Assembly (NCBI GenBank): GCA_003645455.1
Contig: QNFE01000001.1
Span: 10,359 to 74,358, forward strand
Origin: Gammaproteobacteria bacterium
Lineage (GTDB): Bacteria > Pseudomonadota > Gammaproteobacteria > QNFE01
Direction of reading: 5' to 3'
DNA: 64,000 bases
Part shown: piece after piece, positions 1 through 64,000 of the stretch
How positions within the stretch are numbered: position 1 is the first letter of the stretch
Layout of the letters: each line of letters starts with the position of its first letter
Position numbers and translations under genes: made by a program
The notes under the pieces: generated by a model
Told to the model about the DNA's origin: nothing
What the model saw: only the letters and a program-made list of their open reading frames with translations
The model's database searches: none

Positions 1-132
1 ACTGTATCTTGTAATAGAGGATAATTACTATGTTTTAAATTTCCTTGAATCTTAATAGTATCTATCGGCATCCTAGATCCCCAATAGAAACCTAACAATA
101 TGCTCGATAGAATTAGCCCTAAAACAAGATAT

Positions 133-1065
133 CTAATCATGATGTAAAGTCTGTTTTATTATTTTATACACTAATCTGTTAAAATCTATACCAGCATGAT
201 AAGCTGCCATAGGAACCAATGAATGCTCTGTCATCCCAGGTATAGTGTTCATTTCAATAAAATAAGAATGGTTGTTTTTGTCAATAATAAAATCAGCCCT
301 TCCCCAATGGCGAGCACCAATTGCTTTGAATATTTTAATGGCCTGGTTTTGCACTTGTTTTTCTATATTCTGATCTAAACCACAAGGGCACATATATTCT
401 GTCTCATCTGATTCGTATTTTGCCTCGTAATCATAAAATTCATTCTTTGCTTTTAGCTTTATAACTGGTAGTGCCGTATCATCTAAAATGGCAGCAGTGT
501 ATTCAGACCCTTTGACAAACTTCTCTGCCATAACCTGGTTTGTGTATTTTAATGCTTTGATGTAAGCATCTACCATTTGATTTTTTTCTTTTACAATGCT
601 GATGCCTATGCTGGATCCCTCTGATATGGGTTTTATAACCAATGGTAGGGATAGTTTTTCCACAATCATTAGGCTGTGTTTTTCGTTTTTAATCAACATG
701 GATTCAGGAGTAAGACAACCTATGCTTGTAGCTATAAGCTTTGTTCTGTATTTGTCCATCGCAATAGCAGAGGCTGCCATTTTTGCACCAGTAAATGGAA
801 TATCATTCCACTCTAATAAAGCTTGAATTATACCATCTTCACCATATTTTCCATGTAACATGTTAAAAACTCGATCAAATTTTTTGGTTGTTATGATTTC
901 AGGAATGTTATAACCCACATCAATTTTTTCTACATCTAATTTTAAGCTTTTTAATGCTTGATATACTGCATTGCCACTTTGCAGCGAAACCTTTCTTTCA
1001 GAGGATAATCCTCCATAAAAAACGGCTATTTTACCCAAATCTTTTATTTGTTTTTCACTTAACAT
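133..1065 (-). CDS. ddl: D-alanine--D-alanine ligase
   Basis: Has the ATP-grasp Ddl signature (KIAVFYGG...SSER...) and the right length. I took the start as the internal ATG at 1065, which is preceded by AGGGA. The longer ORF start at 1095 has no Shine-Dalgarno sequence and would overlap murB. This is the last gene of the dcw cluster in the window. Confidence 0.85.
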   Translation of the reverse strand: MLSEKQIKDLGKIAVFYGGLSSERKVSLQSGNAVYQALKSLKLDVEKIDVGYNIPEIITTKKFDRVFNMLHGKYGEDGIIQALLEWNDIPFTGAKMAASAIAMDKYRTKLIATSIGCLTPESMLIKNEKHSLMIVEKLSLPLVIKPISEGSSIGISIVKEKNQMVDAYIKALKYTNQVMAEKFVKGSEYTAAILDDTALPVIKLKAKNEFYDYEAKYESDETEYMCPCGLDQNIEKQVQNQAIKIFKAIGARHWGRADFIIDKNNHSYFIEMNTIPGMTEHSLVPMAAYHAGIDFNRLVYKIIKQTLHHD

Positions 1066-1078
1066 ATATTTATCCCTG

Positions 1079-1948
1079 TTAGCATTTTTTGCCAATAATT
1101 TTCACTTCTAATTCTAATTTAATTTTAAATTTACTATAAACTTGCTCTCTCATAAGAGATATTAAGTTTTCAACATCCTGTGCTTTGGCATTGTTTTTGT
1201 TGATGATAAAATTTGCATGTTTGTCTGAGATGCAAGCCCCACCTATACTGACACCTTTCATATTGCATTCATCTAATAATTTGGCAGCAAAATTATTTGG
1301 TGGATTTTTAAAAACACTGCCACAGGATAAAGATCCGATCGGTTGATTTTTTTTACGAATCTCTAACAACTCTTTAATTTTTATTTTTTGCTCTTTTTCA
1401 AGGATAAATTCTGCTCCGAGAAACCATTCTTGTTGTTTGAGCTTAACATTACGATAAGAGACATCAAAATCATCTTTATTTGCCCATCTTGTTTGCCCCA
1501 AATCATTTATCATTTTTAATTTTTTAACGAGCTGCCAAATTTCACAACCAAAACTGCCGGCATTCATAGCCAAAGCTCCACCTATTGAGCCTGGAATTCC
1601 CATTAAAAACTCTGCACCGTATAAATTTTTACTACTGGCAAAACGAGCAAATTTGGCACAATTTATCAGAGCATCTGCATAGATTGTGTGGTGATTTATA
1701 AGCTTTATTTCTCCTTTGTTTTTCAAAGCAATAACAACATCATCCAAGCCACCATCACGCACTAATAAATTTGATCCTTGCCCGATAACAGTTATATTTT
1801 TTTCACCATTTAATTTTTTTAAAAAAGATTTTAATTCTTGATTGTTTTCAGGTTGAAAAAAATACTCCGCAGGGCCTCCAATTCTCCAAGATGTGTGCCT
1901 GCAAAGAGGTTCTGATTTTTTTAATCCCTTGTAGTTTAAAATATTCAT
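1079..1948 (-). CDS. murB: UDP-N-acetylenolpyruvoylglucosamine reductase
   Basis: FAD-binding MurB-like sequence (HTSWRIGGPAEYF...GSNLLV...). Its start ATG at 1948-1946 overlaps the murC stop as ATGA. It lies between murC and ddl. Confidence 0.85.
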   Translation of the reverse strand: MNILNYKGLKKSEPLCRHTSWRIGGPAEYFFQPENNQELKSFLKKLNGEKNITVIGQGSNLLVRDGGLDDVVIALKNKGEIKLINHHTIYADALINCAKFARFASSKNLYGAEFLMGIPGSIGGALAMNAGSFGCEIWQLVKKLKMINDLGQTRWANKDDFDVSYRNVKLKQQEWFLGAEFILEKEQKIKIKELLEIRKKNQPIGSLSCGSVFKNPPNNFAAKLLDECNMKGVSIGGACISDKHANFIINKNNAKAQDVENLISLMREQVYSKFKIKLELEVKIIGKKC

Positions 1949-3363
1949 AGGTTTACCATTTTTTGCACCTGTACCGATATATCTCCTGCACCTATACACA
2001 ATACAACATCTTGATCTTGACATATTTTGGCAAGATTATCTCTCATGTTGCTTATATCGTCAATAAAAATAGGGTTAGTTATCCCACGAGCACGAATATT
2101 TTGACAAAGATGTCTGCCATCTGCTTGCTCTATTTTTTTCTCAGAGGCTGCATACACCTCTGATATCAATAAAATATCTACTGTTGACAAAACACTACTA
2201 AAATCATCTAATAATTCTTGTGTTCTACTATATCTATGAGGTTGAAAAACCACGACTAATCTTTTGTCAGCATAACAATCGGTGGCAGCTTTTATCGTTG
2301 CTGCTATTTCTGTGGGATGATGAGCATAATCATTGATAAGGGTAATTTTTTTATCTGGCAGTTTTACATTTCCATAGACATCAAAGCGACGATTGATGCC
2401 ATTGAAGTTACCTATGGCATTTTTAATCGTTTTTTTATCTATTTCTAATAAATCTGCCAAAGCTATGGCAGCTGTTGCATTTTGCACATTATGTTCCCCT
2501 GGCATAGGCAATTTTATGCTGCGCATAAATATCTTGTTATTTTTTTGTAAGTCAAAATAACTGCAATGATTTTTATAGCGTAAGTTTGTTATCTTATAAT
2601 CTGCATCATCGGCAAAACCATAGGTTAAAATAGGTTTTGTAATCTGGGAGATTAAATTTTTAACCACTGTATTATCAATGCATAGAATTACTGTTCCATA
2701 AAACGGCACTTGGTGTAAAAACTTGACGAATGTTTGCTTTAATTTTTCAAAACTACCACCATATGTTGACAGATGATCGGCATCAATATTAGTGACTATT
2801 GCTATCATAGGATGCAGATATAAAAATGATGCATCGGATTCATCTGCCTCGGCAATTAAATACGCACCTCGTCCTAATTTTGCATTTGAGCCTGTGTTAT
2901 TCAAAACTCCTCCTATAACATAGGTAGGATCTAAATCTGTATGATTTAAAATCTGGGCGATAAGGCTCGTTGTTGTTGTTTTGCCGTGTGTTCCTGATAC
3001 TGCAACCCCTAATGAAAACCTCATAAGCTCTGCTAACATTTGTGCTCGTGGAATTATAGGTATTTTTAATTTTTTAGCAGATATAATTTCTGGGTTTTTA
3101 TTTGTTATGGCAGATGATATCACAACAACATCAGCGGACTTTATGTTTTCTCCGCGATGTTTGTTATAAATAATCGCACCATTATTTTTAAGTTTTTCAA
3201 TGGTTTTATTGCCTTGAATATCGCTACCATAGATTTTAAATCCTAAATTTAATAAAACCTGGGCTATGCCGCTCATTCCTATGCCACCTATACCGACAAA
3301 ATAGATTGACTTCACATTAAAAGACGGCATTTTATTGATATAAAATCTATTATTGCTAATCAT
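1945..3363 (-). CDS. murC: UDP-N-acetylmuramate--L-alanine ligase
   Basis: Mur ligase motifs are present (FVGIGGIGMSG, GTHGKTTTT). It is 472 aa and sits in the dcw gene order. Confidence 0.9.
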   Translation of the reverse strand: MISNNRFYINKMPSFNVKSIYFVGIGGIGMSGIAQVLLNLGFKIYGSDIQGNKTIEKLKNNGAIIYNKHRGENIKSADVVVISSAITNKNPEIISAKKLKIPIIPRAQMLAELMRFSLGVAVSGTHGKTTTTSLIAQILNHTDLDPTYVIGGVLNNTGSNAKLGRGAYLIAEADESDASFLYLHPMIAIVTNIDADHLSTYGGSFEKLKQTFVKFLHQVPFYGTVILCIDNTVVKNLISQITKPILTYGFADDADYKITNLRYKNHCSYFDLQKNNKIFMRSIKLPMPGEHNVQNATAAIALADLLEIDKKTIKNAIGNFNGINRRFDVYGNVKLPDKKITLINDYAHHPTEIAATIKAATDCYADKRLVVVFQPHRYSRTQELLDDFSSVLSTVDILLISEVYAASEKKIEQADGRHLCQNIRARGITNPIFIDDISNMRDNLAKICQDQDVVLCIGAGDISVQVQKMVNL

Positions 3364-4439
3364 TTTAACATCTGCTCTACTATTTTATCTGTTGATGAAA
3401 AGCAAGCCATTGTATGAGCTTGGGTAGCTATCTTTAACATATTTTTCCTGTCATCAAAGAGTTTGTTTAAAATATCAATAAGATTTTCGCTATTTAATTG
3501 TGGTTGAGGCAACAAAATAGCAGCTTTTTTATTTGATAGGTATTTTGCATTATAGGTTTGGTGGTCATCTACCGCCGTAGGTAGTGGTATAAAAATAGCA
3601 ACACATCCTGCTGCTGCACACTCGGCAACACTGCCTGCCCCTGCACGACAGATAACAATGTCCGCCCAGTCTAATTGTTTGTCCATATCTGTGATAAATG
3701 GCAATATCTCAATTCTGCTGTTGTCTTGGTATTCCTGTAATACTTCTTGATATAAGTTTTCTCCTGTTTGATGTTTGATATTAAATTTATCTGTAATATC
3801 ATGGTTTTTGTTTACTAAGTTGCATAGGTTCTGATTTAAAATACGTGCCCCAAGACTTCCTCCGAACAGCAGTAAATTTAATTTTTTTGCTTGATTCAAA
3901 ATAGGTTTTTTATCTTTGAATCTTTTGACGATACTATCTCTTAAAGGGTTCCCTGTGAATATTGCTTTTTTGTTTTTAAAAGTATTGCGATAGGACTCAA
4001 AAATTACATTGGCTAACAACGATAAGCCTTTATTAGTCATTCCTGCTATGGCATTTTGCTCGTGAATATATAGTTTTTTAAAGCATAATTTTGCTGCTAT
4101 TCCACCAGGTGCTGAGACAAAACCACCCATTGCCAATACTATATTGGGTCGGTGTTTAATAATTAATTTTACGGCTTGAATAACTGCTATTTGTAACATA
4201 AATGGAGCTAATAATTTTGCTATTATTCCTTTTCGACGAATTCCTGATATATTTAAAAAATTGATTTTAAAACCATGTTGAGGAACTATTTTTGCTTCCA
4301 TTTTGTTGGTAGCCCCTACCCATTGAATCGAGCAGTTTTGTTTTTTTAAGCAGCTCGCAATTGCTATGGCAGGATAGATGTGTCCTCCGGTTCCACCTGC
4401 AAAAATCATTATTTTTTTAGAACTATTATTTGTATTCAT
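3360..4439 (-). CDS. murG: UDP-N-acetylglucosamine--N-acetylmuramyl-(pentapeptide) pyrophosphoryl-undecaprenol N-acetylglucosamine transferase
   Basis: Glycosyltransferase family 28 signature (IFAGGTGGHIYPAIAIA). It sits between ftsW and murC. Confidence 0.9.
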   Translation of the reverse strand: MNTNNSSKKIMIFAGGTGGHIYPAIAIASCLKKQNCSIQWVGATNKMEAKIVPQHGFKINFLNISGIRRKGIIAKLLAPFMLQIAVIQAVKLIIKHRPNIVLAMGGFVSAPGGIAAKLCFKKLYIHEQNAIAGMTNKGLSLLANVIFESYRNTFKNKKAIFTGNPLRDSIVKRFKDKKPILNQAKKLNLLLFGGSLGARILNQNLCNLVNKNHDITDKFNIKHQTGENLYQEVLQEYQDNSRIEILPFITDMDKQLDWADIVICRAGAGSVAECAAAGCVAIFIPLPTAVDDHQTYNAKYLSNKKAAILLPQPQLNSENLIDILNKLFDDRKNMLKIATQAHTMACFSSTDKIVEQMLK

Positions 4440-5658
4440 TTTTTAATACCGAAGCCGTGTTTTTATTGTAGTCCATAAATATCCGATCTATTTTGTGATT
4501 ACTATCAATGATTTTTTTGTCTTTATTTTTCTCTTTTGCTTTTGCATCCGTGACACTGTATTTTTTGGTCTCGTATGATATTCTGAACATAAATGCCAAA
4601 GCGGTTACCATAACCAAAATACTTGAACCACCATAACTTACCAAAGGCAATGTAAGTCCTGTGGTAGGTAGAATTCCTAAATTTACTCCCATATGAATGA
4701 TTACCTGTAAGGCAAACCAAAAACTTATGCCATAACCCAAATAAGCATTAAATTTAAGATTACAGCTTTGTGCTTCTAATGATATTTGCATCATTCTGTA
4801 AATCAACATAGAAAAGATTCCCACCAATAATACAATTCCAATAAAGCCAAACTCTTCACTAAAAACGGCAAATATAAAATCATTATATGCCTCTGGTAGA
4901 TATAATAATTTTTGCACACCATTACCCAGACCTGCTCCAAACCACTTACCTGACCCTATGGCGATTAAAGACTGAGTGAGTTGATAACCTGCTCCATAGG
5001 TGTCTTGCCATGGATCCACAAAGCTCATTAAACGAGCCTTTCTATATGCCGAAGTCACAGTTAATAAATATATTCCTACACCATTTACGATGAATAATGT
5101 TAAAAAATAATGAAACTTTGCTCTGGCCATAAATGCCATTCCCATTGCTGTTACCATCACAACAATTGTTGTCCCCAGATCTTTGGCCAATAGAATTAAC
5201 ACACATACAAAACCGATTAAAATAAAAGGTTTTATAAAACCTAAAAATGAGTTTGCAACTTTTTTCTCGTGATAGGTAAGATAACCTGCAAAATAAATAA
5301 AAACCAATAACTTTGCTAACTCTGATACTTGCAAACCCATGCCACCGAGATATATCCATCTTGTGCTACCATTTATTGTTTTGCCAATTCCTGGGATAAA
5401 AACTGCGACCAACAATAAAAGAGCAAAAAATAAAAATAAAACTCTTGTTTCTTGCCAAAACTTAACTGGAATTTGAGTTACTATGTATGCCAGTAACAAA
5501 CCAATCAATACAATGAACGTTTGTTTTTGAGCAAAATAATGGGCACTTAAATTGCTATTTTTGGCAAAAGATGCCGATGCTGAGAATACCATAACCAAAC
5601 CAAATAAAATTATGGCAGCCGAGATATAGAATAATTTTTTGTCGATAATTATTTTCAT
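4426..5658 (-). CDS. ftsW: Cell division peptidoglycan polymerase FtsW (SEDS family)
   Basis: Multi-transmembrane SEDS protein of 410 aa, at the FtsW position in the dcw order between murD and murG. Confidence 0.85.
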   Translation of the reverse strand: MKIIIDKKLFYISAAIILFGLVMVFSASASFAKNSNLSAHYFAQKQTFIVLIGLLLAYIVTQIPVKFWQETRVLFLFFALLLLVAVFIPGIGKTINGSTRWIYLGGMGLQVSELAKLLVFIYFAGYLTYHEKKVANSFLGFIKPFILIGFVCVLILLAKDLGTTIVVMVTAMGMAFMARAKFHYFLTLFIVNGVGIYLLTVTSAYRKARLMSFVDPWQDTYGAGYQLTQSLIAIGSGKWFGAGLGNGVQKLLYLPEAYNDFIFAVFSEEFGFIGIVLLVGIFSMLIYRMMQISLEAQSCNLKFNAYLGYGISFWFALQVIIHMGVNLGILPTTGLTLPLVSYGGSSILVMVTALAFMFRISYETKKYSVTDAKAKEKNKDKKIIDSNHKIDRIFMDYNKNTASVLKNEYK

Positions 5659-6923
5659 AAATCAAGAATATCTTTGCTCAGACGATTAAATTCATATCCT
5701 CTTTGTTGATAGTTTTTAAACATATCAAAGCTTGCACTCGCAGGTGAAAACAAAACATTGTGATATCCGCCACATTCATCTTGGGCGATAATAATTGCCT
5801 CTTTTAGGTTTTTTGCAAAAAATAATTGGACTCCGGTGGTAACCTGTGCTATTTGTTGTGCCGTTTGTCCGATTAAAATTAAACTTTTGCATTTTTCTTT
5901 AATAATGCTTTTAAGAGACAAAAAATCCTCATCTTTTTTTGATCCTCCTGCGATAAGAACTATTTTTTCCGGTTGTGATTCTAAGGCTGCAAATGTTGCC
6001 GATGAGTTAGTAGCTTTTGAATCATTGAACCATTTGCTGTTTTTATAACTACCTATAAATTGCATTCTATAATTTAGAGCTTTAAAAGTTAAAAAATGCT
6101 CATTACAAACCTTAGTATCAAAATTTAACACATCTAATATTGCCAAAGTTGCTAACTGATTTATTTGTTCGATTTTGTTGTAAGATTTGGCGTTAATTAT
6201 TTTGTCGTTAATGTTAAATTTTTGTCCTTGAATATTGTATTTTTCATCATCTGTGCCAAATTTATTTGATTCTTTTATGTTGCTATTTTTGATATTAGAG
6301 TTTATTATTTTGTGTTCTGATTCTTTGAATATACTAAGCTTTGATTTTTTGTAATCAGTAAAATTTTCATACCTATCAAGGTGATCCTTCTCAATATTTA
6401 AAACTACGGCTATTTTTTTATTAAAACTGCTATTTAAGTCTAATTGAAAACTTGATATTTCCAAAATATAATAATCATAATGATTTTTTTTCTGCAACAA
6501 ATCCAATACAGGTAAACCAATATTGCCACAGGCGATAGCTTTTTTACCCATTTTGTTAATAATATGCTCAATCATTTTTACAACTGTGCTTTTGCCATTT
6601 GTGCCTGTTATTGCTATGATATTTTTTGTTATTACTTGGCAAAATAGACTGATGTCATTATATATTTTATTTTGATATTTTTTAAAAAGATTTTGTTCTA
6701 TAAAAACTCCTGGGCTTATAAATAAAACATCATATTTTGATAACAATTTATCGCTAATTATCTCATCTAACAAAATATTTGTAAATTTATTTTTCAAAGC
6801 TTTGGTAGGCTTATTGTCAAGCACAAAAAAAGTTATATTTTTATTTTCCAAATAGTTTGCGATGGATTCTCCTGTGATTCCCATCCCAATTATTAAAATT
6901 TTTTTATTTTTTAAATTTATCAT
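5655..6923 (-). CDS. murD: UDP-N-acetylmuramoylalanine--D-glutamate ligase
   Basis: Mur ligase motif (GTNGKST) and an N-terminal Rossmann segment ([12 protein letters not shown]). I took the start as the internal ATG that overlaps the mraY stop as ATGA; the longer ORF runs to 7007. Confidence 0.85.
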
Positions 6924-8002
6924 CTTATTTTTAAGGATGATAGTCCCACTAAAACCAAAATGATTGAAACTATCCAAAAACGCACTATAATTCGAGGCTC
7001 CATCCATCCCATCATTTCAAAGTGATGATGCAGCGGTGCCATTTTAAATACTCTTTTCCCTCTTGTTTTGAATGACACCACTTGAATAATAACACTTATT
7101 GTCTCAGCCACAAAAACACCTGCCATAATAAATAAAACTATCTCTTGGCGAATTATAACTGCTACAATTCCCATTGAGGCTCCAATTGATAATGAGCCAA
7201 CATCACCCATAAAAACTTCGGCAGGATAGGCATTAAACCACAAAAAACCAAGACCTGCTCCCACCATAGTTCCACAAAAAATAGCAAGTTCTCCTGTGCC
7301 TGAAATATGTGGAATTCCCAAATAATTTGAAAAATAAAAATGCCCTGTGACATAGGCGAAAATACCCAGTGCACCGCCTATCATAACAGAGGGCATAATC
7401 GCTAAACCATCCAGACCGTCGGTAAGGTTTACGGCATTTGATGAGCCCACAATTACCACGAATGCTAAGGGTATAAATAAAAATTCCATTTGCCACTGAA
7501 AATCTTTTACATAGGGTAAAATTAGAGTTGTTGTAATATCCTTATCCACGAATAAATAAAGATAGAACACAGCAACAAGAGTTAAAATAGATTGTAAGCT
7601 AAATTTTACACCAGCACTTAGCCCTTTTGAGTTACCGTACTTTAATTTTTTATAATCGTCAACAAAGCCTATCATGCCAAAAGATAGGGTTACAAATAAT
7701 GTAATTAAAATATAAACATTAGTTATATCTGCCCACAGTAGGGTAGATACACTCATAGATAACAATAACATTATGCCTCCCATAGTTGGTGTTCCTGTTT
7801 TTTTCAGATGGCTTTGGGGGCCGTCATCACGAATGCTTTGTCCTATTTTATTTATTTTTAAATATTTTATTAAAAATGGTGCCATAATAAATGATAATAT
7901 TAAAGCAGTTAAAACTCCTAACACGGCTCGCAGAGTAAGATATTGAAAAACATCAAAACCGCTATGGTATTGCGATAAATATTCTGTAAGGTAAATCAGC
8001 AT
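6920..8002 (-). CDS. mraY: Phospho-N-acetylmuramoyl-pentapeptide transferase
   Basis: Ten-transmembrane MraY/WecA family protein of 360 aa, conserved in the dcw position. Confidence 0.9.
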
Positions 8003-9303
8003 AACAGGCTCTCTACATATTGCTCCATTTTTGCCGACCTTGAACCTTTTACTAACAAAACCACATCAGCTCCTGAATTTTTATTTATATCAGCCACAAC
8101 ATTATCCATATAACAATTTTCTCCAAAAGATTCTCTTATGATAGCGGCATATTGACCGACCACAAATATTTTATCCACTTTTTTTTCTTTGGCATACAAT
8201 CCTATTTCTTGGTGTAAGACAGCAGAATGCTCACCTAACTCTGCCATATGTCCCATTAAAAACCATTTTTGTTGTTGTTTTTGAGTCATTAGATAATCAA
8301 TAGCAGATTTTATTGATTCTGGATTTGCATTATAAGAGTCATCAATGATAACCATTTTATTTTTTGTTATTTTTTGTTCTAACCTACCTGCTACTGTGTT
8401 AAATTTTGCGATATTTTGTAAGCATGACTTTAAATCTTGCCCCAGCTCTTGTGCGATGGCTATGGCTATTGTCGCATTGATAAAATTATGTGAAGCAGGG
8501 ATTTGTAATGATAATTTATAATCTATATTTTTATGGACAAAGCCATTTTTTATAATTTTAAAATTATCATTGTTGTTTGTCCCACAGGTTATGATTTTTT
8601 TATTTTTTATTTGCTCTAATAAAATATCATAATGCATACTATCTGAGTTTAAGATTATAGACCCATCTTTTTTTAAGCCATAAACAATCTCAGATTTTGC
8701 CACAGCAATGTTTTGTGTTGAACCAAAGCCATCTAAGTGAGCAGGAAGTATATTTGTGATGGCGACTATATCAGGTTTTGCTATTTTTGATAATTTTTTA
8801 ATTTCTAAAAGATGGTTTGCCCCCATCTCTAAGATTGCATAATTCTCATTACCATCTGCACTTAAAATTGACAAAGGCACACCATATTCATTGTTGAGAT
8901 TTCCAGCGGTGGCAAAGGTTTTATAATTTTTTTGTAAAATTATTTTTAACATTTCTTTGACTGTTGTTTTGCCGGCACTACCTGTTATTGCTATTACTTT
9001 AAATTTGCTATTGTTGCGATGATATATTGCTAAATCTACCAAAGCTTGATAAGCATCTTTAACTAATATATAGGGTTTTTTGGTTTTTAACGGCACAGTT
9101 CCGATACAAACTGCGGCTCCATTATCATAGGCTTTTTTGATAAAATCATTACCATCAAATCTATCTCCGCTGATAGCTATAAATAAATTGCCTGCTTTTA
9201 TCGTTCTGCTATCAATGCTTATCCCATCAACATCAACAGAGTCATTGATAAAATCTCCATTGATGATTTTTGCTATTTCTTTGCTGTTTATTTTAATTGG
9301 CAT
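7996..9303 (-). CDS. murF: UDP-N-acetylmuramoyl-tripeptide--D-alanyl-D-alanine ligase
   Basis: Mur ligase motif (ITGSAGKTT), 435 aa, dcw position. Confidence 0.88.
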
Positions 9304-10745
9304 AGTCTTTTTATAAGTGTTATATCATTAAATTCTATTTGATAAGTGCCATAATCTTGCATACTTTCAGCCCCTTTGCCTGCCACCAATAAAATCATAT
9401 TATTTTTTTTAACATAATCTATCGCTGTTTTTATGGCATTTGTGCGGTTATGAATTATTTTAAAGTTATCCATATTTTTAATTTTTGCTTTAATTTGACT
9501 GACAATATCTTGGGGGCTTTCATATCGTGGATTATCGTCTGTGATAATGGCAAAGTCTGCAAATTTTTCAGCAACCTGTCCCATTTTTGCTCTTTTTGTT
9601 TTGTCGCGGTCACCACCACAACCAAAAACTAAGAGTATTTTTTGATTAAAGTGTTGTTTTAGGGATAATATTGCTAATTTCAAAGCTTGTTCTGTATGAG
9701 CAAAGTCGACAAATATATTCGGACAAACCATCTGCATCCTGCCAATAATTGGTATTAATTTTGATAATTTATCCATAAATTCTATTTTTAAAGCAAGGCA
9801 GATAGCAACTGCTGCCATAATATTAGAAGCATTAAACTCGCCAAATAAATGGATATTAATTTTTTCATTAGCATATTTAAGAATTATCCCATCATGCTTA
9901 TATATAACATCTTCATCAAGAGACACTACATTGTCCCACCCGTCTAATTTAATAACACTATATGCTTTTAATTTTGGATTTTTTTTAATATCTTGTAACC
10001 AATTTTCTTTACATTTTAAATCATCATAATTATAAATTTGCCTACCTGCTCCTACTTTTTTTAACCAGTTTAATTTTATCGTATGGTATTCATCAATCGT
10101 TTTATGGAAATCTAAATGATCGGAGCCAAGATTGCTTAATAATACTTGGTTGAATGCAATAGCCTCTGTTCGGTGTTGTGCTATTGCATGAGATGTTACC
10201 TCTAAGATGGCATATTTTTTATTTTGCTTGATAAATTTATCCAATATCTTTTGAGTTAAAAAAGCATCAGGGGTTGTGCTGCCAGTTGAGATAAAACCAT
10301 CATCGGATGAAAATCCCAAGGTGCCAATTGTGCCTGTTTGTTTTTCTCCTATTATTTTTGATAATAAATTAGTTATGCTTGTTTTGCCATCTGTGCCTGT
10401 TATGCCTATGACAATTAGTTTTGAACTTGGATTATCATAAAACCTGCTGGCAATCTTTGATAGATTTTTTGATAAATTATCAATCTCTATAAAAGGCATT
10501 TTGTTTTTTTGACATATAACTTTTGCTACGGCTGATTGGGTATTTTTTTTATCCCAGATGATTACCGCAGGTTGTTTTTTAATAATTGGTTCAATTTTTT
10601 CTAATGGGTTATAAGAAGCTCCCTCTAATGCAAAAAAACCACATAATTTTTGAATTTCTCTATCATCGCAACTTATTGATGATATGTTTATGTCTGGCAT
10701 TTCATCAGTTGATATATTTTCTAATATTTTATTTATTTTTTTCAT
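9288..10745 (-). CDS. murE: UDP-N-acetylmuramoyl-L-alanyl-D-glutamate--2,6-diaminopimelate ligase
   Basis: Mur ligase motif (GITGTDGKTS), 485 aa, dcw position. Confidence 0.88.
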   Translation of the reverse strand: MKKINKILENISTDEMPDINISSISCDDREIQKLCGFFALEGASYNPLEKIEPIIKKQPAVIIWDKKNTQSAVAKVICQKNKMPFIEIDNLSKNLSKIASRFYDNPSSKLIVIGITGTDGKTSITNLLSKIIGEKQTGTIGTLGFSSDDGFISTGSTTPDAFLTQKILDKFIKQNKKYAILEVTSHAIAQHRTEAIAFNQVLLSNLGSDHLDFHKTIDEYHTIKLNWLKKVGAGRQIYNYDDLKCKENWLQDIKKNPKLKAYSVIKLDGWDNVVSLDEDVIYKHDGIILKYANEKINIHLFGEFNASNIMAAVAICLALKIEFMDKLSKLIPIIGRMQMVCPNIFVDFAHTEQALKLAILSLKQHFNQKILLVFGCGGDRDKTKRAKMGQVAEKFADFAIITDDNPRYESPQDIVSQIKAKIKNMDNFKIIHNRTNAIKTAIDYVKKNNMILLVAGKGAESMQDYGTYQIEFNDITLIKRLCQLK

Positions 10746-12376
10746 AACTTGTTAATGTTTTGAGGCATAAATAATGCTTTTTTCATAATTTCAGCAAAAA
10801 CAGGGGCTGCCACCGAGCCACCGTAAAATCTACCACCCTTGGGATTGTCCACCATCACCGCACAAACATATTGTGGATTATCAGCAGGTGCAAAACCTGC
10901 AAAAAGTGAAATATACTTATCATCGGTATAACCGCCATCTGATGATGTTTTTTTGACTGTGCCTGTTTTTCCTGCCACGACTACACCATCAATCACAGCC
11001 TGTGGTGCTGTGCCATCTTGCTCTGTAACTCTCGTCAACATTTTGGTAATAATTCTTGCTATCTTTTTAGGTAAAACTCTTTTGCCAGTATTTATTTTTT
11101 TCGTTCTTAAAAGGCTTATTTTTTTCAAAACTCCACCACTTGCGATTGCCCCATAAGCACGAGCAATTTGCAACAATGATGCACTCATAGAATAACCATA
11201 TGACAAACTTACTTTCATCGCATTATCCCATTGTTTGTAATGTCGCAGCACACCTGAGCTTTCTCCTGGAAACCCACTTGCAGGTGGCAGACCAAAACCA
11301 AAATCATATAAAATTCTCCACATATGTTTATCCTGAACTTTTAGAGCAATTTTACTAATACCCACATTTGATGATTTTTTAATAACATCACTCATCGTCA
11401 ATAATCCCATGCTATGCACATCAGTGACTGTTCTGTCACCTATGGTAATATAACCTGGCGAAGTATCCACAGTCTGGTTTACTTGCACCTTTTTTGTCAA
11501 TAATGCAACTGCCATGGTAAATATTTTCATCACGGAGCCAGGCTCAATCACATCTGTTATTACTCTATTTCGCAACCCATGACTTGATCTTTGTTTTGGG
11601 TTGTTAGGATTGTATGTAGGCATAGATGCCATAGCAACAACTTCACCATTTTTAACATTTAAAATAACTAAACTAGCAGAATCTGCCTGCGTATTTTTCA
11701 TAACTTTTCTTAAACTTTGGTAAGCAAAAAATTGCATATCTTTATCGATGCTTAGTGTTAAATCTATACCCTCAACCTCCTGATCAATTTGTTGAACTGT
11801 TTCAATAATTTCCCCTGCTCTATTTTTTAAAACTTTTCGTTTGCCATCTTTTCCTTGCAACAATGAATCATAAAACAACTCTAATCCCTCCTGTCCTTTG
11901 TTATCTACATTAGTAAATCCTATGATTTGTGATACAAGAGATCCTGCAGAATAATATCTTTTTTTTTCTTTTTGTAGGTGCACTCCGGTAATTTTCAAGC
12001 TTTTAATAAAAACACCCACTTTTGGAGAAATTTGTCTTTTTAGATAGATAAACCTAGTTTTTTTGTTGGCCATTTTGGCAAATTTCTTTTTAGATATTTT
12101 AAGAGACTTCAATAACCTTGTTAAGTTGTGATGTTTTTTGTCTAATTTTTTGGGATTCATCCAAACAGATACCATGTTGGTTGTAACTGCCAAAGGATAT
12201 CCTGATCTATCTTTTATGGCTCCACGAACAGATTTGGTTGTAATAATTCGCAGTTGCCGATCTTCACCTTGTTTTTGGAAGAACTTATAATCTGTTATCT
12301 GCAGTTGCCAGCTTCTTGCCAATATAATTAAGGCAAACCCTAATAAAAATATGGTAACTAATGTATATCTGCTCAT
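10742..12376 (-). CDS. ftsI: Peptidoglycan D,D-transpeptidase FtsI (PBP3)
   Basis: PBP transpeptidase motifs are present (S..K, SSN, KTGT). It has an N-terminal transmembrane anchor. I took the start as the internal ATG (MSRYTLVTIF...), which abuts ftsL; the longer ORF runs to 12478. Confidence 0.85.
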   Translation of the reverse strand: MSRYTLVTIFLLGFALIILARSWQLQITDYKFFQKQGEDRQLRIITTKSVRGAIKDRSGYPLAVTTNMVSVWMNPKKLDKKHHNLTRLLKSLKISKKKFAKMANKKTRFIYLKRQISPKVGVFIKSLKITGVHLQKEKKRYYSAGSLVSQIIGFTNVDNKGQEGLELFYDSLLQGKDGKRKVLKNRAGEIIETVQQIDQEVEGIDLTLSIDKDMQFFAYQSLRKVMKNTQADSASLVILNVKNGEVVAMASMPTYNPNNPKQRSSHGLRNRVITDVIEPGSVMKIFTMAVALLTKKVQVNQTVDTSPGYITIGDRTVTDVHSMGLLTMSDVIKKSSNVGISKIALKVQDKHMWRILYDFGFGLPPASGFPGESSGVLRHYKQWDNAMKVSLSYGYSMSASLLQIARAYGAIASGGVLKKISLLRTKKINTGKRVLPKKIARIITKMLTRVTEQDGTAPQAVIDGVVVAGKTGTVKKTSSDGGYTDDKYISLFAGFAPADNPQYVCAVMVDNPKGGRFYGGSVAAPVFAEIMKKALFMPQNINKL

Positions 12377-12378
12377 TG

Positions 12379-12615
12379 TTATTTTTGGATGTAATGCATA
12401 TTTAAATTTTTTATCGCGATGTTGTGTGCTCTGTGAGGAGACTCTAATGTGCTTTTCTCTAATAATAATTGCCCCCATATTTCTTGTAAGGCTCTTTTCT
12501 CAACTATTTTTTTTTGGATATTGGTATTGGTTGCATGAAACACATGGCTATTATTCACAATATTGAATGATGTCCATAAAACCAATGTTAATAAAATAAA
12601 ATTTATTATTTTCAT
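12379..12615 (-). CDS. ftsL: Cell division protein FtsL
   Basis: Small 78 aa protein with an N-terminal transmembrane segment, sitting between rsmH and ftsI as in the conserved dcw order. I assign it by synteny. Confidence 0.6.
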   Translation of the reverse strand: MKIINFILLTLVLWTSFNIVNNSHVFHATNTNIQKKIVEKRALQEIWGQLLLEKSTLESPHRAHNIAIKNLNMHYIQK

Positions 12616-13520
12616 ATTTTTGTTCCAGACCTTAGTATTGCTGATCTCGATCGTGGATTATTTCTTGTTTCTTTTTCGTCAGGTTTTACCCTTTTAATGT
12701 TTTTAAAATTTAACCTATGTTCAATTGGTAAATATCTTATAATAGAGTTATTTGTCCTATTGCCAACAGTTTGTTTTAAAAATTTTTTTACAATCCTATC
12801 TTCTAACGAATGAAAACTAATAACTGTCAACCTGCCATCTTTTTTTAAAAAACTCAATGTTGATTGCAATGCTGCTTTTAGGACATCAAGCTCTTTATTG
12901 ATTGCAATTCTAATTGCTTGAAAGGTCCGAGTAGCAGGATGTTTATTTTTTGGTAAAAATGGCGTTGCCTCTTGTATTATGTTAACTAAATCGTAGGTAG
13001 TTTTAATATCTTTTTTTTGCCTTGATTTAATTATATTTTTAGCAATTCTTGTAGCAAACCTCTCTTCGCCATACTCTTTTAAAACCCACACTATTTTTTT
13101 TTCATCTGTTGTTTGCAACCATTGGTAGGCGCTGTATTTTTGTTTTGGATTCATTCTCATATCAAGCTTGCCATTTTTTAAAAAACTAAAACCTCTATTT
13201 TTATCGTCTAATTGAGGAGAACTCAACCCTAAATCAAATAAAATTCCATCAATCTTGCCATTTAAATTATTCTCAAGGCACCATTTTTGTAAATCAACAA
13301 AATTCATATGTTTGATAAAAAATCTATCATCTTTTATTTTTTTACCCTCTTCAACTGCAACTGTATCTTGATCGAAGGCAAATAATTTTCCACCACTACC
13401 CAAACGTTTTAATATTTCTTTGCTATGTCCACCTCGACCGAATGTGGCATCTATATAAAAACCATCTTTAACTATTTTAAGCTCATCAATTGCTTCATCG
13501 CATAAAACACTAATATGCAT
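12612..13520 (-). CDS. rsmH: 16S rRNA (cytosine1402-N4)-methyltransferase
   Basis: MraW/RsmH family sequence (DATFGRGGHS, SAM-binding) in the position after mraZ. Confidence 0.9.
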   Translation of the reverse strand: MHISVLCDEAIDELKIVKDGFYIDATFGRGGHSKEILKRLGSGGKLFAFDQDTVAVEEGKKIKDDRFFIKHMNFVDLQKWCLENNLNGKIDGILFDLGLSSPQLDDKNRGFSFLKNGKLDMRMNPKQKYSAYQWLQTTDEKKIVWVLKEYGEERFATRIAKNIIKSRQKKDIKTTYDLVNIIQEATPFLPKNKHPATRTFQAIRIAINKELDVLKAALQSTLSFLKKDGRLTVISFHSLEDRIVKKFLKQTVGNRTNNSIIRYLPIEHRLNFKNIKRVKPDEKETRNNPRSRSAILRSGTKI

Positions 13521-13526
13521 ATTTTT

Positions 13527-13955
13527 TTAAACCCCGTCAATATAATCATCACTGGAAGATTTTGATAAATCCTCTGCAAGTGCGTCACTTGACCATAGTT
13601 CAAATTTATCACCAATGCCAATAAGAGTCATCTCTCTGGTGAGAATATTTGCCAAAATTCGCAAGGTTTTAGGGACACTAATTCTTCCTTGTGAATCTAT
13701 TTTTGTCTTATGCTTCATGTGCAATATTTTTTTTCTAATCTGCATATTTTTTTCATTTTTTTGAACTTTATCTGCTATTTTTTCCCATACGCTATAAGGA
13801 CAAATATTCAAACAACCATTGTTTCTTAAAAAAATTACAATTTCTCCACTGCTTGAGTTTTTGAGTATTGATCGATCTTTTTTGGGGATGGCAATCCTGT
13901 TCTTTTCATCTAAAAGAATGTCATACATATTGTCAAAATTAAAATTGCTTAGCAT
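13527..13955 (-). CDS. mraZ: Transcriptional regulator MraZ
   Basis: Duplicated MraZ domain signature and first gene of the dcw cluster. The start is probably the internal ATG (MLSNFNF...); the longer ORF runs to 14021. Confidence 0.8.
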   Translation of the reverse strand: MLSNFNFDNMYDILLDEKNRIAIPKKDRSILKNSSSGEIVIFLRNNGCLNICPYSVWEKIADKVQKNEKNMQIRKKILHMKHKTKIDSQGRISVPKTLRILANILTREMTLIGIGDKFELWSSDALAEDLSKSSSDDYIDGV

Positions 13956-14268
13956 AAAAGCACCTTTTTCCACTAAATTCCAAAAAACACCACTATAATG
14001 CAAACAACCCACTAATTTCAATAAAAACTTATAATTAGTTTTTTATTATTGGCAAAAAAATAAATTTATTTATTTTATAATCAATTAGATAGATATGTAA
14101 TTTTAATAAAACACTTAAAATATAAAATTCAACAAAATTTCTACAATAATGACAAAAACTGTCCCTACCATGAATTCAATTAGAATAAAGTGCTTATTAT
14201 TTTCTTAAAAATTAAAACTTGATTTATTAGAAAAATCATATTAAAATATTCGGTTTTGTAAAAATTTT

Positions 14269-15978
14269 ATGTTAACAAATATGTTTCATGGTTTTACCAT
14301 GTCTAATTTAAAAGGTGATATCTACGGTGGCTTGACAGCAGCGGTTGTCGCTTTGCCTTTGGCGCTTGCGATGGGCGTCTCATCAGGTGCAGGACCTGTG
14401 GCAGGGTTATATGGGGCAATTATAGTAGGGTTTTTTGCCGCTATTTTTGGTGGCACTCCCTCACAAATATCAGGTCCGACAGGTCCTATGACGGTTGTGA
14501 TGGCAGCCATATTTACGCAATATACCACAATGTTTGCAGATAAACCAGAATATGGCATTGCGGTGGCATTCACAGTTGTTATTATGGGCGGATTATTACA
14601 AATTCTTTTTGGAGTTTTAAAAGTTGGCAAGTATATAAACCTTATGCCTCATCCTGTCGTCTCGGGTTTTATGAGCGGTATCGGAGTCATTATTATTCTA
14701 TTACAATTAGCCCCATTATTAGGTTCTATGGGGGAATCAGGACCTGTGGGCTCGGCGATGGCAATCCCTGCGGCTTGGGATAATTTAATTCCTCTTGCTT
14801 TGGTTTTAGGTTTGGTATCATTATTGATAGTTTATTTTTTACCAAAATCAATCGGCAAATTTATTCCCTCACCATTATTAGCATTGATTATCGGCACAAT
14901 TGTTTTGTTGGTATATAGTGGTTTTGATATTAATGTAGCAAATGAGGCAGGCAAACAAATTTCAACGATTGATGGGGTGCGTATCTTAGGCGAAATTCCT
15001 ACCGGTTTGCCACAGATTATTATGCCAGTTATTGATTTTTCTTTGTTAGTTATGATGATAAAATCGGCTTTTATTTTAGCATTATTAGGTTCCATTGATT
15101 CTCTTTTAACCTCACTTGTGGCAGACAACATAACCCACACTCATCATAGATCAAATAAAGAATTGATAGGGCAAGGAATAGGTAATACAATTGCCGGATT
15201 TTTCGGTGGGTTGCCAGGGGCAGGGGCAACCATGCGAACTGTTGTTAATGTGCGAGCAGGTGGGCTTACACCTATATCAGGGGCATTACATGCTTTGGTT
15301 TTGTTAAGCATAGTTTTAGGAGCAGGTGCCTTTGCCAAATATATCCCCCATGCAGTGCTGGCGGGAATCCTAATTAAAGTTGGTACAGATATTATTGACT
15401 GGGAATATTTACGTCAAATCCACCTGGTGCCTAAAGCTGGGCTTGTGATGATGTTGGTGGTGTTGGTGGTAACAGTTGCCGTAGATTTAATCACAGCTGT
15501 CGCCTTGGGGATGATTTTGGCAAGTTTTGTATTTATGCAAAGAATGGTAAATTTACAATTGGATGGTATCAATATTTATAAAAATAAACCCGAGCAAGCG
15601 CCTGTAAGTTCTGAGGGCAAAGAAATTATAAAAAAAGCAGGTGGTGATATTTTAATGTTTCATTTGCAAGGCCCGCTTACCTTTGCAGCCGCCCGTGGAA
15701 TGCAAAAAAGATTATCAATAGTGCAAGGGGATTATAGGGTTTTGGTGTTAGATCTAAAAGATGTCAATAATATTGATTTTTCATCAGCCAAAGCTTTAAT
15801 AGAAATGGTGCAGGCTACCAAACATTCAAATGATAAACAAGTTTTAATAGTGGGAACAAATTCACAGGTTTTAAAAATGTTAAAACAACAAAAAATAAAT
15901 AAAATATTAGATAACAACAATTTTTATGCAGACCGGCTTGATGCTTTGCGAACAGCTAAAACCTTAATAACGGAGTAA
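14269..15978 (+). CDS. SulP family inorganic anion transporter with C-terminal STAS domain
   Basis: N-terminal SulP signature (GDIYGGLTAAVVALPLALA), multiple transmembrane segments, and a C-terminal STAS-like region. Confidence 0.8.
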   Translation: MLTNMFHGFTMSNLKGDIYGGLTAAVVALPLALAMGVSSGAGPVAGLYGAIIVGFFAAIFGGTPSQISGPTGPMTVVMAAIFTQYTTMFADKPEYGIAVAFTVVIMGGLLQILFGVLKVGKYINLMPHPVVSGFMSGIGVIIILLQLAPLLGSMGESGPVGSAMAIPAAWDNLIPLALVLGLVSLLIVYFLPKSIGKFIPSPLLALIIGTIVLLVYSGFDINVANEAGKQISTIDGVRILGEIPTGLPQIIMPVIDFSLLVMMIKSAFILALLGSIDSLLTSLVADNITHTHHRSNKELIGQGIGNTIAGFFGGLPGAGATMRTVVNVRAGGLTPISGALHALVLLSIVLGAGAFAKYIPHAVLAGILIKVGTDIIDWEYLRQIHLVPKAGLVMMLVVLVVTVAVDLITAVALGMILASFVFMQRMVNLQLDGINIYKNKPEQAPVSSEGKEIIKKAGGDILMFHLQGPLTFAAARGMQKRLSIVQGDYRVLVLDLKDVNNIDFSSAKALIEMVQATKHSNDKQVLIVGTNSQVLKMLKQQKINKILDNNNFYADRLDALRTAKTLITE

Positions 15979-15981
15979 AAG

Positions 15982-16596
15982 ATGTCTTTTTTGGCAACTA
16001 TAACTTTCATCGGGGCTTTTATTATTTTTGTCGCAAGTCCTGGACCTGGGGTTTTTATTACTATCAGCACGGCAATCGGCGCAGGTTTTAAAAATGCCAA
16101 ATATGTAGTTTTTGGGATTATACTCGGTGATCTTTTTTATCTAATATTAGCAGTATATGGCTTAGGGTATCTCGCCCAAACTCTCGGTGATTTTTTTATC
16201 GTTATCAAAATCATCGGTGGAATATATTTAATTTATTTAGGTTATAAAATCTATTGCAGTTATAAAGCGAATAAAAATATTAAATCAAAGCAAGAAAAAT
16301 CATATCTGGCAAATTTTATGACAGGATTTTTAAATACCTTAGCGAACCCTAAAACCATAATTTTTTATCTGGGATTTTTACCGGCTTTTATGGATTTGGA
16401 ACAACTTACCACCGGAGATATTTTGTATCTTATGGTAGTTGTCGCAACAGTAATATCATTGGTTTTGTTGTTATATGCCAAGATGGCATCAATGGCAAAA
16501 AAAGCCTTAGGAACCGAAAAAGCTACTCGCCGTTTAAATAAATTATCAGGCTCTTTGATGATGAGTGTAGGGATATATTTATTAGCTCGCCAGTAA
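15982..16596 (+). CDS. LysE/RhtB family amino-acid exporter
   Basis: 204 aa, six transmembrane segments, LysE-type N-terminus (SPGPG). Confidence 0.7.
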   Translation: MSFLATITFIGAFIIFVASPGPGVFITISTAIGAGFKNAKYVVFGIILGDLFYLILAVYGLGYLAQTLGDFFIVIKIIGGIYLIYLGYKIYCSYKANKNIKSKQEKSYLANFMTGFLNTLANPKTIIFYLGFLPAFMDLEQLTTGDILYLMVVVATVISLVLLLYAKMASMAKKALGTEKATRRLNKLSGSLMMSVGIYLLARQ

Positions 16597-16663
16597 TGCA
16601 AAAATAAAAATATTTATCATAAAAAATAGTAGATTTTGTGTATAATATTCATTTTCATTTTTA

Positions 16664-18574
16664 TTGTATTTATTAAAAAATAAAATTATGAGCAACCTCT
16701 ACGAACACATAAAAAAAGTCCTTGCCAAAAATGAAAATTATTGCAAAAATGGCAAATTATTTAAAAATATAATTGTTGAAAATGCCTTAAAACTCACCCC
16801 TGATTTGTTGGAGTTGTTGTTATCTGATGAAAAAGCCACCAAACATTTTTTTACCAAAATAAACACAACCTATGTTTTTGATAAAATCAAATTTCAAAAA
16901 TTTGTCTCCAACAAACAATTTTTGCCAGATAGTTATACGGCTTTTAAAAATAAAATAGGGCTTACTGTTGATGATGAATATCTAACCGAAGCAGGCGAGG
17001 TTGTTTTATCATGGCCGTATAAAGACTGCATATTAGAGGGCGGACAAACCAAAGAAGAGCAAAAAAAAGACGAAGTTTTTTATAATGAAACTCTTGCCCC
17101 TGACGAAATTGACAGGCTTTTTGAACCCAAAGCCTTGACGAACTTTAAAAGATATGACAAAGACGGCGAACATAAGGTAACCGATATATCAATAAATGAT
17201 AATTTTATCATCAAAGGCAATAATCTCTTAGCCCTGCATTCTTTGAAAAAAGTTTATAAAAATAAAATAAAACTGATTTATATTGATCCACCATATAACA
17301 CAGGCAACGATGGTTTTAATTATAATGATAGCTTTAATCACAGCACCTGGCTTACTTTTATGAAAAACCGCTTGGAAGTTGCAAAGGAATTGTTAAGAAA
17401 TGATGGGGTTATTTTTGTGCAGTGCGATGATAATGAGCAAGCCTATTTAAAAATCTTGATGAATGAGATTTTTGACAGAAAAAAAACAGATTATATGGTG
17501 TGGCAAAAAACAGACCCAAGATACGACCAAAACACAAATGCAAAAGTTATAAAAAGGTTTAAAAGAATACATGAGCATATTTTGATTGCATATAAGGGCG
17601 ATAAAAACAACTATAAATTTAATAAAATTATGAGATTGCCAGAGTGGACAAAAAAGCAATCTAATCCCGATAAAGATCCAAGAGGTTGTTGGCAATCTGG
17701 AATTGTTTCTTATGAGGAGGGGCATAAAAATGAGGATAAAAACTCTGAATTCTATTACACGATAGAACTTCCAAGCAAAAGAAAGATGACGAGACATTTT
17801 TTTGTAAAGCAAAATGAATTTAATAATTTGCTGAAAGACGGTAGAATTTATTTCCCAAAAGAAGGTGACGGTATTCCAAGAATAAAAATCTTTGAAGATG
17901 AAGAAAAAGAATATCACTGCGATTCAATTATGAGAGGGTTTGGCACAAGTTCAACTGCAAAAAAAGAATTAGAATTATTAGAGTTTCCTTTGGGTAAATT
18001 TGATACTCCAAAACCTGAAAAATTGCTTGCGGAAATTATAAGAATGACAACCAAAGAAAATGACATAGTCCTTGATTTTTTTAGTGGTTCTGGCACGACA
18101 GGTTCTGTCGCCCATAAAATGAATCGTCAGTATATTTTAATCGAACAAATGGATTATATCCATGATTTACCAGAGGAGAGATTAAAAAAAGTTATCGCAG
18201 GCGAGCAGGGTGGCATCTCAAAATCTGTTAAATGGCAAGGAGGAGGAGGTTTTACATATTTAGAATTAGCAAAAAACAGCACCAAATATGTTGATAAAAT
18301 AGAGCAAGCGACCAACTCAAAAACTCTTTTAAATATATGGAATAACTTAAAAAAAGAAAAATTTATCTCTTATAAAATAACAATAGATGAAGTTGATAAA
18401 ATAATGGATGATTTTAAAAAAATGGATATCAAGCAACAAAAACTCACTTTAATGGCAATATTAGATAAAAATGATTTGTATGTAAATCTATCTGATATAA
18501 ATGATAACGATTACCAACTTGATAAAAATACCAAAACTTTAAATGAAGTTTTTTATAATAATGGCAACAAATAA
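16664..18574 (+). CDS. mod: Type III restriction-modification system, Mod subunit (N6-adenine DNA methyltransferase)
   Basis: The DPPY motif IV (LIYIDPPYNTGND) precedes the FxGxG motif I (DFFSGSGTTG), the beta-class order typical of Type III Mod proteins. The 3' end overlaps the res start by 32 bp. A 'tataat' -10 element lies upstream. Confidence 0.8.
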   Translation: MYLLKNKIMSNLYEHIKKVLAKNENYCKNGKLFKNIIVENALKLTPDLLELLLSDEKATKHFFTKINTTYVFDKIKFQKFVSNKQFLPDSYTAFKNKIGLTVDDEYLTEAGEVVLSWPYKDCILEGGQTKEEQKKDEVFYNETLAPDEIDRLFEPKALTNFKRYDKDGEHKVTDISINDNFIIKGNNLLALHSLKKVYKNKIKLIYIDPPYNTGNDGFNYNDSFNHSTWLTFMKNRLEVAKELLRNDGVIFVQCDDNEQAYLKILMNEIFDRKKTDYMVWQKTDPRYDQNTNAKVIKRFKRIHEHILIAYKGDKNNYKFNKIMRLPEWTKKQSNPDKDPRGCWQSGIVSYEEGHKNEDKNSEFYYTIELPSKRKMTRHFFVKQNEFNNLLKDGRIYFPKEGDGIPRIKIFEDEEKEYHCDSIMRGFGTSSTAKKELELLEFPLGKFDTPKPEKLLAEIIRMTTKENDIVLDFFSGSGTTGSVAHKMNRQYILIEQMDYIHDLPEERLKKVIAGEQGGISKSVKWQGGGGFTYLELAKNSTKYVDKIEQATNSKTLLNIWNNLKKEKFISYKITIDEVDKIMDDFKKMDIKQQKLTLMAILDKNDLYVNLSDINDNDYQLDKNTKTLNEVFYNNGNK

Positions 18575-21203
18575 CCAAATATTAGAACAAAAAATATCAG
18601 CGGCGATTTCAATGGGTTTTATTCCTGTTGAGGTGAAAGATTCTATAAAAAACAATTTGAACCCTACATTAAAACTTCGCCCATATCAAATCGAAGCTTT
18701 GGCGAGGTTTGATTATGCGGTGAACACCTATCCTAATCGGCAAAAACCTACTCAATTGCTTTTTCATATGGCAACAGGTAGCGGTAAAACTTTGATTATG
18801 GCAGGTATAATTTTGGATTTATACCACAGAGGTTATAATAATTTTGTATTTTTTGTTAATAGTTCTAATATAATTGAAAAAACTAAAGATAATTTTTTAA
18901 ATTCGCTATCTGCCAAATATCTTTTTAATCAAACCATATCAATACAGGATAAACAAATAAACATTAAAGAGGTTGATAACTTTGAGGCAACAAATAATGA
19001 TGATATAAATATTGTTTTTACAACGATTCAAGGTTTGCATACAAGATTAAATACCCCACGAGAAAACTGCCTAACCTATGAAGACTTTGCCGATAAAAAA
19101 ATTGTGTTGTTATCTGATGAAGCCCATCATATCAATGCGACAACCAAAAAGGGCAAAAAAACCAAAGATGAATTAGCAAAAATTGCCAGTTGGGAGGGGA
19201 CTGTTAATAAAATATTCCAAACAAATGATGATAATTTATTATTAGAATTTACAGCAACTGCCGATTTGAATCATCCGGAGATCAAGAAAAAATATCAAGA
19301 TAAATTATTATTTGATTATCCGCTAAAACAATTCAGGGAAGATTTATATTCCAAAGAAGTGCAAGTTTTACAAGCCGATTTAGGGCAATTTGAAAGGGCA
19401 ATGCAAGCGGTTATTTTAAATCAATATCGCAGGAAAATATTTGAAAAAAATAAAATCAATATAAAACCTGTTATTTTGTTCAAATCAAAAACCATTAAAG
19501 ATAGCGAATTGTTTTTTGATGAATTTATAAGCGGCATAAAAAACTTAAAAAACACTACTATTAATAAAATCAGAGACAATGCAACAAATCAGATAATTCA
19601 AAAGGTTTTTAAATACTTAGATAATAACGATATAAAAAATGAAAATTTTATAACCGAGATTCAACAAGATTTTACAGATGATAAATGCATGGTGGTTAAT
19701 AGTAAAAATGATAGTATTGAAAAACAGTTAATCGTCAATAGTTTAGAGGATGAAAATAATGAATATCGGGCTATTTTTGCCGTTGATAAACTAAACGAGG
19801 GCTGGGATGTTTTAAATTTATTTGATATAGTGAGGTTATATAATACAAGAGATACAGATCATAAAAGCGGTAAGGTTGGCAAAACTACGATGTCAGAGGC
19901 ACAACTTATCGGCAGAGGGGCGAGATATTGCCCTTTTAAAATTGAAAAAACTCAACCATTTTATCAGCGAAAATATGACAAAGATATTCAAAATCAGCTG
20001 CGAGTTTGTGAGGAGTTATATTATCATTCAGCCCATAATCCAAAATATATATCGGAGTTAAATAAAGCTTTGGTTAATATCGGCATCAAAGCGAATAATG
20101 CAGTGCAGAGAAAATTATTTTTAAAAGATAGTTTCAAACAAACAGATATTTTTAAAAACGGAGTTTTGTGGACAAATGATAGGATAAAATATGATTGTGC
20201 GGATATTTATGGTTTGGCAGATCATATCAAAAATAAAATTTATCACAAAAAATTCCTGACAGGTTATTCTTATGTAAAATCTGCATTTGATGATAATGAG
20301 GAGAAAACCTGCAACACAAGAGAGACCAAAACATATGATATAAAATCATTCGCCCCTAATATTGCTCGCAAAGCTTTGAATAGACTGCCATTTTATCGTT
20401 TTAATAATTTGCAAAAATATTTTCCTAATTTAAAATCTATCAGTGAGTTTTTGTCATCAGATAGTTATGCAAAAAATATTCAGGTTGAAATTACAGGATT
20501 AACAGAACAGGTTCAAAATCCATCAAATCAATTAACATTAGATACAGCGATTAGTGTATTTGATGAAATAGCCCAAGCAATTCCACAGGATTATTATGAC
20601 TACAAAGGCACCAAAGAATTTAAAGCTCAAAGCATCCAACAAATTTTTGCCACTGACAAAGAGTTGAATTTTAATATCAATCAAAATAGCAAACAAGAAT
20701 ATGGCACAGGACAAAACGACACAAAAAATCAAGATTTATTACTTGATTTATCACAAGAGAGTTGGTATGTATTTAATGATAATTATGGCACATCAGAAGA
20801 AAAATATTTAGTCAAATATATCAAGCAAGCCTATCAATTTTTAGCAAAAAAATATAATCAAATATATTTAATTAGAAACGAGAGACATTTTAAATTATAT
20901 ACATTTGATGAGGGGCAAGCCTTAGAGCCTGATTTTGTTTTGATTTTAAAAAAAGATAAAAAATCAAAATCCATTATCAGACAAATTTTTATTGAACCCA
21001 AAGGCACAGATAGATTATCAAATGATGACAGTAAAACAAAAGAGAGGTTTTTGTTGCAGATTGAAAAAGAACATAAAATATTAACTATTTTTGAAAACAA
21101 AGATTATAAACTTATCGGAATGCCCCTTTTTAATCAAACTCAACACAAAAAAGAATTTGTGGAGAGTTTTAAAAAAACGATTGATTTATCCGCAAATCAA
21201 TAA
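18543..21203 (+). CDS. res: Type III restriction enzyme, Res subunit (SF2 helicase-nuclease)
   Basis: Helicase motif I (ATGSGKT) and motif II (DEAHH). It is 886 aa, sits immediately downstream of mod and overlaps it. Confidence 0.8.
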   Translation: MKFFIIMATNNQILEQKISAAISMGFIPVEVKDSIKNNLNPTLKLRPYQIEALARFDYAVNTYPNRQKPTQLLFHMATGSGKTLIMAGIILDLYHRGYNNFVFFVNSSNIIEKTKDNFLNSLSAKYLFNQTISIQDKQINIKEVDNFEATNNDDINIVFTTIQGLHTRLNTPRENCLTYEDFADKKIVLLSDEAHHINATTKKGKKTKDELAKIASWEGTVNKIFQTNDDNLLLEFTATADLNHPEIKKKYQDKLLFDYPLKQFREDLYSKEVQVLQADLGQFERAMQAVILNQYRRKIFEKNKINIKPVILFKSKTIKDSELFFDEFISGIKNLKNTTINKIRDNATNQIIQKVFKYLDNNDIKNENFITEIQQDFTDDKCMVVNSKNDSIEKQLIVNSLEDENNEYRAIFAVDKLNEGWDVLNLFDIVRLYNTRDTDHKSGKVGKTTMSEAQLIGRGARYCPFKIEKTQPFYQRKYDKDIQNQLRVCEELYYHSAHNPKYISELNKALVNIGIKANNAVQRKLFLKDSFKQTDIFKNGVLWTNDRIKYDCADIYGLADHIKNKIYHKKFLTGYSYVKSAFDDNEEKTCNTRETKTYDIKSFAPNIARKALNRLPFYRFNNLQKYFPNLKSISEFLSSDSYAKNIQVEITGLTEQVQNPSNQLTLDTAISVFDEIAQAIPQDYYDYKGTKEFKAQSIQQIFATDKELNFNINQNSKQEYGTGQNDTKNQDLLLDLSQESWYVFNDNYGTSEEKYLVKYIKQAYQFLAKKYNQIYLIRNERHFKLYTFDEGQALEPDFVLILKKDKKSKSIIRQIFIEPKGTDRLSNDDSKTKERFLLQIEKEHKILTIFENKDYKLIGMPLFNQTQHKKEFVESFKKTIDLSANQ

Positions 21204-22114
21204 TGATAAAAAATAACAATATCACATTTTATATAATGTTAGCACTCGCTATGACATTTTGGGGTTCGTCATGGGTGTCCGCTAAGGTTATGGCAGACTA
21301 TATTAGTGCAGGTGAGTTGGTAGTTTATCGTTATTTTATAACTACTATTACGATGATTCCTGTGCTTGTTTATTATAAAAATAGTTTTAAAATTAGTAAA
21401 AAAAATGTTCTCAAAGCCATCTTAGGTTCGTTGTTTTTATTTGCTTATTCTATCTTTTTTTTCTATGGCACAAAATATGGCACAGCAGGGGCAGGTGGTG
21501 CATTTGTTACAACTCTCGCTCCCATCGTGGTTTTTATTTTATTGGTGATATTTTTTGGCAAAAAAGTTTTTAAAAAAGATTTGATTGCTTTGTTGTTAGG
21601 AGCAGTGGGGGTTTTAACAATTTTAAATATTTGGCAATTTTCAGCGGATGATATTTTAACTACAGCTAATGCATTTTTTGTAATGGCAGCTGTGTCATGG
21701 CCGTTTTTAACAATTACAACCTCCAAAGCTACTGGCATAAAACCTCTGGTATTTTCTTTTTATATGTATCTTTTTATCACGATTATATCATTTATAACTA
21801 TTCCGTTTGATAGTGGTAATATATTTAATTTTGATAATTTTGGTGGGATTTTTTGGTTAAATTTAATTGTTATTTCGGTTTTTAGCACAACTTTTGCCAC
21901 CAGTATTTATTTTGTAGCAATTACCAGATTAGGCACCCAACAAGCCAGCGCTTTTATATTTTTGGTGCCTTTTAATGTTATTTTATTAAGTTATATTTTT
22001 CTGGATGAGCCGATATATTTAACCACAATAATCGGCACAATTTTAACCATAACTGCGGTGGCAATATTGAATAATTTACAATGGAAAAAAATTTTTAAAA
22101 TAAAAACAAAATGA
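21203..22114 (+). CDS. EamA/DMT family transporter
   Basis: 303 aa with ten predicted transmembrane segments and a duplicated EamA-like organisation. Confidence 0.65.
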   Translation: MIKNNNITFYIMLALAMTFWGSSWVSAKVMADYISAGELVVYRYFITTITMIPVLVYYKNSFKISKKNVLKAILGSLFLFAYSIFFFYGTKYGTAGAGGAFVTTLAPIVVFILLVIFFGKKVFKKDLIALLLGAVGVLTILNIWQFSADDILTTANAFFVMAAVSWPFLTITTSKATGIKPLVFSFYMYLFITIISFITIPFDSGNIFNFDNFGGIFWLNLIVISVFSTTFATSIYFVAITRLGTQQASAFIFLVPFNVILLSYIFLDEPIYLTTIIGTILTITAVAILNNLQWKKIFKIKTK

Positions 22115-22725
22115 GTGATATATATCCACTTTCAATGGTAATCTCAATCTTAACATTCGCTTTTACGATGGCTATGACCCCGGGGCCGAATAATGCTTTG
22201 TTTTTAAGTTCTGGGTTGACTTTTGGGTATCGGGCAACTATCCCCCACATTATAGGGGTTATTATAGGGTTTCCATTGATGACATTTTTTGTCGGTATAG
22301 GTTTAGGTGAGTTGTTTCAAACCTATCCTATTATTTTTCAAGTTTTAAAAATAATGAGTTTTGCTTATTTATTATGGATGGCATATCATATGACCCAAAT
22401 TAAAGGCGGTTTAGGCAATAATAAAAAACGTGATAAACCTCTGACATTTATTCAAGCGGTTTTGTTTCAATGGGTAAATCCCAAAGCTTGGATTATGGCA
22501 ATATCAAGCATTAGTGTATTTACCACCTCAATAGATAATAAATTTAGTCAGTTACTAATTGTAACTTTTTTATACTTTATCGTAGGTTTTGTCTCCACAA
22601 ATTTTTGGACTCTTGGCGGAGTTTTGTTAAAAAAGTTTATAACTTCACAAAAAGTAGTGCATATAATCAATTTAATTTTAGCATTTGTTATGGTGGCATC
22701 AGTATTGCCTTTTATGCTCCATTAA
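22111..22725 (+). CDS. LysE/RhtB family exporter
   Basis: 204 aa, N-terminal PGPNN motif, six transmembrane segments. Overlaps the EamA gene by 4 bp. Confidence 0.65.
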   Translation: MSDIYPLSMVISILTFAFTMAMTPGPNNALFLSSGLTFGYRATIPHIIGVIIGFPLMTFFVGIGLGELFQTYPIIFQVLKIMSFAYLLWMAYHMTQIKGGLGNNKKRDKPLTFIQAVLFQWVNPKAWIMAISSISVFTTSIDNKFSQLLIVTFLYFIVGFVSTNFWTLGGVLLKKFITSQKVVHIINLILAFVMVASVLPFMLH

Positions 22726-22869
22726 TGATTGCATGCTCCGCCACTAACTACAAACAAGACAAGGAACTTTAATCTATTCATGGCTATAATGAAAGCTGAA
22801 ATACATAAAGATCTCTAATAGTTGATAATTAAAAAATTCCTGTCTTTGGTTTTCTGCCTACCCCTATTT

Positions 22870-24615
22870 TTAATTAAATTGAAGTTTATAGAGGTTAGCA
22901 TATGTCAGGTTTTTGGCAAGCAATTCTTGGTGGGTGCCCCGTTCGATTATTTTACCTTGATCTAAAACGATAATTTTATCGGCATTTTCAATCGTTGATA
23001 GTCTGTGGGCGATAACTAATGTTGTGCGGTTGGCGAATAGATTTAATAATCCTTGTTGCACTTTTTTCTCTGATTCGCTATCAAGGCTTGATGTTGCCTC
23101 ATCTAAGATTAGAAGTGGTGCATTTTTTAAATAGGCTCGGGCGATAGCAAGCCTTTGTCTTTGACCACCTGAGAGTAAAATTCCATTTTCACCGATGCAG
23201 GTATCATATTTTTTTGGTAATTTTTCAATAAACTCATCGGCATAAGCGGCAACAGCTGCCTCTTTTATTTTTTTATCACTTGATTCTGATAAAAGCTTGC
23301 CATAGGCTATGTTATTTTTTATAGTATCATTGAATAGAGTTACATTTTGACCGACAAAGGAGATATTTTTACGATATTCGGCAAGTTGCACTTCATCTAT
23401 TTTTATGTCATCCATCAAAACTTCGCCCTCATAGGTTTGATAAAGTCTGCATAATATTGATGTTATTGTGCTTTTTCCTGAACCTGATTTTCCGACTAAT
23501 GCTACGGTTTGCCCTGCTTCTATTTCTAAATTTATATCGTCTAAGACAGATGGTAAATCCGGAGCATAACTGAATTTAAGATTTTTTATCGTAATTTTAC
23601 CACGAGCTTTGCTGATTGAAATTTTGCCTTGATCTGTTTCAACTGGACTATCTAACAACTCAAAGATACTATCGCTTGCTGCTATGCCTTTCTGTAATTC
23701 AGCATTAATGGTAGTAAGCCTACGCAGAGGGGCAAACATCCCGAGCATGGCGATTATAAAAGACATAAAAGTTCCAGCTGTGACAGTTCGCATCATGCCC
23801 TCATTGGTTGCCATATAAACTATCACGGCAAGAACTGTGGCAATAAAAAATTGGACGACAGGTACACTTATTGATCGGACTAAGACGAGTTTTAGGTTAT
23901 TTTTACGAGTTTCGGTATTGATGTTGGCATATTTTTCTTGCTCTTGATATGAACCACCAAATATTTTAACAACTCTGTGTCCTTCAATTGCCTCTTCGAT
24001 TATATGAGTCATCTTTCCCATTGAATTTTGGATAAGATGAGATAGGATTCTATATTTTTTCGCAAGATAGACTACCATAATTGCCAAAAATGGTGTTATG
24101 ACTAATAAAATTATTGTCAGTTGAGGGGACAGATATAACATCCAGGACATAAGACCTATAACGGTTAAAATATCACGGATTAGGATTGTTAGTGCATTGG
24201 TGGCAGAATCTGATACTCTCTCGGCATTAAAGGTAAGTTTTGAGACCAATTCTCCTGATGTCGAGTTATCATATACTCTCGTTGGTAGATCCAATAATTT
24301 GGCGAACATTTGGGCGCGTAATCTTAGCACTAATTTGCTGCCGACCCATGCCATAATATATCCTGACATAAAACCTCCTAACCCACGAATTAAAAAGGTG
24401 AGCATAATAAGGGCAGGCACGGCAGCGATTAAGAATGGGTCGCGGGCGACAAAACTGCCGTCAATCATGGGTTTCATCAAAGCTGCAAAGGCGGTATCTG
24501 TGGCAGCATATAAAATCATTCCAAAAGAAGCAAGAGCTATTAAGTGGTAGTGTGGTTTGACTAATTTTAATAAACGAGCATAAACCTTAAAAGCGCTGGC
24601 TTTCTTTTTATCCAT
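22870..24615 (-). CDS. msbA: Lipid A export ABC transporter ATP-binding/permease MsbA
   Basis: Six-transmembrane domain followed by an ABC ATPase (Walker A GKSGSGKST, signature LSGGQRQR). 581 aa. Confidence 0.8.
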   Translation of the reverse strand: MDKKKASAFKVYARLLKLVKPHYHLIALASFGMILYAATDTAFAALMKPMIDGSFVARDPFLIAAVPALIMLTFLIRGLGGFMSGYIMAWVGSKLVLRLRAQMFAKLLDLPTRVYDNSTSGELVSKLTFNAERVSDSATNALTILIRDILTVIGLMSWMLYLSPQLTIILLVITPFLAIMVVYLAKKYRILSHLIQNSMGKMTHIIEEAIEGHRVVKIFGGSYQEQEKYANINTETRKNNLKLVLVRSISVPVVQFFIATVLAVIVYMATNEGMMRTVTAGTFMSFIIAMLGMFAPLRRLTTINAELQKGIAASDSIFELLDSPVETDQGKISISKARGKITIKNLKFSYAPDLPSVLDDINLEIEAGQTVALVGKSGSGKSTITSILCRLYQTYEGEVLMDDIKIDEVQLAEYRKNISFVGQNVTLFNDTIKNNIAYGKLLSESSDKKIKEAAVAAYADEFIEKLPKKYDTCIGENGILLSGGQRQRLAIARAYLKNAPLLILDEATSSLDSESEKKVQQGLLNLFANRTTLVIAHRLSTIENADKIIVLDQGKIIERGTHQELLAKNLTYANLYKLQFN

Positions 24616-24626
24616 ATTTTTTACTC

Positions 24627-25031
24627 TTATTCTAATTTTGTTGTAGCAAAAGAGATCGAATTTATTCCAGCTTTGGCGGCGGCATCCATAACGCTAATAA
24701 CGGCTTGATGAGGGGCGATGGCATCGGCTTTAATGATAATAATTGAGTTTTTATTATATTTTGATAGGGATTTTTTTAAAAGATTGTCATTGTTTATATC
24801 AATTCTTATATTGTCAATAAAAACAAAACCATTTTTATTGATAGCAATTTGTATTTTATTTTTATATTGTTTGCTGTTGTTGGACTCTGCCTGTGGAAGG
24901 TTGATCTGGATTTTTGATTGTTGTTGAAAGGTGGTCGTGACCATAAAAAATATTAACAACAAAAATACAACATCAATTAAAGAGGTAAGATTCAGGTCTA
25001 ATTCTTCGAGGTCTTGATTGGCGAATCTCAT
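24627..25031 (-). CDS. exbD: Biopolymer transport protein ExbD/TolR
   Basis: 134 aa with a single N-terminal transmembrane segment. ExbD/TolR family, paired with the upstream MotA/ExbB channel. Confidence 0.7.
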   Translation of the reverse strand: MRFANQDLEELDLNLTSLIDVVFLLLIFFMVTTTFQQQSKIQINLPQAESNNSKQYKNKIQIAINKNGFVFIDNIRIDINNDNLLKKSLSKYNKNSIIIIKADAIAPHQAVISVMDAAAKAGINSISFATTKLE

Positions 25032-25040
25032 ATGTTGTTA

Positions 25041-25634
25041 TTACAAGGATTTAACAAGAGTAATAGCCTCTTTTTCCATGATTAAAATCAAGGTGTTGAT
25101 ACGGGCACGGAAATAACGATAGAAAAATAAAGCCGGGATGGCAACACTCAAACCCGTGGCAGTGGTTATCAAGGCTTTGTTGATGCCTCCTGCTAACATT
25201 GTAGGATCTCCTACACCAACTGTAGTAATGGTAGCGAATACATTTATCATGCCGATTACTGTGCCAAGCAATCCTAACAAGGGTGAGATGGCAGCGATGG
25301 TTCCCAATAGATTGATATATTTATTTAATTTGTGGGCAACATGGCGACCTTCCTCTTCAACTGTGTCTTTTAAGAATTCAGCAGAGCGATTACGATTTAA
25401 TAAACCACACACTAAAATTTCACCCAGGGGTGAGTTGTTTTTTAACTTGCTTAACATGGATTTATCAATGCCACCTTGATGTAATAGTCGCAGAGTTTCC
25501 ACCAATAAATGTTTGGGGAGGACTTTGTTTTGTTTTAGGGACCAAAGTCGTTCGATTATGATTGCTACAGCTAAAACTGAAAACAGCAGTAGAGGTGCCA
25601 TAATATAACCGCCAGATTGAACAATTTCCCACAT
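25041..25634 (-). CDS. exbB: MotA/TolQ/ExbB proton-channel protein
   Basis: 197 aa, three-transmembrane ExbB-like protein. No tolA, tolB or pal genes are nearby, which favours ExbB over TolQ. Confidence 0.65.
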   Translation of the reverse strand: MWEIVQSGGYIMAPLLLFSVLAVAIIIERLWSLKQNKVLPKHLLVETLRLLHQGGIDKSMLSKLKNNSPLGEILVCGLLNRNRSAEFLKDTVEEEGRHVAHKLNKYINLLGTIAAISPLLGLLGTVIGMINVFATITTVGVGDPTMLAGGINKALITTATGLSVAIPALFFYRYFRARINTLILIMEKEAITLVKSL

Positions 25635-25638
25635 AGTA

Positions 25639-25920
25639 TTATTTATCGTTAACCATTTGTTTTAATTTTTTACCGGGGCGAAAAAAAGGCACAAATTTTT
25701 CGTCCAAGTCCACTGATTCTCCTGTTTTAGGGTTGCGTCCTACTTTTGCTTTGTGATGATGAACAGCAAAACTGCCAAAACCACGAATTTCAATCCTATC
25801 TTTTTTAATCAAACTATCACCTATATATTTCAAAATCAAGTTGCAAGCTATATCAATATCCGAATGATCAAGATATTTTTGCTTTTCCGTTATTGAATTA
25901 ACAAGTCCTGTTTTAGTCAT
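25639..25920 (-). CDS. HU/IHF family DNA-binding protein (IHF beta-like)
   Basis: The core 'GDSL...RIEIRGFGSF...R.GRNPKTGESV' is the IHF/HU fold. I took the start as the internal ATG (MTKTGLVN...), which gives 94 aa; the longer ORF start would add a hydrophobic, non-homologous extension. Confidence 0.7.
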   Translation of the reverse strand: MTKTGLVNSITEKQKYLDHSDIDIACNLILKYIGDSLIKKDRIEIRGFGSFAVHHHKAKVGRNPKTGESVDLDEKFVPFFRPGKKLKQMVNDK

Positions 25921-26047
25921 AATATGATTTTTTAAAAAAATGACAATTATACACAAAGTAAAACAAAAAAACAAAAAATTTATTTTTTTACCCATGGAAA
26001 ACTTAGATTTTGTATAATATGCAGTTATTTTTTAGGTTTATTAAGGT

Positions 26048-27409
26048 ATGAATAAAGATTTACAAATTATAATCTTAGCAGCAGGCAAGGGCACACGGAT
26101 GGTGTCCGATAAAGCTAAGGTGTTGCATAAGTTAGCAGGAAAGCCCTTATTAGGATTTGTCATTGAGGCGTCTTTGTCCCTTACAACAGAGGTAATTGTT
26201 GTCGTCGGGCACCAAGCATCAGAGGTTAAAAAATTAAATTATCCTGTTAAATGGGTCCAGCAAAAAGAACAACTTGGCACAGGACATGCAGTGCAAATGG
26301 CAAACCCTTATTTGGATGGCAACAAAAAATGTTTGATTTTATATGGCGATGTGCCACTTATCAAACCTACTACCATAAAAAAACTTGCAGATTTATCGGA
26401 TAAAAATACCATCTCACTTTTAACCTTGATTATGAAAAATCAACACGGTTATGGGCGAATTATCCGCGATGAATCAAACAACATAACCTCAATAGTGGAA
26501 GAAAAAGATGCCAGCGACCTACAAAAACAAATCAAAGAAATCAATACTGGGATTTTATCAGTTACTAATGATAATCTAATTAAATTATTACAAAATTTAA
26601 AATCAGACAACTCACAAGGGGAATATTATTTAACAGATATAATCGCCCAAGCCCATCAAAATGGTTTAAAAACAATCTCGGTGGCATCCCATTCGGTGCA
26701 TGAGGTAGCAGGGGTAAACGACAAAAAACAACTTGCTGTTTTGGAGCGAGTTTATCAACAAACCTGTGCCAAAGATTTAATGGTAGCGGGTTTAACTTTG
26801 TCCGATTATCGCCGTTTTGATTTACGAGGCACTTTAAAATTTGGCATGAATTGTATAATTGATATCAATGTTGTGTTTGAAGGTGATAATAAAATTGGTG
26901 ATAATGTTTATATTGCTCCCAACTGCATTTTAAAAAATGTTGATATAGGGGACAATGTAATCATCAAAGCCAATAGCATTTTAGAGAGTTGCAAGGTGTC
27001 AAACAATGCCACAGTTGGACCTTTTAGCAGGTTGCGCCCAGGGGCAGAGCTTAAAAATAATGCGATGGTAGGAAACTTTGTTGAGGTTAAAAAATCAATA
27101 ATAGGCGAGGACTCCAAAGCATCTCATTTGGCATATATCGGCGATGCCACCATCGGAAAAAATGTCAATGTAGGAGCAGGAGTCATAACCTGTAATTATG
27201 ATGGAGCGAATAAAAATAAAACGATTATTGAAGATGATGTTTTTGTCGGCTCTGATACCCAATTAGTGGCCCCGGTTAAACTCGGCAAAGGTTCCACCAT
27301 CGGAGCAGGCAGCACAATAACGACAAATGTCCCAAAAAAAATGTTAGTTTTATCAAGAATAAAACAAAAAGAAGTGCCGTCATGGCAAAGACCCAAAAAG
27401 AAAGAGTAA
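26048..27409 (+). CDS. glmU: Bifunctional UDP-N-acetylglucosamine pyrophosphorylase / glucosamine-1-phosphate N-acetyltransferase
   Basis: N-terminal nucleotidyltransferase motif (LAAGKGTRM) and C-terminal left-handed beta-helix hexapeptide repeats. 453 aa. Confidence 0.9.
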   Translation: MNKDLQIIILAAGKGTRMVSDKAKVLHKLAGKPLLGFVIEASLSLTTEVIVVVGHQASEVKKLNYPVKWVQQKEQLGTGHAVQMANPYLDGNKKCLILYGDVPLIKPTTIKKLADLSDKNTISLLTLIMKNQHGYGRIIRDESNNITSIVEEKDASDLQKQIKEINTGILSVTNDNLIKLLQNLKSDNSQGEYYLTDIIAQAHQNGLKTISVASHSVHEVAGVNDKKQLAVLERVYQQTCAKDLMVAGLTLSDYRRFDLRGTLKFGMNCIIDINVVFEGDNKIGDNVYIAPNCILKNVDIGDNVIIKANSILESCKVSNNATVGPFSRLRPGAELKNNAMVGNFVEVKKSIIGEDSKASHLAYIGDATIGKNVNVGAGVITCNYDGANKNKTIIEDDVFVGSDTQLVAPVKLGKGSTIGAGSTITTNVPKKMLVLSRIKQKEVPSWQRPKKKE

Positions 27410-27418
27410 AAAAATCCC

Positions 27419-27600
27419 GTCATTGCGAACGGAATTATAAAATCTCAAAAAATCCCGTCATTGCGAGCGGAACGAAGTGTAGCGAAGCAATCTCGTCAAA
27501 ACGGACGGATAATAACGAGCAAAAAGAACCCTCGTCATCGCGAACGAGCTTGCGAGTGTGGCGATCTCATAGTAGCAGACGGATAATAACAATAGAATAC
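27419..27600. repeat. Cluster of about 2.3 tandem copies of an approximately 78 bp element of the 'cccgtcattgcgagcgg...gcaatctc' type in the glmU-glmS spacer
   Basis: Direct repeats 'aaaaatcccgtcattgcgaRcgga' at 27415 and 27444. Units at 27448-27516 and 27528-27597 both end in 'gacggataataac'. Each unit carries an imperfect internal palindrome (attgcgagcg ... cgaagcaat). Confidence 0.6.
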
Positions 27601-27800
27601 AAACCCCATGAGATAACCACGGCGGATTATTATTTGTCTTGCATCGCTTTTATTCGTCCGCCTCGTTATGGCGAATTGTTATTTTTTGTTTGGTAAAAGA
27701 TATGGAATATTCAAAACCAATGGAGCAAATAAAAACAGTTCATGTGTTTGTGGTATTGTATAATAACAAACATTAAGCAGGTAAAAAAAAGGAGTAAAAT

Positions 27801-29630
27801 ATGTGTGGAATAGTAGCGGCAATAACTAATAGAAATGTCTCGTCAATTTTGATTGAGGGGTTGAAAAGATTAGAATATCGAGGATATGATTCAGCAGGGA
27901 TTGCACTGCTTGACGATAACAATAAATTAATTAGAGTTCGCACCAAAGGCAAAGTAGAGGTGTTAGAGCAAGAGTTAAAAAAACAACCATTGTCTGGCAA
28001 AATTGGCATAGCCCATACTCGCTGGGCGACTCACGGCAAACCTACCACCATCAACGCTCATCCACATTTTTCATCTGATAGAGTGGCAATAGTGCATAAT
28101 GGGATTATTGAAAACTATAAAGACTTGCAACAAGAGCTAAAAGAGCACGGTTATATCTGCACCAGCCAAACAGACACAGAAATTGTCGCTCATATGTTAG
28201 ATTTCTTTTTAAAACAAGGTAGTGATTTAAAACAAGCCGTGCAAAAGTCTGTTAAAAAAATCAAAGGTGCTTATGCGATTGTGGCAATGGAGCAAAATAA
28301 CCCACATCAATTGATAGCTTTTAAAAAAGCCTCACCTTTGGTTATAGGGGTCGGGATTGATGAGAATTTTATCGCCTCTGATGCCCCTGCTTTATCTATT
28401 GTGACTAATCGTTTTATTTATCCTGCGGATGAAAATATAATTGTTCTTGATGATAAAAGTGTCCAAATTTATGATAAAAATGACAAACTAATAAAAAGTA
28501 AAATTGTCGATTATACCTTTGATAGTGACCCTATCGGCAAGGGCGGATTTAGCCATTATATGGAAAAAGAAATTTTCGAGCAACCTGCAACATCTGAGCA
28601 AACCTTAGAGGGGCGAATAAGCCATGATAAAACAACGATTGACATCTCCAACAAAATCCCAGATGAGATTTTAAAACAGGTTGAATGTTGTCATATCGTA
28701 GCCTGTGGCACAAGTTATCATGCCGGGATGGTGGCAAAATACTGGTTGGAGCAGTATGCAAAAATCCCCACGAGTATAGAAGTTGCCAGCGAATATCGTT
28801 ATCGCTCAAATATAGTGCCAAAAAATACTTTATATATTACAATCTCCCAATCAGGTGAAACCGCAGACTCCATCGCCGCTTTGAAAAAAGCCCAAAATGA
28901 GTCAAATTATTTATCAACTTTGGTGGTGTGTAATGTCGAACAAAGCACGATGGTGCGAGAGGCAAAATACAACTTAATCACTCGTGCCGGGGTCGAGGTA
29001 GGGGTTGCCAGCACCAAGGCTTTTACAACTCAACTTTTGACTTTGTCAATCTTAACCGCTTCCCTTGCCAAATTAAATAATGATTTTAATGAAAAAGAAT
29101 TTGTTGAATCGCTGGTTCAACTTCCGCTGAAAATTCAACAGGTTTTAGAGCAAAAAGAGCAAATAAATAAACTTTCAACAAATTTTAAACATACCAATTC
29201 AATGTTATTCTTGGGAAGATTGACAGGTTATCCTATTGCTTTGGAGGGCGCACTTAAACTCAAAGAAATATCCTATATTCATGCCGAATCTTATCCTGCT
29301 GGCGAGTTAAAACACGGTCCATTAGCCCTAATAGACGAGAGTTTGCCAACTATTGCTGTTGTTATGTTTGAAAAAAATACCGATAAATTATTAAGCAATT
29401 TAGAAGAGGTAAAATCCCGTGGTGGTGATGTTTATATTTTTGCTGATGAGAGGTTAAAATTAACCGAGGACACACAAACAAAAATAATAAATATCCCAGC
29501 CATTGATAATATGTTAGCCCCTATTTTACACATAATCCCTTTGCAACTTTTGGCATATTATGTTGCTGTGCATCGTGGCACCGATATAGATCAACCTAGA
29601 AATTTAGCAAAATCTGTAACCGTTGAGTAG
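27801..29630 (+). CDS. glmS: Glutamine--fructose-6-phosphate aminotransferase (isomerising)
   Basis: N-terminal MCGIV (Ntn amidotransferase) followed by two SIS domains. 609 aa. Confidence 0.92.
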   Translation: MCGIVAAITNRNVSSILIEGLKRLEYRGYDSAGIALLDDNNKLIRVRTKGKVEVLEQELKKQPLSGKIGIAHTRWATHGKPTTINAHPHFSSDRVAIVHNGIIENYKDLQQELKEHGYICTSQTDTEIVAHMLDFFLKQGSDLKQAVQKSVKKIKGAYAIVAMEQNNPHQLIAFKKASPLVIGVGIDENFIASDAPALSIVTNRFIYPADENIIVLDDKSVQIYDKNDKLIKSKIVDYTFDSDPIGKGGFSHYMEKEIFEQPATSEQTLEGRISHDKTTIDISNKIPDEILKQVECCHIVACGTSYHAGMVAKYWLEQYAKIPTSIEVASEYRYRSNIVPKNTLYITISQSGETADSIAALKKAQNESNYLSTLVVCNVEQSTMVREAKYNLITRAGVEVGVASTKAFTTQLLTLSILTASLAKLNNDFNEKEFVESLVQLPLKIQQVLEQKEQINKLSTNFKHTNSMLFLGRLTGYPIALEGALKLKEISYIHAESYPAGELKHGPLALIDESLPTIAVVMFEKNTDKLLSNLEEVKSRGGDVYIFADERLKLTEDTQTKIINIPAIDNMLAPILHIIPLQLLAYYVAVHRGTDIDQPRNLAKSVTVE

Positions 29631-29836
29631 TTGCTGATTTTTAAGAAGCCACCAGAGCTCCTCCACTGTTGTCTTCTTAAAGATTTACAATTGACAAAAA
29701 TATATTGCTTTACTAATCATGGGGGTTAGTCAGAGCTTCCATAAGGAAACTATGGATAACTGAATATAGCTTAACATAACAAATTGTATCATAGCTGTCG
29801 TATGATTTGCGATCTGTCATCACCTTGCAATTGATG

Positions 29837-31033
29837 TTAGTCAATCAATAAAATTACATCATAGATCGGCAATAAGATTGACATGATAATCCAGCCGACT
29901 AATAAGCCTAAAATAATTGTTAAAACTGGGGTGATTAACGGTTCTATTTTATCAATTTTATCTGTTGTTTGTTTATCGTATAGTTGTTGAATGCTATCGA
30001 TTGAGAGGTTAATCTTACCGCTTTGTTGTCCTATTTTTATCATGGCATAGGCTTCAATATTTAATATTTTTTTCATCGCATCTGCAATCTGTTCGCCTTG
30101 TATAATTTTCTGATAGGCTATTTTCATATATTTTTGGAGATATAGATTGTCAAGCCCATTTATTGAAATATCAAGGCTATCGGCAAAAGAGTGTCCGCTT
30201 TGGTGTAAGGTTGATAAGCAATAAAAAAAACGGCTAAGTTTTGTTTGGTATAAAATATCTCCTATCAAAGGCAGTTTAATAATGAGTCTATCCCATATTA
30301 GGTGAAATTTTTGTGAAGTTTTGAGCATTATTTTTATTATCATGAGTGTTGTTAAAAAAGTAATTAACAAAAATATGCCATAATTTTTTAAAAAACTTGC
30401 AAGAGACAATAAAGCCTTGGTATAAAAAGGCAAAGATGCATCAAAGGATCTGATGAAGCCTGTGAGTTGAGGCACGAGATACCACAACAAAAAGCTTGCA
30501 ACCGCTATTATTACTGTAAATGACAGAATAGGAATTGTAAGGATTTTTTTGATTTTTTTAATATTTTGTTCTTTTTGTTGCAAATAATTCACCAAGTTTT
30601 TTAAAATTAAATCTAATTTAACGCTATCTTCGCCGACCCTGATCATATTGATAAAAACACCATCAAAAGTGCTGGTAAACTTCTGCATTGATTGGCTGAG
30701 TTTCAAGCCGCCTGATACATCTTTATAAAAAATATGCAACATAGCCTGATTGTTGTTTTTTTTTGAAGCATTGAGAGATATTATATGCAAAGATTCTCCT
30801 AACGAGACCCCGGCTTGTAATAAAAATTGTAGTTGTTGGCAAAAGGCAATCAGCTCATCGGTATTCAATGTTTTTTTTGCAAAAAAATTAAAATATTTTC
30901 TTTTTTTGTGGCAGGATAAAAGGGATAGGTTTTTTTTGTCAAGTAGGGTTAAAAGTTGCTCTTTGTTGGTGCAATTTATTACACCGTTAATAGTGTCACC
31001 ATTATCATTAACTGCTTTGTAATTCCACAACAT
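29837..31033 (-). CDS. Type II secretion system F-family protein (PilC/GspF-like), orphan
   Basis: 398 aa with two GspF-type repeats and three transmembrane segments. The N-terminus is PilC-like (YKAVNDNGDTINGVI). No pilB/pilD or gspE partner genes are in the window. Confidence 0.65.
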   Translation of the reverse strand: MLWNYKAVNDNGDTINGVINCTNKEQLLTLLDKKNLSLLSCHKKRKYFNFFAKKTLNTDELIAFCQQLQFLLQAGVSLGESLHIISLNASKKNNNQAMLHIFYKDVSGGLKLSQSMQKFTSTFDGVFINMIRVGEDSVKLDLILKNLVNYLQQKEQNIKKIKKILTIPILSFTVIIAVASFLLWYLVPQLTGFIRSFDASLPFYTKALLSLASFLKNYGIFLLITFLTTLMIIKIMLKTSQKFHLIWDRLIIKLPLIGDILYQTKLSRFFYCLSTLHQSGHSFADSLDISINGLDNLYLQKYMKIAYQKIIQGEQIADAMKKILNIEAYAMIKIGQQSGKINLSIDSIQQLYDKQTTDKIDKIEPLITPVLTIILGLLVGWIIMSILLPIYDVILLID

Positions 31034-31042
31034 AGAATGCCC

Positions 31043-31462
31043 TTAACACTGCTCCCATGGTAGGTTTTCATAACGCCATCCTTCGGCAACACTGCGATGA
31101 TGTTTTTGATCTAATTTGCCCTCAAAACCACCATTGATAACATAAATTGACTTTATGCCTGCTAACGAGAGGCAATCTGCTGCGGCTTTGGAGCGATTCG
31201 TGCTACGGCAAATTAAAAATATTTTTATCTTTTTTGTGGAGTTCATTTGTCGTCCTAAGAGTAGTTTTTTAACCTCAGAGGTAAAATTTTTATTAACATC
31301 CCAATCTGGGTAATCAATCCAGGCAATATGGATGGCTCCCACTGGATGACCTACCATTAGAAATTCCATATCGGAGCGAACATCAATCAGGATAGTATCG
31401 GTATCATTTTGTAATTGTTTGTAGGCATCTTGTGGTTTTATTGTTTGATAAGCATTGTTCAT
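31043..31462 (-). CDS. Rhodanese-like domain protein
   Basis: Active-site loop 'CRSTNRS' in a single-domain rhodanese of 139 aa. Confidence 0.7.
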   Translation of the reverse strand: MNNAYQTIKPQDAYKQLQNDTDTILIDVRSDMEFLMVGHPVGAIHIAWIDYPDWDVNKNFTSEVKKLLLGRQMNSTKKIKIFLICRSTNRSKAAADCLSLAGIKSIYVINGGFEGKLDQKHHRSVAEGWRYENLPWEQC

Positions 31463-31468
31463 ATTTAT

Positions 31469-32374
31469 TTATGTTTTTAAAAAATTAAGATAGTTATCAT
31501 AGCGAAATCTGGCAATAGTTTTATTTTTAACAGCATCTTTTACCGCACAATTCGGTTCATTTATGTGATAGCAATTTTTATATTTACAGCCACAAGATAC
31601 ATCAAAAAATTCAACAAAACCATTTTTAATGTCTTTCTTGTCAATTTTGCTACCAATAAAATCTCGCAAACCTGGGCTATCTATAATTTTTGAATTGTTG
31701 ATAGCATCATACATCTGAGTTGTGCAGGTTGTATGCCGTCCCACTCCTTTATCGTTTGTTTTACAGGTTTCAATAACATTTTCATTTTTAGTTAAGGCAT
31801 TGGTTAGAGTAGATTTTCCTACCCCGGACTCTCCTGTTAACATATTTATTTGTTGGGGTTGAAAACTTTTAATAAAGCCATCATAAGAAAAAATATCCAA
31901 AGCAGAGACAAGAAAAACATCCATAATTTTTGAATAACAATCAACGAGTTTTTCTATATCTTTTTTTGTCATGTCCCTTGTTTTGTGTTTTTTTTGACTG
32001 TTGTTTATTAAATCAATTTTATTGATAATTAACACAGGATATATATTTTGTTTGTGACAAACTATGATTATCTTATCAATAAGTTTGTTATCAATCCCAG
32101 GGTTTACAGAGCAAATTATTAATAAACGGTCAATATTTGCTGATAAATTTTGCCGAATTTGATTTTCTTTTATTCTGTAAAGATAGTTTTTTCTATCTAA
32201 TCTTTTGTTTATTTTATAGTTGCCGTTATCATTTATTAACTCAACAAAATCACCACATAAAACTGAGCCTGCACTATTTTGTAACTTTGCCTCAATAATT
32301 TCTTTATTATTTATTGATACCTGCACTTGTTTGCCAAAAATTGCGACAATTTGTGCGTTATCATATGGTGACAT
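31469..32374 (-). CDS. rsgA: Ribosome small-subunit-dependent GTPase A
   Basis: Circularly permuted GTPase motifs (GESGVGKSTL ... GRHTT) plus a C-terminal zinc finger (CGCKYKNCYHINEPNC). Confidence 0.85.
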   Translation of the reverse strand: MSPYDNAQIVAIFGKQVQVSINNKEIIEAKLQNSAGSVLCGDFVELINDNGNYKINKRLDRKNYLYRIKENQIRQNLSANIDRLLIICSVNPGIDNKLIDKIIIVCHKQNIYPVLIINKIDLINNSQKKHKTRDMTKKDIEKLVDCYSKIMDVFLVSALDIFSYDGFIKSFQPQQINMLTGESGVGKSTLTNALTKNENVIETCKTNDKGVGRHTTCTTQMYDAINNSKIIDSPGLRDFIGSKIDKKDIKNGFVEFFDVSCGCKYKNCYHINEPNCAVKDAVKNKTIARFRYDNYLNFLKT

Positions 32375-32375
32375 T

Positions 32376-32669
32376 TTATTTTTTAAATTTGTAATAAGTG
32401 TTGTTTAAATAATCAGTTACAGATATTATTTCATCATCAAAAAATTCAGCCTCGGCTTGATGAGAGCACATCTTGACTCTTGAATGTAGTTTTTGATAAT
32501 TTTCTATGCCACTTTTTTGGTTAATATAGGGCTGATCTGTATGACACTTCAAACATTTATCGGCGTGTAAAAATTGTCCGTCTGCTTCACTGTCGTCTGA
32601 TGCTATGACATTAAAAGATAAAGATAAGTATAATCCTAATAAAGTAATTGTTTTAGATGAAAGTTTCAT
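32376..32669 (-). CDS. Small exported protein with a single CxxCH haem-binding motif (possible monohaem cytochrome c-like protein)
   Basis: N-terminal signal peptide and one CLKCH motif. 97 aa. No recognisable family beyond that. Confidence 0.35.
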   Translation of the reverse strand: MKLSSKTITLLGLYLSLSFNVIASDDSEADGQFLHADKCLKCHTDQPYINQKSGIENYQKLHSRVKMCSHQAEAEFFDDEIISVTDYLNNTYYKFKK

Positions 32670-33916
32670 ATAGATGTTCTCCTAAGGTTTTTAATCCGCA
32701 AACTCGCAGGCGGATGTGAGTTATAAAACGACGAATATAAACTATCTGGTGTGAGGGTGCTGGCATTTTCTTTATACATTTGCACCAAGGCATCAACAAG
32801 ATCATTGGCATCTGTTTTATCGGCGGCATAATCATCGGCTTGATATTCATTCTTGCGTGACAGGTATGAAAAAACCGGTGACAGCAGAAAAGTAAAAACT
32901 GGCATTATTAAGGAAAATAGCAATAATGCCATAGCATTATCAATAGACGGTATAGCAAAACTTTGAAAAAACCAAAGTTTATTGTAAATAAATCCTAAAA
33001 TAGCCAAACCTATTAAAGAAAATGCCATTGACATTATAATGCTTTTTAAGATATGTTTGTGTTTAAAATGCCCTAATTCGTGAGCTAAAACCGCTTCAAT
33101 TTGTTGAGTATTGAGAGTTTTTAGCAGGGTATCAAAAAAGACAATTCTTTTATTTTTTCCAAAACCGCTAAAATAAGCATTGCCATGTCCTGATCTTTTT
33201 GATCCGTCCATTATATAGATTCCTTTGGATTTAAAACCACACTTTTTTAAAAGATTATTGATAGAATTTATCAATATATCATCATCTAATAACTTAAATT
33301 TGTTAAATATTGGAGCAATTATAGTAGGGTAAACCCACATTAAAACGAGGCTAAAACCTGCATAAACAAAAAAAGCCCACAGCCACCATAAATTACCTGC
33401 CATGCCCATAAGGTATAAGATAACCCACAATAAAGGAGCACCTATTAGTATTCCCAGCCCCAAACCCTTTATTATGTCAATAAAAAAAGTTCCATAGGTA
33501 GTGCGATTAAATTTATACCGCTCTTCAATTACAAACGTGTTATACCAACTAAAAGGCAGGCCTATTAACATGTTTATAGCGACAAAAAGTCCGATTATAG
33601 TCAAGCCACTTAGTATAGGCGAGGATATGTTCCACATCATAACAACACTATATAGATAAGATAAGCCACCACCTAATGTCCAAAACAGCAAAACTATAGC
33701 ATCAAACACAATTTCAAAATTAGAAAATTTAAGTTTTGTGGTGGTGTAGTCTGCCGCTTTTTGATGATCCTTTAAGTTTATCTTATCGCTAAATTCAATT
33801 GGCACCGAGTTTTTATGGGTAGCAACAGATAATTTTTGACGATAATTCAAATATAATCTGACAGATAAACTGACAACAAAAAAGACTAAAAAAGCATAAA
33901 TAAATAACTCACTCAT
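32666..33916 (-). CDS. M48 family (Ste24/HtpX-like) zinc metalloprotease
   Basis: HEXXH motif (AHELGHFKHKH) in a multi-pass membrane protein of 416 aa, the length of a Ste24-type peptidase. Confidence 0.75.
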   Translation of the reverse strand: MSELFIYAFLVFFVVSLSVRLYLNYRQKLSVATHKNSVPIEFSDKINLKDHQKAADYTTTKLKFSNFEIVFDAIVLLFWTLGGGLSYLYSVVMMWNISSPILSGLTIIGLFVAINMLIGLPFSWYNTFVIEERYKFNRTTYGTFFIDIIKGLGLGILIGAPLLWVILYLMGMAGNLWWLWAFFVYAGFSLVLMWVYPTIIAPIFNKFKLLDDDILINSINNLLKKCGFKSKGIYIMDGSKRSGHGNAYFSGFGKNKRIVFFDTLLKTLNTQQIEAVLAHELGHFKHKHILKSIIMSMAFSLIGLAILGFIYNKLWFFQSFAIPSIDNAMALLLFSLIMPVFTFLLSPVFSYLSRKNEYQADDYAADKTDANDLVDALVQMYKENASTLTPDSLYSSFYNSHPPASLRIKNLRRTSI

Positions 33917-33978
33917 AAACTAATCCTTGCAATAAATACAGGTATTATAACATTTTTATTAAATAGTTTTGCATAAAA

Positions 33979-34815
33979 TTAACCATGGTTAAAAAATGCT
34001 ATTGTAACCCTGTCTATTGATGAGGCATCTTTGATACTTGTTATTTTTTGATAATTATATTTTGCAAGTTCTGCTCTGATTTTTGATGAGTGATTATAAC
34101 CGTGCTCCAAGATTATATAACCTTGCAAAAAAGAAGATGCTACTGAGATAATTTTTTTTAAATCTGCCAGACCATTATCATCTGAAAATAAGGCATTTGG
34201 CGGTTCATATAAAGTCTCATTATTCATAAGGTTTTTATCTTTAAGACTCACATATGGAGGATTGCTTATTATTAAATCAAATTTTTGAAGGGGAATGTTG
34301 GCAAACCAGTTGCTGTGAATTGTTGTTATGTTAGATACATTATGAAGCTTTATGTTTTTATGACATAGTTTTATAACAGATAAACTATTGTCTGTGGCTA
34401 CAATAGTTGATTTTGGATAGAGTTTTGCAAGAGTGATAGCGATACATCCTGTGCCTGTGCCAAGCTCTAAAATTTTAAGATTTTCTTTTTTATTATTGTG
34501 AGTCTTTAACACTGTATCTATTATTAACTCTGTTTCAGGTCGAGGTATTAAAGTGTTTTTATCGACCTTAAATTTTAAGCCATAAAATTCTTTTTCACTG
34601 ATTATATAAGCTATGGGCTTGCCTTTTTTTCTTTGCTGTATAAGTCGCTTTAGTTTTTTGTTCTGCTCTTCATTGAGGATGTAATCACTATTGGCATACA
34701 AAAAACTCCGCGGTTTTTTAAGCACAAATTTTAACAATATATCTATATCTAATAGATCTAAGTTATTATTTTGTTTTTTTATGTCATCAATACTAAGGTT
34801 AATGCCGATATTCAT
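33979..34815 (-). CDS. prmC: Peptide chain release factor N5-glutamine methyltransferase
   Basis: HemK family signature (LELGTGTGCIAI ... IISNPPYV). Confidence 0.85.
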   Translation of the reverse strand: MNIGINLSIDDIKKQNNNLDLLDIDILLKFVLKKPRSFLYANSDYILNEEQNKKLKRLIQQRKKGKPIAYIISEKEFYGLKFKVDKNTLIPRPETELIIDTVLKTHNNKKENLKILELGTGTGCIAITLAKLYPKSTIVATDNSLSVIKLCHKNIKLHNVSNITTIHSNWFANIPLQKFDLIISNPPYVSLKDKNLMNNETLYEPPNALFSDDNGLADLKKIISVASSFLQGYIILEHGYNHSSKIRAELAKYNYQKITSIKDASSIDRVTIAFFNHG

Positions 34816-35507
34816 AAAATATTTTTTAATTTAGTGTTGAAGCCCTGTTGCATATGTGATATTTGGGCTAAAAAAAGCTCGGCTGTGGCGATAGCATCTT
34901 CAATGGCACTATGGGCATTATATTTCGGAAGACTTAAATTGCTGCGAATATTGAATAATCGTAATTGATTGGCAACGACAGGAATATTTCGCCGATCTAA
35001 CTCTCTTTTTTCTATTTTCATTGTGTCCGCAAAAATAACTGGAATTTTATAATCATATAATTTTTGACAAGTTTTTTGGAGGTGAGTTTTTTCGATGATA
35101 TCGTGATGGGCTACGACGACTCTACCTTTTATAACTTCTAATAATTTTGGCAATATATCCTCGACAACAAAACCATCTTGTAATTTATCATCTGTAATCT
35201 GGTGGACAGTTACGGCATCTTTTTTTAATTTTTGTTTGACATTTATTAAGTAATGGCAGCTTGCTCCTAAATTGATTTTATTATTTTTAATGAGTGTCCA
35301 GCCGAAGCTTAATATGACATCTTTTTTTAAATCAAGCCCTGTGGTTTCAAAATCAAGCACAATAAATTCTAGATCTTTGATGGTTTTATTTTTATCCACC
35401 AAAGGAGATTTTAAGTATTTTTGCAAGATAGGGTGGGTATTTTTTTTTAAAAGATATTTGCGATATGTTGTAGGTGGCAACAAAAAGTATAAAAAATTTC
35501 TTATCAT
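34812..35507 (-). CDS. DnaQ-like 3'-5' exonuclease (DEDDh family)
   Basis: Exo I motif (DFETTGLD) and a later H-x4-D motif. 231 aa. Abuts the downstream end of the cNMP/CBS/DUF294 gene. Confidence 0.75.
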   Translation of the reverse strand: MIRNFLYFLLPPTTYRKYLLKKNTHPILQKYLKSPLVDKNKTIKDLEFIVLDFETTGLDLKKDVILSFGWTLIKNNKINLGASCHYLINVKQKLKKDAVTVHQITDDKLQDGFVVEDILPKLLEVIKGRVVVAHHDIIEKTHLQKTCQKLYDYKIPVIFADTMKIEKRELDRRNIPVVANQLRLFNIRSNLSLPKYNAHSAIEDAIATAELFLAQISHMQQGFNTKLKNIL

Positions 35508-35509
35508 TT

Positions 35510-37384
35510 TTATACCAATCTCTCGGTATGATAGGCAGAACTCATAGCGGACTGCATCGTGCGAACAATTTCAAAGGCATCTTTTAAATGTTTTCTCTCC
35601 AAGGAGGATAGGGTGTCAGGCTCGACATAATTATTGATTGTCTGTTTTGCTTCTACTTGTTTTAACTGTTGATTAAGGCGAATTGTTGAGATAAAATCAT
35701 ATGACTCTAATAAATCTTTTTTGCCTTTTTTGCTAAGGGTTTTGGCTTTTGATGATAATTTTAACCTATCTATCGTGTTAATTGTATCGGTGATACCAGC
35801 TGATAGGGCATACACACGAGCCAAGTCTGTAATGGGAGTGACTCCTCTTTTTTTCATATTGAGCGCTTTGGATTCTGTGCCGTGTTTTTCTAAAACAAAA
35901 GATCTAAAAATTCCTAATGGAGGATGATAGTGTAGGGCATTAGCTGCCATATGGGATAAAAATATACTATTGCCTTTGATTTTTTTACCAATGGATTGTT
36001 TTAAATCATCTAATAAATCCTGATTGCCATAGATAAAGTCTAAATCAAAAAAAATCGAAGATAACATCAGAGCTTTGGGTTCCGGAGTGTGAATCCATTT
36101 ATCAAAATACCCCTTCCAAACATCAAGACTTACACACCATAGAGGGTTGGTTGCCATCACATCGCCAGGGCAATACACATAACCACATTCATTTAAACCA
36201 TCACAGACAAATTTGCTAATTTTCTTAAAATATTCGCTGTGTTTTTCGTCATCATAATTATTATCAAGGATTATTAAATTATCTTGGTCAGAAAAGGCAG
36301 TTTGTTCTCCTCGTGCCTGTGAGCCTGCGACCACCCAGGCATAATCAACCTCAGATATGCCAAATTCTTTTTCAGCGAGAATCAATAATCTACGATTAAT
36401 ATCTCGTCCGATAGAGCTTATGGCAGATCCTATATCATAGGCTGTCATCCGATTTCTAACCATCGAGGCAAAAGTTGGCGGAATCTGCAAGGCAAGTTTG
36501 GCTAATTCATCAACAGAATTAGCACGATTTATTTCATTAACAAGATAAATAGTGTTATAACTTTGGGCGCGAATTAAATCATTAACTGTGATAATGCTTA
36601 AAACTTTTTGATTCTCATCAACAATAGGTAAACGATGAATATTGTGTTTTGTCATCAACAGCAAAGCATCAGAGGCACGAGTGTTTTTATCAATCGTAAT
36701 CAAAGATGTTGTCATAACAGATTTAATTGGTTGTTTGATATCAACAGCAGAAGAGACAACTTTGGTGCAAAATGTGCGATCTGACACTATGCCAGATAAT
36801 TTATCCTCATCCATTATCAAACATGAGGTAACTGAATTTTCTGTCATTTGTATCGCAACATTTTGAATTGAGGTGTTAAGATCTAATTTTAAAATGTGTT
36901 GTTTGTCTTCGACTAATTCTGATGCACTTTTTGTGAATAAAATATTAGCTGTGGTATCGTGCACCTCTCGTAGGGCAATTTTTAAACGGGAACGTTTTTT
37001 ACGATCAAAAAATGCTTTTATTTGGGGGAATTCTACCGCAATATCAAGCAAAGTTTTGGCAGGAATTTCATACAATAGGCAATCTTCAATGGCACGGATA
37101 GGCATGGTAACCTCGCCTGTTACAAAAGCGGACCTATAACCAAACCAATCCCCTCCATCAAAGTGGCTGTATAATTTGCCATCACTATCTAAAACCTCAA
37201 CCGCTCCTGTTCGCAACAAATAAACGGTTTCATTTGTCTGCCCTGACTTTAAAATTATTTCACCACGGCGGGCATATTCAATCTTTAAGCTTTTAGCAAC
37301 AATATGTAAAGCATCAGTGGATAATTTATCCAAAGGAGGACAACTTTTTATGTAGTCAATAATTTCAATTTGTTCAATTTCCAT
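35510..37384 (-). CDS. Cyclic-nucleotide-binding / tandem CBS / DUF294 nucleotidyltransferase-domain protein
   Basis: Three regions in series: an N-terminal cNMP-binding fold, a central CBS pair, and a C-terminal GlnD-like nucleotidyltransferase (DUF294) with its substrate-binding domain. 624 aa. Confidence 0.75.
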   Translation of the reverse strand: MEIEQIEIIDYIKSCPPLDKLSTDALHIVAKSLKIEYARRGEIILKSGQTNETVYLLRTGAVEVLDSDGKLYSHFDGGDWFGYRSAFVTGEVTMPIRAIEDCLLYEIPAKTLLDIAVEFPQIKAFFDRKKRSRLKIALREVHDTTANILFTKSASELVEDKQHILKLDLNTSIQNVAIQMTENSVTSCLIMDEDKLSGIVSDRTFCTKVVSSAVDIKQPIKSVMTTSLITIDKNTRASDALLLMTKHNIHRLPIVDENQKVLSIITVNDLIRAQSYNTIYLVNEINRANSVDELAKLALQIPPTFASMVRNRMTAYDIGSAISSIGRDINRRLLILAEKEFGISEVDYAWVVAGSQARGEQTAFSDQDNLIILDNNYDDEKHSEYFKKISKFVCDGLNECGYVYCPGDVMATNPLWCVSLDVWKGYFDKWIHTPEPKALMLSSIFFDLDFIYGNQDLLDDLKQSIGKKIKGNSIFLSHMAANALHYHPPLGIFRSFVLEKHGTESKALNMKKRGVTPITDLARVYALSAGITDTINTIDRLKLSSKAKTLSKKGKKDLLESYDFISTIRLNQQLKQVEAKQTINNYVEPDTLSSLERKHLKDAFEIVRTMQSAMSSAYHTERLV

Positions 37385-37409
37385 GATTGTTTTTAAAAAA
37401 ATAAAATGG

Positions 37410-37784
37410 CTATTTAATAATTAAATCCAATGCTTTGGATAGAGTTAAGAAAAAACCAATCATTGCGATTAACATCACCATATTTTTATTCAAAGCCTGT
37501 TGAATTATTGTTTTTATGTCGCTTTTTAAAAGAGCAAATTCACCTTTTAAACCAGTAAACTCATCTTTTAAACCAGTAAACTCATCTTTTAAACTTGCTA
37601 CATCAGAGGTTACCTCATCTAATTTTTGATCCAAGTGATTGATATGGTTATATTGAGATTTTAACAATAAGGTATTTATATCTTCTTGTTTTAAGCCCTC
37701 ACCACGGACGAATCGCTCCTCTATTTCTTTTAATTTTGGAGTTATCATCTCGATTAACATACTGTCTATATTAGTTTTATTCAT
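37410..37784 (-). CDS. Coiled-coil protein with C-terminal transmembrane helix (DUF1640-like)
   Basis: Heptad-rich sequence with an in-frame 21 bp tandem duplication encoding LKDEFTG twice, and a hydrophobic C-terminus. Confidence 0.45.
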   Translation of the reverse strand: MNKTNIDSMLIEMITPKLKEIEERFVRGEGLKQEDINTLLLKSQYNHINHLDQKLDEVTSDVASLKDEFTGLKDEFTGLKGEFALLKSDIKTIIQQALNKNMVMLIAMIGFFLTLSKALDLIIK

Positions 37785-37827
37785 AGGTTTTTATAAATCA
37801 TAAATAGGGTAGCATAACAAAAAATAA

Positions 37828-38805
37828 TCAACAAATATCAAAAATGTTTTTAATTAAAACAGGACCACGGTAAATTAAACCTGTAAAAATCTGCACCAGA
37901 GAGGCACCAGCTTTGAGTTTATCATCGGCAGATTTTTTATCCATAATTCCACCTGAGGCGATTATTGGTAAATCTCCTTGATATAAATCTGCTAATTTTT
38001 TGATTATTTTGGTTGTAGTCTCGTTTAATGGTTTGCCTGATAAACCGCCGGTTTGTTGATAACTGTGTTGGACGGTGGTGTTGGTGGCAATAATGCCGTC
38101 CATTTTGCTGCCTCTTATAATTTTGGCAACTGTTATTAGTTGAGTATCATCCATATCTGGGCTTATTTTTACGACTAAGGGCGTCCATTTTTTGGTTTGG
38201 TTGAATATTTTTATTTGCTCTTGTTTTAATCTTGTAAGGAGCTTTTGAAGGTTAGCAGGTTTCAACAAATCTCGTAAATTTGGAGTATTAGGAGATGATA
38301 AATTTATACTAATATAATCGCAATGTTGGTATGAAACTTGCAAACAATATAAATAATCGTCAATGGCATTCTCGTTTGGAGTGTTTTTATTTTTGCCGAT
38401 ATTAATCCCGATAATTCCACTAAAAGAACTTGATTTTAATTTTTTAATCGCATATAAAATCCCTTTGTTATTAAAACCCATCCGGTTGATGATAGCTTGT
38501 TCTTTTTTATAACGAAAAAGCCTCGGTTTGTCGTTACCTTGTTGTGGTTTTGGAGTTAAAGCGCCGATTTCAATACAACCAAACCCAAGCGATTCTAACG
38601 CATCAATATAATCACCATTTTTATCAAAACCTGCTGCTAACCCAATTTTGTTAGGAAACTGCAAACCCATAACCTCCACAGGTTTTTTATATTCAACCAA
38701 GCTAAAATTAGCCCAGATTTTCAGCATTTTTAGGCTAAAAGAGTGAGCGACCTCAGGGGGTAGGGCAAACAAAAAAGGACGAGATATTTTATAAAGTGTT
38801 TTCAT
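37828..38805 (-). CDS. pyrD: Dihydroorotate dehydrogenase (quinone), class 2
   Basis: Membrane-associated N-terminus typical of class 2 DHODH, 325 aa. FMN-binding motifs are present (GLAAGFDKNG, GGIMDKKSA). Confidence 0.9.
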   Translation of the reverse strand: MKTLYKISRPFLFALPPEVAHSFSLKMLKIWANFSLVEYKKPVEVMGLQFPNKIGLAAGFDKNGDYIDALESLGFGCIEIGALTPKPQQGNDKPRLFRYKKEQAIINRMGFNNKGILYAIKKLKSSSFSGIIGINIGKNKNTPNENAIDDYLYCLQVSYQHCDYISINLSSPNTPNLRDLLKPANLQKLLTRLKQEQIKIFNQTKKWTPLVVKISPDMDDTQLITVAKIIRGSKMDGIIATNTTVQHSYQQTGGLSGKPLNETTTKIIKKLADLYQGDLPIIASGGIMDKKSADDKLKAGASLVQIFTGLIYRGPVLIKNIFDIC

Positions 38806-38863
38806 AGGTTAGCTGTCCCCAATAATTTTTATATCATCAGCTGGTGCTTGTTTGTAATTTTTT

Positions 38864-39961
38864 CTAATCATAGTTTTCGTCCAATAGTTTAATTAGAGTT
38901 TTTGCATCTGGTAAAATATTTTTATATTTTTTTGGCAGTTGTGAGCTGGTATTAAATGTAGCAACCCCCATAGCTTTATTAAAATCTCTGAATGCAAATT
39001 CTACGGTTTTATTTTTCTTTTCTTTGCAAAGGATTATACCTATTGATGGGTTTTCGTGTTCTTGTTTTATGTATTCGTCAAGGGCAGAGAGATAAAAATT
39101 CATCTTTCCTAAATATTCTGGTTTGAATTTTCCTGTTTTTAACTCTATGGCTACTAATGCTTGTAAATTACGATTGTAAAACAATAAATCAACAAAATAT
39201 TCTGTATCATCAACTATTATTCTGTATTGGTTGCCAATAAATGCAAAATCAGCCCCAAGTGTTGAGATAAATTTTTTAATATTTTGCACGATTTCATTTT
39301 CTAAAACTCTTTCGTTGTCTTGCTCTTCGTCTGTAAGACTTATAAAATCTAACAAATAATGGTCGTTAAAGTTTTGTAATGATTTTTGTCTTTGTTGGGT
39401 GTCACTTATTGTTTGGTTAAAATTATTTGGCAACATTCCCTGTTTTTCAAATAATTTATTTTTTAGATGCTGTTTTAAAACTCTAACAGTCCAAAACTCG
39501 TCTGTTGATTTTTTGATGTAAAACAACCTCTCGTTGATTTTTTTTGTCTTGGCGATTATCTCGCAGTGAGCGGTAAAACTTAATTTTGTAAAACAATCAA
39601 CTAATAAATTTATATCAATATCTAATTGGTCAGTCAATGACTGGCTAATTGATTTTTTGTTATTTTCGGTAATTTCATCTATAAAATATAAATTCCATTC
39701 TTCATAAAATGCTCTCATATTTTTTAAATTTGAATATGAAAATCCTCTTAAACCACTCAATTCAATTTGTAAATCGTCTGATAGTCTTTTGATGGTTTGA
39801 TTGCCCCATTTTTCAGTTGCAACTTTTTTGGATATTATTTTTCCTACATTAAAATATAAGTTTAATAACTCTTTGTTAGCAACTTTGGCAACTTCATAAC
39901 GACTTTTTATTATTTGTTGCTTTAAATTTTTAAGAATCTTGATATAATTGTCAATAATCAT
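38864..39961 (-). CDS. YhcG/DUF1016 family PDDEXK nuclease
   Basis: N-terminal YhcG-type region (LSGLRGFSYSNLKNMRAFY). C-terminal PD-(D/E)xK core (DLLFYNRNLQALVAIELKTGKFKPEYLGKMNFYLSALDE). Confidence 0.7.
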   Translation of the reverse strand: MIIDNYIKILKNLKQQIIKSRYEVAKVANKELLNLYFNVGKIISKKVATEKWGNQTIKRLSDDLQIELSGLRGFSYSNLKNMRAFYEEWNLYFIDEITENNKKSISQSLTDQLDIDINLLVDCFTKLSFTAHCEIIAKTKKINERLFYIKKSTDEFWTVRVLKQHLKNKLFEKQGMLPNNFNQTISDTQQRQKSLQNFNDHYLLDFISLTDEEQDNERVLENEIVQNIKKFISTLGADFAFIGNQYRIIVDDTEYFVDLLFYNRNLQALVAIELKTGKFKPEYLGKMNFYLSALDEYIKQEHENPSIGIILCKEKKNKTVEFAFRDFNKAMGVATFNTSSQLPKKYKNILPDAKTLIKLLDENYD

Positions 39962-39966
39962 TATGT

Positions 39967-40176
39967 TTATCCCTGTTTTAATTTTATAAAAATATTGACA
40001 CTAACCCTTTGCAACATCTTAAACATGCCATCACCATCAGGACACTTTTCCGCTATGTTGTGACTCTCATGCAAATCCAAAATATAAATTTTATCAAAAC
40101 CTGCTGCCAACCCAATTTTATTAGGAAATTGCAAAGCAAACAAAAAAGGACGAGATATTTTATAAAGTATTTTCAT
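39967..40176 (-). pseudogene. Mosaic gene relic: pyrD 5' end fused to a pyrD internal piece and a piece of the Type IIG RM gene interior
   Basis: The 69 aa ORF reads MKILYKISRPFLFAL (pyrD aa 1-15), then QFPNKIGLAAGFDK (pyrD aa about 48-61), then IYILDLH...CPDGDG...VSVNIFIK (RM enzyme aa about 600-645). At DNA level it is a diverged copy of 38762-38805, then 38620-38664, then 41690-41812. Confidence 0.7.
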
Positions 40177-40217
40177 TTTAAATTTTTATTACACCAAAGT
40201 TTCATAAGAAGGACCTA

Positions 40218-40318
40218 AATAATTCTATAAAATCCGTCACTGCGAGACAAAGCCCTGTCAGTCTCGGATACTACCAAGAGATTGCCGCGGTCGCAAGCTC
40301 GCTGCAATGACGGGTTTT
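40218..40318. repeat. About 100 bp element with terminal inverted repeats (aaatccgtcactgcgag ... ctcgctgcaatgacgggttt), related to the glmU-glmS spacer repeats
   Basis: Shares the 'ccgtcaYtgc...gcgagcttgcga...gcaatctc' core with the 27419-27600 elements. It sits immediately 3' of the RM gene stop. Confidence 0.55.
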
Positions 40319-40319
40319 T

Positions 40320-43300
40320 TTATTTATCCTCAATAATTTTTATTTTATCAATCTGTTGCATTATTTTATTTGTTTCAAAAAGCACATAAATAATTTTTTG
40401 ATAGTGAGTTATGTCTGTGTTTGATAACTCGTAATCTTGGTCTTTGCGAGATTTGAGCCATTTTTGTAAAGGCTGATAACCGCCGATAAAAAAATTCCAA
40501 GCGATAGATGGCACATTATCAAAATATTGATTTTTATTTATCCACACTTTTCCTGTGCCATCTTTTTCTTTGCTTTCTATAAAAGTATGTTTTTCTACTG
40601 TCGCATCTCCATCTCCTTTAAATGGACTTATTATATCCGTTAATTCTATATTTTCCATTAAATGCAACTTGCGAAGTGTTGCACCTTTTTCAATACATTG
40701 CCAAAATGTTTTTTTATCCGCAGGATATGGCACACGAGGGAAATCAATTTTTAAAAACTCTTGGTATTTCTTGCGGTATTTTGGTGAATGCAACACAGCA
40801 TAAATATAATCCAAAATATCAATCGGCGATAGGTAATTTTGAATTTTTTCTGCTTTAAATTCTAATTTTAAATTGTCTGCTATTTTTTCAACAATTTTCA
40901 TATCCAAGTTAGGTTTTCTACTCTTTTCTGTGAACATTCCATCTGATTCTTTGTCTGGGTAAAGATATAACGGACAAACATAATCTCCTCCTTGCATGCC
41001 AGGGCGAGACCAACTTCTAAAATCAATTATATTTGCAGAAACAAAACAAGGTGAAGCATTTTTCTCTACAAAACCTCTTTTAAAAACCAATCCAATATTT
41101 TCAGTTTTTAGAAAATGAGACATAACCTCGCCTCGTGGCATACACAAAAAACCTTTTGATTTTTTGGAATAATAAGTCCATCTATTATCAAATGGACGAT
41201 ATGATATTTTTGTTATTTTTTTAAAATCAACTCCTGTTTTAATTAAATCTTTTTTTGCATATGAAATTTTCCAGTCACGAACATCCTTGCCTAATTTAAA
41301 ATGCTCTCTTGCCTCCTCGTCATCTAATTTTAAAAATTTTTGAATAGTTTTTTTAACCTCATCTGCTGTTTTATGAATAGTAAAGTTATCACGAGCTGTT
41401 ACTATGCCAACAGAATTGATAGGAAATAAATCTGTCAAAACAAAACCTTTATCATATTCGGCTTGGGCTTGGTAATCTTTGGGTTTAAAAAAATAATAGG
41501 GTTCTTGTGGTTTTAATTTTTCAAATTGAATACTTGTCAAATCATTTTCTAATAAAAAACCATATTTTGCTTGGCGTTTTCCGTAGAGATCAAAATGAAA
41601 AACTTTGGCTAATTTATTTGATAAGTTTTTGTTTTTTGCTGACAAGGGGACATGTCCCCTTGCTAAACCATGTCGTTTTTTCTTGATGAAAATATTGATA
41701 CTGACCCCTTGCATAATATCAAATACATTTTGATCTTTTGTGCCATCAGGGCAGACTTCCTTTTTTTTACTGTTGCCGTGTAAATCTATGATATAAATTT
41801 TATCATAGGTTTTTAAGAGATTGTGCCTCATGCCACGAAAGGTGGGGTTATCTAAAAAGCCGTGAGGGTTGATGAAGGCTAAAATTCCTTCGCCATTTTT
41901 TTCTATTAAATTTTGTGAATATTTAATAAACTTTACATAATCATCGTTAAGCCATTTTGAATTTTTTTCTTGTAATTTGCCACCTGTTGGCTCTTTTTTA
42001 TAATCATCTAATAGGTTTTCTATCCATTTGCCTTTGTTTGATGATTCACCGGCATAAGGCGGATTGCCTAAGACAATCATAACAGGGGTGTCTTTTTTAA
42101 CTCTATCGGCGGCACGAGACTCATCAGATAACCATTTGGCTCCAAATAATGACAAACCAGCATATTCGTGTTCTGGCTCTAAACTATTCGTCAAAAATAC
42201 ATTAAAACGATTATTGTTTTTGTCGTCTTTTTGATAACCTGTTGTTTTTAATAACATTTGTAATTTAAGATGACACATAGCATAGGGGGCAAGCAGTAAT
42301 TCAAAGCCGTTTAATCTGGGAATTAAATCTTCATCAACATATTTATGCCAACCGCCGGAGTTCGTGGTTTTTATGATATCGGCGATATATTTTATCACCT
42401 CACATAAAAAAGTGCCTGTGCCGCAGGCAGGGTCTAAGATTTGCACTTTATGAACTTGTTTGGTTGTTTTGGTTTGAGTTTTAGGGTCGTCAAATTTTAT
42501 ATTAACCATGCTTGTGTCACAAATCCCATCGCTTATTTTAAAGTCTTTTTTTAAAACATCATCACAAGCTTTGATGATAAATTTAACAACAGGTTCCGGG
42601 GTATAATAAACTCCACGAGATTTTTTTAATTGGGGGTTATAATTATGCAAAAATGTTTCATAAAAATGAATCATCGGATCTTGTGTGGCAGTTTTTTTGC
42701 CAAAGTCTTGTAGGATATTAGATAAATTAGCATGACGGAAAATATCAACCAAAGCATCAACAATCCAGATAATTTCTGTGTCTAAATTTGCACCGCCAAC
42801 ATATTCAAACAAATGTCGTAAAAATGGATTAGTGCGAGGCATAAGCTCCATTGCCTCATATCTTGAAAATGATTGCGGTGTTTTGTCGTGTAATCTGGCA
42901 GCAAACAAACCATAAGTTATAGTCTGGGAATAAATATCAGCAAAACTTGCCTCATCTAAGTCTTTTATTAGTATTTTTTGAAAACTAGTAAATTGCTCAT
43001 AAAGATTAGTGTTTTTGCAATCATCGCCGCAGGTTAAAGCTTTGTAAATTGCATCTTTTAATGTTTGGGCTTTGAGTGCCATAAGCGAGGCTAATTTTTC
43101 GGCTGTGTTTATTGTTGTGCCGTTATAAGCACAAAAGTTTTTTAAAAGATTTATAAAAGGTGCAAAGTTATCATTGATGGGTTTTATTTTATTGTTGGTT
43201 ATCGTAGCAATTTGAATAGTTTCAAGTTTTTTGATTTTATTGTCATCAGTTTTTTGATAGAATCTAAATTCAATATAATTAGTTGTCATTACATTGTCAA

Positions 43301-43610
43301 GTCGGCTGACATATCGCAATAATTGATTGTTGTTGTCTCCTTTTTCTAAGCCATCTAATAGGTTGTTTTTTAAATCTTTGGCTTCAATATAAGCGGTTGG
43401 AACTTTGTTTTTATTCTGCACTAAAAAATCAGGAGCACCACATTTTTGTTGTTTTGGTTCGTTGGTTATTGTAATATCTTTGATAAGGTTTTCTATAAGA
43501 TTTTTAAAAGCTGGACGATAGCTGTGTTCGGTAGCCTTGCCACTTTGGAAAAGATCTGTTACATTTTTTAAATATTCTTTGATATATGTTATATGCTTAG
43601 GTGGCTTCAT
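40320..43610 (-). CDS. Single-chain restriction-modification enzyme of Type IIG/IIL (MmeI-like) architecture: N-terminal PD-(D/E)xK nuclease, gamma-class N6-adenine methyltransferase, C-terminal target-recognition domain
   Basis: 1096 aa. PD...EAK nuclease motif near aa 60 (GAPDF...YIEAKD). Methyltransferase motifs YYTPEP, DPACGTGTFL (motif I) and GNPPY (motif IV). C-terminal TRD-type signature 'YIYAVLHSPKYRKKYQEFLKIDFPRVP'. No helicase domain, so not Type I, III or ISP. Confidence 0.7.
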   Translation of the reverse strand: MKPPKHITYIKEYLKNVTDLFQSGKATEHSYRPAFKNLIENLIKDITITNEPKQQKCGAPDFLVQNKNKVPTAYIEAKDLKNNLLDGLEKGDNNNQLLRYVSRLDNVMTTNYIEFRFYQKTDDNKIKKLETIQIATITNNKIKPINDNFAPFINLLKNFCAYNGTTINTAEKLASLMALKAQTLKDAIYKALTCGDDCKNTNLYEQFTSFQKILIKDLDEASFADIYSQTITYGLFAARLHDKTPQSFSRYEAMELMPRTNPFLRHLFEYVGGANLDTEIIWIVDALVDIFRHANLSNILQDFGKKTATQDPMIHFYETFLHNYNPQLKKSRGVYYTPEPVVKFIIKACDDVLKKDFKISDGICDTSMVNIKFDDPKTQTKTTKQVHKVQILDPACGTGTFLCEVIKYIADIIKTTNSGGWHKYVDEDLIPRLNGFELLLAPYAMCHLKLQMLLKTTGYQKDDKNNNRFNVFLTNSLEPEHEYAGLSLFGAKWLSDESRAADRVKKDTPVMIVLGNPPYAGESSNKGKWIENLLDDYKKEPTGGKLQEKNSKWLNDDYVKFIKYSQNLIEKNGEGILAFINPHGFLDNPTFRGMRHNLLKTYDKIYIIDLHGNSKKKEVCPDGTKDQNVFDIMQGVSINIFIKKKRHGLARGHVPLSAKNKNLSNKLAKVFHFDLYGKRQAKYGFLLENDLTSIQFEKLKPQEPYYFFKPKDYQAQAEYDKGFVLTDLFPINSVGIVTARDNFTIHKTADEVKKTIQKFLKLDDEEAREHFKLGKDVRDWKISYAKKDLIKTGVDFKKITKISYRPFDNRWTYYSKKSKGFLCMPRGEVMSHFLKTENIGLVFKRGFVEKNASPCFVSANIIDFRSWSRPGMQGGDYVCPLYLYPDKESDGMFTEKSRKPNLDMKIVEKIADNLKLEFKAEKIQNYLSPIDILDYIYAVLHSPKYRKKYQEFLKIDFPRVPYPADKKTFWQCIEKGATLRKLHLMENIELTDIISPFKGDGDATVEKHTFIESKEKDGTGKVWINKNQYFDNVPSIAWNFFIGGYQPLQKWLKSRKDQDYELSNTDITHYQKIIYVLFETNKIMQQIDKIKIIEDK
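41643..41662. repeat. 20 bp perfect palindrome 'caaggggacatgtccccttg' inserted in-frame in the RM gene
   Basis: Encodes ...RH-GLARGHVPLS-AKNK... A GC-rich island in an AT-rich gene. It is a variant of the 22 bp palindrome at 44389 and 50525. Confidence 0.6.
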
Positions 43611-43999
43611 ATTTGCTGTTGTTGTAAGTCTGACACAATTTCGGCAATTTTAATAAAATCGTTATCATTGTGAACCAAGATTAAATCATTTTCAATGGCA
43701 CAACAGGCGATAAGGCAATCTATTGTGGAGCGAATTGTTATACCTTTTTGGCGGCATTTCATATAAATGTTGGCAGAGTTTTCATAACTTTTTAAATTAT
43801 CTTGCAATGAATAAAATTTTTGTTGATTTAGTATGTTTTTTAATTTGTTAAAAAGTGATGTGTTTTTTGCACCCTGTAAAACTTCCATATAAATTACACC
43901 AGTTATTGCAGTTTGTTTTTTTGCATATAATGTTTTTATAAAATCAGTAGAATTATTATTAAATAAATCAATCCAAATAGAAGTATCAATTAAATACAT
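43607..43999 (-). CDS. vapC: PIN-domain toxin (VapC family)
   Basis: N-terminal 'MYLIDTSIWIDLF' PIN signature with conserved acidic residues. 130 aa. Its stop overlaps the RM start codon as ATGA. Confidence 0.75.
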   Translation of the reverse strand: MYLIDTSIWIDLFNNNSTDFIKTLYAKKQTAITGVIYMEVLQGAKNTSLFNKLKNILNQQKFYSLQDNLKSYENSANIYMKCRQKGITIRSTIDCLIACCAIENDLILVHNDNDFIKIAEIVSDLQQQQI

Positions 44000-44012
44000 T
44001 TATGCAAAGGTT

Positions 44013-44267
44013 TTATTTATATTTTGGCAGAGAGCGGGAGCGCATTGCTTTATAATCGTAGCCTTCAAAAAATGGACTTTCTCCATCTAATGATTTTATG
44101 AGCCAATCTAAACCATTGTTTTTGTGATTTTCAATATATTCGTGCAAAGCTTTGTCAATTATCGCTCTTTTGCTTTTAAGTTTGCTTAATTTTAAAGCTT
44201 GTTGCACTATATTTTCATCCAAAACAACATTTGTGCGGTGTAGGGTTGGTAACATTTTAACTCTCAT
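44013..44267 (-). CDS. vapB: VapB-type antitoxin (ribbon-helix-helix, Rv0623-like)
   Basis: 'TNVVLDENIVQQALKLS...KRAIIDKALHEYIE' resembles RHH antitoxins. It lies 13 bp upstream of vapC. Confidence 0.6.
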   Translation of the reverse strand: MRVKMLPTLHRTNVVLDENIVQQALKLSKLKSKRAIIDKALHEYIENHKNNGLDWLIKSLDGESPFFEGYDYKAMRSRSLPKYK

Positions 44268-44388
44268 GTATTGAAAAATGTGTATAATAACATAAATTAT
44301 GTGTATATGTTATTTTTTAATGTTATAAATTCTCATTATATTTTGGATAATATTTATTAAACTGGCAACAACAAACATTTCTGTATTG

Positions 44389-44410
44389 ACAAGGGGGCAT
44401 GCCCCCTTGT
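44389..44410. repeat. 22 bp perfect palindrome 'acaagggggcatgcccccttgt' (intergenic, upstream of vapB)
   Basis: Perfect palindrome centred on GCATGC. An identical 22-mer occurs at 50525-50546. Confidence 0.65.
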
Positions 44411-44543
44411 TAGTTCTTGTGTCCGATTGAAGACATGTATTTTTAACTGCCGAGTTAATATATAACTCAATCATAAAGCATTCTCATCTAATGTTTTATT
44501 TTGCTGTTGCTTGGTTTGATATTTTAAAATAATATATTCCAAA

Positions 44544-44933
44544 TTATCCCATATCAAGTATAATTTTAAAATTTTGTTGTTGCCATAACTGCTTGGCGTA
44601 ACCTTTTTTAAAAGCGATCAGTTTTTCTTTTGCATTACGAGAGTGGGCATAATTAGGAAAGGTGCTGTTGTCAAGTCCTTGTCCATATTTTTGATTCAAA
44701 CGAGAGGAATAATCAAAGTAAGTTAACCAATTTGCAGGTTTTATCATTGTTTCAACGGCTATTATTATATTATCTTTTGTGTCAATTTTTATGTTTTTAT
44801 CGGTTATTTTGTTGGTATTTTGTGTCATTCCACCCAAACAATATTTGTTAAAAACTAATTTAATGCAGTCATCAGCAATTAAAGAATTGTGAAAATTTAA
44901 TAACAATAAAAATATTAGAATTTTTAATTTCAT
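44544..44933 (-). CDS. Hypothetical secreted protein
   Basis: 129 aa with an N-terminal signal peptide. No recognisable motifs. Confidence 0.35.
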   Translation of the reverse strand: MKLKILIFLLLLNFHNSLIADDCIKLVFNKYCLGGMTQNTNKITDKNIKIDTKDNIIIAVETMIKPANWLTYFDYSSRLNQKYGQGLDNSTFPNYAHSRNAKEKLIAFKKGYAKQLWQQQNFKIILDMG

Positions 44934-44964
44934 AGGAACAATTTATGCGAAAAATTTGCTATGT

Positions 44965-46263
44965 TTATTGAGTTATAATCTCAGGACCCATCAAAGCATT
45001 AGGAATAAATGTTGAAATAGCAGGAACATAAGTCACTATTATCAAAAATATAATTAAAATCATCAGCCACGGCAAAGCCGCATGAATTACCTGTTCCATC
45101 GGCATTCCTGTGATGCCCGAGGTTACAAATAGATTCAGCCCCACAGGCGGCGTTATCATCCCTATCTCCATATTAACAACCATAATAATCCCCAGATGAA
45201 TGGGGTCAATACCAAGTTTCATGGCAATAGGGAATAAAATCGGTGCCATAATCAATAAAATTGCCGAAGGCTCCATAAAGTTGCCGGCAATTAGCAGCAA
45301 AATATTAACAATAATTAAAAATCCCCATACTGGCAAACCAAGACCAATAATCATCGTTGCTATTTCGTGCGGAATACGTTCGGTCGTTAAAACATGAGCG
45401 AATAACATTGCATTGGCTATAATAAACATTAACATTATGGAGGTTTTGCCAGCGGAGAGCAGAACATCTGGCACCTGAGTTATTTTGAGGTCTTTGTAAC
45501 CATATACAGCCACCAAAAAAGCATAAACAGCCGAGACTGCGGCGGCCTCTGTGGGAGTAAAAATTCCACCATAAATCCCGCCCATTATGATGACAATTAA
45601 AAATAAACCACCTGATGCTATGGCCGCTGATTTGCCCCATTTCATAAAACCTTGGAATTTTTTACTGGGGATATTAAGTTTTCTTGCCCGAAAATAAATG
45701 GCAACCATTAACATCAAACCTGCAATTAAACCCGGGATAATGCCTGCGAGAAACATTCTGCCAACTGAAACATCGGTCGCTGCGGCATACACCACCATAA
45801 CGATTGATGGCGGAATTAAGATTCCCAACGTTCCTGCATTTGAGATAACACCTGCGGCAAATTTTTGGGGATAACCCTCACGCACCATGCCCGCTATAAC
45901 AATCGAACCTATCGCTACCACTGTGGCAGGAGATGAGCCTGAGACTGCGGCGAATAACATACAGGCCATAACAGATGCCATAGCGAGCCCACCTCGGATA
46001 TGCCCTACGGTATCAACGGCAAAATCTATCATTCTGCGGGCGACACCTCCTGTTGATAAAAAAGCGGAAGCTAATATAAAAAATGGGATTGCCATCAAAG
46101 TATAATGATCGGTTGTGGAGAAAATTTTGCCTGCCAGCGAGGCAAGCGAATCTGTGCCGAAAAATAAAATAGTTAAAGTGCTGGCTAAACCTAATGAGAA
46201 TGAGATCGGCATCCCAATTAACATAAAAGCGAATAACATCACAAATAAAGCGGTTATAACCAT
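44965..46263 (-). CDS. dctM: TRAP transporter large permease subunit
   Basis: 432 aa, about 12 transmembrane segments, DctM family. Last gene of a P-Q-M operon. Confidence 0.85.
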   Translation of the reverse strand: MVITALFVMLFAFMLIGMPISFSLGLASTLTILFFGTDSLASLAGKIFSTTDHYTLMAIPFFILASAFLSTGGVARRMIDFAVDTVGHIRGGLAMASVMACMLFAAVSGSSPATVVAIGSIVIAGMVREGYPQKFAAGVISNAGTLGILIPPSIVMVVYAAATDVSVGRMFLAGIIPGLIAGLMLMVAIYFRARKLNIPSKKFQGFMKWGKSAAIASGGLFLIVIIMGGIYGGIFTPTEAAAVSAVYAFLVAVYGYKDLKITQVPDVLLSAGKTSIMLMFIIANAMLFAHVLTTERIPHEIATMIIGLGLPVWGFLIIVNILLLIAGNFMEPSAILLIMAPILFPIAMKLGIDPIHLGIIMVVNMEIGMITPPVGLNLFVTSGITGMPMEQVIHAALPWLMILIIFLIIVTYVPAISTFIPNALMGPEIITQ

Positions 46264-46267
46264 ATTT

Positions 46268-46813
46268 TTAATCCTTTAATGTATCTAATGCTTCCTTGAC
46301 TTCTGTTGCTACATGCATTGAATATTGATTTTTTTTGTAAATTTGCACCCCAACTTGAATTAAACGAAATAAGATAAGGGCAAAACCTATGGGTAGAATA
46401 ATTTTTAACTTCCATTCGCTGATGGGTAAGTCTTCGGCTTCAATCCCCATCTGATATAGTGTAGAAATATATTGATATGAACCGATAAATAAAATTATAG
46501 CAAATACAGAGCAGAGAGATACTGATAATAAGCCTAAAATCTGTTGAGTTTTTTTTGAAAATTGTTTTGCTAACATATCTATGCCGATATGAGCACCGAT
46601 CTTAACGCAATATGATGCCCCAAATAGAATTAACCAAGCAAATAAAAAAGTAGTAAGTTCCAAAGCCCAGACGGCTCCTGCGTTAAATATATATCGTGAT
46701 ACTACCTGTGAAAATGTTACAAGAGTCATCGCCGCCAATAAAGCGGCGATAAACATCTCTTCAAACTTGTTTAAAAATTTTTCAAACATATCTTTGAGTT
46801 TTACTTGTTGCAA
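46268..46813 (-). CDS. dctQ: TRAP transporter small permease subunit
   Basis: 181 aa with four transmembrane segments, between dctP and dctM. Confidence 0.75.
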   Translation of the reverse strand: MQQVKLKDMFEKFLNKFEEMFIAALLAAMTLVTFSQVVSRYIFNAGAVWALELTTFLFAWLILFGASYCVKIGAHIGIDMLAKQFSKKTQQILGLLSVSLCSVFAIILFIGSYQYISTLYQMGIEAEDLPISEWKLKIILPIGFALILFRLIQVGVQIYKKNQYSMHVATEVKEALDTLKD

Positions 46814-47787
46814 GCAACAGCGGCAGCGATTGAATCTTTGCCAATCTCGCCTTCAAACTTGGTCCATACAGGAGCCATAGCTTGGCGCCACTTATCAAGT
46901 TGTGCCTCAGATAAAGATATAACGGCAGCTTTGCCAGCTTTGGTGATTTTAGCCTTATCAGCATCTGCTTTTTCCAATGCCCAAGCGGTCACTTTCAAGG
47001 TCACTTCTTTTAAGATTTTCTCTAATTCTGTGCGAATATCCGCAGGCAAACCTTTCCAAAATTTAGTGTTGGTGACTACCAGATATTCTAAAACACCATG
47101 ATTTGATTCAGAGATAGTATGTTGAACTTCAAAGAATTTTTTGGTATAAATATTAGACCAAGTGTTTTCTTGTCCGTCAATAACCCCTGTTTGTAAACCA
47201 TTATAAACCTCAGAGAATGACATTTTTTGTGGGTTAGCATCAACTGCTTCAAATTGAGCGGCGAGAACATCAGATGACATAATGCGAAACTTCAAGCCTT
47301 TTGCATCAGCAGGAGTCTTTAAAGGTTTGTTGGCGGATAGTTGTTTCATACCATTTAACCAATAAGCAAGACCTGTAAAACCCTTGTCTTCAATAGCAGT
47401 TAAAAGTTTTGATCCGGTATCGCCACCTGTAAAACATGCCAAAGATTTGGTATCTTTGAATAAAAATGGTAAATCAAATACACCATATTTTTTAGTATAT
47501 TTACCAAATTTTGACAAAGATGGAGCTGCCATTTGCACATCTCCCAAAGCTAAGGCTTTTAAAACTGCTTTGTCATTATAAAGTTGTGAGTTAGGGAACA
47601 CCTCAACTTTAACTTTGCCTTTTAATCTCTCTGAGACTAATTTTTTAAACAACTCAGCCCCTTTGCCTTTTGGTGTATCAGCTGATACAACATGCGAGAA
47701 TTTAATTAAAATCTCTTTGGCTTGCGCGGAAACACTAAGGCTCAAACCTAAGATAAGCAACAACGGAACAATAAATTTTCTGTTCAT
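46801..47787 (-). CDS. dctP: TRAP transporter substrate-binding protein (DctP family)
   Basis: Signal peptide followed by a DctP-type periplasmic binding fold. 328 aa. Confidence 0.85.
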   Translation of the reverse strand: MNRKFIVPLLLILGLSLSVSAQAKEILIKFSHVVSADTPKGKGAELFKKLVSERLKGKVKVEVFPNSQLYNDKAVLKALALGDVQMAAPSLSKFGKYTKKYGVFDLPFLFKDTKSLACFTGGDTGSKLLTAIEDKGFTGLAYWLNGMKQLSANKPLKTPADAKGLKFRIMSSDVLAAQFEAVDANPQKMSFSEVYNGLQTGVIDGQENTWSNIYTKKFFEVQHTISESNHGVLEYLVVTNTKFWKGLPADIRTELEKILKEVTLKVTAWALEKADADKAKITKAGKAAVISLSEAQLDKWRQAMAPVWTKFEGEIGKDSIAAAVACNK

Positions 47788-48050
47788 ATAAAATTACCTT
47801 TAAAAAAATAAAAAAAATACTATTTCATTAAAAAACAGTGAAATAGATGAGTTATTATCAGTATATACAAAATAACATAAATAGCGATTATCTAATAGAT
47901 AAAAATAATTTAGCAATTATTACATAACATTTTTTAAATTGCAAAAAAAAAATGAATAAAAATAAAAAAATAACATATACTATTGCATGATTTATTTGTA
48001 ATGTTCGTTTTACTTTTCTTTTTTTATAATAAAATACAAGGATTGTTGTT

Positions 48051-48434
48051 ATGATAAAAACCGATAAACCAGTTTATTTGGATATGTTACATATCAAATT
48101 GCCCATAGCTGGTATAACCTCCATTTTGCACCGGATAAGTGGTTTGATATTATCACTATCAATGGTTTTATTTGTGGCAATTTTTGCTATTTTAATCTCA
48201 AATCAGAACAATTTTAATTTTATCCAAGAGTCATTATTCCCCAATTTGTTTTTTAAATTGATTTTGGTTGTGTTGTTATGGTCTTTTTTACATCACTTTT
48301 TTGCTGGAATTAGATTTTTATTGTTAGATTTTGATATAGGGATAGACAAAAAAAGTGGAACAATAACTGCCATAATTTTATTTTTGTTAAGTATTTTTTC
48401 ACTTATTTTTTCCGTTTGGTTTTTTATATTATGA
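48051..48434 (+). CDS. sdhC: Succinate dehydrogenase cytochrome b556 subunit
   Basis: 127 aa, three transmembrane segments, first gene of sdhCDAB. Confidence 0.8.
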   Translation: MIKTDKPVYLDMLHIKLPIAGITSILHRISGLILSLSMVLFVAIFAILISNQNNFNFIQESLFPNLFFKLILVVLLWSFLHHFFAGIRFLLLDFDIGIDKKSGTITAIILFLLSIFSLIFSVWFFIL

Positions 48435-48757
48435 TAGCAAGATTAACAGGTTTAAAAGCTTGGGTTCACCAAAGAATAAGTGCGGTTTTTTTAATGCTGG
48501 TTATGCCATATCTAATTTGGCAAATTTGGATAAATATAACAGATTATCAAAGTTTACAAATATTTGTCTCATCAATATTTAATCAGATTTTGTTAGTGAT
48601 AACAGCAATTTTTCTGCTAATCCATAGTTGGGTTGGCTTGCGAGATATTTTGTTGGATTACATTTGGAACGATAAAATATTAACTTTTTTATTGTCTTTT
48701 GTAGCCACAGGTCTGTTGGTTATTTTCATCTGGTTTTTAACTCTTTTATTTTTTTAA
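48416..48757 (+). CDS. sdhD: Succinate dehydrogenase hydrophobic membrane anchor subunit
   Basis: 113 aa, three transmembrane segments, between sdhC and sdhA. Confidence 0.75.
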   Translation: MVFYIMIARLTGLKAWVHQRISAVFLMLVMPYLIWQIWINITDYQSLQIFVSSIFNQILLVITAIFLLIHSWVGLRDILLDYIWNDKILTFLLSFVATGLLVIFIWFLTLLFF

Positions 48758-48760
48758 AAA

Positions 48761-50524
48761 ATGGCAAATTCAACAAAATTAAAAACTCACAAATTTGATG
48801 CGATTATTATCGGTGCCGGAGGAGCGGGTTTAAAAGCCGCTTTGCAAATTGGCAAATCAGGGGCAAAGGTTGCTGTTATCTCAAAAGTATATCCCACTCG
48901 CTCTCATACTGTATCCGCCCAAGGTGGCATAAATGCGGCTTTGGCAAATGTTAGTGAGGATAACTGGCACTGGCATATGTATGACACCATCAAAGGATCA
49001 GACTGGCTCGCCGACCAAGATGCCGTGGAATATATGTGTCAAAAAGCACGCGAGACGGTGATAGACTTAGAACATAACGGTGTGCCATTTTCAAGGCTTG
49101 ATGATGGCAAAATATATCAGCGAAAATTTGGCGGACAAAGCCAGAATTTTGGCAAAACCCAAGCGACACGAACCTGTGCTGCCGCCGACCGGACAGGACA
49201 TGCAATTTTGCATTCTTTATATCAACAAAACATAAGATATAAAACTCACTTTTTTGATGAATATTTTTGCATTGATTTATTAAAAGATAAAACAGGGGCG
49301 ATAGCAGGGGTTATGGTGTTATCAATGGCAACAGGCGAACCTTTGATAATTCAAGCAAAAGCGACAATAATTGCCACAGGAGGTGCAGGGCAAATTTTCA
49401 ACACCACGACAAATGCCACAGTTAATACAGGGGACGGATTAGCCATGGCATTGCGTGCGGATATTGCTTTGGAGGATATGGAATTTTTTCAATTTCATCC
49501 CACCGGTATCGCAGGCAAGGGGATGTTATTATCAGAGGGCGCAAGGGGTGAGGGCGGATATTTATTAAATGGCAAAGGCGAGAGATTTATGGAAAAATAT
49601 GCGCCGAATGTCAAAGATCTCGCCAGCCGTGATGTTGTTAGTCGCTCGATATATTTGGAAGTCAAAGAGGGTAGAGGCTGTGGTAAAAACAAGGATCATG
49701 TTTTGTTGCAGGTTCATCATATAGGAGCAGACAAGGTTAAAAAAAGATTGCCAGCCATCCGTGATTTAGCGTTGAGTTTTACCGGGCTTGATATGGCATA
49801 TGAGGCAATTCCGGTTTATCCGACCGCTCACTACACAATGGGTGGCATTCCTACTAATAAATATGGCGAGGTAGTGGATGACAAGCACCAAAGCATAACA
49901 GGCATATATGCAATCGGCGAGTGTGCTTGTGTTTCAGTCCATGGAGCAAATCGTCTGGGGGGCAACTCATTATTAGATATAGTTGTATTTGGCAAAATAG
50001 CAGGTGAGCATTGTATAGAATTTTTAAAAACAAAACCACAACACAAAAAATTAGACGATAAGATATTACAAAAAATTGAAAAAAGGTTTTGGAGTTGGGA
50101 TAATAATGATGGCATCGAAGATGTGTATCAACTAAAAACCGAATTAAAAGAGACAATGGATAAATATTGTAGTGTTTTTCGCACCCAGAAAATTCTGGAT
50201 GAAGGTGTAGAAGAGGTTAAAAAAATAAGCGAGAGATTTAAAAATGTCAAATTATCTGATAGATCAAAAACTTTTAATATTGCCAGAATTGATATTTTTG
50301 AAACTGAAAATTTAATTCAAAATGCCTTGGCGACAATCATATCTGCCGCCGCACGCCATGAAAGCCGTGGTGCTCACAGTCGCGTAGATTATCCAGAACG
50401 AGATGATAAAAATTGGTTAAAACATAGCCTATTTTATCTCAAAGATTTATCCTTAAAATACAAAGATGTCAATATGAAACCTGTAAGTGTTGATAGTATT
50501 CCACCAAAAAAGAGGGTGTATTAA
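48761..50524 (+). CDS. sdhA: Succinate dehydrogenase flavoprotein subunit
   Basis: FAD-binding N-terminus ([12 protein letters not shown]) and the conserved covalent-flavin histidine context ([10 protein letters not shown]). 587 aa. Confidence 0.92.
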
Positions 50525-50546
50525 ACAAGGGGGCATGCCCCCTTGT
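50525..50546. repeat. 22 bp perfect palindrome 'acaagggggcatgcccccttgt' in the sdhA-sdhB spacer
   Basis: Identical to the 22-mer at 44389-44410. It begins 1 bp after the sdhA stop. Confidence 0.65.
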
Positions 50547-50596
50547 CAATTCGCTGGCTATTTTTTTATTTTTACATAGTTTTTTAGAGAATTAAA

Positions 50597-51310
50597 ATGA
50601 ATGATATAAAATTTTCAATTTACCGCTTTAATCCTGATTTTGATAAAAAACCATATAATCAAGATTACACTCTTAAAAAAGAAATTTTAAAATCTGATAT
50701 GAAATTATTAGATGCTTTGAAAATAATCCAGCAAGAAGACCCCACACTTGCCTATCGTAAATCCTGTGGTGAGGGAGTATGTGGCTCAGATGGGATGAAT
50801 GTCAATGGCACAAATCGTTTGGCTTGCATTACCCCACTATCCGAACTTGGCAACAAAATAAGCCTAAAACCACTGCCTGGATTACCTGTTATTCGTGATT
50901 TAATCATCGATTTAACTCAATTTATGGATAATTATAAAGCCGTCAAACCCTATCTTATCCGAAAAACAAAAGTAGCAAAAACAGAAATTTTACAAACACC
51001 TGCACAAAGAGACAAATTAGACGGACTTTACGAGTGCATATTGTGTGCCTGTTGTAGCACCTCATGTCCTAGTTTTTGGTGGAATCCAGATAAATTCTTA
51101 GGGCCTGCGGCTTTATTACAATCTGCACGATTTATAATGGATTCCCGAGATGAGGCAAAAGATGAGCGATTAAAAGACTTAGACGATGCTTACAAACTAT
51201 TCAGATGCCACACAATAATGAACTGCCAAATCTGCCCCAAAGATCTCAATCCCACGAAAGCCATCAGTGATATCAAAAAAGAGATGTTAAAAAATAATTG
51301 CAATAAATGA
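50597..51310 (+). CDS. sdhB: Succinate dehydrogenase iron-sulfur subunit
   Basis: Three Fe-S cluster cysteine motifs (CGEGVCGSDG, CILCACCSTSC, CHTIMNCQICP). 237 aa. Confidence 0.92.
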   Translation: MNDIKFSIYRFNPDFDKKPYNQDYTLKKEILKSDMKLLDALKIIQQEDPTLAYRKSCGEGVCGSDGMNVNGTNRLACITPLSELGNKISLKPLPGLPVIRDLIIDLTQFMDNYKAVKPYLIRKTKVAKTEILQTPAQRDKLDGLYECILCACCSTSCPSFWWNPDKFLGPAALLQSARFIMDSRDEAKDERLKDLDDAYKLFRCHTIMNCQICPKDLNPTKAISDIKKEMLKNNCNK

Positions 51311-51414
51311 AAATTTTGTGTATCAGTTTTAAGCAATCTAATGATGGAAACAAGTTAAATAGAAAGATTCTTGTAGAGGATATATTAGAAAAATAAAAAA
51401 AACAAAAAATTGAT

Positions 51415-52056
51415 GTGGTGCTTTTACCTGGAAATGTTGTAAAAGAATTTAGGTTAAAAAAAGATGAAGAGTGGGCTTCTAATATTGCCAATAAATACAA
51501 TATAAAAATTATTTATGAGAAATATTCAATAAAAAAAGGAGATAAGAACAAAGGGAATCACTATGCACTTTATGCCAAATCTGGCAATCAAAATACAGGT
51601 GAGCAAAAATTTGCTACATCAACAGAAGTTAATAATGATAGCGATTTATACAAATCTTTGGCTGATGAAATAAATAAAGGCGACAGAACAATTAGTTTAA
51701 AACATGTAGAAATTGGAGTTCTTATTTGTGGTGAAAACAATATATTGGTAAACAAGCAAGCCAAACAAAATAAAGTAAAATGGCGATACGAGCAACCAAA
51801 AATAAACTGGAATCCCAAAATAATCATTAACCCATCGCACAATTCAATGGGAAATTGGAATAAATTAAATAAACGATTTGAGTTTTTAAGCAAAAAATTT
51901 GAATATGTTATTTATCTTACAAACTCATCACACAAAACCTTTGGCAAAAGCAGCCTGAGAGTGTATAAAAAAGGAGTAGAAATTAAAAATGGAGAAAAAC
52001 CTGATTTCAAAACAAATGACAATAAAGCTATTGGCTGTATAGTGGAAATTATATAG
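51415..52056 (+). CDS. Hypothetical protein; likely remnant of a longer ORF (51307-52056) interrupted by an in-frame TAA
   Basis: An ATG at 51307 overlaps the sdhB stop as ATGA and is in the same frame. A TAA at 51394-51396 lies inside an A-rich tract (gaaaaaTAAaaaaaac). I see faint carbon-nitrogen-hydrolase-like motifs (IDVVLLPG, GVLICGEN) but cannot confirm them. Confidence 0.35.
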   Translation: MVLLPGNVVKEFRLKKDEEWASNIANKYNIKIIYEKYSIKKGDKNKGNHYALYAKSGNQNTGEQKFATSTEVNNDSDLYKSLADEINKGDRTISLKHVEIGVLICGENNILVNKQAKQNKVKWRYEQPKINWNPKIIINPSHNSMGNWNKLNKRFEFLSKKFEYVIYLTNSSHKTFGKSSLRVYKKGVEIKNGEKPDFKTNDNKAIGCIVEII

Positions 52057-52124
52057 TTGCAAAAAAATATCTCAAAAATTAAAAATGTTGCAAAATAGAA
52101 TTTAATTATTATATAATATGTTTT

Positions 52125-52376
52125 ATGAGTGACCTGAACAAGGTATTAAGCCAAATGAAAACTAATGCAAAAGGTGTTAGGTTTTCTGATATTCAAAAAG
52201 TTTGCAAACATTATTTTGGCAAACCCAGACAAGGCAGCAGCAGTCATTGTATTTATAAAACACCTTGGATTGGTAATCCGCGAATAAACATACAAAACAA
52301 TAAGGGGAAGGCAAAACCTTATCAAGTAAAGCAGGTTTTAATTGCAATTAACAAATTAGAGGCATACAATGAATAA
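52125..52376 (+). CDS. hicA: HicA-family mRNA interferase toxin
   Basis: 83 aa. The 'GSSSHCIYKTPW...KAKPYQVKQVL' core matches the HicA/YcfA fold. Confidence 0.7.
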   Translation: MSDLNKVLSQMKTNAKGVRFSDIQKVCKHYFGKPRQGSSSHCIYKTPWIGNPRINIQNNKGKAKPYQVKQVLIAINKLEAYNE

Positions 52377-52863
52377 TCAAGTTGATAAATATACATACAG
52401 AGTAATATGGTCGGAGGAAGATCAGGAGCATATAGGGCTTTGTGCTGAGTTCCCAAGCCTAAGTTGGTTGTCCGAGTCACCACAAAAAGCATTAGAAGGC
52501 ATCACAGATGTTGTAAAAAAGTGCATAGAAGATATGCAACAACACAACGAAAGCATTCCGCAACCAATCGCATACAAAAAATATAGTGGAAAATTTAATG
52601 TGAGACCTTTGCATAATTCAAGTGCTGTTTAGAGAGGACAGAAAATAGTGCATTTTTATAGCAAAAATGAGGAATATGGTAATTCCCTTTGACGAATTTT
52701 TGCTATGAAAAGGTGCATTTTATGTGTTTTATAAATTGTGCTTGAATTATGCAAAGGTCTCAATGTAAGTGTGCCACCAGAGGTTCACAGAAGCCTTTGT
52801 ATCCAGGCCGCTGAATCAGGAGTAAATTTTAACTCAATGGCGAGCGCTAAATTATCCCTGTAA
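52369..52863 (+). pseudogene. hicB: HicB-family antitoxin split by a 160 bp MITE-like insertion
   Basis: The N-terminal HicB domain (YTYRVIWSEEDQEHIGLCAEFPSLSWL) ends 8 codons into the MITE's left end, with the premature stop at 52630-52632. The C-terminal RHH region (PEVHRSLCIQAAESGVNFNSMASAKLSL, stop at 52861) resumes in frame immediately after the insertion. Confidence 0.7.
52602..52761. mobile_element. MITE-like element (160 bp) with 21 bp terminal inverted repeats and a 5 bp target-site duplication
   Basis: Terminal inverted repeats 'gagacctttgcataattcaag' and 'cttgaattatgcaaaggtctc'. The flanking 'aatgt' is duplicated (52597-52601 and 52762-52766). A nested internal palindrome is present (atagcaaaaat...atttttgctat). 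No transposase gene is in the window. Confidence 0.7.
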
Positions 52864-52935
52864 GAATAAAAATTCAAAAAAAACAAAAATATCTGTTGTT
52901 GTTTCTGGCTAAACTGAACCCTACTCCCAAAAAGT

Positions 52936-52963
52936 CTTGACTTTTATGGAATAGAGGTTATAA
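52936..52963 (+). promoter_or_regulatory. Putative sigma70 promoter for the DUF4143 ATPase gene
   Basis: -35 TTGACT at 52936-52941, a 16 bp spacer, and -10 TATAAT at 52958-52963. The ATG at 52972 would make the transcript nearly leaderless. Confidence 0.4.
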
Positions 52964-52971
52964 TAGTCGGC

Positions 52972-54111
52972 ATGAAAAGATCTTTAATTCCATCAATTCA
53001 ACAAGACTTAAAGCAAAAAATGGTTTTGCTTACAGGTCCGAGGCAAGTTGGTAAAACCTATCTATCAAAAGATATTATAGCCGATTATGATTATTTTAAT
53101 TATGACTATGGCGATGACAGGCAAGCTATGGCTGATATGGCTTGGAACAGAAAATCCGCACTTATTATTTTTGATGAACTTCATAAAAAACCTAATTGGA
53201 AAAATTGGTTAAAAGGCATTTATGATGTTGAGGGGATTCCACCTGCTATTTTGGTGACAGGTAGTGTCAGATTAAATACCTATCTTAAAGCATCCGAGTC
53301 TCTCGCCGGTAGATTTTTTCAAATAAGACTGCATCCTCTGGATTTAAAAGAGTTATATCACAAAGATAAAACTATTGATTTGACAAAAACATTTGATAGT
53401 TTGTTGCAATTTGGTGGTTTCCCAGAGCCTTTTTTGAAAAAATCTGTTAAATATTATAATCGCTGGAAGCAGTCGCACTTGGATGTAATTATTCGCCAAG
53501 ATTTAATTCAAATTGAACAGGTTCGCCAAATAACTAAAATTGAAAACCTTATCCAACTTTTACGAACAAGAGTAGGTAGCACAATATCATATCAAAACCT
53601 GTCGCAAGATTTAATGTGCTCTAACAAAACGGTTAAAAACTGGTTAGAGATTTTAGAAAATATGTTTGTTGTTTTTAAGGTTTTGCCCTATAACAAAAAA
53701 ATAAACCGCAGTTTAAAAAAAGCCCCCAAATATTATTTTTATGATACAGGGCAGGTGATGGACGATAAAAATAAAGGTGCAAAATTTGAAAATCTGGTCG
53801 CCTGTGCTTTTAAAAAAGAAATTGACCACCAAAAAGACTGCCAAGGAGAGAATTATAAATTAAATTTTTTACGCACCAAAGATGGCAAAGAGGTTGATTT
53901 TTTAATCTGCCAGGACGACAAACCGATTACAATGATTGAGGCAAAATATAGCGATGATAAAATCCACAAACATTTTGATTATTTTGATAAACAATTACCA
54001 AATATAGAAAAAATTCAACTAATTGCCAAAGACTTAAAACGAGAAAAAACCTATGCAAACAATCTATCAATCACGGATGCAACAAGCTATCTTGCGAGAT
54101 TAAGTTTTTAA
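52972..54111 (+). CDS. AAA-family ATPase with DUF4143 domain
   Basis: Walker A motif (LTGPRQVGKTYL) and a Walker B-like motif (LIIFDELH). 379 aa, AAA_14 plus DUF4143 architecture. Confidence 0.65.
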   Translation: MKRSLIPSIQQDLKQKMVLLTGPRQVGKTYLSKDIIADYDYFNYDYGDDRQAMADMAWNRKSALIIFDELHKKPNWKNWLKGIYDVEGIPPAILVTGSVRLNTYLKASESLAGRFFQIRLHPLDLKELYHKDKTIDLTKTFDSLLQFGGFPEPFLKKSVKYYNRWKQSHLDVIIRQDLIQIEQVRQITKIENLIQLLRTRVGSTISYQNLSQDLMCSNKTVKNWLEILENMFVVFKVLPYNKKINRSLKKAPKYYFYDTGQVMDDKNKGAKFENLVACAFKKEIDHQKDCQGENYKLNFLRTKDGKEVDFLICQDDKPITMIEAKYSDDKIHKHFDYFDKQLPNIEKIQLIAKDLKREKTYANNLSITDATSYLARLSF

Positions 54112-54163
54112 TTATCAATTTTTAACTTTCAACTATAAGCTCTTACAAAACTTTTTATTGTTC

Positions 54164-54604
54164 TTATCGGCTTTTAATTTCATCAATAGCGAGTTTGGTG
54201 AATTTTATTTGTTGCCAAAATTTATTCATAATTTCATCAAACATTATTTTTGTTTGTTCTGGCAGGTAATCATGAACCATTTTGTTTCTAATTGTTCGCA
54301 TTTGAATCCAAGTCTCTGCACTCTCTACAATAGATAATTTTTCCATTGTATTGATTAAATCACGATACGAAAGAGTTGGAGTTGCATTTTTATAAATATC
54401 GTAGGTTTTGAAATATTTTATAAAAATCTCAACACAACGGATAAATCTATCTGCCAAGGCATCATATGGCTCTAACTCATCGTAGGAATAGTCATAATCT
54501 GCTTTATAGGGTTCTAATTTTTTAATTGAAGCCTGCACGAGGTTATATACCCGATTAACCTTATTTTTTGAATCTGTTAGCAAAACTTCAAAATTATCAG
54601 TCAT
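54164..54604 (-). CDS. hepT: HepT-family toxin (nucleotidyltransferase substrate-binding, HI0074-like)
   Basis: Rx4HxY motif (RNKMVHDY). 146 aa. Overlaps the upstream mntA by 4 bp. Confidence 0.65.
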   Translation of the reverse strand: MTDNFEVLLTDSKNKVNRVYNLVQASIKKLEPYKADYDYSYDELEPYDALADRFIRCVEIFIKYFKTYDIYKNATPTLSYRDLINTMEKLSIVESAETWIQMRTIRNKMVHDYLPEQTKIMFDEIMNKFWQQIKFTKLAIDEIKSR

Positions 54605-54885
54605 TTAATTTTTACCAGAGAAAGGGTTTTAACGAATGCTTTTTGTTGGGCTGTCATATTATTTTTATCAAAAATTATTACATCTAATTTAGCCTCTAAG
54701 TCATTATAAAATTGAGTGCTTATCTGGGTTGATAATTTAAACGGATCTTGTTTAGAGTAAATTAAAATATCAATATCTCCGCCTTTTTTATTATCATCCG
54801 CTCTGCTACCAAAAAGATAAACCTCATCATTTATATTTTCTAATGCTTTATTTAAGGCATTTTTTTCATCTTTGTATAATCTCAT
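54601..54885 (-). CDS. mntA: MntA-family minimal nucleotidyltransferase antitoxin
   Basis: GS-x9-13-DxD motif (LFGSRADDNKKGGDIDIL). 94 aa. Confidence 0.65.
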   Translation of the reverse strand: MRLYKDEKNALNKALENINDEVYLFGSRADDNKKGGDIDILIYSKQDPFKLSTQISTQFYNDLEAKLDVIIFDKNNMTAQQKAFVKTLSLVKIK

Positions 54886-54942
54886 ATTGGAAAATAATAC
54901 AACAAAAATAAAATTAAAACCGACATTTTTTGCAAAGATGTC

Positions 54943-55950
54943 TCAAACAATCAAACAGGCATCGCCATAACTGAAAAATTTATATTTTTTTGTTATGGCA
55001 TAATCATAAGCTTTTAAAATTAAATCACGGTTGGCAAAGGCTGATACTAACATTAAAAGGGTGGATTGCGGTAGATGAAAATTGGTAATTAGGGCATCGG
55101 TAATTTGAAATTTAAAACCTGGGCTTATAAAAATATCGCTCTCGCCATTATATTGAGATATTTTATTATTTTTTGCTACGGTCTCCAAAGCACGCACGAC
55201 CGTTGTGCCAACACATATTACTCTGCCGTTTTCTCTCTTACAATTGTTGATTATATCCGCTGTTGATTGATTGATTGAAAATCTCTCGCTGTGCATTTTA
55301 TGATCTTTGATGTCATCAACTCGCATCGGTAAAAAAGTGCCAGATCCGATATGCAGGGTTATTTTGGCAATTTTTACCCCCATCTTTTTTATTTTTTCTA
55401 ATATTTGATTATCAAAATGAAGCCCTGCGGTGGGGGCTGCCACTGCTCCTTCGTTTTTGGCGAATACGGTTTGATATTTGTTTTTATCTGTGATATTATC
55501 ATCTCGTTTTATATAGGGTGGTAGTGGCATATGACCGAATTTGTGAAATATATCAAGGCAATTATGACACTCTGCCACAAAAAATTCATCAATTTTTTGG
55601 CGAATTTTTATCTCTATATCGTGCGAGATTAGAGTTGAATTTATTTTAATTTTTTTGCTACCTGAGATATGACATAAAAAAGTTTTATCGGTTAATATCC
55701 TCTCCAAAAGTATCTCAACCTTGCCGCCTGTTTTTTTGTAAACGAAGAGGCGAGCAGGAATTACTTTGGTATCATTTAAAACTAAAACATCATCTTTTTT
55801 TAAATATGATAAAATATCCGTAAAACATCTATCATCTGTTTTATTGTTATGGCGATTTATAACTAACATTTTGCAAGAAGTTCTTGACAGAGGCGGTGTT
55901 TGGGCGATTAGATTATCTGGTAAATTATAATCAAAGTCTTGTTTTAGCAT
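54943..55950 (-). CDS. queA: S-adenosylmethionine:tRNA ribosyltransferase-isomerase
   Basis: The N-terminus (LPDNLIAQTP) and the motifs 'VIPARLF', 'GGKVEIL' and 'HMPLPPYI' match QueA. 335 aa. Confidence 0.88.
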   Translation of the reverse strand: MLKQDFDYNLPDNLIAQTPPLSRTSCKMLVINRHNNKTDDRCFTDILSYLKKDDVLVLNDTKVIPARLFVYKKTGGKVEILLERILTDKTFLCHISGSKKIKINSTLISHDIEIKIRQKIDEFFVAECHNCLDIFHKFGHMPLPPYIKRDDNITDKNKYQTVFAKNEGAVAAPTAGLHFDNQILEKIKKMGVKIAKITLHIGSGTFLPMRVDDIKDHKMHSERFSINQSTADIINNCKRENGRVICVGTTVVRALETVAKNNKISQYNGESDIFISPGFKFQITDALITNFHLPQSTLLMLVSAFANRDLILKAYDYAITKKYKFFSYGDACLIV

Positions 55951-55981
55951 ATTTTAATCAAAACAAATATTTTAACCTTTT

Positions 55982-56527
55982 ATGAAAAATAAAAAACCAA
56001 TAATTTTTAATAAAAAAACTCTTTTTAAGTCTAAACTATTTAATATCCAAAGTATGGATTTGAAATTTAGCAATGGGCAGATGCGAGAATATGAGAGATT
56101 ACAAGCCACAGGATCAGGTGCGGTTTTGATTGTGCCGATGTTAGATGACAAAACTTTTTTGTTAATCCGTGAATATTCCTGTGGCACAGACAGATATGAG
56201 ATAGCATTCCCCAAAGGTAAGATTGAAAATAATGAAAGTTATGAAGATGCCACGATACGAGAGTTACAAGAAGAGGTAGGGTTTTATCCGCATAAAATTA
56301 TTAAACTTAAAAATATGAGTATTGCCCCTGGATACTTATCACATATTACAACCATAGTTTTGGCACAAGATTTAACCAGGAGTAAATTAACAGGAGACGA
56401 GCCAGAACCTTTGGATGTTATGCCTTGCACTGCAACAGATATAAAAAAATTACTTAAAAAAGATGAATTTAGTGAGGCACGATCCATCGCCGCTTTTTAT
56501 TTGGCACAAGAGTTTTTAAAGAGATGA
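55982..56527 (+). CDS. NUDIX hydrolase (ADP-ribose pyrophosphatase-like)
   Basis: Nudix box (GKIENNESYEDATIRELQEEVGF). Confidence 0.7.
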   Translation: MKNKKPIIFNKKTLFKSKLFNIQSMDLKFSNGQMREYERLQATGSGAVLIVPMLDDKTFLLIREYSCGTDRYEIAFPKGKIENNESYEDATIRELQEEVGFYPHKIIKLKNMSIAPGYLSHITTIVLAQDLTRSKLTGDEPEPLDVMPCTATDIKKLLKKDEFSEARSIAAFYLAQEFLKR

Positions 56528-56530
56528 AAA

Positions 56531-58291
56531 ATGTTTTTTGAAAAATTATTTATCCAAGACTTAACCGATAAAATTAACATTGTTGATGTTGTCGGAGCAC
56601 GAGTAAAATTAAAAAAAACCGGCGGTAATTTCAGTGGACTTTGTCCGTTTCATAATGAAAAAACCCCATCTTTTTCTGTCAATATTGCCAAAGGGTTTTA
56701 TCATTGTTTTGGTTGTGGCGCATCAGGCTCTGTCATAAGTTTTGTCATGCAATATGAAAACCTACCGTTTGTTGAGGCAGTGCAATCATTATGCCAGCGG
56801 TTTGGTATCGCCTTGCCTGAGCAAAATATTCAATCCCAAGAAAAAAGTGCCAAAAATCAATTAGAATATCAAAGGTTAACCCGCGTGATGCAAAAAGCTA
56901 ATGATTTTTATTGTGAGGAGCTTAAAAAATCAACCATCGCACAGGATTATTTAATCCAAAGAAAGTTATCACCTGCGGTAATTGAAAAATACAAAATAGG
57001 TTATGCACCGAATAGTTGGCAAAATTTTAATAATCAAAATATATCAGGGGCAGATTTGCTTAACACAGGTTTGCAAAAACAAAACGAGAAGGGCAAAATT
57101 TATGATAGATTGCGAGATCGGATAACCTATCCTATTTTTAATAATCGTGGAACAATTATAGGTTTTGGTGCTCGTGCAATATCTGATGATAATAAACCAA
57201 AATATCTGAACTCTCCGCAGACTAAATTATTTGATAAATCATATGAATTATACGGTATGTATCAAATTTTAAATTCAAAAAATAAGTTTGATAGTATAAT
57301 TCTTACCGAAGGTTATATGGATGTCATATCCTTGTCGCAACACGGTTTTGAAAATGCTGTATCAGCCTCTGGCACCGCAATATCCGCCCATCAGATTCAA
57401 AGCCTGCATAGATTTTGTGATATTATTATTGTGTGTCTCGATTCAGATCAGGCGGGGATAAATGCTGCTTTAAAAATAACCTATATAGCTTTGCCACTGT
57501 TAAAAGAAAACAAACAAATCAAATTCATCACCTTGCCTGCAGGAGACGACCCTGATGATTATATTCAAAATAATGGAGCAGAAAAATTTAATATTTTAAT
57601 AGAAAACAGTAAAAGTATCGAGATTTTTTTATTAGAGCATATAAAAAATCAATATCAAACAGATGATATAGCAGGCAAGAATGCTACCATCAACGAAGTT
57701 TATAAAATCATCAATTTGATTCAAGATGAAAGTTATAAAAAAATATTTACCGAGTTTTTTAGCCGAGAGCTTGGGGTAAATATATCGGATATTCAAAGCC
57801 AATCAACACTACAACCAAAAAATGCCACCGAAAAATTGACAATGACTCCAATTCGTAAAATGTTATCTTTGTTGATTCAAAACCCTGAATTTTCTCAAGA
57901 TTTATTATCTAACCCTGATGTTTTTAAGAATAATATCAAAGGCATGGAGGTTTTAAAAACAATTATGGATGATGTTATAAAATTCAACCTTACAACTGTT
58001 GCCTCTCTCGACGAACATCTAAAAGAATATTCTTTTTATGATTATTTAAAAAAACTACTTATGAGTTATGATTATTTTAAACAAACAAACTTAGGAAATA
58101 ATGCGGATAAAGACACTCAACATAAGATTTTTATGAATTTAACAGATTCTTTTATAAAGCCACAATTAAGAAATGAGAGACAAAAACTTAATAATATCTG
58201 GCAAGAAACTGACAGCCTAACCCCAGAGCAAAAAAATAGATTAGATGAGATTAACAAAAAACTAAAAACCAAAAACCATGCAGAAAATTAA
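56531..58291 (+). CDS. dnaG: DNA primase
   Basis: Zinc-binding domain (CPFHNEKTPSFSV...YHCFGCG) and a TOPRIM domain (LTEGYMDVISL...DSDQAG). 586 aa. Confidence 0.9.
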   Translation: MFFEKLFIQDLTDKINIVDVVGARVKLKKTGGNFSGLCPFHNEKTPSFSVNIAKGFYHCFGCGASGSVISFVMQYENLPFVEAVQSLCQRFGIALPEQNIQSQEKSAKNQLEYQRLTRVMQKANDFYCEELKKSTIAQDYLIQRKLSPAVIEKYKIGYAPNSWQNFNNQNISGADLLNTGLQKQNEKGKIYDRLRDRITYPIFNNRGTIIGFGARAISDDNKPKYLNSPQTKLFDKSYELYGMYQILNSKNKFDSIILTEGYMDVISLSQHGFENAVSASGTAISAHQIQSLHRFCDIIIVCLDSDQAGINAALKITYIALPLLKENKQIKFITLPAGDDPDDYIQNNGAEKFNILIENSKSIEIFLLEHIKNQYQTDDIAGKNATINEVYKIINLIQDESYKKIFTEFFSRELGVNISDIQSQSTLQPKNATEKLTMTPIRKMLSLLIQNPEFSQDLLSNPDVFKNNIKGMEVLKTIMDDVIKFNLTTVASLDEHLKEYSFYDYLKKLLMSYDYFKQTNLGNNADKDTQHKIFMNLTDSFIKPQLRNERQKLNNIWQETDSLTPEQKNRLDEINKKLKTKNHAEN

Positions 58292-58389
58292 ATCATAACA
58301 GATGAAAGTATCGTAATAACATAAAGTTCGTTACTGCTACAAAAGTCTCAATATATTTATTTTATTTTTATCAATTTTATGAGTTAAGT

Positions 58390-59121
58390 CTAAAAATTCT
58401 TGTTAATTTTATGGTTTTTACTCTTTTTCTTGCAGGCGACATTGTTGCGAACATATGATGGGATAGCAAGATGAGAGGGGATAGTTTTATTATTTTTGAA
58501 TAATTTTTCTGCGATTGGCAACATATAGATAACATCTGGCAAAATATTTTTATAACAATTTTGCGGTTTTATTTTTAATTGTTGTTGCAGGATTTTAGCA
58601 TAATCATTCAAAGCATTACCGATTATAAAACTGTTATCAGTTGCTTTTATTTGAGGAATTATTTTATCAGGGTTATCAACTCGCTCGCTTCCTACTATTT
58701 TAATGGTATTGTTTTCAACAATATATTCCGCCCAATATACTTGTTTCATTCTAGCGTCAATTGTGCTTATTATATGGTTGCAATTTTTGTTGTGGTTTGT
58801 TTTTATGACTTGATATGCCATAGTCTCTAATGATGATATGCCAACAATGGGAGCATCTATTGCACATGATAGGCCTTGAATTACAGCGGATGCCATCCGC
58901 ACTCCGGTAAAGCTGCCAGGGCCTCTGCCATAGACTAACAAATCTAAATCAATCATAGATAGATTGTTTTTTTTCAGTAGATTTTCAATTTCTGAAAGGA
59001 TTAAATCACCATGCAGATGAGGTGATGATTTGTGACATAAATTTATACTTGTTATGTTTTTTGCAGCTTGCAAAGCGAGGCTTAAAACTTCGGTTGAGCT
59101 ATCAATTGCCAGTATGTTCAT
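58390..59121 (-). CDS. tsaB: tRNA threonylcarbamoyladenosine biosynthesis protein TsaB
   Basis: N-terminus 'MNILAIDSSTEVLSLAL' (YeaZ/TsaB family), lacking the Kae1 metal-binding residues. 243 aa. Confidence 0.75.
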   Translation of the reverse strand: MNILAIDSSTEVLSLALQAAKNITSINLCHKSSPHLHGDLILSEIENLLKKNNLSMIDLDLLVYGRGPGSFTGVRMASAVIQGLSCAIDAPIVGISSLETMAYQVIKTNHNKNCNHIISTIDARMKQVYWAEYIVENNTIKIVGSERVDNPDKIIPQIKATDNSFIIGNALNDYAKILQQQLKIKPQNCYKNILPDVIYMLPIAEKLFKNNKTIPSHLAIPSYVRNNVACKKKSKNHKINKNF

Positions 59122-61045
59122 GGAGAAAATTTATAACCTGTTGAGTGTCTTGGGTATGGGGAAAATATGACAAACTATTTAAAAAAGTTTTGCCATAAAA
59201 TTTGCTATTTATTCTACCATCTCCTATCATCAAAACTCCATAATCATCAACTCCACGGATAAGCCTGCCTGCTCCTTGTTTCAAAGTTATAACTGCCTCG
59301 GGAATTGAGAGGATTTCAAATGGATTGAGGTTTTGTTGTTTTAGTTTGTTTGCCCTTGCGACAAAAACAGGATCAGCAGGCGAGGAGAACGGAATTTTAT
59401 CAATAATGACACAACATAAATCCTGCCCCTTAACATCAACTCCTTCCCAAAAACTTTTTGTGGCAAGTAAAATAGAATTTTTATCGGTGATAAATTTTTC
59501 AGTTAGTTGCATTTTTGGCATATCACCCTGCACCAATAAAGAAAATTCATCTTTTAATAATGCCACGGCTTCATTGAGTGATTTATAACTGCTAAATAAT
59601 AAAAAACAACGACCATTAGCTGCTTTGATAAGAGGTTTTGCCGACTCCATAAGTCTGGCGATGAAATCACTATTCTGTGGATTTAGATCATTTTTGTTCG
59701 TATATAACATCGCTTGTTTGTTATAATCAAATGGGCTGCCGACTATAATCTGTTGGGATTCTTTGATGCCTAATTTATTTTGAAAGTCATTAAAGTTATT
59801 GTTAATGCTAAGAGTGGCTGAGGTAAAAATCCAGCTGGCATCAGAGGAATGTATATGTTTTGAAAAATAGTTAGCAATTGATAGGGGAGTTTTATGAAGC
59901 TTGTAATTATTTTTAAAAACTTCAAACCATTTTATGTGGTTATCGTTTTTATCCTTATCATTGTTATCATTATTATTATTGTTACTAAACCAATTTGTTA
60001 AAAAACTTGTTATCGTTGATAATTTATTTGAATGGGATTCAATAGATTTTTCGTCCTTGTGCGGTTTTAGTTGTTTTTGCAAGGCTCCAATGGCATCAAT
60101 CACCGAATCATAGGCTTGATATATATTTTTATTATTTTTTATATCGTCTTGGGGTTTTTTTTGTTGATGTGGACCAAAACTTGCAACAAGTTTTAGGTTG
60201 GCATTATTGAGTTTTTCAGTATATTCTTTAATGGCATAATCACCTGAGATTTGAAACATATCATTAAAAATATCCGTAGTTAGTAGATTTATTTGTTTGT
60301 TAGAGAAATGCTCGCTAAAAAAAGATGTTGCACTTTGTTCAATCTTATGTGCTTCATCAATAATAAAAATTCCAGCGGACGGTAAAATTTCTCCTATGCC
60401 ATCACTCTGCTCTTTAATCGCCATATCGGCACATAACAAATGATGATTAACCACCAATAAATCAGCATCTAATGCCAGCTCGCGGGCTTGATAAAAATAA
60501 CACTCTTTATGTTGAGGGCAATCAGACCGCAGACAATTATCATTGTTTGAGGTGACTTTGAACCACCAGTTACTATTTTCGCTAACGGATGTAAGCTCTG
60601 ATATCTCACCTGATCCGGTGGTATTTGACCAATTTATTATGTCTTTAAATTCCCTCTCTGGATAGTAGAAATTAAAACTATTGGAGAATTGTTGAATTGA
60701 GCCTAATCGATATAAACAAAGATAATTGGAACGTCCTTTTAAAAGATGAATTTTTAAATTAAGTTCCAGGGTATTTTGCACTTTGGGAATATCACTATAA
60801 AATAATTGATCTTGCAGATGTTTTGTGCCAGTTGAGATAATGGTTTGTATCCCTGATAACATGGCAGGCACGAGATAAGCAAAGGTTTTGCCGACCCCTG
60901 TTCCTGCCTCTGATATTAAAATATCGTTATTTTTGATGGCAGATTCTATCGCAATGGATAGATCTAATTGTGGAGCACGAGCCTTAAAATTTTCAAGTTT
61001 TTTTTCAAAAATTCCATCTGTGGATAGGATTGATTGGATTTTCAT
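59102..61045 (-). CDS. DinG/YoaA-family ATP-dependent DNA helicase (Fe-S)
   Basis: Walker A (AGTGVGKT), DEAH box (IIDEAH), and a four-cysteine Fe-S insertion (CLRSDCPQHKEC). An Asn/Asp-rich low-complexity insert is present (NNNNDNNDKDKND). Confidence 0.75.
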   Translation of the reverse strand: MKIQSILSTDGIFEKKLENFKARAPQLDLSIAIESAIKNNDILISEAGTGVGKTFAYLVPAMLSGIQTIISTGTKHLQDQLFYSDIPKVQNTLELNLKIHLLKGRSNYLCLYRLGSIQQFSNSFNFYYPEREFKDIINWSNTTGSGEISELTSVSENSNWWFKVTSNNDNCLRSDCPQHKECYFYQARELALDADLLVVNHHLLCADMAIKEQSDGIGEILPSAGIFIIDEAHKIEQSATSFFSEHFSNKQINLLTTDIFNDMFQISGDYAIKEYTEKLNNANLKLVASFGPHQQKKPQDDIKNNKNIYQAYDSVIDAIGALQKQLKPHKDEKSIESHSNKLSTITSFLTNWFSNNNNNDNNDKDKNDNHIKWFEVFKNNYKLHKTPLSIANYFSKHIHSSDASWIFTSATLSINNNFNDFQNKLGIKESQQIIVGSPFDYNKQAMLYTNKNDLNPQNSDFIARLMESAKPLIKAANGRCFLLFSSYKSLNEAVALLKDEFSLLVQGDMPKMQLTEKFITDKNSILLATKSFWEGVDVKGQDLCCVIIDKIPFSSPADPVFVARANKLKQQNLNPFEILSIPEAVITLKQGAGRLIRGVDDYGVLMIGDGRINSKFYGKTFLNSLSYFPHTQDTQQVINFLHEHTGN

Positions 61046-61048
61046 ATT

Positions 61049-61471
61049 CTATTTTAACATAAGTTTTTGAATTTGCAACTGTGCTTCTTTGGCGCCTGGA
61101 ATATCTCCTCTTTGAGTGCGAGCGTGCTCTATTATGCTCCAATTACGATAAACTATATTCTTTTCATTATTAGCAAAAGAGTTAGATTTCATTGCTAGGT
61201 TTTCAGCAAGTATAGATTTACGAATCCTTAGTTTAACCTCAGCATGTCTGCTTAGAATTGCCGGATTTTTAGGGGATAATTTTTGTGCCTGAGTCAGATA
61301 TTCATCGGCTTTAAAATATTCGTTTTTTTTGATAGCATCCTCAGATAATTGCCACATTTTGCCAGCCTCTGGGTTTTGTATAACCCAGGTATGTTGCAAT
61401 GGTTTATCAGGGGCGGACTGACAAGAGATAAGAGTAAGTATAAAAATAAGAAATAATAATTTTTTTATCAT
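61049..61471 (-). CDS. Hypothetical lipoprotein
   Basis: Signal peptide with a lipobox (LTLISC). 140 aa. No recognisable motifs. Confidence 0.4.
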   Translation of the reverse strand: MIKKLLFLIFILTLISCQSAPDKPLQHTWVIQNPEAGKMWQLSEDAIKKNEYFKADEYLTQAQKLSPKNPAILSRHAEVKLRIRKSILAENLAMKSNSFANNEKNIVYRNWSIIEHARTQRGDIPGAKEAQLQIQKLMLK

Positions 61472-61531
61472 AAAATAGCCTGTTTAAAACTTGAAATTAT
61501 AACACAACAACTCAATAAAGAGTAAAAATTT

Positions 61532-62251
61532 ATGAAAAATATAGCAATTATAGGTGGAAGTGGTGTCATAGAATTAAAATCCTTTGTTAGAAAAAAACAA
61601 ATAGAGGTTTTGACTCCATATCATGATAATCCGGTTTTTTTACAGGCAGGAACATTCGCCAATAGAGAAATTATTTTTTTATCAAGACATGGAATAAATA
61701 ACGATATTCCAGCTCATAGGATAAATTATCTGGCTAATATTTATGCTTTAAAGCAACAGGGTGTTCAGAATATTTTTGCTATCAATACCTGCGGTGGTAT
61801 AGATTTAAAACCCTTAGATATTGTTATTCCTAACCAACTAATAGACTATACCACAAATCGTGCCAATAGTTATTTTGATGATGAAATAAAACACCTAGAT
61901 TTTACCTATCCTTTTAGTGAAAAATTAAGACATATAGTTATACATGCATCAAAAAACTGTCAAGATAAAATAATCCGCCATGCAACATATGCGGTAAGCT
62001 CAGGCCCTCGTTTAGAAACTTGTGCCGAGATAGAGAGATTTAAAAAAGATGGTTGTAATATTGTAGGGATGACTGCAATGCCAGAGGCTTCCTTAGCGCG
62101 TGAATTATCAATAGAATACATTTGTATCGCAGTAGTTGTAAACTATGCCGCAGGAGTTTTAGGACAAAAAATTGATATCAAAGATGTCAAAGAAAATAAC
62201 AAAATCGGCACAGAAAAAATAATTGATCTAATCAAAAATGTTTTGCAATGA
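61532..62251 (+). CDS. mtnP: S-methyl-5'-thioadenosine phosphorylase (PNP family 2)
   Basis: N-terminus 'IAIIGGSGV' and the MTAP-type core. 239 aa. Confidence 0.75.
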   Translation: MKNIAIIGGSGVIELKSFVRKKQIEVLTPYHDNPVFLQAGTFANREIIFLSRHGINNDIPAHRINYLANIYALKQQGVQNIFAINTCGGIDLKPLDIVIPNQLIDYTTNRANSYFDDEIKHLDFTYPFSEKLRHIVIHASKNCQDKIIRHATYAVSSGPRLETCAEIERFKKDGCNIVGMTAMPEASLARELSIEYICIAVVVNYAAGVLGQKIDIKDVKENNKIGTEKIIDLIKNVLQ

Positions 62252-62703
62252 TAGTCCATCTTTTAAGCATAAGTGACAAACCTCAATCTTGGATACAAGA
62301 GGGAATAAATGAGTATAAAAAAAGATTACAGCAAGATTGTATCTTACAGCAGTCTTTTATAAAACCCATAAAAATTAACAATAAAACTCCCAGTCAACAA
62401 AGTAAAATAATTTTATCCGAGATTAAAAAAGACTCAATTTTAATTGCCACAGACGAAAGAGGCAAAAAAATATCAAGCATAGATTATGCTAATATCTTAA
62501 AACAATACATAGAAAATCACCAGAATATAACAATTATAGTAGGAGCAAGTGACGGCTTGCCAGAGAGCATAAAAAACAAAGCATCACAGGTTTGGTCGTT
62601 ATCTAATATGACATATCCTCATAAAATAGCCCAACTTATCATAGCCGAGCAAACCTATCGTGCTTGGAGTATAATCAAAAATCACCCATATCATCGCAGC
62701 TAA
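62248..62703 (+). CDS. rlmH: 23S rRNA (pseudouridine1915-N3)-methyltransferase
   Basis: SPOUT family (YbeA/RlmH), 151 aa, conserved C-terminal knot region. Overlaps mtnP by 4 bp. Confidence 0.8.
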   Translation: MIVHLLSISDKPQSWIQEGINEYKKRLQQDCILQQSFIKPIKINNKTPSQQSKIILSEIKKDSILIATDERGKKISSIDYANILKQYIENHQNITIIVGASDGLPESIKNKASQVWSLSNMTYPHKIAQLIIAEQTYRAWSIIKNHPYHRS

Positions 62704-62722
62704 TCAGATCTTTCTATATTTA

Positions 62723-62792
62723 GAGACCTTTGCATAAATCAAATGCTGTTTAGAGAATGCAGAAAATAGTGCTTGATTTATGCAAAGGTCTC
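62723..62792. mobile_element. Second, internally deleted copy (70 bp) of the MITE-like element, in the rlmH-ppsA spacer
   Basis: Terminal inverted repeats 'gagacctttgcataaatcaa' and 'ttgatttatgcaaaggtctc'. The flanking 5 bp 'attta' is duplicated (62718-62722 and 62793-62797). The core 'gctgtttagagaatgcagaaaatagtgc' is shared with the copy at 52602-52761. Confidence 0.65.
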
Positions 62793-62905
62793 ATTTAGAT
62801 ATTTCATACAAAAAATATTTTATAAGATAATTTGTTTTGTTCTTTTGTGCTTGATTTATTTAACTATTTTTATTACAATACTTATTTTTTTACATAAGTT
62901 GAATT

Positions 62906-64000
62906 ATGAATAATTTAGTGTCAGACTTATCATCTCTGAGGATGGATGATGTAGCTATGGTAGGCGGTAAAAATGCCTCACTCGGTGAAATGATTAGCAA
63001 TTTATCAAAAGCAGGTGTATCGGTCCCTGGCGGTTTTGCCACAACCTCATATGCTTTTATGTCTTTTTTGAAAAAAAATGGCTTGCAAGATAAAATCAAC
63101 AAAACTTTGGATGATTTAGATACAAGTGATTTAAAAGCTTTAAAAAACACTGGCAAAAAAATCCGTCAATGGGTGCGAGATACTTCTTATTCTGCTGAAT
63201 TTATTGCAGCTGTTAAATCATCATATAAGAATATGATGAAAGATGGTGAATATGCTGTGGCAGTTCGCAGCTCTGCCACTGCCGAAGATTTACCAGATGC
63301 CTCGTTTGCAGGACAACAAGAGACTTTTTTAAATATCAAGGGTTTTGAAAATGTCCTATCTGCCATCAAAGATGTTTTTGCCTCTTTGTATAATGATCGT
63401 GCCATATCTTATCGTGAGCATCAAGGTTTTGCCCACTCTGAGGTAGCATTATCCGCCGGTATTCAAAAAATGGCTCGCTCGGATATAGGTGCATCGGGTG
63501 TAATGTTTTCAATGGATACAGAAAGCGGATTTTCTGATGTAGTTTTTATAACTGCGGCTTATGGACTGGGAGAGACTGTTGTGCAGGGCGCGGTAAACCC
63601 AGATGAATTTTATGTTTCCAAAAAAATCCTATCAACCAACAAACCTGCCATAGTGAGTAAAAATCTGGGTTCTAAAAAAATCAAAATGATTTATACCGAT
63701 AAATTAGCCCACGACAAAACAATTAAAACGGTTGAGGTAGATAAAAAACTAAGAAAGAAGTTTTGTTTATCTGATGAGCATATCACTAAACTTGCACAAT
63801 ATGCGATGATTATTGAAAAACACTATAAACGTCCGATGGATATTGAGTGGGCTCTCGATGGCGAAGATAATAAACTCTATATTTTACAAGCTCGCCCTGA
63901 AACGGTGCAAAGTCGCACAGATTCTGCGGTATTAGAGAGATATGAATTACAACAGAGGTCAGAGGTAATAGTAGATGGACGTGCAATAGGACAAAAAATA
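62906..64000 (+). CDS. ppsA: Phosphoenolpyruvate synthase (N-terminal part; continues beyond the window)
   Basis: Open frame from the ATG at 62906 to the window end. The N-terminal ATP-grasp region matches PpsA (VGGKNASLGEM, ...AVRSSATAEDLPDASFAGQQETFLN...). Confidence 0.8.
   Translation, partial: MNNLVSDLSSLRMDDVAMVGGKNASLGEMISNLSKAGVSVPGGFATTSYAFMSFLKKNGLQDKINKTLDDLDTSDLKALKNTGKKIRQWVRDTSYSAEFIAAVKSSYKNMMKDGEYAVAVRSSATAEDLPDASFAGQQETFLNIKGFENVLSAIKDVFASLYNDRAISYREHQGFAHSEVALSAGIQKMARSDIGASGVMFSMDTESGFSDVVFITAAYGLGETVVQGAVNPDEFYVSKKILSTNKPAIVSKNLGSKKIKMIYTDKLAHDKTIKTVEVDKKLRKKFCLSDEHITKLAQYAMIIEKHYKRPMDIEWALDGEDNKLYILQARPETVQSRTDSAVLERYELQQRSEVIVDGRAIGQKI

Follow-up and report, generated by a model that had tools for sequence, protein, structure and literature searches.

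A family of short hairpin repeats occurring in many phyla, its three copies in a gammaproteobacterial contig, and a probable link to RAYT-like Y1 enzymes

The window analysed here, a 64-kb stretch of gammaproteobacterial DNA with a GC content of about 33%, carries three copies of a perfect palindrome that belongs to a previously undescribed family of small hairpin repeats in many phyla. We consider it probable that these sites represent a REP-like palindromic element cognate to a new and divergent RAYT-like clade of Y1 (HUH) proteins. The three copies and the genes that surround them are compiled in Table 1.

Table 1. Palindrome copies in the window and associated features
Feature	Position	Strand	Description
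Copy 1	44385..44411	+	27-nt unit ATTG-ACAAGGGGGCATGCCCCCTTGT-T; perfect 22-bp palindrome at 44389-44410
Copy 2	50524..50550	-	same 27-nt unit as copy 1 in opposite orientation; 22-mer at 50525-50546
Copy 3	41643..41662	-	A..T variant CAAGGGGACATGTCCCCTTG, in frame in the RM gene
Type ISP restriction-modification (RM) gene	40320..43610	-	1096 aa; hosts copy 3; Pfam
vapBC toxin-antitoxin pair	43607..44267	-	VapC PIN 43607-43999, VapB 44013-44267; Pfam; downstream of copy 1
sdhA-sdhB intercistronic spacer	50525..50596	+	72 nt; palindrome plus 50 nt of AT-rich sequence

The 22-mer ACAAGGGGGCATGCCCCCTTGT has two exact matches in the window, both of them extragenic, and the third copy is a perfect 20-bp palindrome, CAAGGGGACATGTCCCCTTG. 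An initial annotation had reported the 22-mer at two sites and a 20-bp variant in the RM gene, all in AT-rich surroundings; the three positions were reproduced, and the contexts it had given (upstream of vapB, between sdhA and sdhB, within the RM gene) agree with our gene calls. Copies 1 and 2 have the 27-mer ATTGACAAGGGGGCATGCCCCCTTGTT in common; their identity across 27 nt suggests a recent duplication within this genome, and they look like recent duplicates. Copy 3 appears to go back to a separate event and was probably imported. A hairpin scan of the 64 kb detected no other family members, and no further copies were present in 8.7 kb beyond the window. None of 100 dinucleotide-preserving shuffles of the window yielded a match to the palindromes, and none is expected by chance. 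Nearly all carriers of the family are metagenome-assembled genomes, a fact that could point to a chance match or an assembly artefact; the probability of this reading is practically negligible, and it is effectively refuted by the shuffles, by independent assemblies, by the presence of the palindrome in two contigs of megabase size, 1.4 and 2.9 Mb (L016 and L058), and by coherent reading frames and covariation.

Copy 1 is intergenic and is situated between vapB, 122 bp upstream of which it lies, and a 129-aa ORF (44544-44933, minus strand). Such a perfect dyad could be taken for the operator of a dimeric DNA-binding regulator, for instance VapB or an RM controller protein, but this is highly improbable, given that the same site follows sdhA and lies inside genes, and that it occurs in dozens of genomes without a common nearby regulator; clustering of the neighbouring proteins yielded the RM/Y1 family only. 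The RNA of copy 1 is predicted to fold into a hairpin with a 9-bp stem and a 4-nt loop, and the same hairpin is predicted for copy 2. Stable stems in both transcripts, together with the placement of copy 2 exactly between two cistrons, would suit RNA elements (mRNA stabilisers, attenuators or terminators) that had arisen locally in the host for sdh and vapBC regulation. We regard such an origin as very unlikely, since the identical sequence is found in unrelated contexts, phyla and coding regions, no U-tract adjoins it on the transcribed strand, and there is no Rfam match: covariance-model searches at gathering score returned nothing in the window, and the composite elements of betaproteobacteria likewise had no match. 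A regulatory effect may nonetheless exist as a by-product of insertion. A rho-independent terminator, in which a G/C hairpin is immediately followed by a U-tract, was rejected for copies 1 and 2. The T-run downstream of copy 2 begins only about 17 nt past the stem, copy 1 is without one on the minus (transcribed) strand, and a terminator consensus scan flagged copy 1 on the plus strand only, where no gene is called in that interval. The earlier remark that a T-tract is lacking was essentially right, and the dismissal of a classic intrinsic terminator correct.

The copy 2 unit overlaps the sdhA stop codon by a single base, the codon's last, and the 22-mer follows directly 3' of it. The same sdhA-sdhB copy is present in an independent assembly (L117; Logan SRR6478866). 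In the closest relative (L163; 78% SdhB identity), sdhB begins directly after the stop codon of sdhA, and the whole 72-nt spacer is absent. In the sdhCDAB mRNA, sdhA would be followed at once by a very stable G/C hairpin of 9 bp, and this hairpin would, as a side effect, break the translational coupling of sdhA and sdhB; for this genome, an altered coupling of sdhA/sdhB expression is predicted. Intercistronic REPs of E. coli, such as that between malE and malF, stabilise the upstream mRNA, and by analogy only, through the likeness of a stable (here predicted) hairpin that separates two cistrons of one operon, the hairpin between sdhA and sdhB could similarly protect the mRNA upstream of it.

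Copy 3 falls in the stretch that joins the methylase domain to the C-terminal specificity domain of the Type ISP RM protein (Pfam domains N6_Mtase, 310-586; Eco57I, 447-612; Type_ISP_C, 727-1085), in whose reading frame it encodes ..GLARGHVPLSAK.., the codons AGG GGA CAT GTC CCC TTG being read as RGHVPL. At this point the protein possesses an extra loop of about 12-14 aa that is missing from its best 150 homologues, and the palindrome motif was found in none of these (0/150). Pfam detected no Y1 domain in this RM gene.

All three copies fall within 9 kb around the defence island, and they are the only ones in the roughly 73 kb read, none being present in the remaining ~64 kb; REP-like abundance is not apparent in the part of the genome read, a point against the REP-like reading. 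The clustering would be in keeping with inactive relics that nothing in this genome moves and that came in by horizontal transfer, as passengers of foreign DNA (for instance the vapBC/Type ISP RM island) out of a genome with an active element. The absence of a Y1 gene from the ~73 kb fits the same idea, as does the occurrence of two variants in the window, G..C in two copies and A..T in one; of the other genomes compared, 15 of 16 have a single variant each. We view it as possible but doubtful: copy 2 resides in the core operon sdhCDAB, outside the island, the 27-nt identity of copies 1 and 2 suggests duplication in this very genome, and the portion of the genome examined amounts to only about 73 kb.

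The REP-like reading draws its strength from the wider family, whose architecture is 5'-CAAG GGGN CATG N'CCC CTTG-3' with complementary N and N', often extended to ACAAG...CTTGT. A scan of one genome per species recovered at least 115 loci in at least 80 assemblies; the carriers include Bacteroidota, Chlorobiota, KSB1, Betaproteobacteria, Gracilibacteria, Moraniibacteriota and others. Of the 137 copies listed, 126 have complementary N and N' (G..C 58, T..A 44, A..T 22, C..G 2); random sequence would be expected to give about nine matches, with complementarity in a quarter only. Where double substitutions occurred, 8 of 18 copies were fully compensatory, compared with about 2% by chance, and substitutions that change an amino acid are offset by synonymous ones (e.g., GAG..GCT, ATG..CCA), so that the palindrome is upheld even where the encoded residue changes. 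At the sequence level, these data demonstrate that the palindrome is kept up by compensatory change across phyla; it should be noted that such changes could stem mechanically from template switching within quasipalindromes rather than from selection. For the loci listed, a single variant is present in 15 of 16 assemblies with at least two loci, a result matched by 0 of 2000 permutations, and up to five loci per assembly occur among the matches listed.

Members of the family occur between genes as well as within coding sequence, where they are in frame and fall in permissive loops of the protein; one reading frame (RGHxPL) dominates the in-frame copies, and the palindrome also occurs within tandem coding repeats. 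The densest array was encountered on the contig of a Mu-like prophage, where 20 copies in 18 kb (about one per kb) are found in most intergenic gaps and also, in frame, within the genes for the transposase, the MuF-like protein and the terminase; no Y1 gene was found on this contig. Its copies are often paired, 53-117 bp apart, and the perfect palindrome may be a collapsed REPIN doublet; those of the window are single perfect palindromes. Across 131 copies, neither a target-site duplication nor any other insertion signature was detected, and there were no offset-specific direct repeats. A MITE was rejected as a candidate, as the unit of 20-27 bp has no internal sequence and no target-site duplication.

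What ties the family to an enzyme is a divergent Y1 (HUH) transposase domain that, according to custom HMMs, holds or adjoins the palindrome in 19 of the 115 loci listed. The Y1-internal palindrome is in frame and encodes TRGH[A/V/D]PLS as part of a disordered loop that separates the HUH motif from the Tyr motif. Thirty-five stand-alone Y1 homologues, found by protein similarity alone, possess the same loop with the consensus TRGHAPLS, and at two loci (L084 and L045) a stand-alone Y1 gene is followed, 24-60 bp downstream, by a perfect copy. The residues D..H.H, WTQK and Y..N..KH are invariant in the clade. Its predicted structure (pLDDT 82.7) most closely matches 4ER8, the E. coli TnpA_REP protein bound to a REP hairpin; Foldseek returned 4ER8, 2A6O and 2XMA with a probability of 1.00, and, apart from the chain terminus, pLDDT drops below 50 only in the loop encoded by the palindrome. 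The HUH motif, the catalytic Tyr helix and the TnpA fold place the clade in the Y1 HUH superfamily (PF01797). The initial annotation had listed a REP-like or mobile palindrome among its options and had pointed to RAYT/IS200-like transposases. The recurrence within many genomes, the in-frame copies in unrelated genes and the Y1 link in other genomes speak for this, but the 64-kb window and the 8.7 kb beyond it (~73 kb) contain no Y1 domain or gene.

Twenty-five of the 115 listed loci have the palindrome inside one common family of Type IIG RM genes, and the RM/Y1 family is the only cluster that neighbouring proteins share. The Y1 domain is often inserted in frame in these genes just before the NPPY motif; PF01797 Y1_Tnp scored above the Pfam cut-off in six of six RM proteins tested, and the embedded domain is a complete one (HUH DHxH, WTQKF, YIxNNRxKH) in which the palindrome occupies a variable loop. 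At RM-Y1 loci, 44 of 45 copies lie inside the RM-Y1 gene (p = 7e-15), a concentration that gene-internal function could explain as well as transposition. Their positions recur (helical spacer/methylase boundary, Y1 loop, PD-ExK loop), and most family members retain the palindrome, with compensated variants, at the site that precedes motif X. These features, and the palindromes inside tandem coding repeats, could mean that the palindromes are primarily functional sites for the embedded Y1 domain, be it recombination or cassette junctions or expression-control hairpins, with dispersed copies as by-products. To us this appears quite unlikely: no rearranged alleles or cassette exchange were seen, the palindrome also occurs in stand-alone Y1 genes outside RM genes, and the dense intergenic spread in the Y1-less prophage suits a mobile element better.

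According to the preferred reading of a REP-like element, and by analogy to IS200/IS605 TnpA and E. coli TnpA_REP, the Y1 enzyme would recognise the hairpin extruded in single-stranded DNA, cut beside it via its HUH and Tyr motifs and rejoin it elsewhere, an activity through which the element would spread or be maintained and which would leave no target duplications. The clade carries the palindrome in its own coding sequence and is itself frequently lodged, in frame, within Type IIG RM genes; in this genome, the Y1 gene would reside elsewhere, or else the copies would be relics. A bolder proposal, which we rate as unlikely, is that palindrome and RM-embedded Y1 domain form one functional unit: a Type IIG enzyme with its own HUH single-strand DNA recombinase, lodged beside the catalytic NPPY motif in an intein-like 'safe harbour', would act on hairpins seeded in its own gene and then in host and phage DNA, either driving RM domain/cassette exchange and phase variation or turning the addictive RM gene into a vehicle that carries a minimal selfish hairpin across phyla, with the window copies as footprints. 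If the link to Y1 is functional, it would provide a tractable pair of minimal substrate and enzyme for HUH biochemistry, account for the recurrent 'TRGHxPLS' peptide in otherwise unrelated proteins, and raise the possibility of a selfish hairpin that hitch-hikes on addictive RM genes. For annotation, caution is warranted, as such palindromes in coding sequences are insertions and not protein motifs.

The likeness to REP/RAYT systems consists of short G/C-rich palindromes repeated in genomes and tied to a Y1 HUH protein with a fold closest to 4ER8, and of a physical association with the cognate Y1 gene that holds for the family, with none in the ~73 kb of this genome. REPs have been reported inside RAYT genes and inside other ORFs (PMC6006769, PMC3733652). 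Described REPs have a GT[AG]G or CGTC tetranucleotide at the hairpin foot (PMC3733652, PMC6006769) and are lineage-specific, whereas every copy here has the foot CAAG...CTTG and essentially one 20-mer is common to many phyla. RAYT subclass 2.4 (Quentin et al. 2018; Bertels group 4), with the Tyr motif YIxNNP, is known from Bacteroidetes, Cyanobacteria and scattered phyla (PMC6006769). It differs from the present clade in that Tyr motif (here YIxNNRxKH), in its HUH motif (NH[IFV]H versus DH[MVL]H here) and in the position of the loop, which lies between beta3 and helix C there, while the palindrome loop follows helix C here. The clade also remains below the NCBIfam RAYT cut-off (REP_Tyr_transpos NF047646: 38.6-48.5 bits for P0001, P0011, P0017 and P0043; cut-off 80), and, unlike RAYTs, its members often occur as internal domains within Type IIG RM proteins.

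With IS200/IS605 elements (TnpA Y1; IS608, ISDra2), the clade shares the catalytic fold and motifs, a predicted recognition of hairpins and the lack of target-site duplications, but the repeated unit is not a whole gene and no subterminal hairpins occur within 6 kb of the stand-alone Y1 genes at L160 and L162. An insertion sequence of this group was rejected on account of these missing flanking palindromes and of NCBIfam IS200 (NF033573) scores of 23-30 bits against a cut-off of 55. Rickettsia palindromic elements (RPEs) are 100-150 bp long and known only from Rickettsia, whereas the present unit measures 20-27 bp and has a dominant RGHxPL frame. Intragenic REPs and RPEs resemble it in that palindromes sit in frame at permissive loops of functional genes (PMC3733652); for the present family, the in-frame hosts include the RM loop, a terminase, a Mu transposase and others.

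Three copies of a short palindrome lie in the window, as the initial annotation had reported: two identical 22-mers and a 20-bp variant within a restriction-modification (RM) gene. The GC content of the window is 33%, and its 100 dinucleotide-preserving shuffles contained no chance match, even when up to three mismatches were allowed; a scan of all perfect hairpins with a stem of at least 8 bp revealed no further family members in the window. Pfam assignments uphold the gene context originally proposed. Copy 1 is located 122 bp 5' of vapB, on the minus-strand side of an island encoding VapBC, a Type ISP RM enzyme and a YhcG nuclease. Copy 2 directly follows the sdhA stop codon, within a 72-nt spacer preceding sdhB, and is also present in an independent assembly from another run (Logan SRR6478866). 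Copy 3 is positioned in frame in the methylase/specificity domain interval of a 1096-amino-acid Type ISP RM gene, where it yields the product GLARGHVPLSAK.

Coordinates of the palindrome copies in the window and of six examples (others exist) of Type IIG RM genes with an embedded Y1 domain (RM-Y1 genes)
Feature	Location	Strand	Description
Copy 1	44389-44410		22-mer ACAAGGGGGCATGCCCCCTTGT, exact match
Copy 2	50525-50546		22-mer ACAAGGGGGCATGCCCCCTTGT, exact match
Copy 3	41643-41662		20-bp perfect palindrome CAAGGGGACATGTCCCCTTG
RM-Y1 gene	L080:391-4284	-	Y1 before motif IV (NPPY)
RM-Y1 gene	L020:1646-5332	+	Y1 before motif IV (NPPY)
RM-Y1 gene	L081:384-4058	+	Y1 before motif IV (NPPY)
RM-Y1 gene	L009:187-3948	-	Y1 before motif IV (NPPY)
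RM-Y1 gene	L019:4296-7694	+	Y1 before motif IV (NPPY)
RM-Y1 gene	L066:3007-6468	-	Y1 before motif IV (NPPY)

Copy 1 (plus strand) and copy 2 (minus strand) have 27 nt in common (ATTGACAAGGGGGCATGCCCCCTTGTT), and both are thus oriented in the same way relative to local transcription. Their RNA is predicted to fold into a 9-bp stem with a 4-nt loop, and the transcribed strand indeed lacks a U-tract adjoining the stem at either copy, as had been noticed at the outset. Flank and palindrome together form TTGACA-like hexamers; 43 such hexamers against 32 expected in this AT-rich DNA were judged uninformative as a promoter signal. Only one more perfect hairpin rich in G/C occurs in the window (46728-46750; ATCGCCGCC-aataaag-GGCGGCGAT); it lies within the dctQ open reading frame (46268-46813) and shows no sequence relationship to the palindrome family.

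The family motif can be written as CAAGGGGNCATGN'CCCCTTG, with compensated variants besides. When one genome per bacterial and archaeal species was scanned with the pattern CAAGGGGNCATGNCCCCTTG, at least 115 loci from at least 80 assemblies matched, while about nine matches, a quarter of them with N complementary to N', are expected for 596 Gb of random sequence. Among the matches listed, the carriers comprise Bacteroidota (Bacteroidales, Saprospiraceae, Cytophagales and others), Chlorobiota, Ignavibacteriales, KSB1, Betaproteobacteria, Gracilibacteria, Moraniibacteriota, Spirochaetes and more; N and N' are complementary in 126 of the 137 listed copies, with the variants G..C (58), T..A (44), A..T (22) and C..G (2). 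A single variant per assembly was found in 15 of the 16 listed multi-locus assemblies, which none of 2000 permutations equalled; such uniformity is what one would predict if copies are amplified or homogenised within each genome. Eight of the 18 copies with two stem differences from the consensus are fully compensatory (chance about 2%), for example CAATGGG..CCCATTG and CAAGGGAG..CTCCCTTG, and such changes may be due either to selection or to a mechanical correction of quasipalindromes. No signal of a target-site duplication emerged when 131 copies were examined for direct repeats at offsets 12-30, and a 21-bp unit with a 3-5-bp repeat, apparent in the window and in one further locus (L067), is therefore not general.

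In Betaproteobacteria metagenome-assembled genomes (MAGs) with 57-64% GC, the palindrome makes up the 3' portion of a conserved composite repeat, approximately 100 nt long, with a GGGAAGC...GCTTCCC stem, in the order ...tctgaagtgggggatata[palindrome]ttcagtgaatccctag (L015:~3590-3700, L048, L054, L087, L089, L096, L097; in tandem in L087). Rfam holds no match to this composite repeat, and it returned nothing relevant for the window at the gathering threshold or for eight betaproteobacterial loci in an E-value scan.

All-against-all clustering of the open reading frames of the 115 listed loci identified one dominant shared protein family, present in 25 of them: large Type IIG (Eco57I/MmeI-like) RM fusion proteins whose genes contain the palindrome. 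Other shared neighbours (Y_Y_Y sensors, ABC ATPases) belong to large unrelated families at variable distances and were discarded. The palindrome is almost always read in the frame AGG GGN CAT GN'C CCC TTG, encoding (T)RGH[A/V/D]PL(S), so that the covariation of N and N' sets Ala, Val or Asp. Pfam places a Y1 transposase domain (PF01797, Y1_Tnp, IS200-like) between the N-terminal methylase part and the Eco57I part in all six fusion proteins tested. According to the alignment, a complete Y1 domain is inserted just 5' of methylase motif IV (GGFDVVIGNPPY) in the order AWHITTATHNSR...AYNICGDHMHLL (HUH)...KIKSVSAR, loop, LWTQKFG...YIxNNRxKHxLP (catalytic Tyr); the variable, low-complexity loop between KIKSVSAR and LWTQKFG contains one to four palindromes. 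Hidden Markov models (HMMs) derived from these aligned segments gave hits to the domain in 19 of the 115 listed loci.

The palindromes of 14 RM-Y1 loci are concentrated within the RM-Y1 gene itself (44 of 45 copies; 1.0 per kb inside versus 0.02 per kb outside; p = 7e-15), which may stem from activity in cis, from a function internal to the gene, or from the two combined. They recur in the Y1 loop, at the junction before methylase motif X, and in the PD-ExK loop; in most family members the site before motif X retains the palindrome in intact, compensated or degenerate form, and in one member it is devoid of it. Tandem coding repeats of 57 bp (19 amino acids) and 105 bp (35 amino acids), with one palindrome per unit, are present in the variable loop of several RM-Y1 genes (L004:6183-6373, L063:16-149, L081:2542-2771).

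A protein search with the Y1 domain alone, and hence blind to the DNA motif, retrieved 51 relatives, mostly stand-alone proteins of 180-237 amino acids, some of which are named transposase or 'REP element-mobilizing transposase RayT' by their sources. The same loop consensus, TRGHAPLS, emerges from an alignment of 35 relatives, with Pro and Leu at least 90% conserved. Two relatives are true stand-alone genes outside any RM gene, with solely intragenic palindromes; the variant present in one of them, CAAGGGAGCATGCTCCCTTG, combines a Gly-to-Glu substitution with a compensating synonymous change of the Ala codon. At two other loci, a stand-alone Y1 gene is followed by a perfect copy at a distance of 24-60 bp, in a REPtron-like arrangement. 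An apparently interrupted stand-alone Y1 gene in a Saprospiraceae MAG (L084:2835-3149, minus strand), which stops after the post-HUH helix and has a perfect palindrome just downstream (2510), may represent a decaying REPtron-like locus.

By sequence, the Y1 clade is divergent: it scores 38-48 bits with the NCBIfam model REP_Tyr_transpos (cut-off 80) and 23-30 bits with that for IS200 (cut-off 55). The AlphaFold model of a stand-alone member (pLDDT 82.7, pTM 0.78) has its best match in the Protein Data Bank with 4ER8, the E. coli TnpA_REP with a REP hairpin, followed by the TnpA proteins of IS608 and ISDra2; its sole internal low-confidence stretch is the loop encoded by the palindrome.

The best-supported reading of these comparative data, which bear out the REP/RAYT lead of the initial annotation, is that the palindrome is a REP-like element whose cognate enzyme would be the Y1 clade. 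The TnpA enzymes of IS608 and ISDra2 and the E. coli TnpA_REP recognise and bind hairpins in single-stranded DNA; cleavage and rejoining take place next to the hairpin, without target duplication. By analogy, the Y1 enzyme would act on the palindrome hairpin in a similar manner; cutting and rejoining of this type is consistent with the missing duplication signal. The REP/RAYT systems surveyed by Quentin et al. (PMC6006769) are a close but not identical precedent, and on two formal membership criteria the element falls outside the described systems. Its foot is CAAG instead of GTAG or CGTC, nearly one sequence is found across phyla, and the enzyme differs from described RAYTs in its catalytic motifs, its sub-threshold family scores and its embedding in Type IIG RM genes. 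The 2018 survey explicitly left out unusually long proteins (PMC6006769), and REPs within open reading frames have been documented by Di Nocera et al. in 2013 (PMC3733652). The searchable literature contained no relevant paper for the palindrome DNA or peptide strings and no description of the Y1-RM fusion architecture. A hairpin identical across phyla, together with a Y1 domain embedded in RM genes, should be of interest to researchers studying mobile elements and restriction-modification.

Among viral contigs, those of Mu-like prophages (L169 and L170, IMGVR_UViG_3300022552_000049; L166) are saturated with the palindrome: one prophage contains 20 perfect copies in 18 kb, and a related 10.6-kb contig has 11. 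The prophage genes encode an rve/Mu transposase, a MuB-like ATPase, Gam, Mu F, a terminase and a baseplate protein. Copies are situated between most genes, often paired 53-117 bp apart, and as in-frame 33-36-bp tandem repeats within the transposase, MuF-like and terminase genes. The palindrome-saturated prophage contig carries no Y1 gene, and no Y1 relatives were found in viral contigs.

Turning to the origin of the window copies, a search of the window RM protein against 1.84 billion representative proteins found an RGHxPL-type motif in none of the best 150 homologues (38-56% identity); in the alignment, RHGLARGHVPLSAKN constitutes 12-14 additional residues in a loop of which most homologues have only a short version. 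In the closest available relative (78% SdhB identity; L163:7990-8005), the sdhA stop codon TAG abuts the sdhB ATG (TAGATG), and the whole palindrome-headed spacer is thus absent there. A metagenome scan with SdhC for empty sites recovered only relatives of at most 46% identity, the best SdhB relative being that at 78%. In the window (50522-50599), by contrast, the two codons are separated by the 72-nt spacer, which is AT-rich and carries promoter-like hexamers, so that sdhB may have lost its translational, and perhaps its transcriptional, coupling to sdhA. Copies 1 and 2 look like recent duplicates in this genome; the RM-loop copy, an A..T variant, seems to have arisen separately and was possibly imported with the gene. 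A RAYT/IS200-like transposase, for which the initial annotation had advised a search elsewhere in the genome, was not encountered in the stretch covered: custom HMMs gave only noise (E > 0.9) for a Y1 domain in the window and none in the 8.7 kb past its end, a segment also free of further palindrome copies. The element may be either active or a relic in this genome, and its hairpin may affect the expression of sdh or vapBC.

A cluster of defence/addiction genes occupies window positions 38864-44267 and 52972-54885 and continues past the window end (L165:13176-14936); its members are a YhcG/DUF1016 PDDEXK nuclease, the Type ISP RM enzyme, VapBC, an AAA_14/DUF4143 ATPase and a nucleotidyltransferase pair (NTase_sub_bind and Polbeta), and a GmrSD-like gene is located about 1.4 kb beyond the window end. 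The cumulative GC skew reaches a minimum, with a change of sign of the skew, at about 13000-15000, which may mark a replication origin or a strand-switch point.

Follow-up and report, generated by a model that had tools for sequence, protein, structure and literature searches.

A MITE family sharing its ends with an IS5-family insertion sequence interrupts the hicB antitoxin gene of a gammaproteobacterium

Analysis of a 64,000-nt stretch of a gammaproteobacterial genome (contig QNFE01000001.1, positions 10,359 to 74,358; hereafter the window) revealed two small elements, e1 and e2, which very probably belong to one MITE family moved in trans by a 1,249-bp insertion sequence (IS) of the IS5 family present in the same organism or population, the copy located in hicB truncating the antitoxin. 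We infer the actual mobilisation by the transposase of this IS (P0193) and the consequences for HicAB from the anatomy of the elements and from what is established for DDE insertion sequences. As mobile DNA of bacteria, e1 is of an ordinary and well-documented kind. For a high-copy MITE from a poorly known gammaproteobacterial lineage, the consensus, size classes, target motif and autonomous partner are now defined; the value of this lies mostly in annotation and genome-evolution bookkeeping, and the current understanding of MITEs and of the IS5 family is unchanged.

Two copies of the element in the window

The original prediction of a 160-bp element at 52602-52761, with near-perfect terminal inverted repeats (TIRs) and AATGT on both flanks, was borne out, and the TIRs proved to be perfect, the termini GAGACCTTTGCATAATTCAAG and CTTGAATTATGCAAAGGTCTC being complementary at 21/21 bases (Table 1). 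In full, e1 is a single long imperfect palindrome, which folds as single-stranded DNA into one long hairpin (-41.5 kcal/mol, z = -11.8), and it is near the 159-bp consensus of the family, with at most 97.5% identity to individual copies. The flanking bases, T at -1 and A at +1 (T-AATGT-A), fit the family target consensus T-WWWWW-R. The 15-mer GAGACCTTTGCATAA is present exactly four times in the window, namely at both ends of e1 and of e2. Reading frames across e1 contain fragments of hicB only, and 160 bp and 70 bp are too small for a transposase gene; that the window holds no transposase, as had been proposed, agrees with tblastn searches using related IS5-family transposases, which found no IS5-family transposase in the window. 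Scanned in full against Rfam at gathering thresholds, the window gave 0 matches, and e1 is therefore not a curated RNA family.

Table 1. Coordinates of the MITE copies, their target-site duplications and the hicAB genes in the window.
Feature	Start	End	Strand	Remarks
MITE copy e1	52602	52761	+	160 bp; TIRs 52602-52622 and 52741-52761
Left target-site duplication of e1, AATGT	52597	52601	.	hicB codon 77 and first 2 bases of codon 78
Right target-site duplication of e1, AATGT	52762	52766	.	
Putative hicA toxin gene	52125	52376	+	83 aa, intact; 8-nt overlap with hicB start
hicB 5' part as now translated	52369	52632	+	87 aa: 78 native and 9 MITE-encoded residues (RPLHNSSAV)
hicB 3' part	52767	52863	+	C-terminal DNA-binding (ribbon-helix-helix-like) region, severed from start codon
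MITE copy e2	62723	62792	+	70 bp; TIRs perfect 20/20; internal-deletion size class
Left target-site duplication of e2, ATTTA	62718	62722	.	
Right target-site duplication of e2, ATTTA	62793	62797	.	

Regarding e2, which had been described as a 70-bp internally deleted copy at 62723-62792 with an ATTTA duplication of its own, the alignment agrees: it matches positions 1-50 and 132-160 of e1 and is thus an internal-deletion form. Its target, T-ATTTA-G, agrees with T-WWWWW-R, and its RNA hairpin has a folding energy of -35 kcal/mol (z = -8.9). The end-points of the deletion recur in at least six other 70-bp copies at different sites, so the 70-bp form is either a transposing sub-family or a recurrent deletion. 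The site is intergenic, 19 nt past the rlmH stop codon and about 115 nt upstream of ppsA, and the insertion between these genes is harmless. Scans for outward promoters and intrinsic terminators near e1 and e2 gave none that were convincing.

One further TIR match in the window, AAAACCTTTGCATAA at 43998-44014 on the minus strand (13/15 bases), has neither a partner nor a family-like interior and was set aside as a family end, being a chance match or a decayed solo end or relic.

The family in metagenomes

Scanning of JGI metagenome contigs for the extended TIR GAGACCTTTGCATAAWTCAAR returned at least 117 stretches (about 0.93 Mb), and the matches listed are nearly all from one JGI metagenome (Ga0164315), with a mean G+C of 33%, equal to that of the window. 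Among the matches listed there are at least 107 TIR-paired elements on these related metagenome contigs, falling into size classes of 159/160 bp (at least 55), 183/184 bp (at least 8), 96-98 bp (at least 8) and 70 bp (at least 6). Alignments to e1 of 140 bp or more were obtained for at least 82 further full-length copies, with 69-97.5% identity (median 85%), some of them being 95-97.5% identical to e1, and the consensus of the aligned copies is 159 bp long and near e1; all these copy numbers are lower bounds that apply to the collections scanned and not to the source genome. When the size classes are aligned, the 183-bp form proves to have 24 bp inserted in its central loop, and the 70-bp and 96-98-bp forms to result from deletion between short direct repeats (AAT[A/T]GTGC and GTGCATTTT). 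At least some 50 more ends are located 200 nt or less from where a fetched stretch stops, as is explained by repeats that broke the assembly, and the family accounts for assemblies of this organism breaking every few kilobases.

The view that the element is mobilisable and non-autonomous gained support from its many copies and from their target-site duplications. Among 90 copies in which both ends match the 15-mer with at most one mismatch, 53 have a perfect 5-bp duplication and 14 more agree at 4/5 positions, while control flanks taken 10 nt further out have identical 5 bp in 0/90, which excludes chance. The target logo, set against a background of 33% A and 33% T, is palindromic (T-WWWWW-R), with T at -1 in 79% and A (71%) or G (23%) at +1, together 94%. 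In-silico excision restored an ORF of 100 aa or more running through the junction in 9/56 cases; insertion into a gene is therefore a minority outcome, yet not unique to hicB.

Regarding the host, a GlmS search gave a nearest relative with 71% identity, which comes from an unrelated JGI sample, and a next one with 54%; judged by this search the host is a deep-branching gammaproteobacterium, placed no further. The MITE-rich organism of Ga0164315 may be of the same species as the organism of the window; what links them is equal G+C, MITE identity reaching 97.5% and an IS left end with 120 identical nt, rather than shared chromosomal sequence. The scan of viral contigs for the extended TIR gave 0 matches.

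One element of Ga0164315 carries a gene: at positions 315-1629 of contig Ga0164315_10000009 (L195), a 1,315-bp element with the family TIRs and a 5-bp duplication (AAAAT) encodes a 341-aa RhuM-family protein (Pfam PF13310, E = 1e-100) and no transposase, and is a passenger-carrying, mobile-insertion-cassette-like derivative of the MITE family.

The partner insertion sequence

A search for an IS with matching inverted repeats, which had been proposed as a check on the element, found one in the window's own assembly. This IS is 1,249 bp long with 33% G+C, has one ORF of 334 aa (P0193), and is bounded by GAGACCTTTGCATAATTAAAT and ATTTGATTATGCAAAGGTCTC, its TIRs matching at 22/23 bases; its ends read GAGACCTTTGCATAATTAAATAA and, for the right end as reverse complement, GAGACCTTTGCATAATCAAATAA. 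P0193 matches the NCBIfam model NF033581 'IS5 family transposase' with 247 bits (cut-off 140), and by sequence the IS is assigned to the IS5 family. In the MITE-rich metagenome, the IS left end followed by MSWKNTAQHS(F)ADAMLV is found at the edge of at least four stretches, and P0193, which was found by homology search with the nearest full-length transposase, has exactly that N-terminus.

The gene for P0193 is present on short contigs of the assemblies ERZ27227324, ERZ27245762 and JGI 3300010330, giving three IS copies that are 99.9-100% identical. ERZ27227324 is the window's own assembly (98-kb contig), in which the IS is on a separate contig, and the other two also contain window-identical contigs. 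These three short IS contigs are without a perfect duplication (4/5 bases in L240, none in L241) and may be repeat-collapsed assemblies. Related IS in complete sequences have 5-bp duplications, namely TTATT in the Bathymodiolus septemdierum symbiont genome AP013042 (L243), TAAGT (L028), CAGAA (L089) and TATCT (ISAba23). IS5 itself duplicates 4 bp, and the partner IS and its relatives are a 5-bp-duplication clade within the IS5 family.

Regarding the IS left ends seen in Ga0164315, three of them (L177, L186 and L215) have a 1-nt deletion that shifts the transposase frame after about codon 10, and a fourth (L227) is intact and identical to the IS of the window's assembly.

The sequence that the partner IS and e1 have in common is the terminal 16-17 bp only, GAGACCTTTGCATAAT(T), and past it the interior of e1 has no similarity to either IS end, so the element is a 'type II' MITE and not a deletion derivative of the IS. 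The partnership of MITE and IS is drawn from the shared ends, the equal length of the duplications and their co-occurrence. In the proposed mechanism, the DDE transposase of the IS would bind the shared terminal 16-17 bp of the MITE, acting in trans, and the hairpin-like element would be integrated at an AT-rich T-WWWWW-R site with a 5-bp staggered cut, repair of which would leave the 5-bp duplication. The 159/160-bp form would be the master, and the 70-, 96-98- and 183-bp forms may derive from it through loss or gain of sequence at short direct repeats in its interior.

Two other origins of the small elements bear on this partnership. They could be a true MITE served by another transposase, either that of a different IS5-family element with the same terminus or one that has since disappeared, and then the family may no longer be mobile. 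The 15-bp end is indeed used in several phyla by IS whose transposases are only 32-65% identical, MITE copies have diverged down to 69% identity and the assemblies checked show no insertion polymorphism. However, the partner IS matches e1 at 16-17 of the 17 terminal bases, occurs in the same assemblies and has the G+C of the host (33%), its copies are 99.9-100% identical, which suggests recent activity, and some MITE copies are still 95-97.5% identical to e1; we therefore consider another transposase very unlikely. It is more unlikely still that the small elements are relics of full-length IS that lost their interior in place and never moved themselves, for which the common ends and equal duplication length of IS and small elements might speak: the interior of the 159/160-bp form is unrelated to the IS ends past 17 bp, and more than 80 copies at different sites have the same interior and boundaries, which independent deletions cannot yield. 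Mobilisation in trans by the 1,249-bp IS is thus the preferred reading for both e1 and e2.

The interrupted hicB gene

The truncated HicB is ended by an in-frame TAG at 52630-52632, inside e1, and the 87-aa product is already present in NCBI as a 'HicB family antitoxin' (P0001) of a 'Gammaproteobacteria bacterium' MAG, a listing for which the MITE insertion accounts. A GTG-initiated ORF at 52738-52863, starting inside e1, could in principle express the 3' part of hicB; no ribosome-binding site is evident for this ORF.

That removal of the element restores the hicB reading frame, as had been claimed, was confirmed at the protein level. Joining 52369-52601 to 52767-52863 gives one ORF of 108 aa (...SGKFNVSVPPEVHRSL...), which matches the Pfam family HicB (PF05534) over residues 62-101 with 38.5 bits (cut-off 21; E = 1.1e-9) and also PHROG 497 'HicB-like'. 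Searching 5.8 billion proteins returned more than 3,000 homologues of the repaired HicB, nearly all of about 105-113 aa, with about 60-70% identity and a query coverage of 94-100%; the truncated 87-aa product alone matches at 100%. In 11/11 aligned homologues the junction is gap-free, SGKF(N/M)V(S/R)VPPEVHR, and since homologues align without a gap here, the 160 bp are an insertion and not ancestral sequence.

Regarding the position of the insertion within the protein, an AlphaFold model of the repaired HicB is poor overall (pLDDT 59) and has helices at residues 82-95 and 99-108, the one part modelled with confidence (pLDDT about 80). The insertion point lies four residues ahead of the first of these C-terminal helices, within the segment matched by the HicB profile, and in the model corresponds to the predicted ribbon strand of the ribbon-helix-helix-like domain. 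A PDB profile search with HicB gave nothing significant. The copy e1 landed between hicB codons 77 and 78, at the start of the C-terminal ribbon-helix-helix DNA-binding region, and according to the proposed mechanism the 87-aa HicB would keep the toxin-binding N-terminal domain while operator binding and autorepression would be lost. In HicB, the toxin is bound by the N-terminal region and the operator by a C-terminal ribbon-helix-helix (RHH) or HTH region (PMC6159526); by this division of labour, the 87-aa product should neutralise HicA and should not repress the operon. Such retention of toxin binding with loss of operator binding may explain how an antitoxin gene can bear an insertion. The split hicB is a natural antitoxin cut between its two functional domains and as such could be used to test autoregulation against neutralisation.

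Exact-protein look-ups for hicA, rlmH and an ATPase gene next to hicB led only to sites that were filled or to contigs that broke in the MITE, and to no DNA-level empty site; the insertion is present in every assembly that has hicA or rlmH in exactly this form, unless the assembly breaks inside the MITE, and these assemblies may sample one population. At the protein level, HicB homologues are uninterrupted at the e1 site. An independent assembly, that of SRR6478866 in Logan, contains both e1 junctions on contigs that end inside the MITE, as is expected of a repeat.

These data bear on the idea that the 160 bp are ancestral hicB sequence or a tolerated in-frame protein insertion like the Rickettsia palindromic elements. 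The original prediction had tied an ancestral origin to the lack of both other copies and an empty site; as copies are abundant, this case does not hold, and the part of it that stands is the missing DNA-level empty site. The element and one duplication also add up to 165 bp (160 + 5), a multiple of three. However, the TAG follows after nine foreign residues, none of the 11 aligned homologues has an insertion at this position, the more than 3,000 homologues being about 105-113 aa long, and the 160 bp are found again at over 80 loci that are unrelated and have duplications of their own, so this origin is scarcely conceivable. Equally remote is an assembly chimera in which a repeat was mis-spliced into the contig, as family repeats do break many contigs, but the two junctions were recovered separately in the Logan assembly and are joined in the ENA contig, and a perfect 5-bp duplication that restores a reading frame would be unexpected of a chimera.

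Regarding the surroundings of hicB, the region from sdhB to queA (51415-54885) resembles a small accessory island and contains a 213-aa ORF without a family match, the probable hicA, the split hicB, an AAA_14/DUF4143 ATPase gene (52972-54111) and, on the minus strand, a HepT-like/nucleotidyltransferase (MntA-like) pair (54164-54885). Elsewhere in the window, at 16664-21203 and 40320-43610, there are large ORFs with DNA-methyltransferase-like matches. Among the large ORFs, one of 636 aa has adenine methyltransferase motifs, one of 1,096 aa has a weak MAD2-like match and one of 886 aa has no NCBIfam match, and their sequences suggest possible restriction-modification or defence genes.

Comparison with known elements

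The Correia elements of Neisseria, the enterobacterial ERIC and the pneumococcal RUP elements are classic bacterial MITEs of about 100-160 bp with TIRs, a hairpin spanning the whole element and high copy number, and like e1 and e2 they insert in genes or beside them. In TIR sequence and in partner IS family they have no relation to the e1 family. Correia elements have a 26-bp TIR and a TA duplication, and a Correia element was ruled out for e1, since the TIR of the family begins with the 15-mer and its duplication is 5 bp long.

The terminus GAGACCTTTGCA is that of a documented IS5-family TIR class (PMC4596501), earlier examples of which are ISNme1, ISPg1, ISAba23 and the MITEs ATR and BrickBuilt. 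The TIR of ISNme1 of Neisseria meningitidis, a member of the IS5 family, GAGACCTTTGCAAAA, is identical to the 15-mer at 14/15 bases (Table 2 of PMC4596501), and this IS is the proposed parent of the ATR (AT-rich repeat) MITE (PMC4596501). ATR is a type II MITE tied to its IS by the TIRs only (PMC4596501), which is the relation found for the e1 family; it differs in its host and in the 19 copies quoted, whereas more than 100 were seen here, and the likeness was drawn from the ISNme1 TIR and the description of ATR, not from its interior.

Similarly, BrickBuilt/MITEPgRS of Porphyromonas gingivalis, with ISPg1 (IS1126)/ISPg4, has a TIR of the same class and IS5-family partners, and shares the TIRs alone with its IS (PMC4596501), as does the family in the window. 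BrickBuilt differs in its 23-nt minisatellite, its variable or absent duplications, its 19 copies and its phylum, whereas the e1 family has a simple long hairpin and a regular 5-bp duplication.

The named element closest to the partner IS is ISAba23 of Acinetobacter plasmids, also of the IS5 family, which is likewise 1,249 bp long, has a 5-bp duplication (TATCT) and encodes a transposase with 47% identity to P0193. Its ends are GAAACCTTTGCACGAA and GAGACCTTTGCACGAA, also given as GA(A/G)ACCTTTGCACGAA; however, it is an autonomous IS and not a MITE, and its TIR diverges past position 12. Mobile insertion cassettes (MICs), which are TIR-bounded passenger genes without a transposase, resemble the RhuM-carrying element of Ga0164315, whereas e1 and e2 carry no gene. 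A full-text literature search for the exact 15-mer found 0 papers in the library searched, and together with the lack of an Rfam match this makes e1 and e2 members of a new family of a well-known kind.

The same terminus in other genomes

A scan of a genome collection for the 15-mer returned at least 116 stretches (L001-L116). A search for the TIR had been proposed as a check, and both this and the metagenome scan found many further copies of the terminus. A paired element is present in 67/116 stretches among the matches listed, and at least about 80 small TIR-paired elements were counted among these matches, in Chloroflexota/Dehalococcoidia, Nitrospinota, Desulfobacterota and Gammaproteobacteria, including Bathymodiolus and sponge symbionts. 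Most of these small elements have 5-bp duplications. BLAST of e1 against the small elements of the at least 116 genome loci gave TIR-level matches only; MITEs of the genome collection, for example a 161-bp family of Bathymodiolus symbionts, have their ends in common with e1 and not their interior. Elements of 1.17-1.27 kb with the same ends are also present and encode proteins of 320-350 aa, which are IS5-family transposases (306 and 253 bits to NF033581; Pfam DUF772 and DDE_Tnp_1).

A wider reading is that the 15-mer marks one IS5-clade transposase system with an unusually broad MITE superfamily, comprising unrelated, lineage-specific families in marine, sediment and symbiont bacteria (those of mussels and sponges among them) of at least four phyla (Chloroflexota, Nitrospinota, Desulfobacterota and Gammaproteobacteria), and that the hicB insertion, more than simple damage, is a retained 'split antitoxin' that uncouples toxin neutralisation from operon autorepression; we regard this combined reading as unlikely.

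Several observations concern individual genome loci. The small elements of the collection are 100-320 bp long, unrelated and lineage-specific, and single cases of the 15-mer occur in MAGs labelled Thermoplasmata archaeon, Porphyromonas and Rickettsiales. In a Dehalococcoidia MAG (CBDCDO010000001.1, L036 positions 1198-2521), the same 15-bp TIRs enclose a 318-aa IS110-family transposase (DEDD_Tnp_IS110 and Transposase_20); here a local MITE of this TIR class probably harbours an IS110-type element. At seven G+C-rich Dehalococcoidia loci (L008, L068, L089, L007, L062, L075 and L108) the elements, as well as full-length IS, lie within palindromic targets that read TCC(C)-NNNNN-(G)GGA or CGCG-NNNN-CGCG, which suggests insertion into local palindromic repeats. 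The 8-kb stretch L068 has 11 TIR matches and two IS copies, and at its positions 2242-2551 (Dehalococcoidia chromosome OZ251500.1) three left ends at 84-bp spacing are followed by one right end, which is a tandem multiplication of one MITE arm. Finally, a gammaproteobacterial MAG (OZ244244.1, L115 positions 97-620 and 7376-7866) contains frameshifted transposase remnants about 80% identical to the IS transposase of L028; IS copies of that clade are decaying in this genome, which is sponge-associated.
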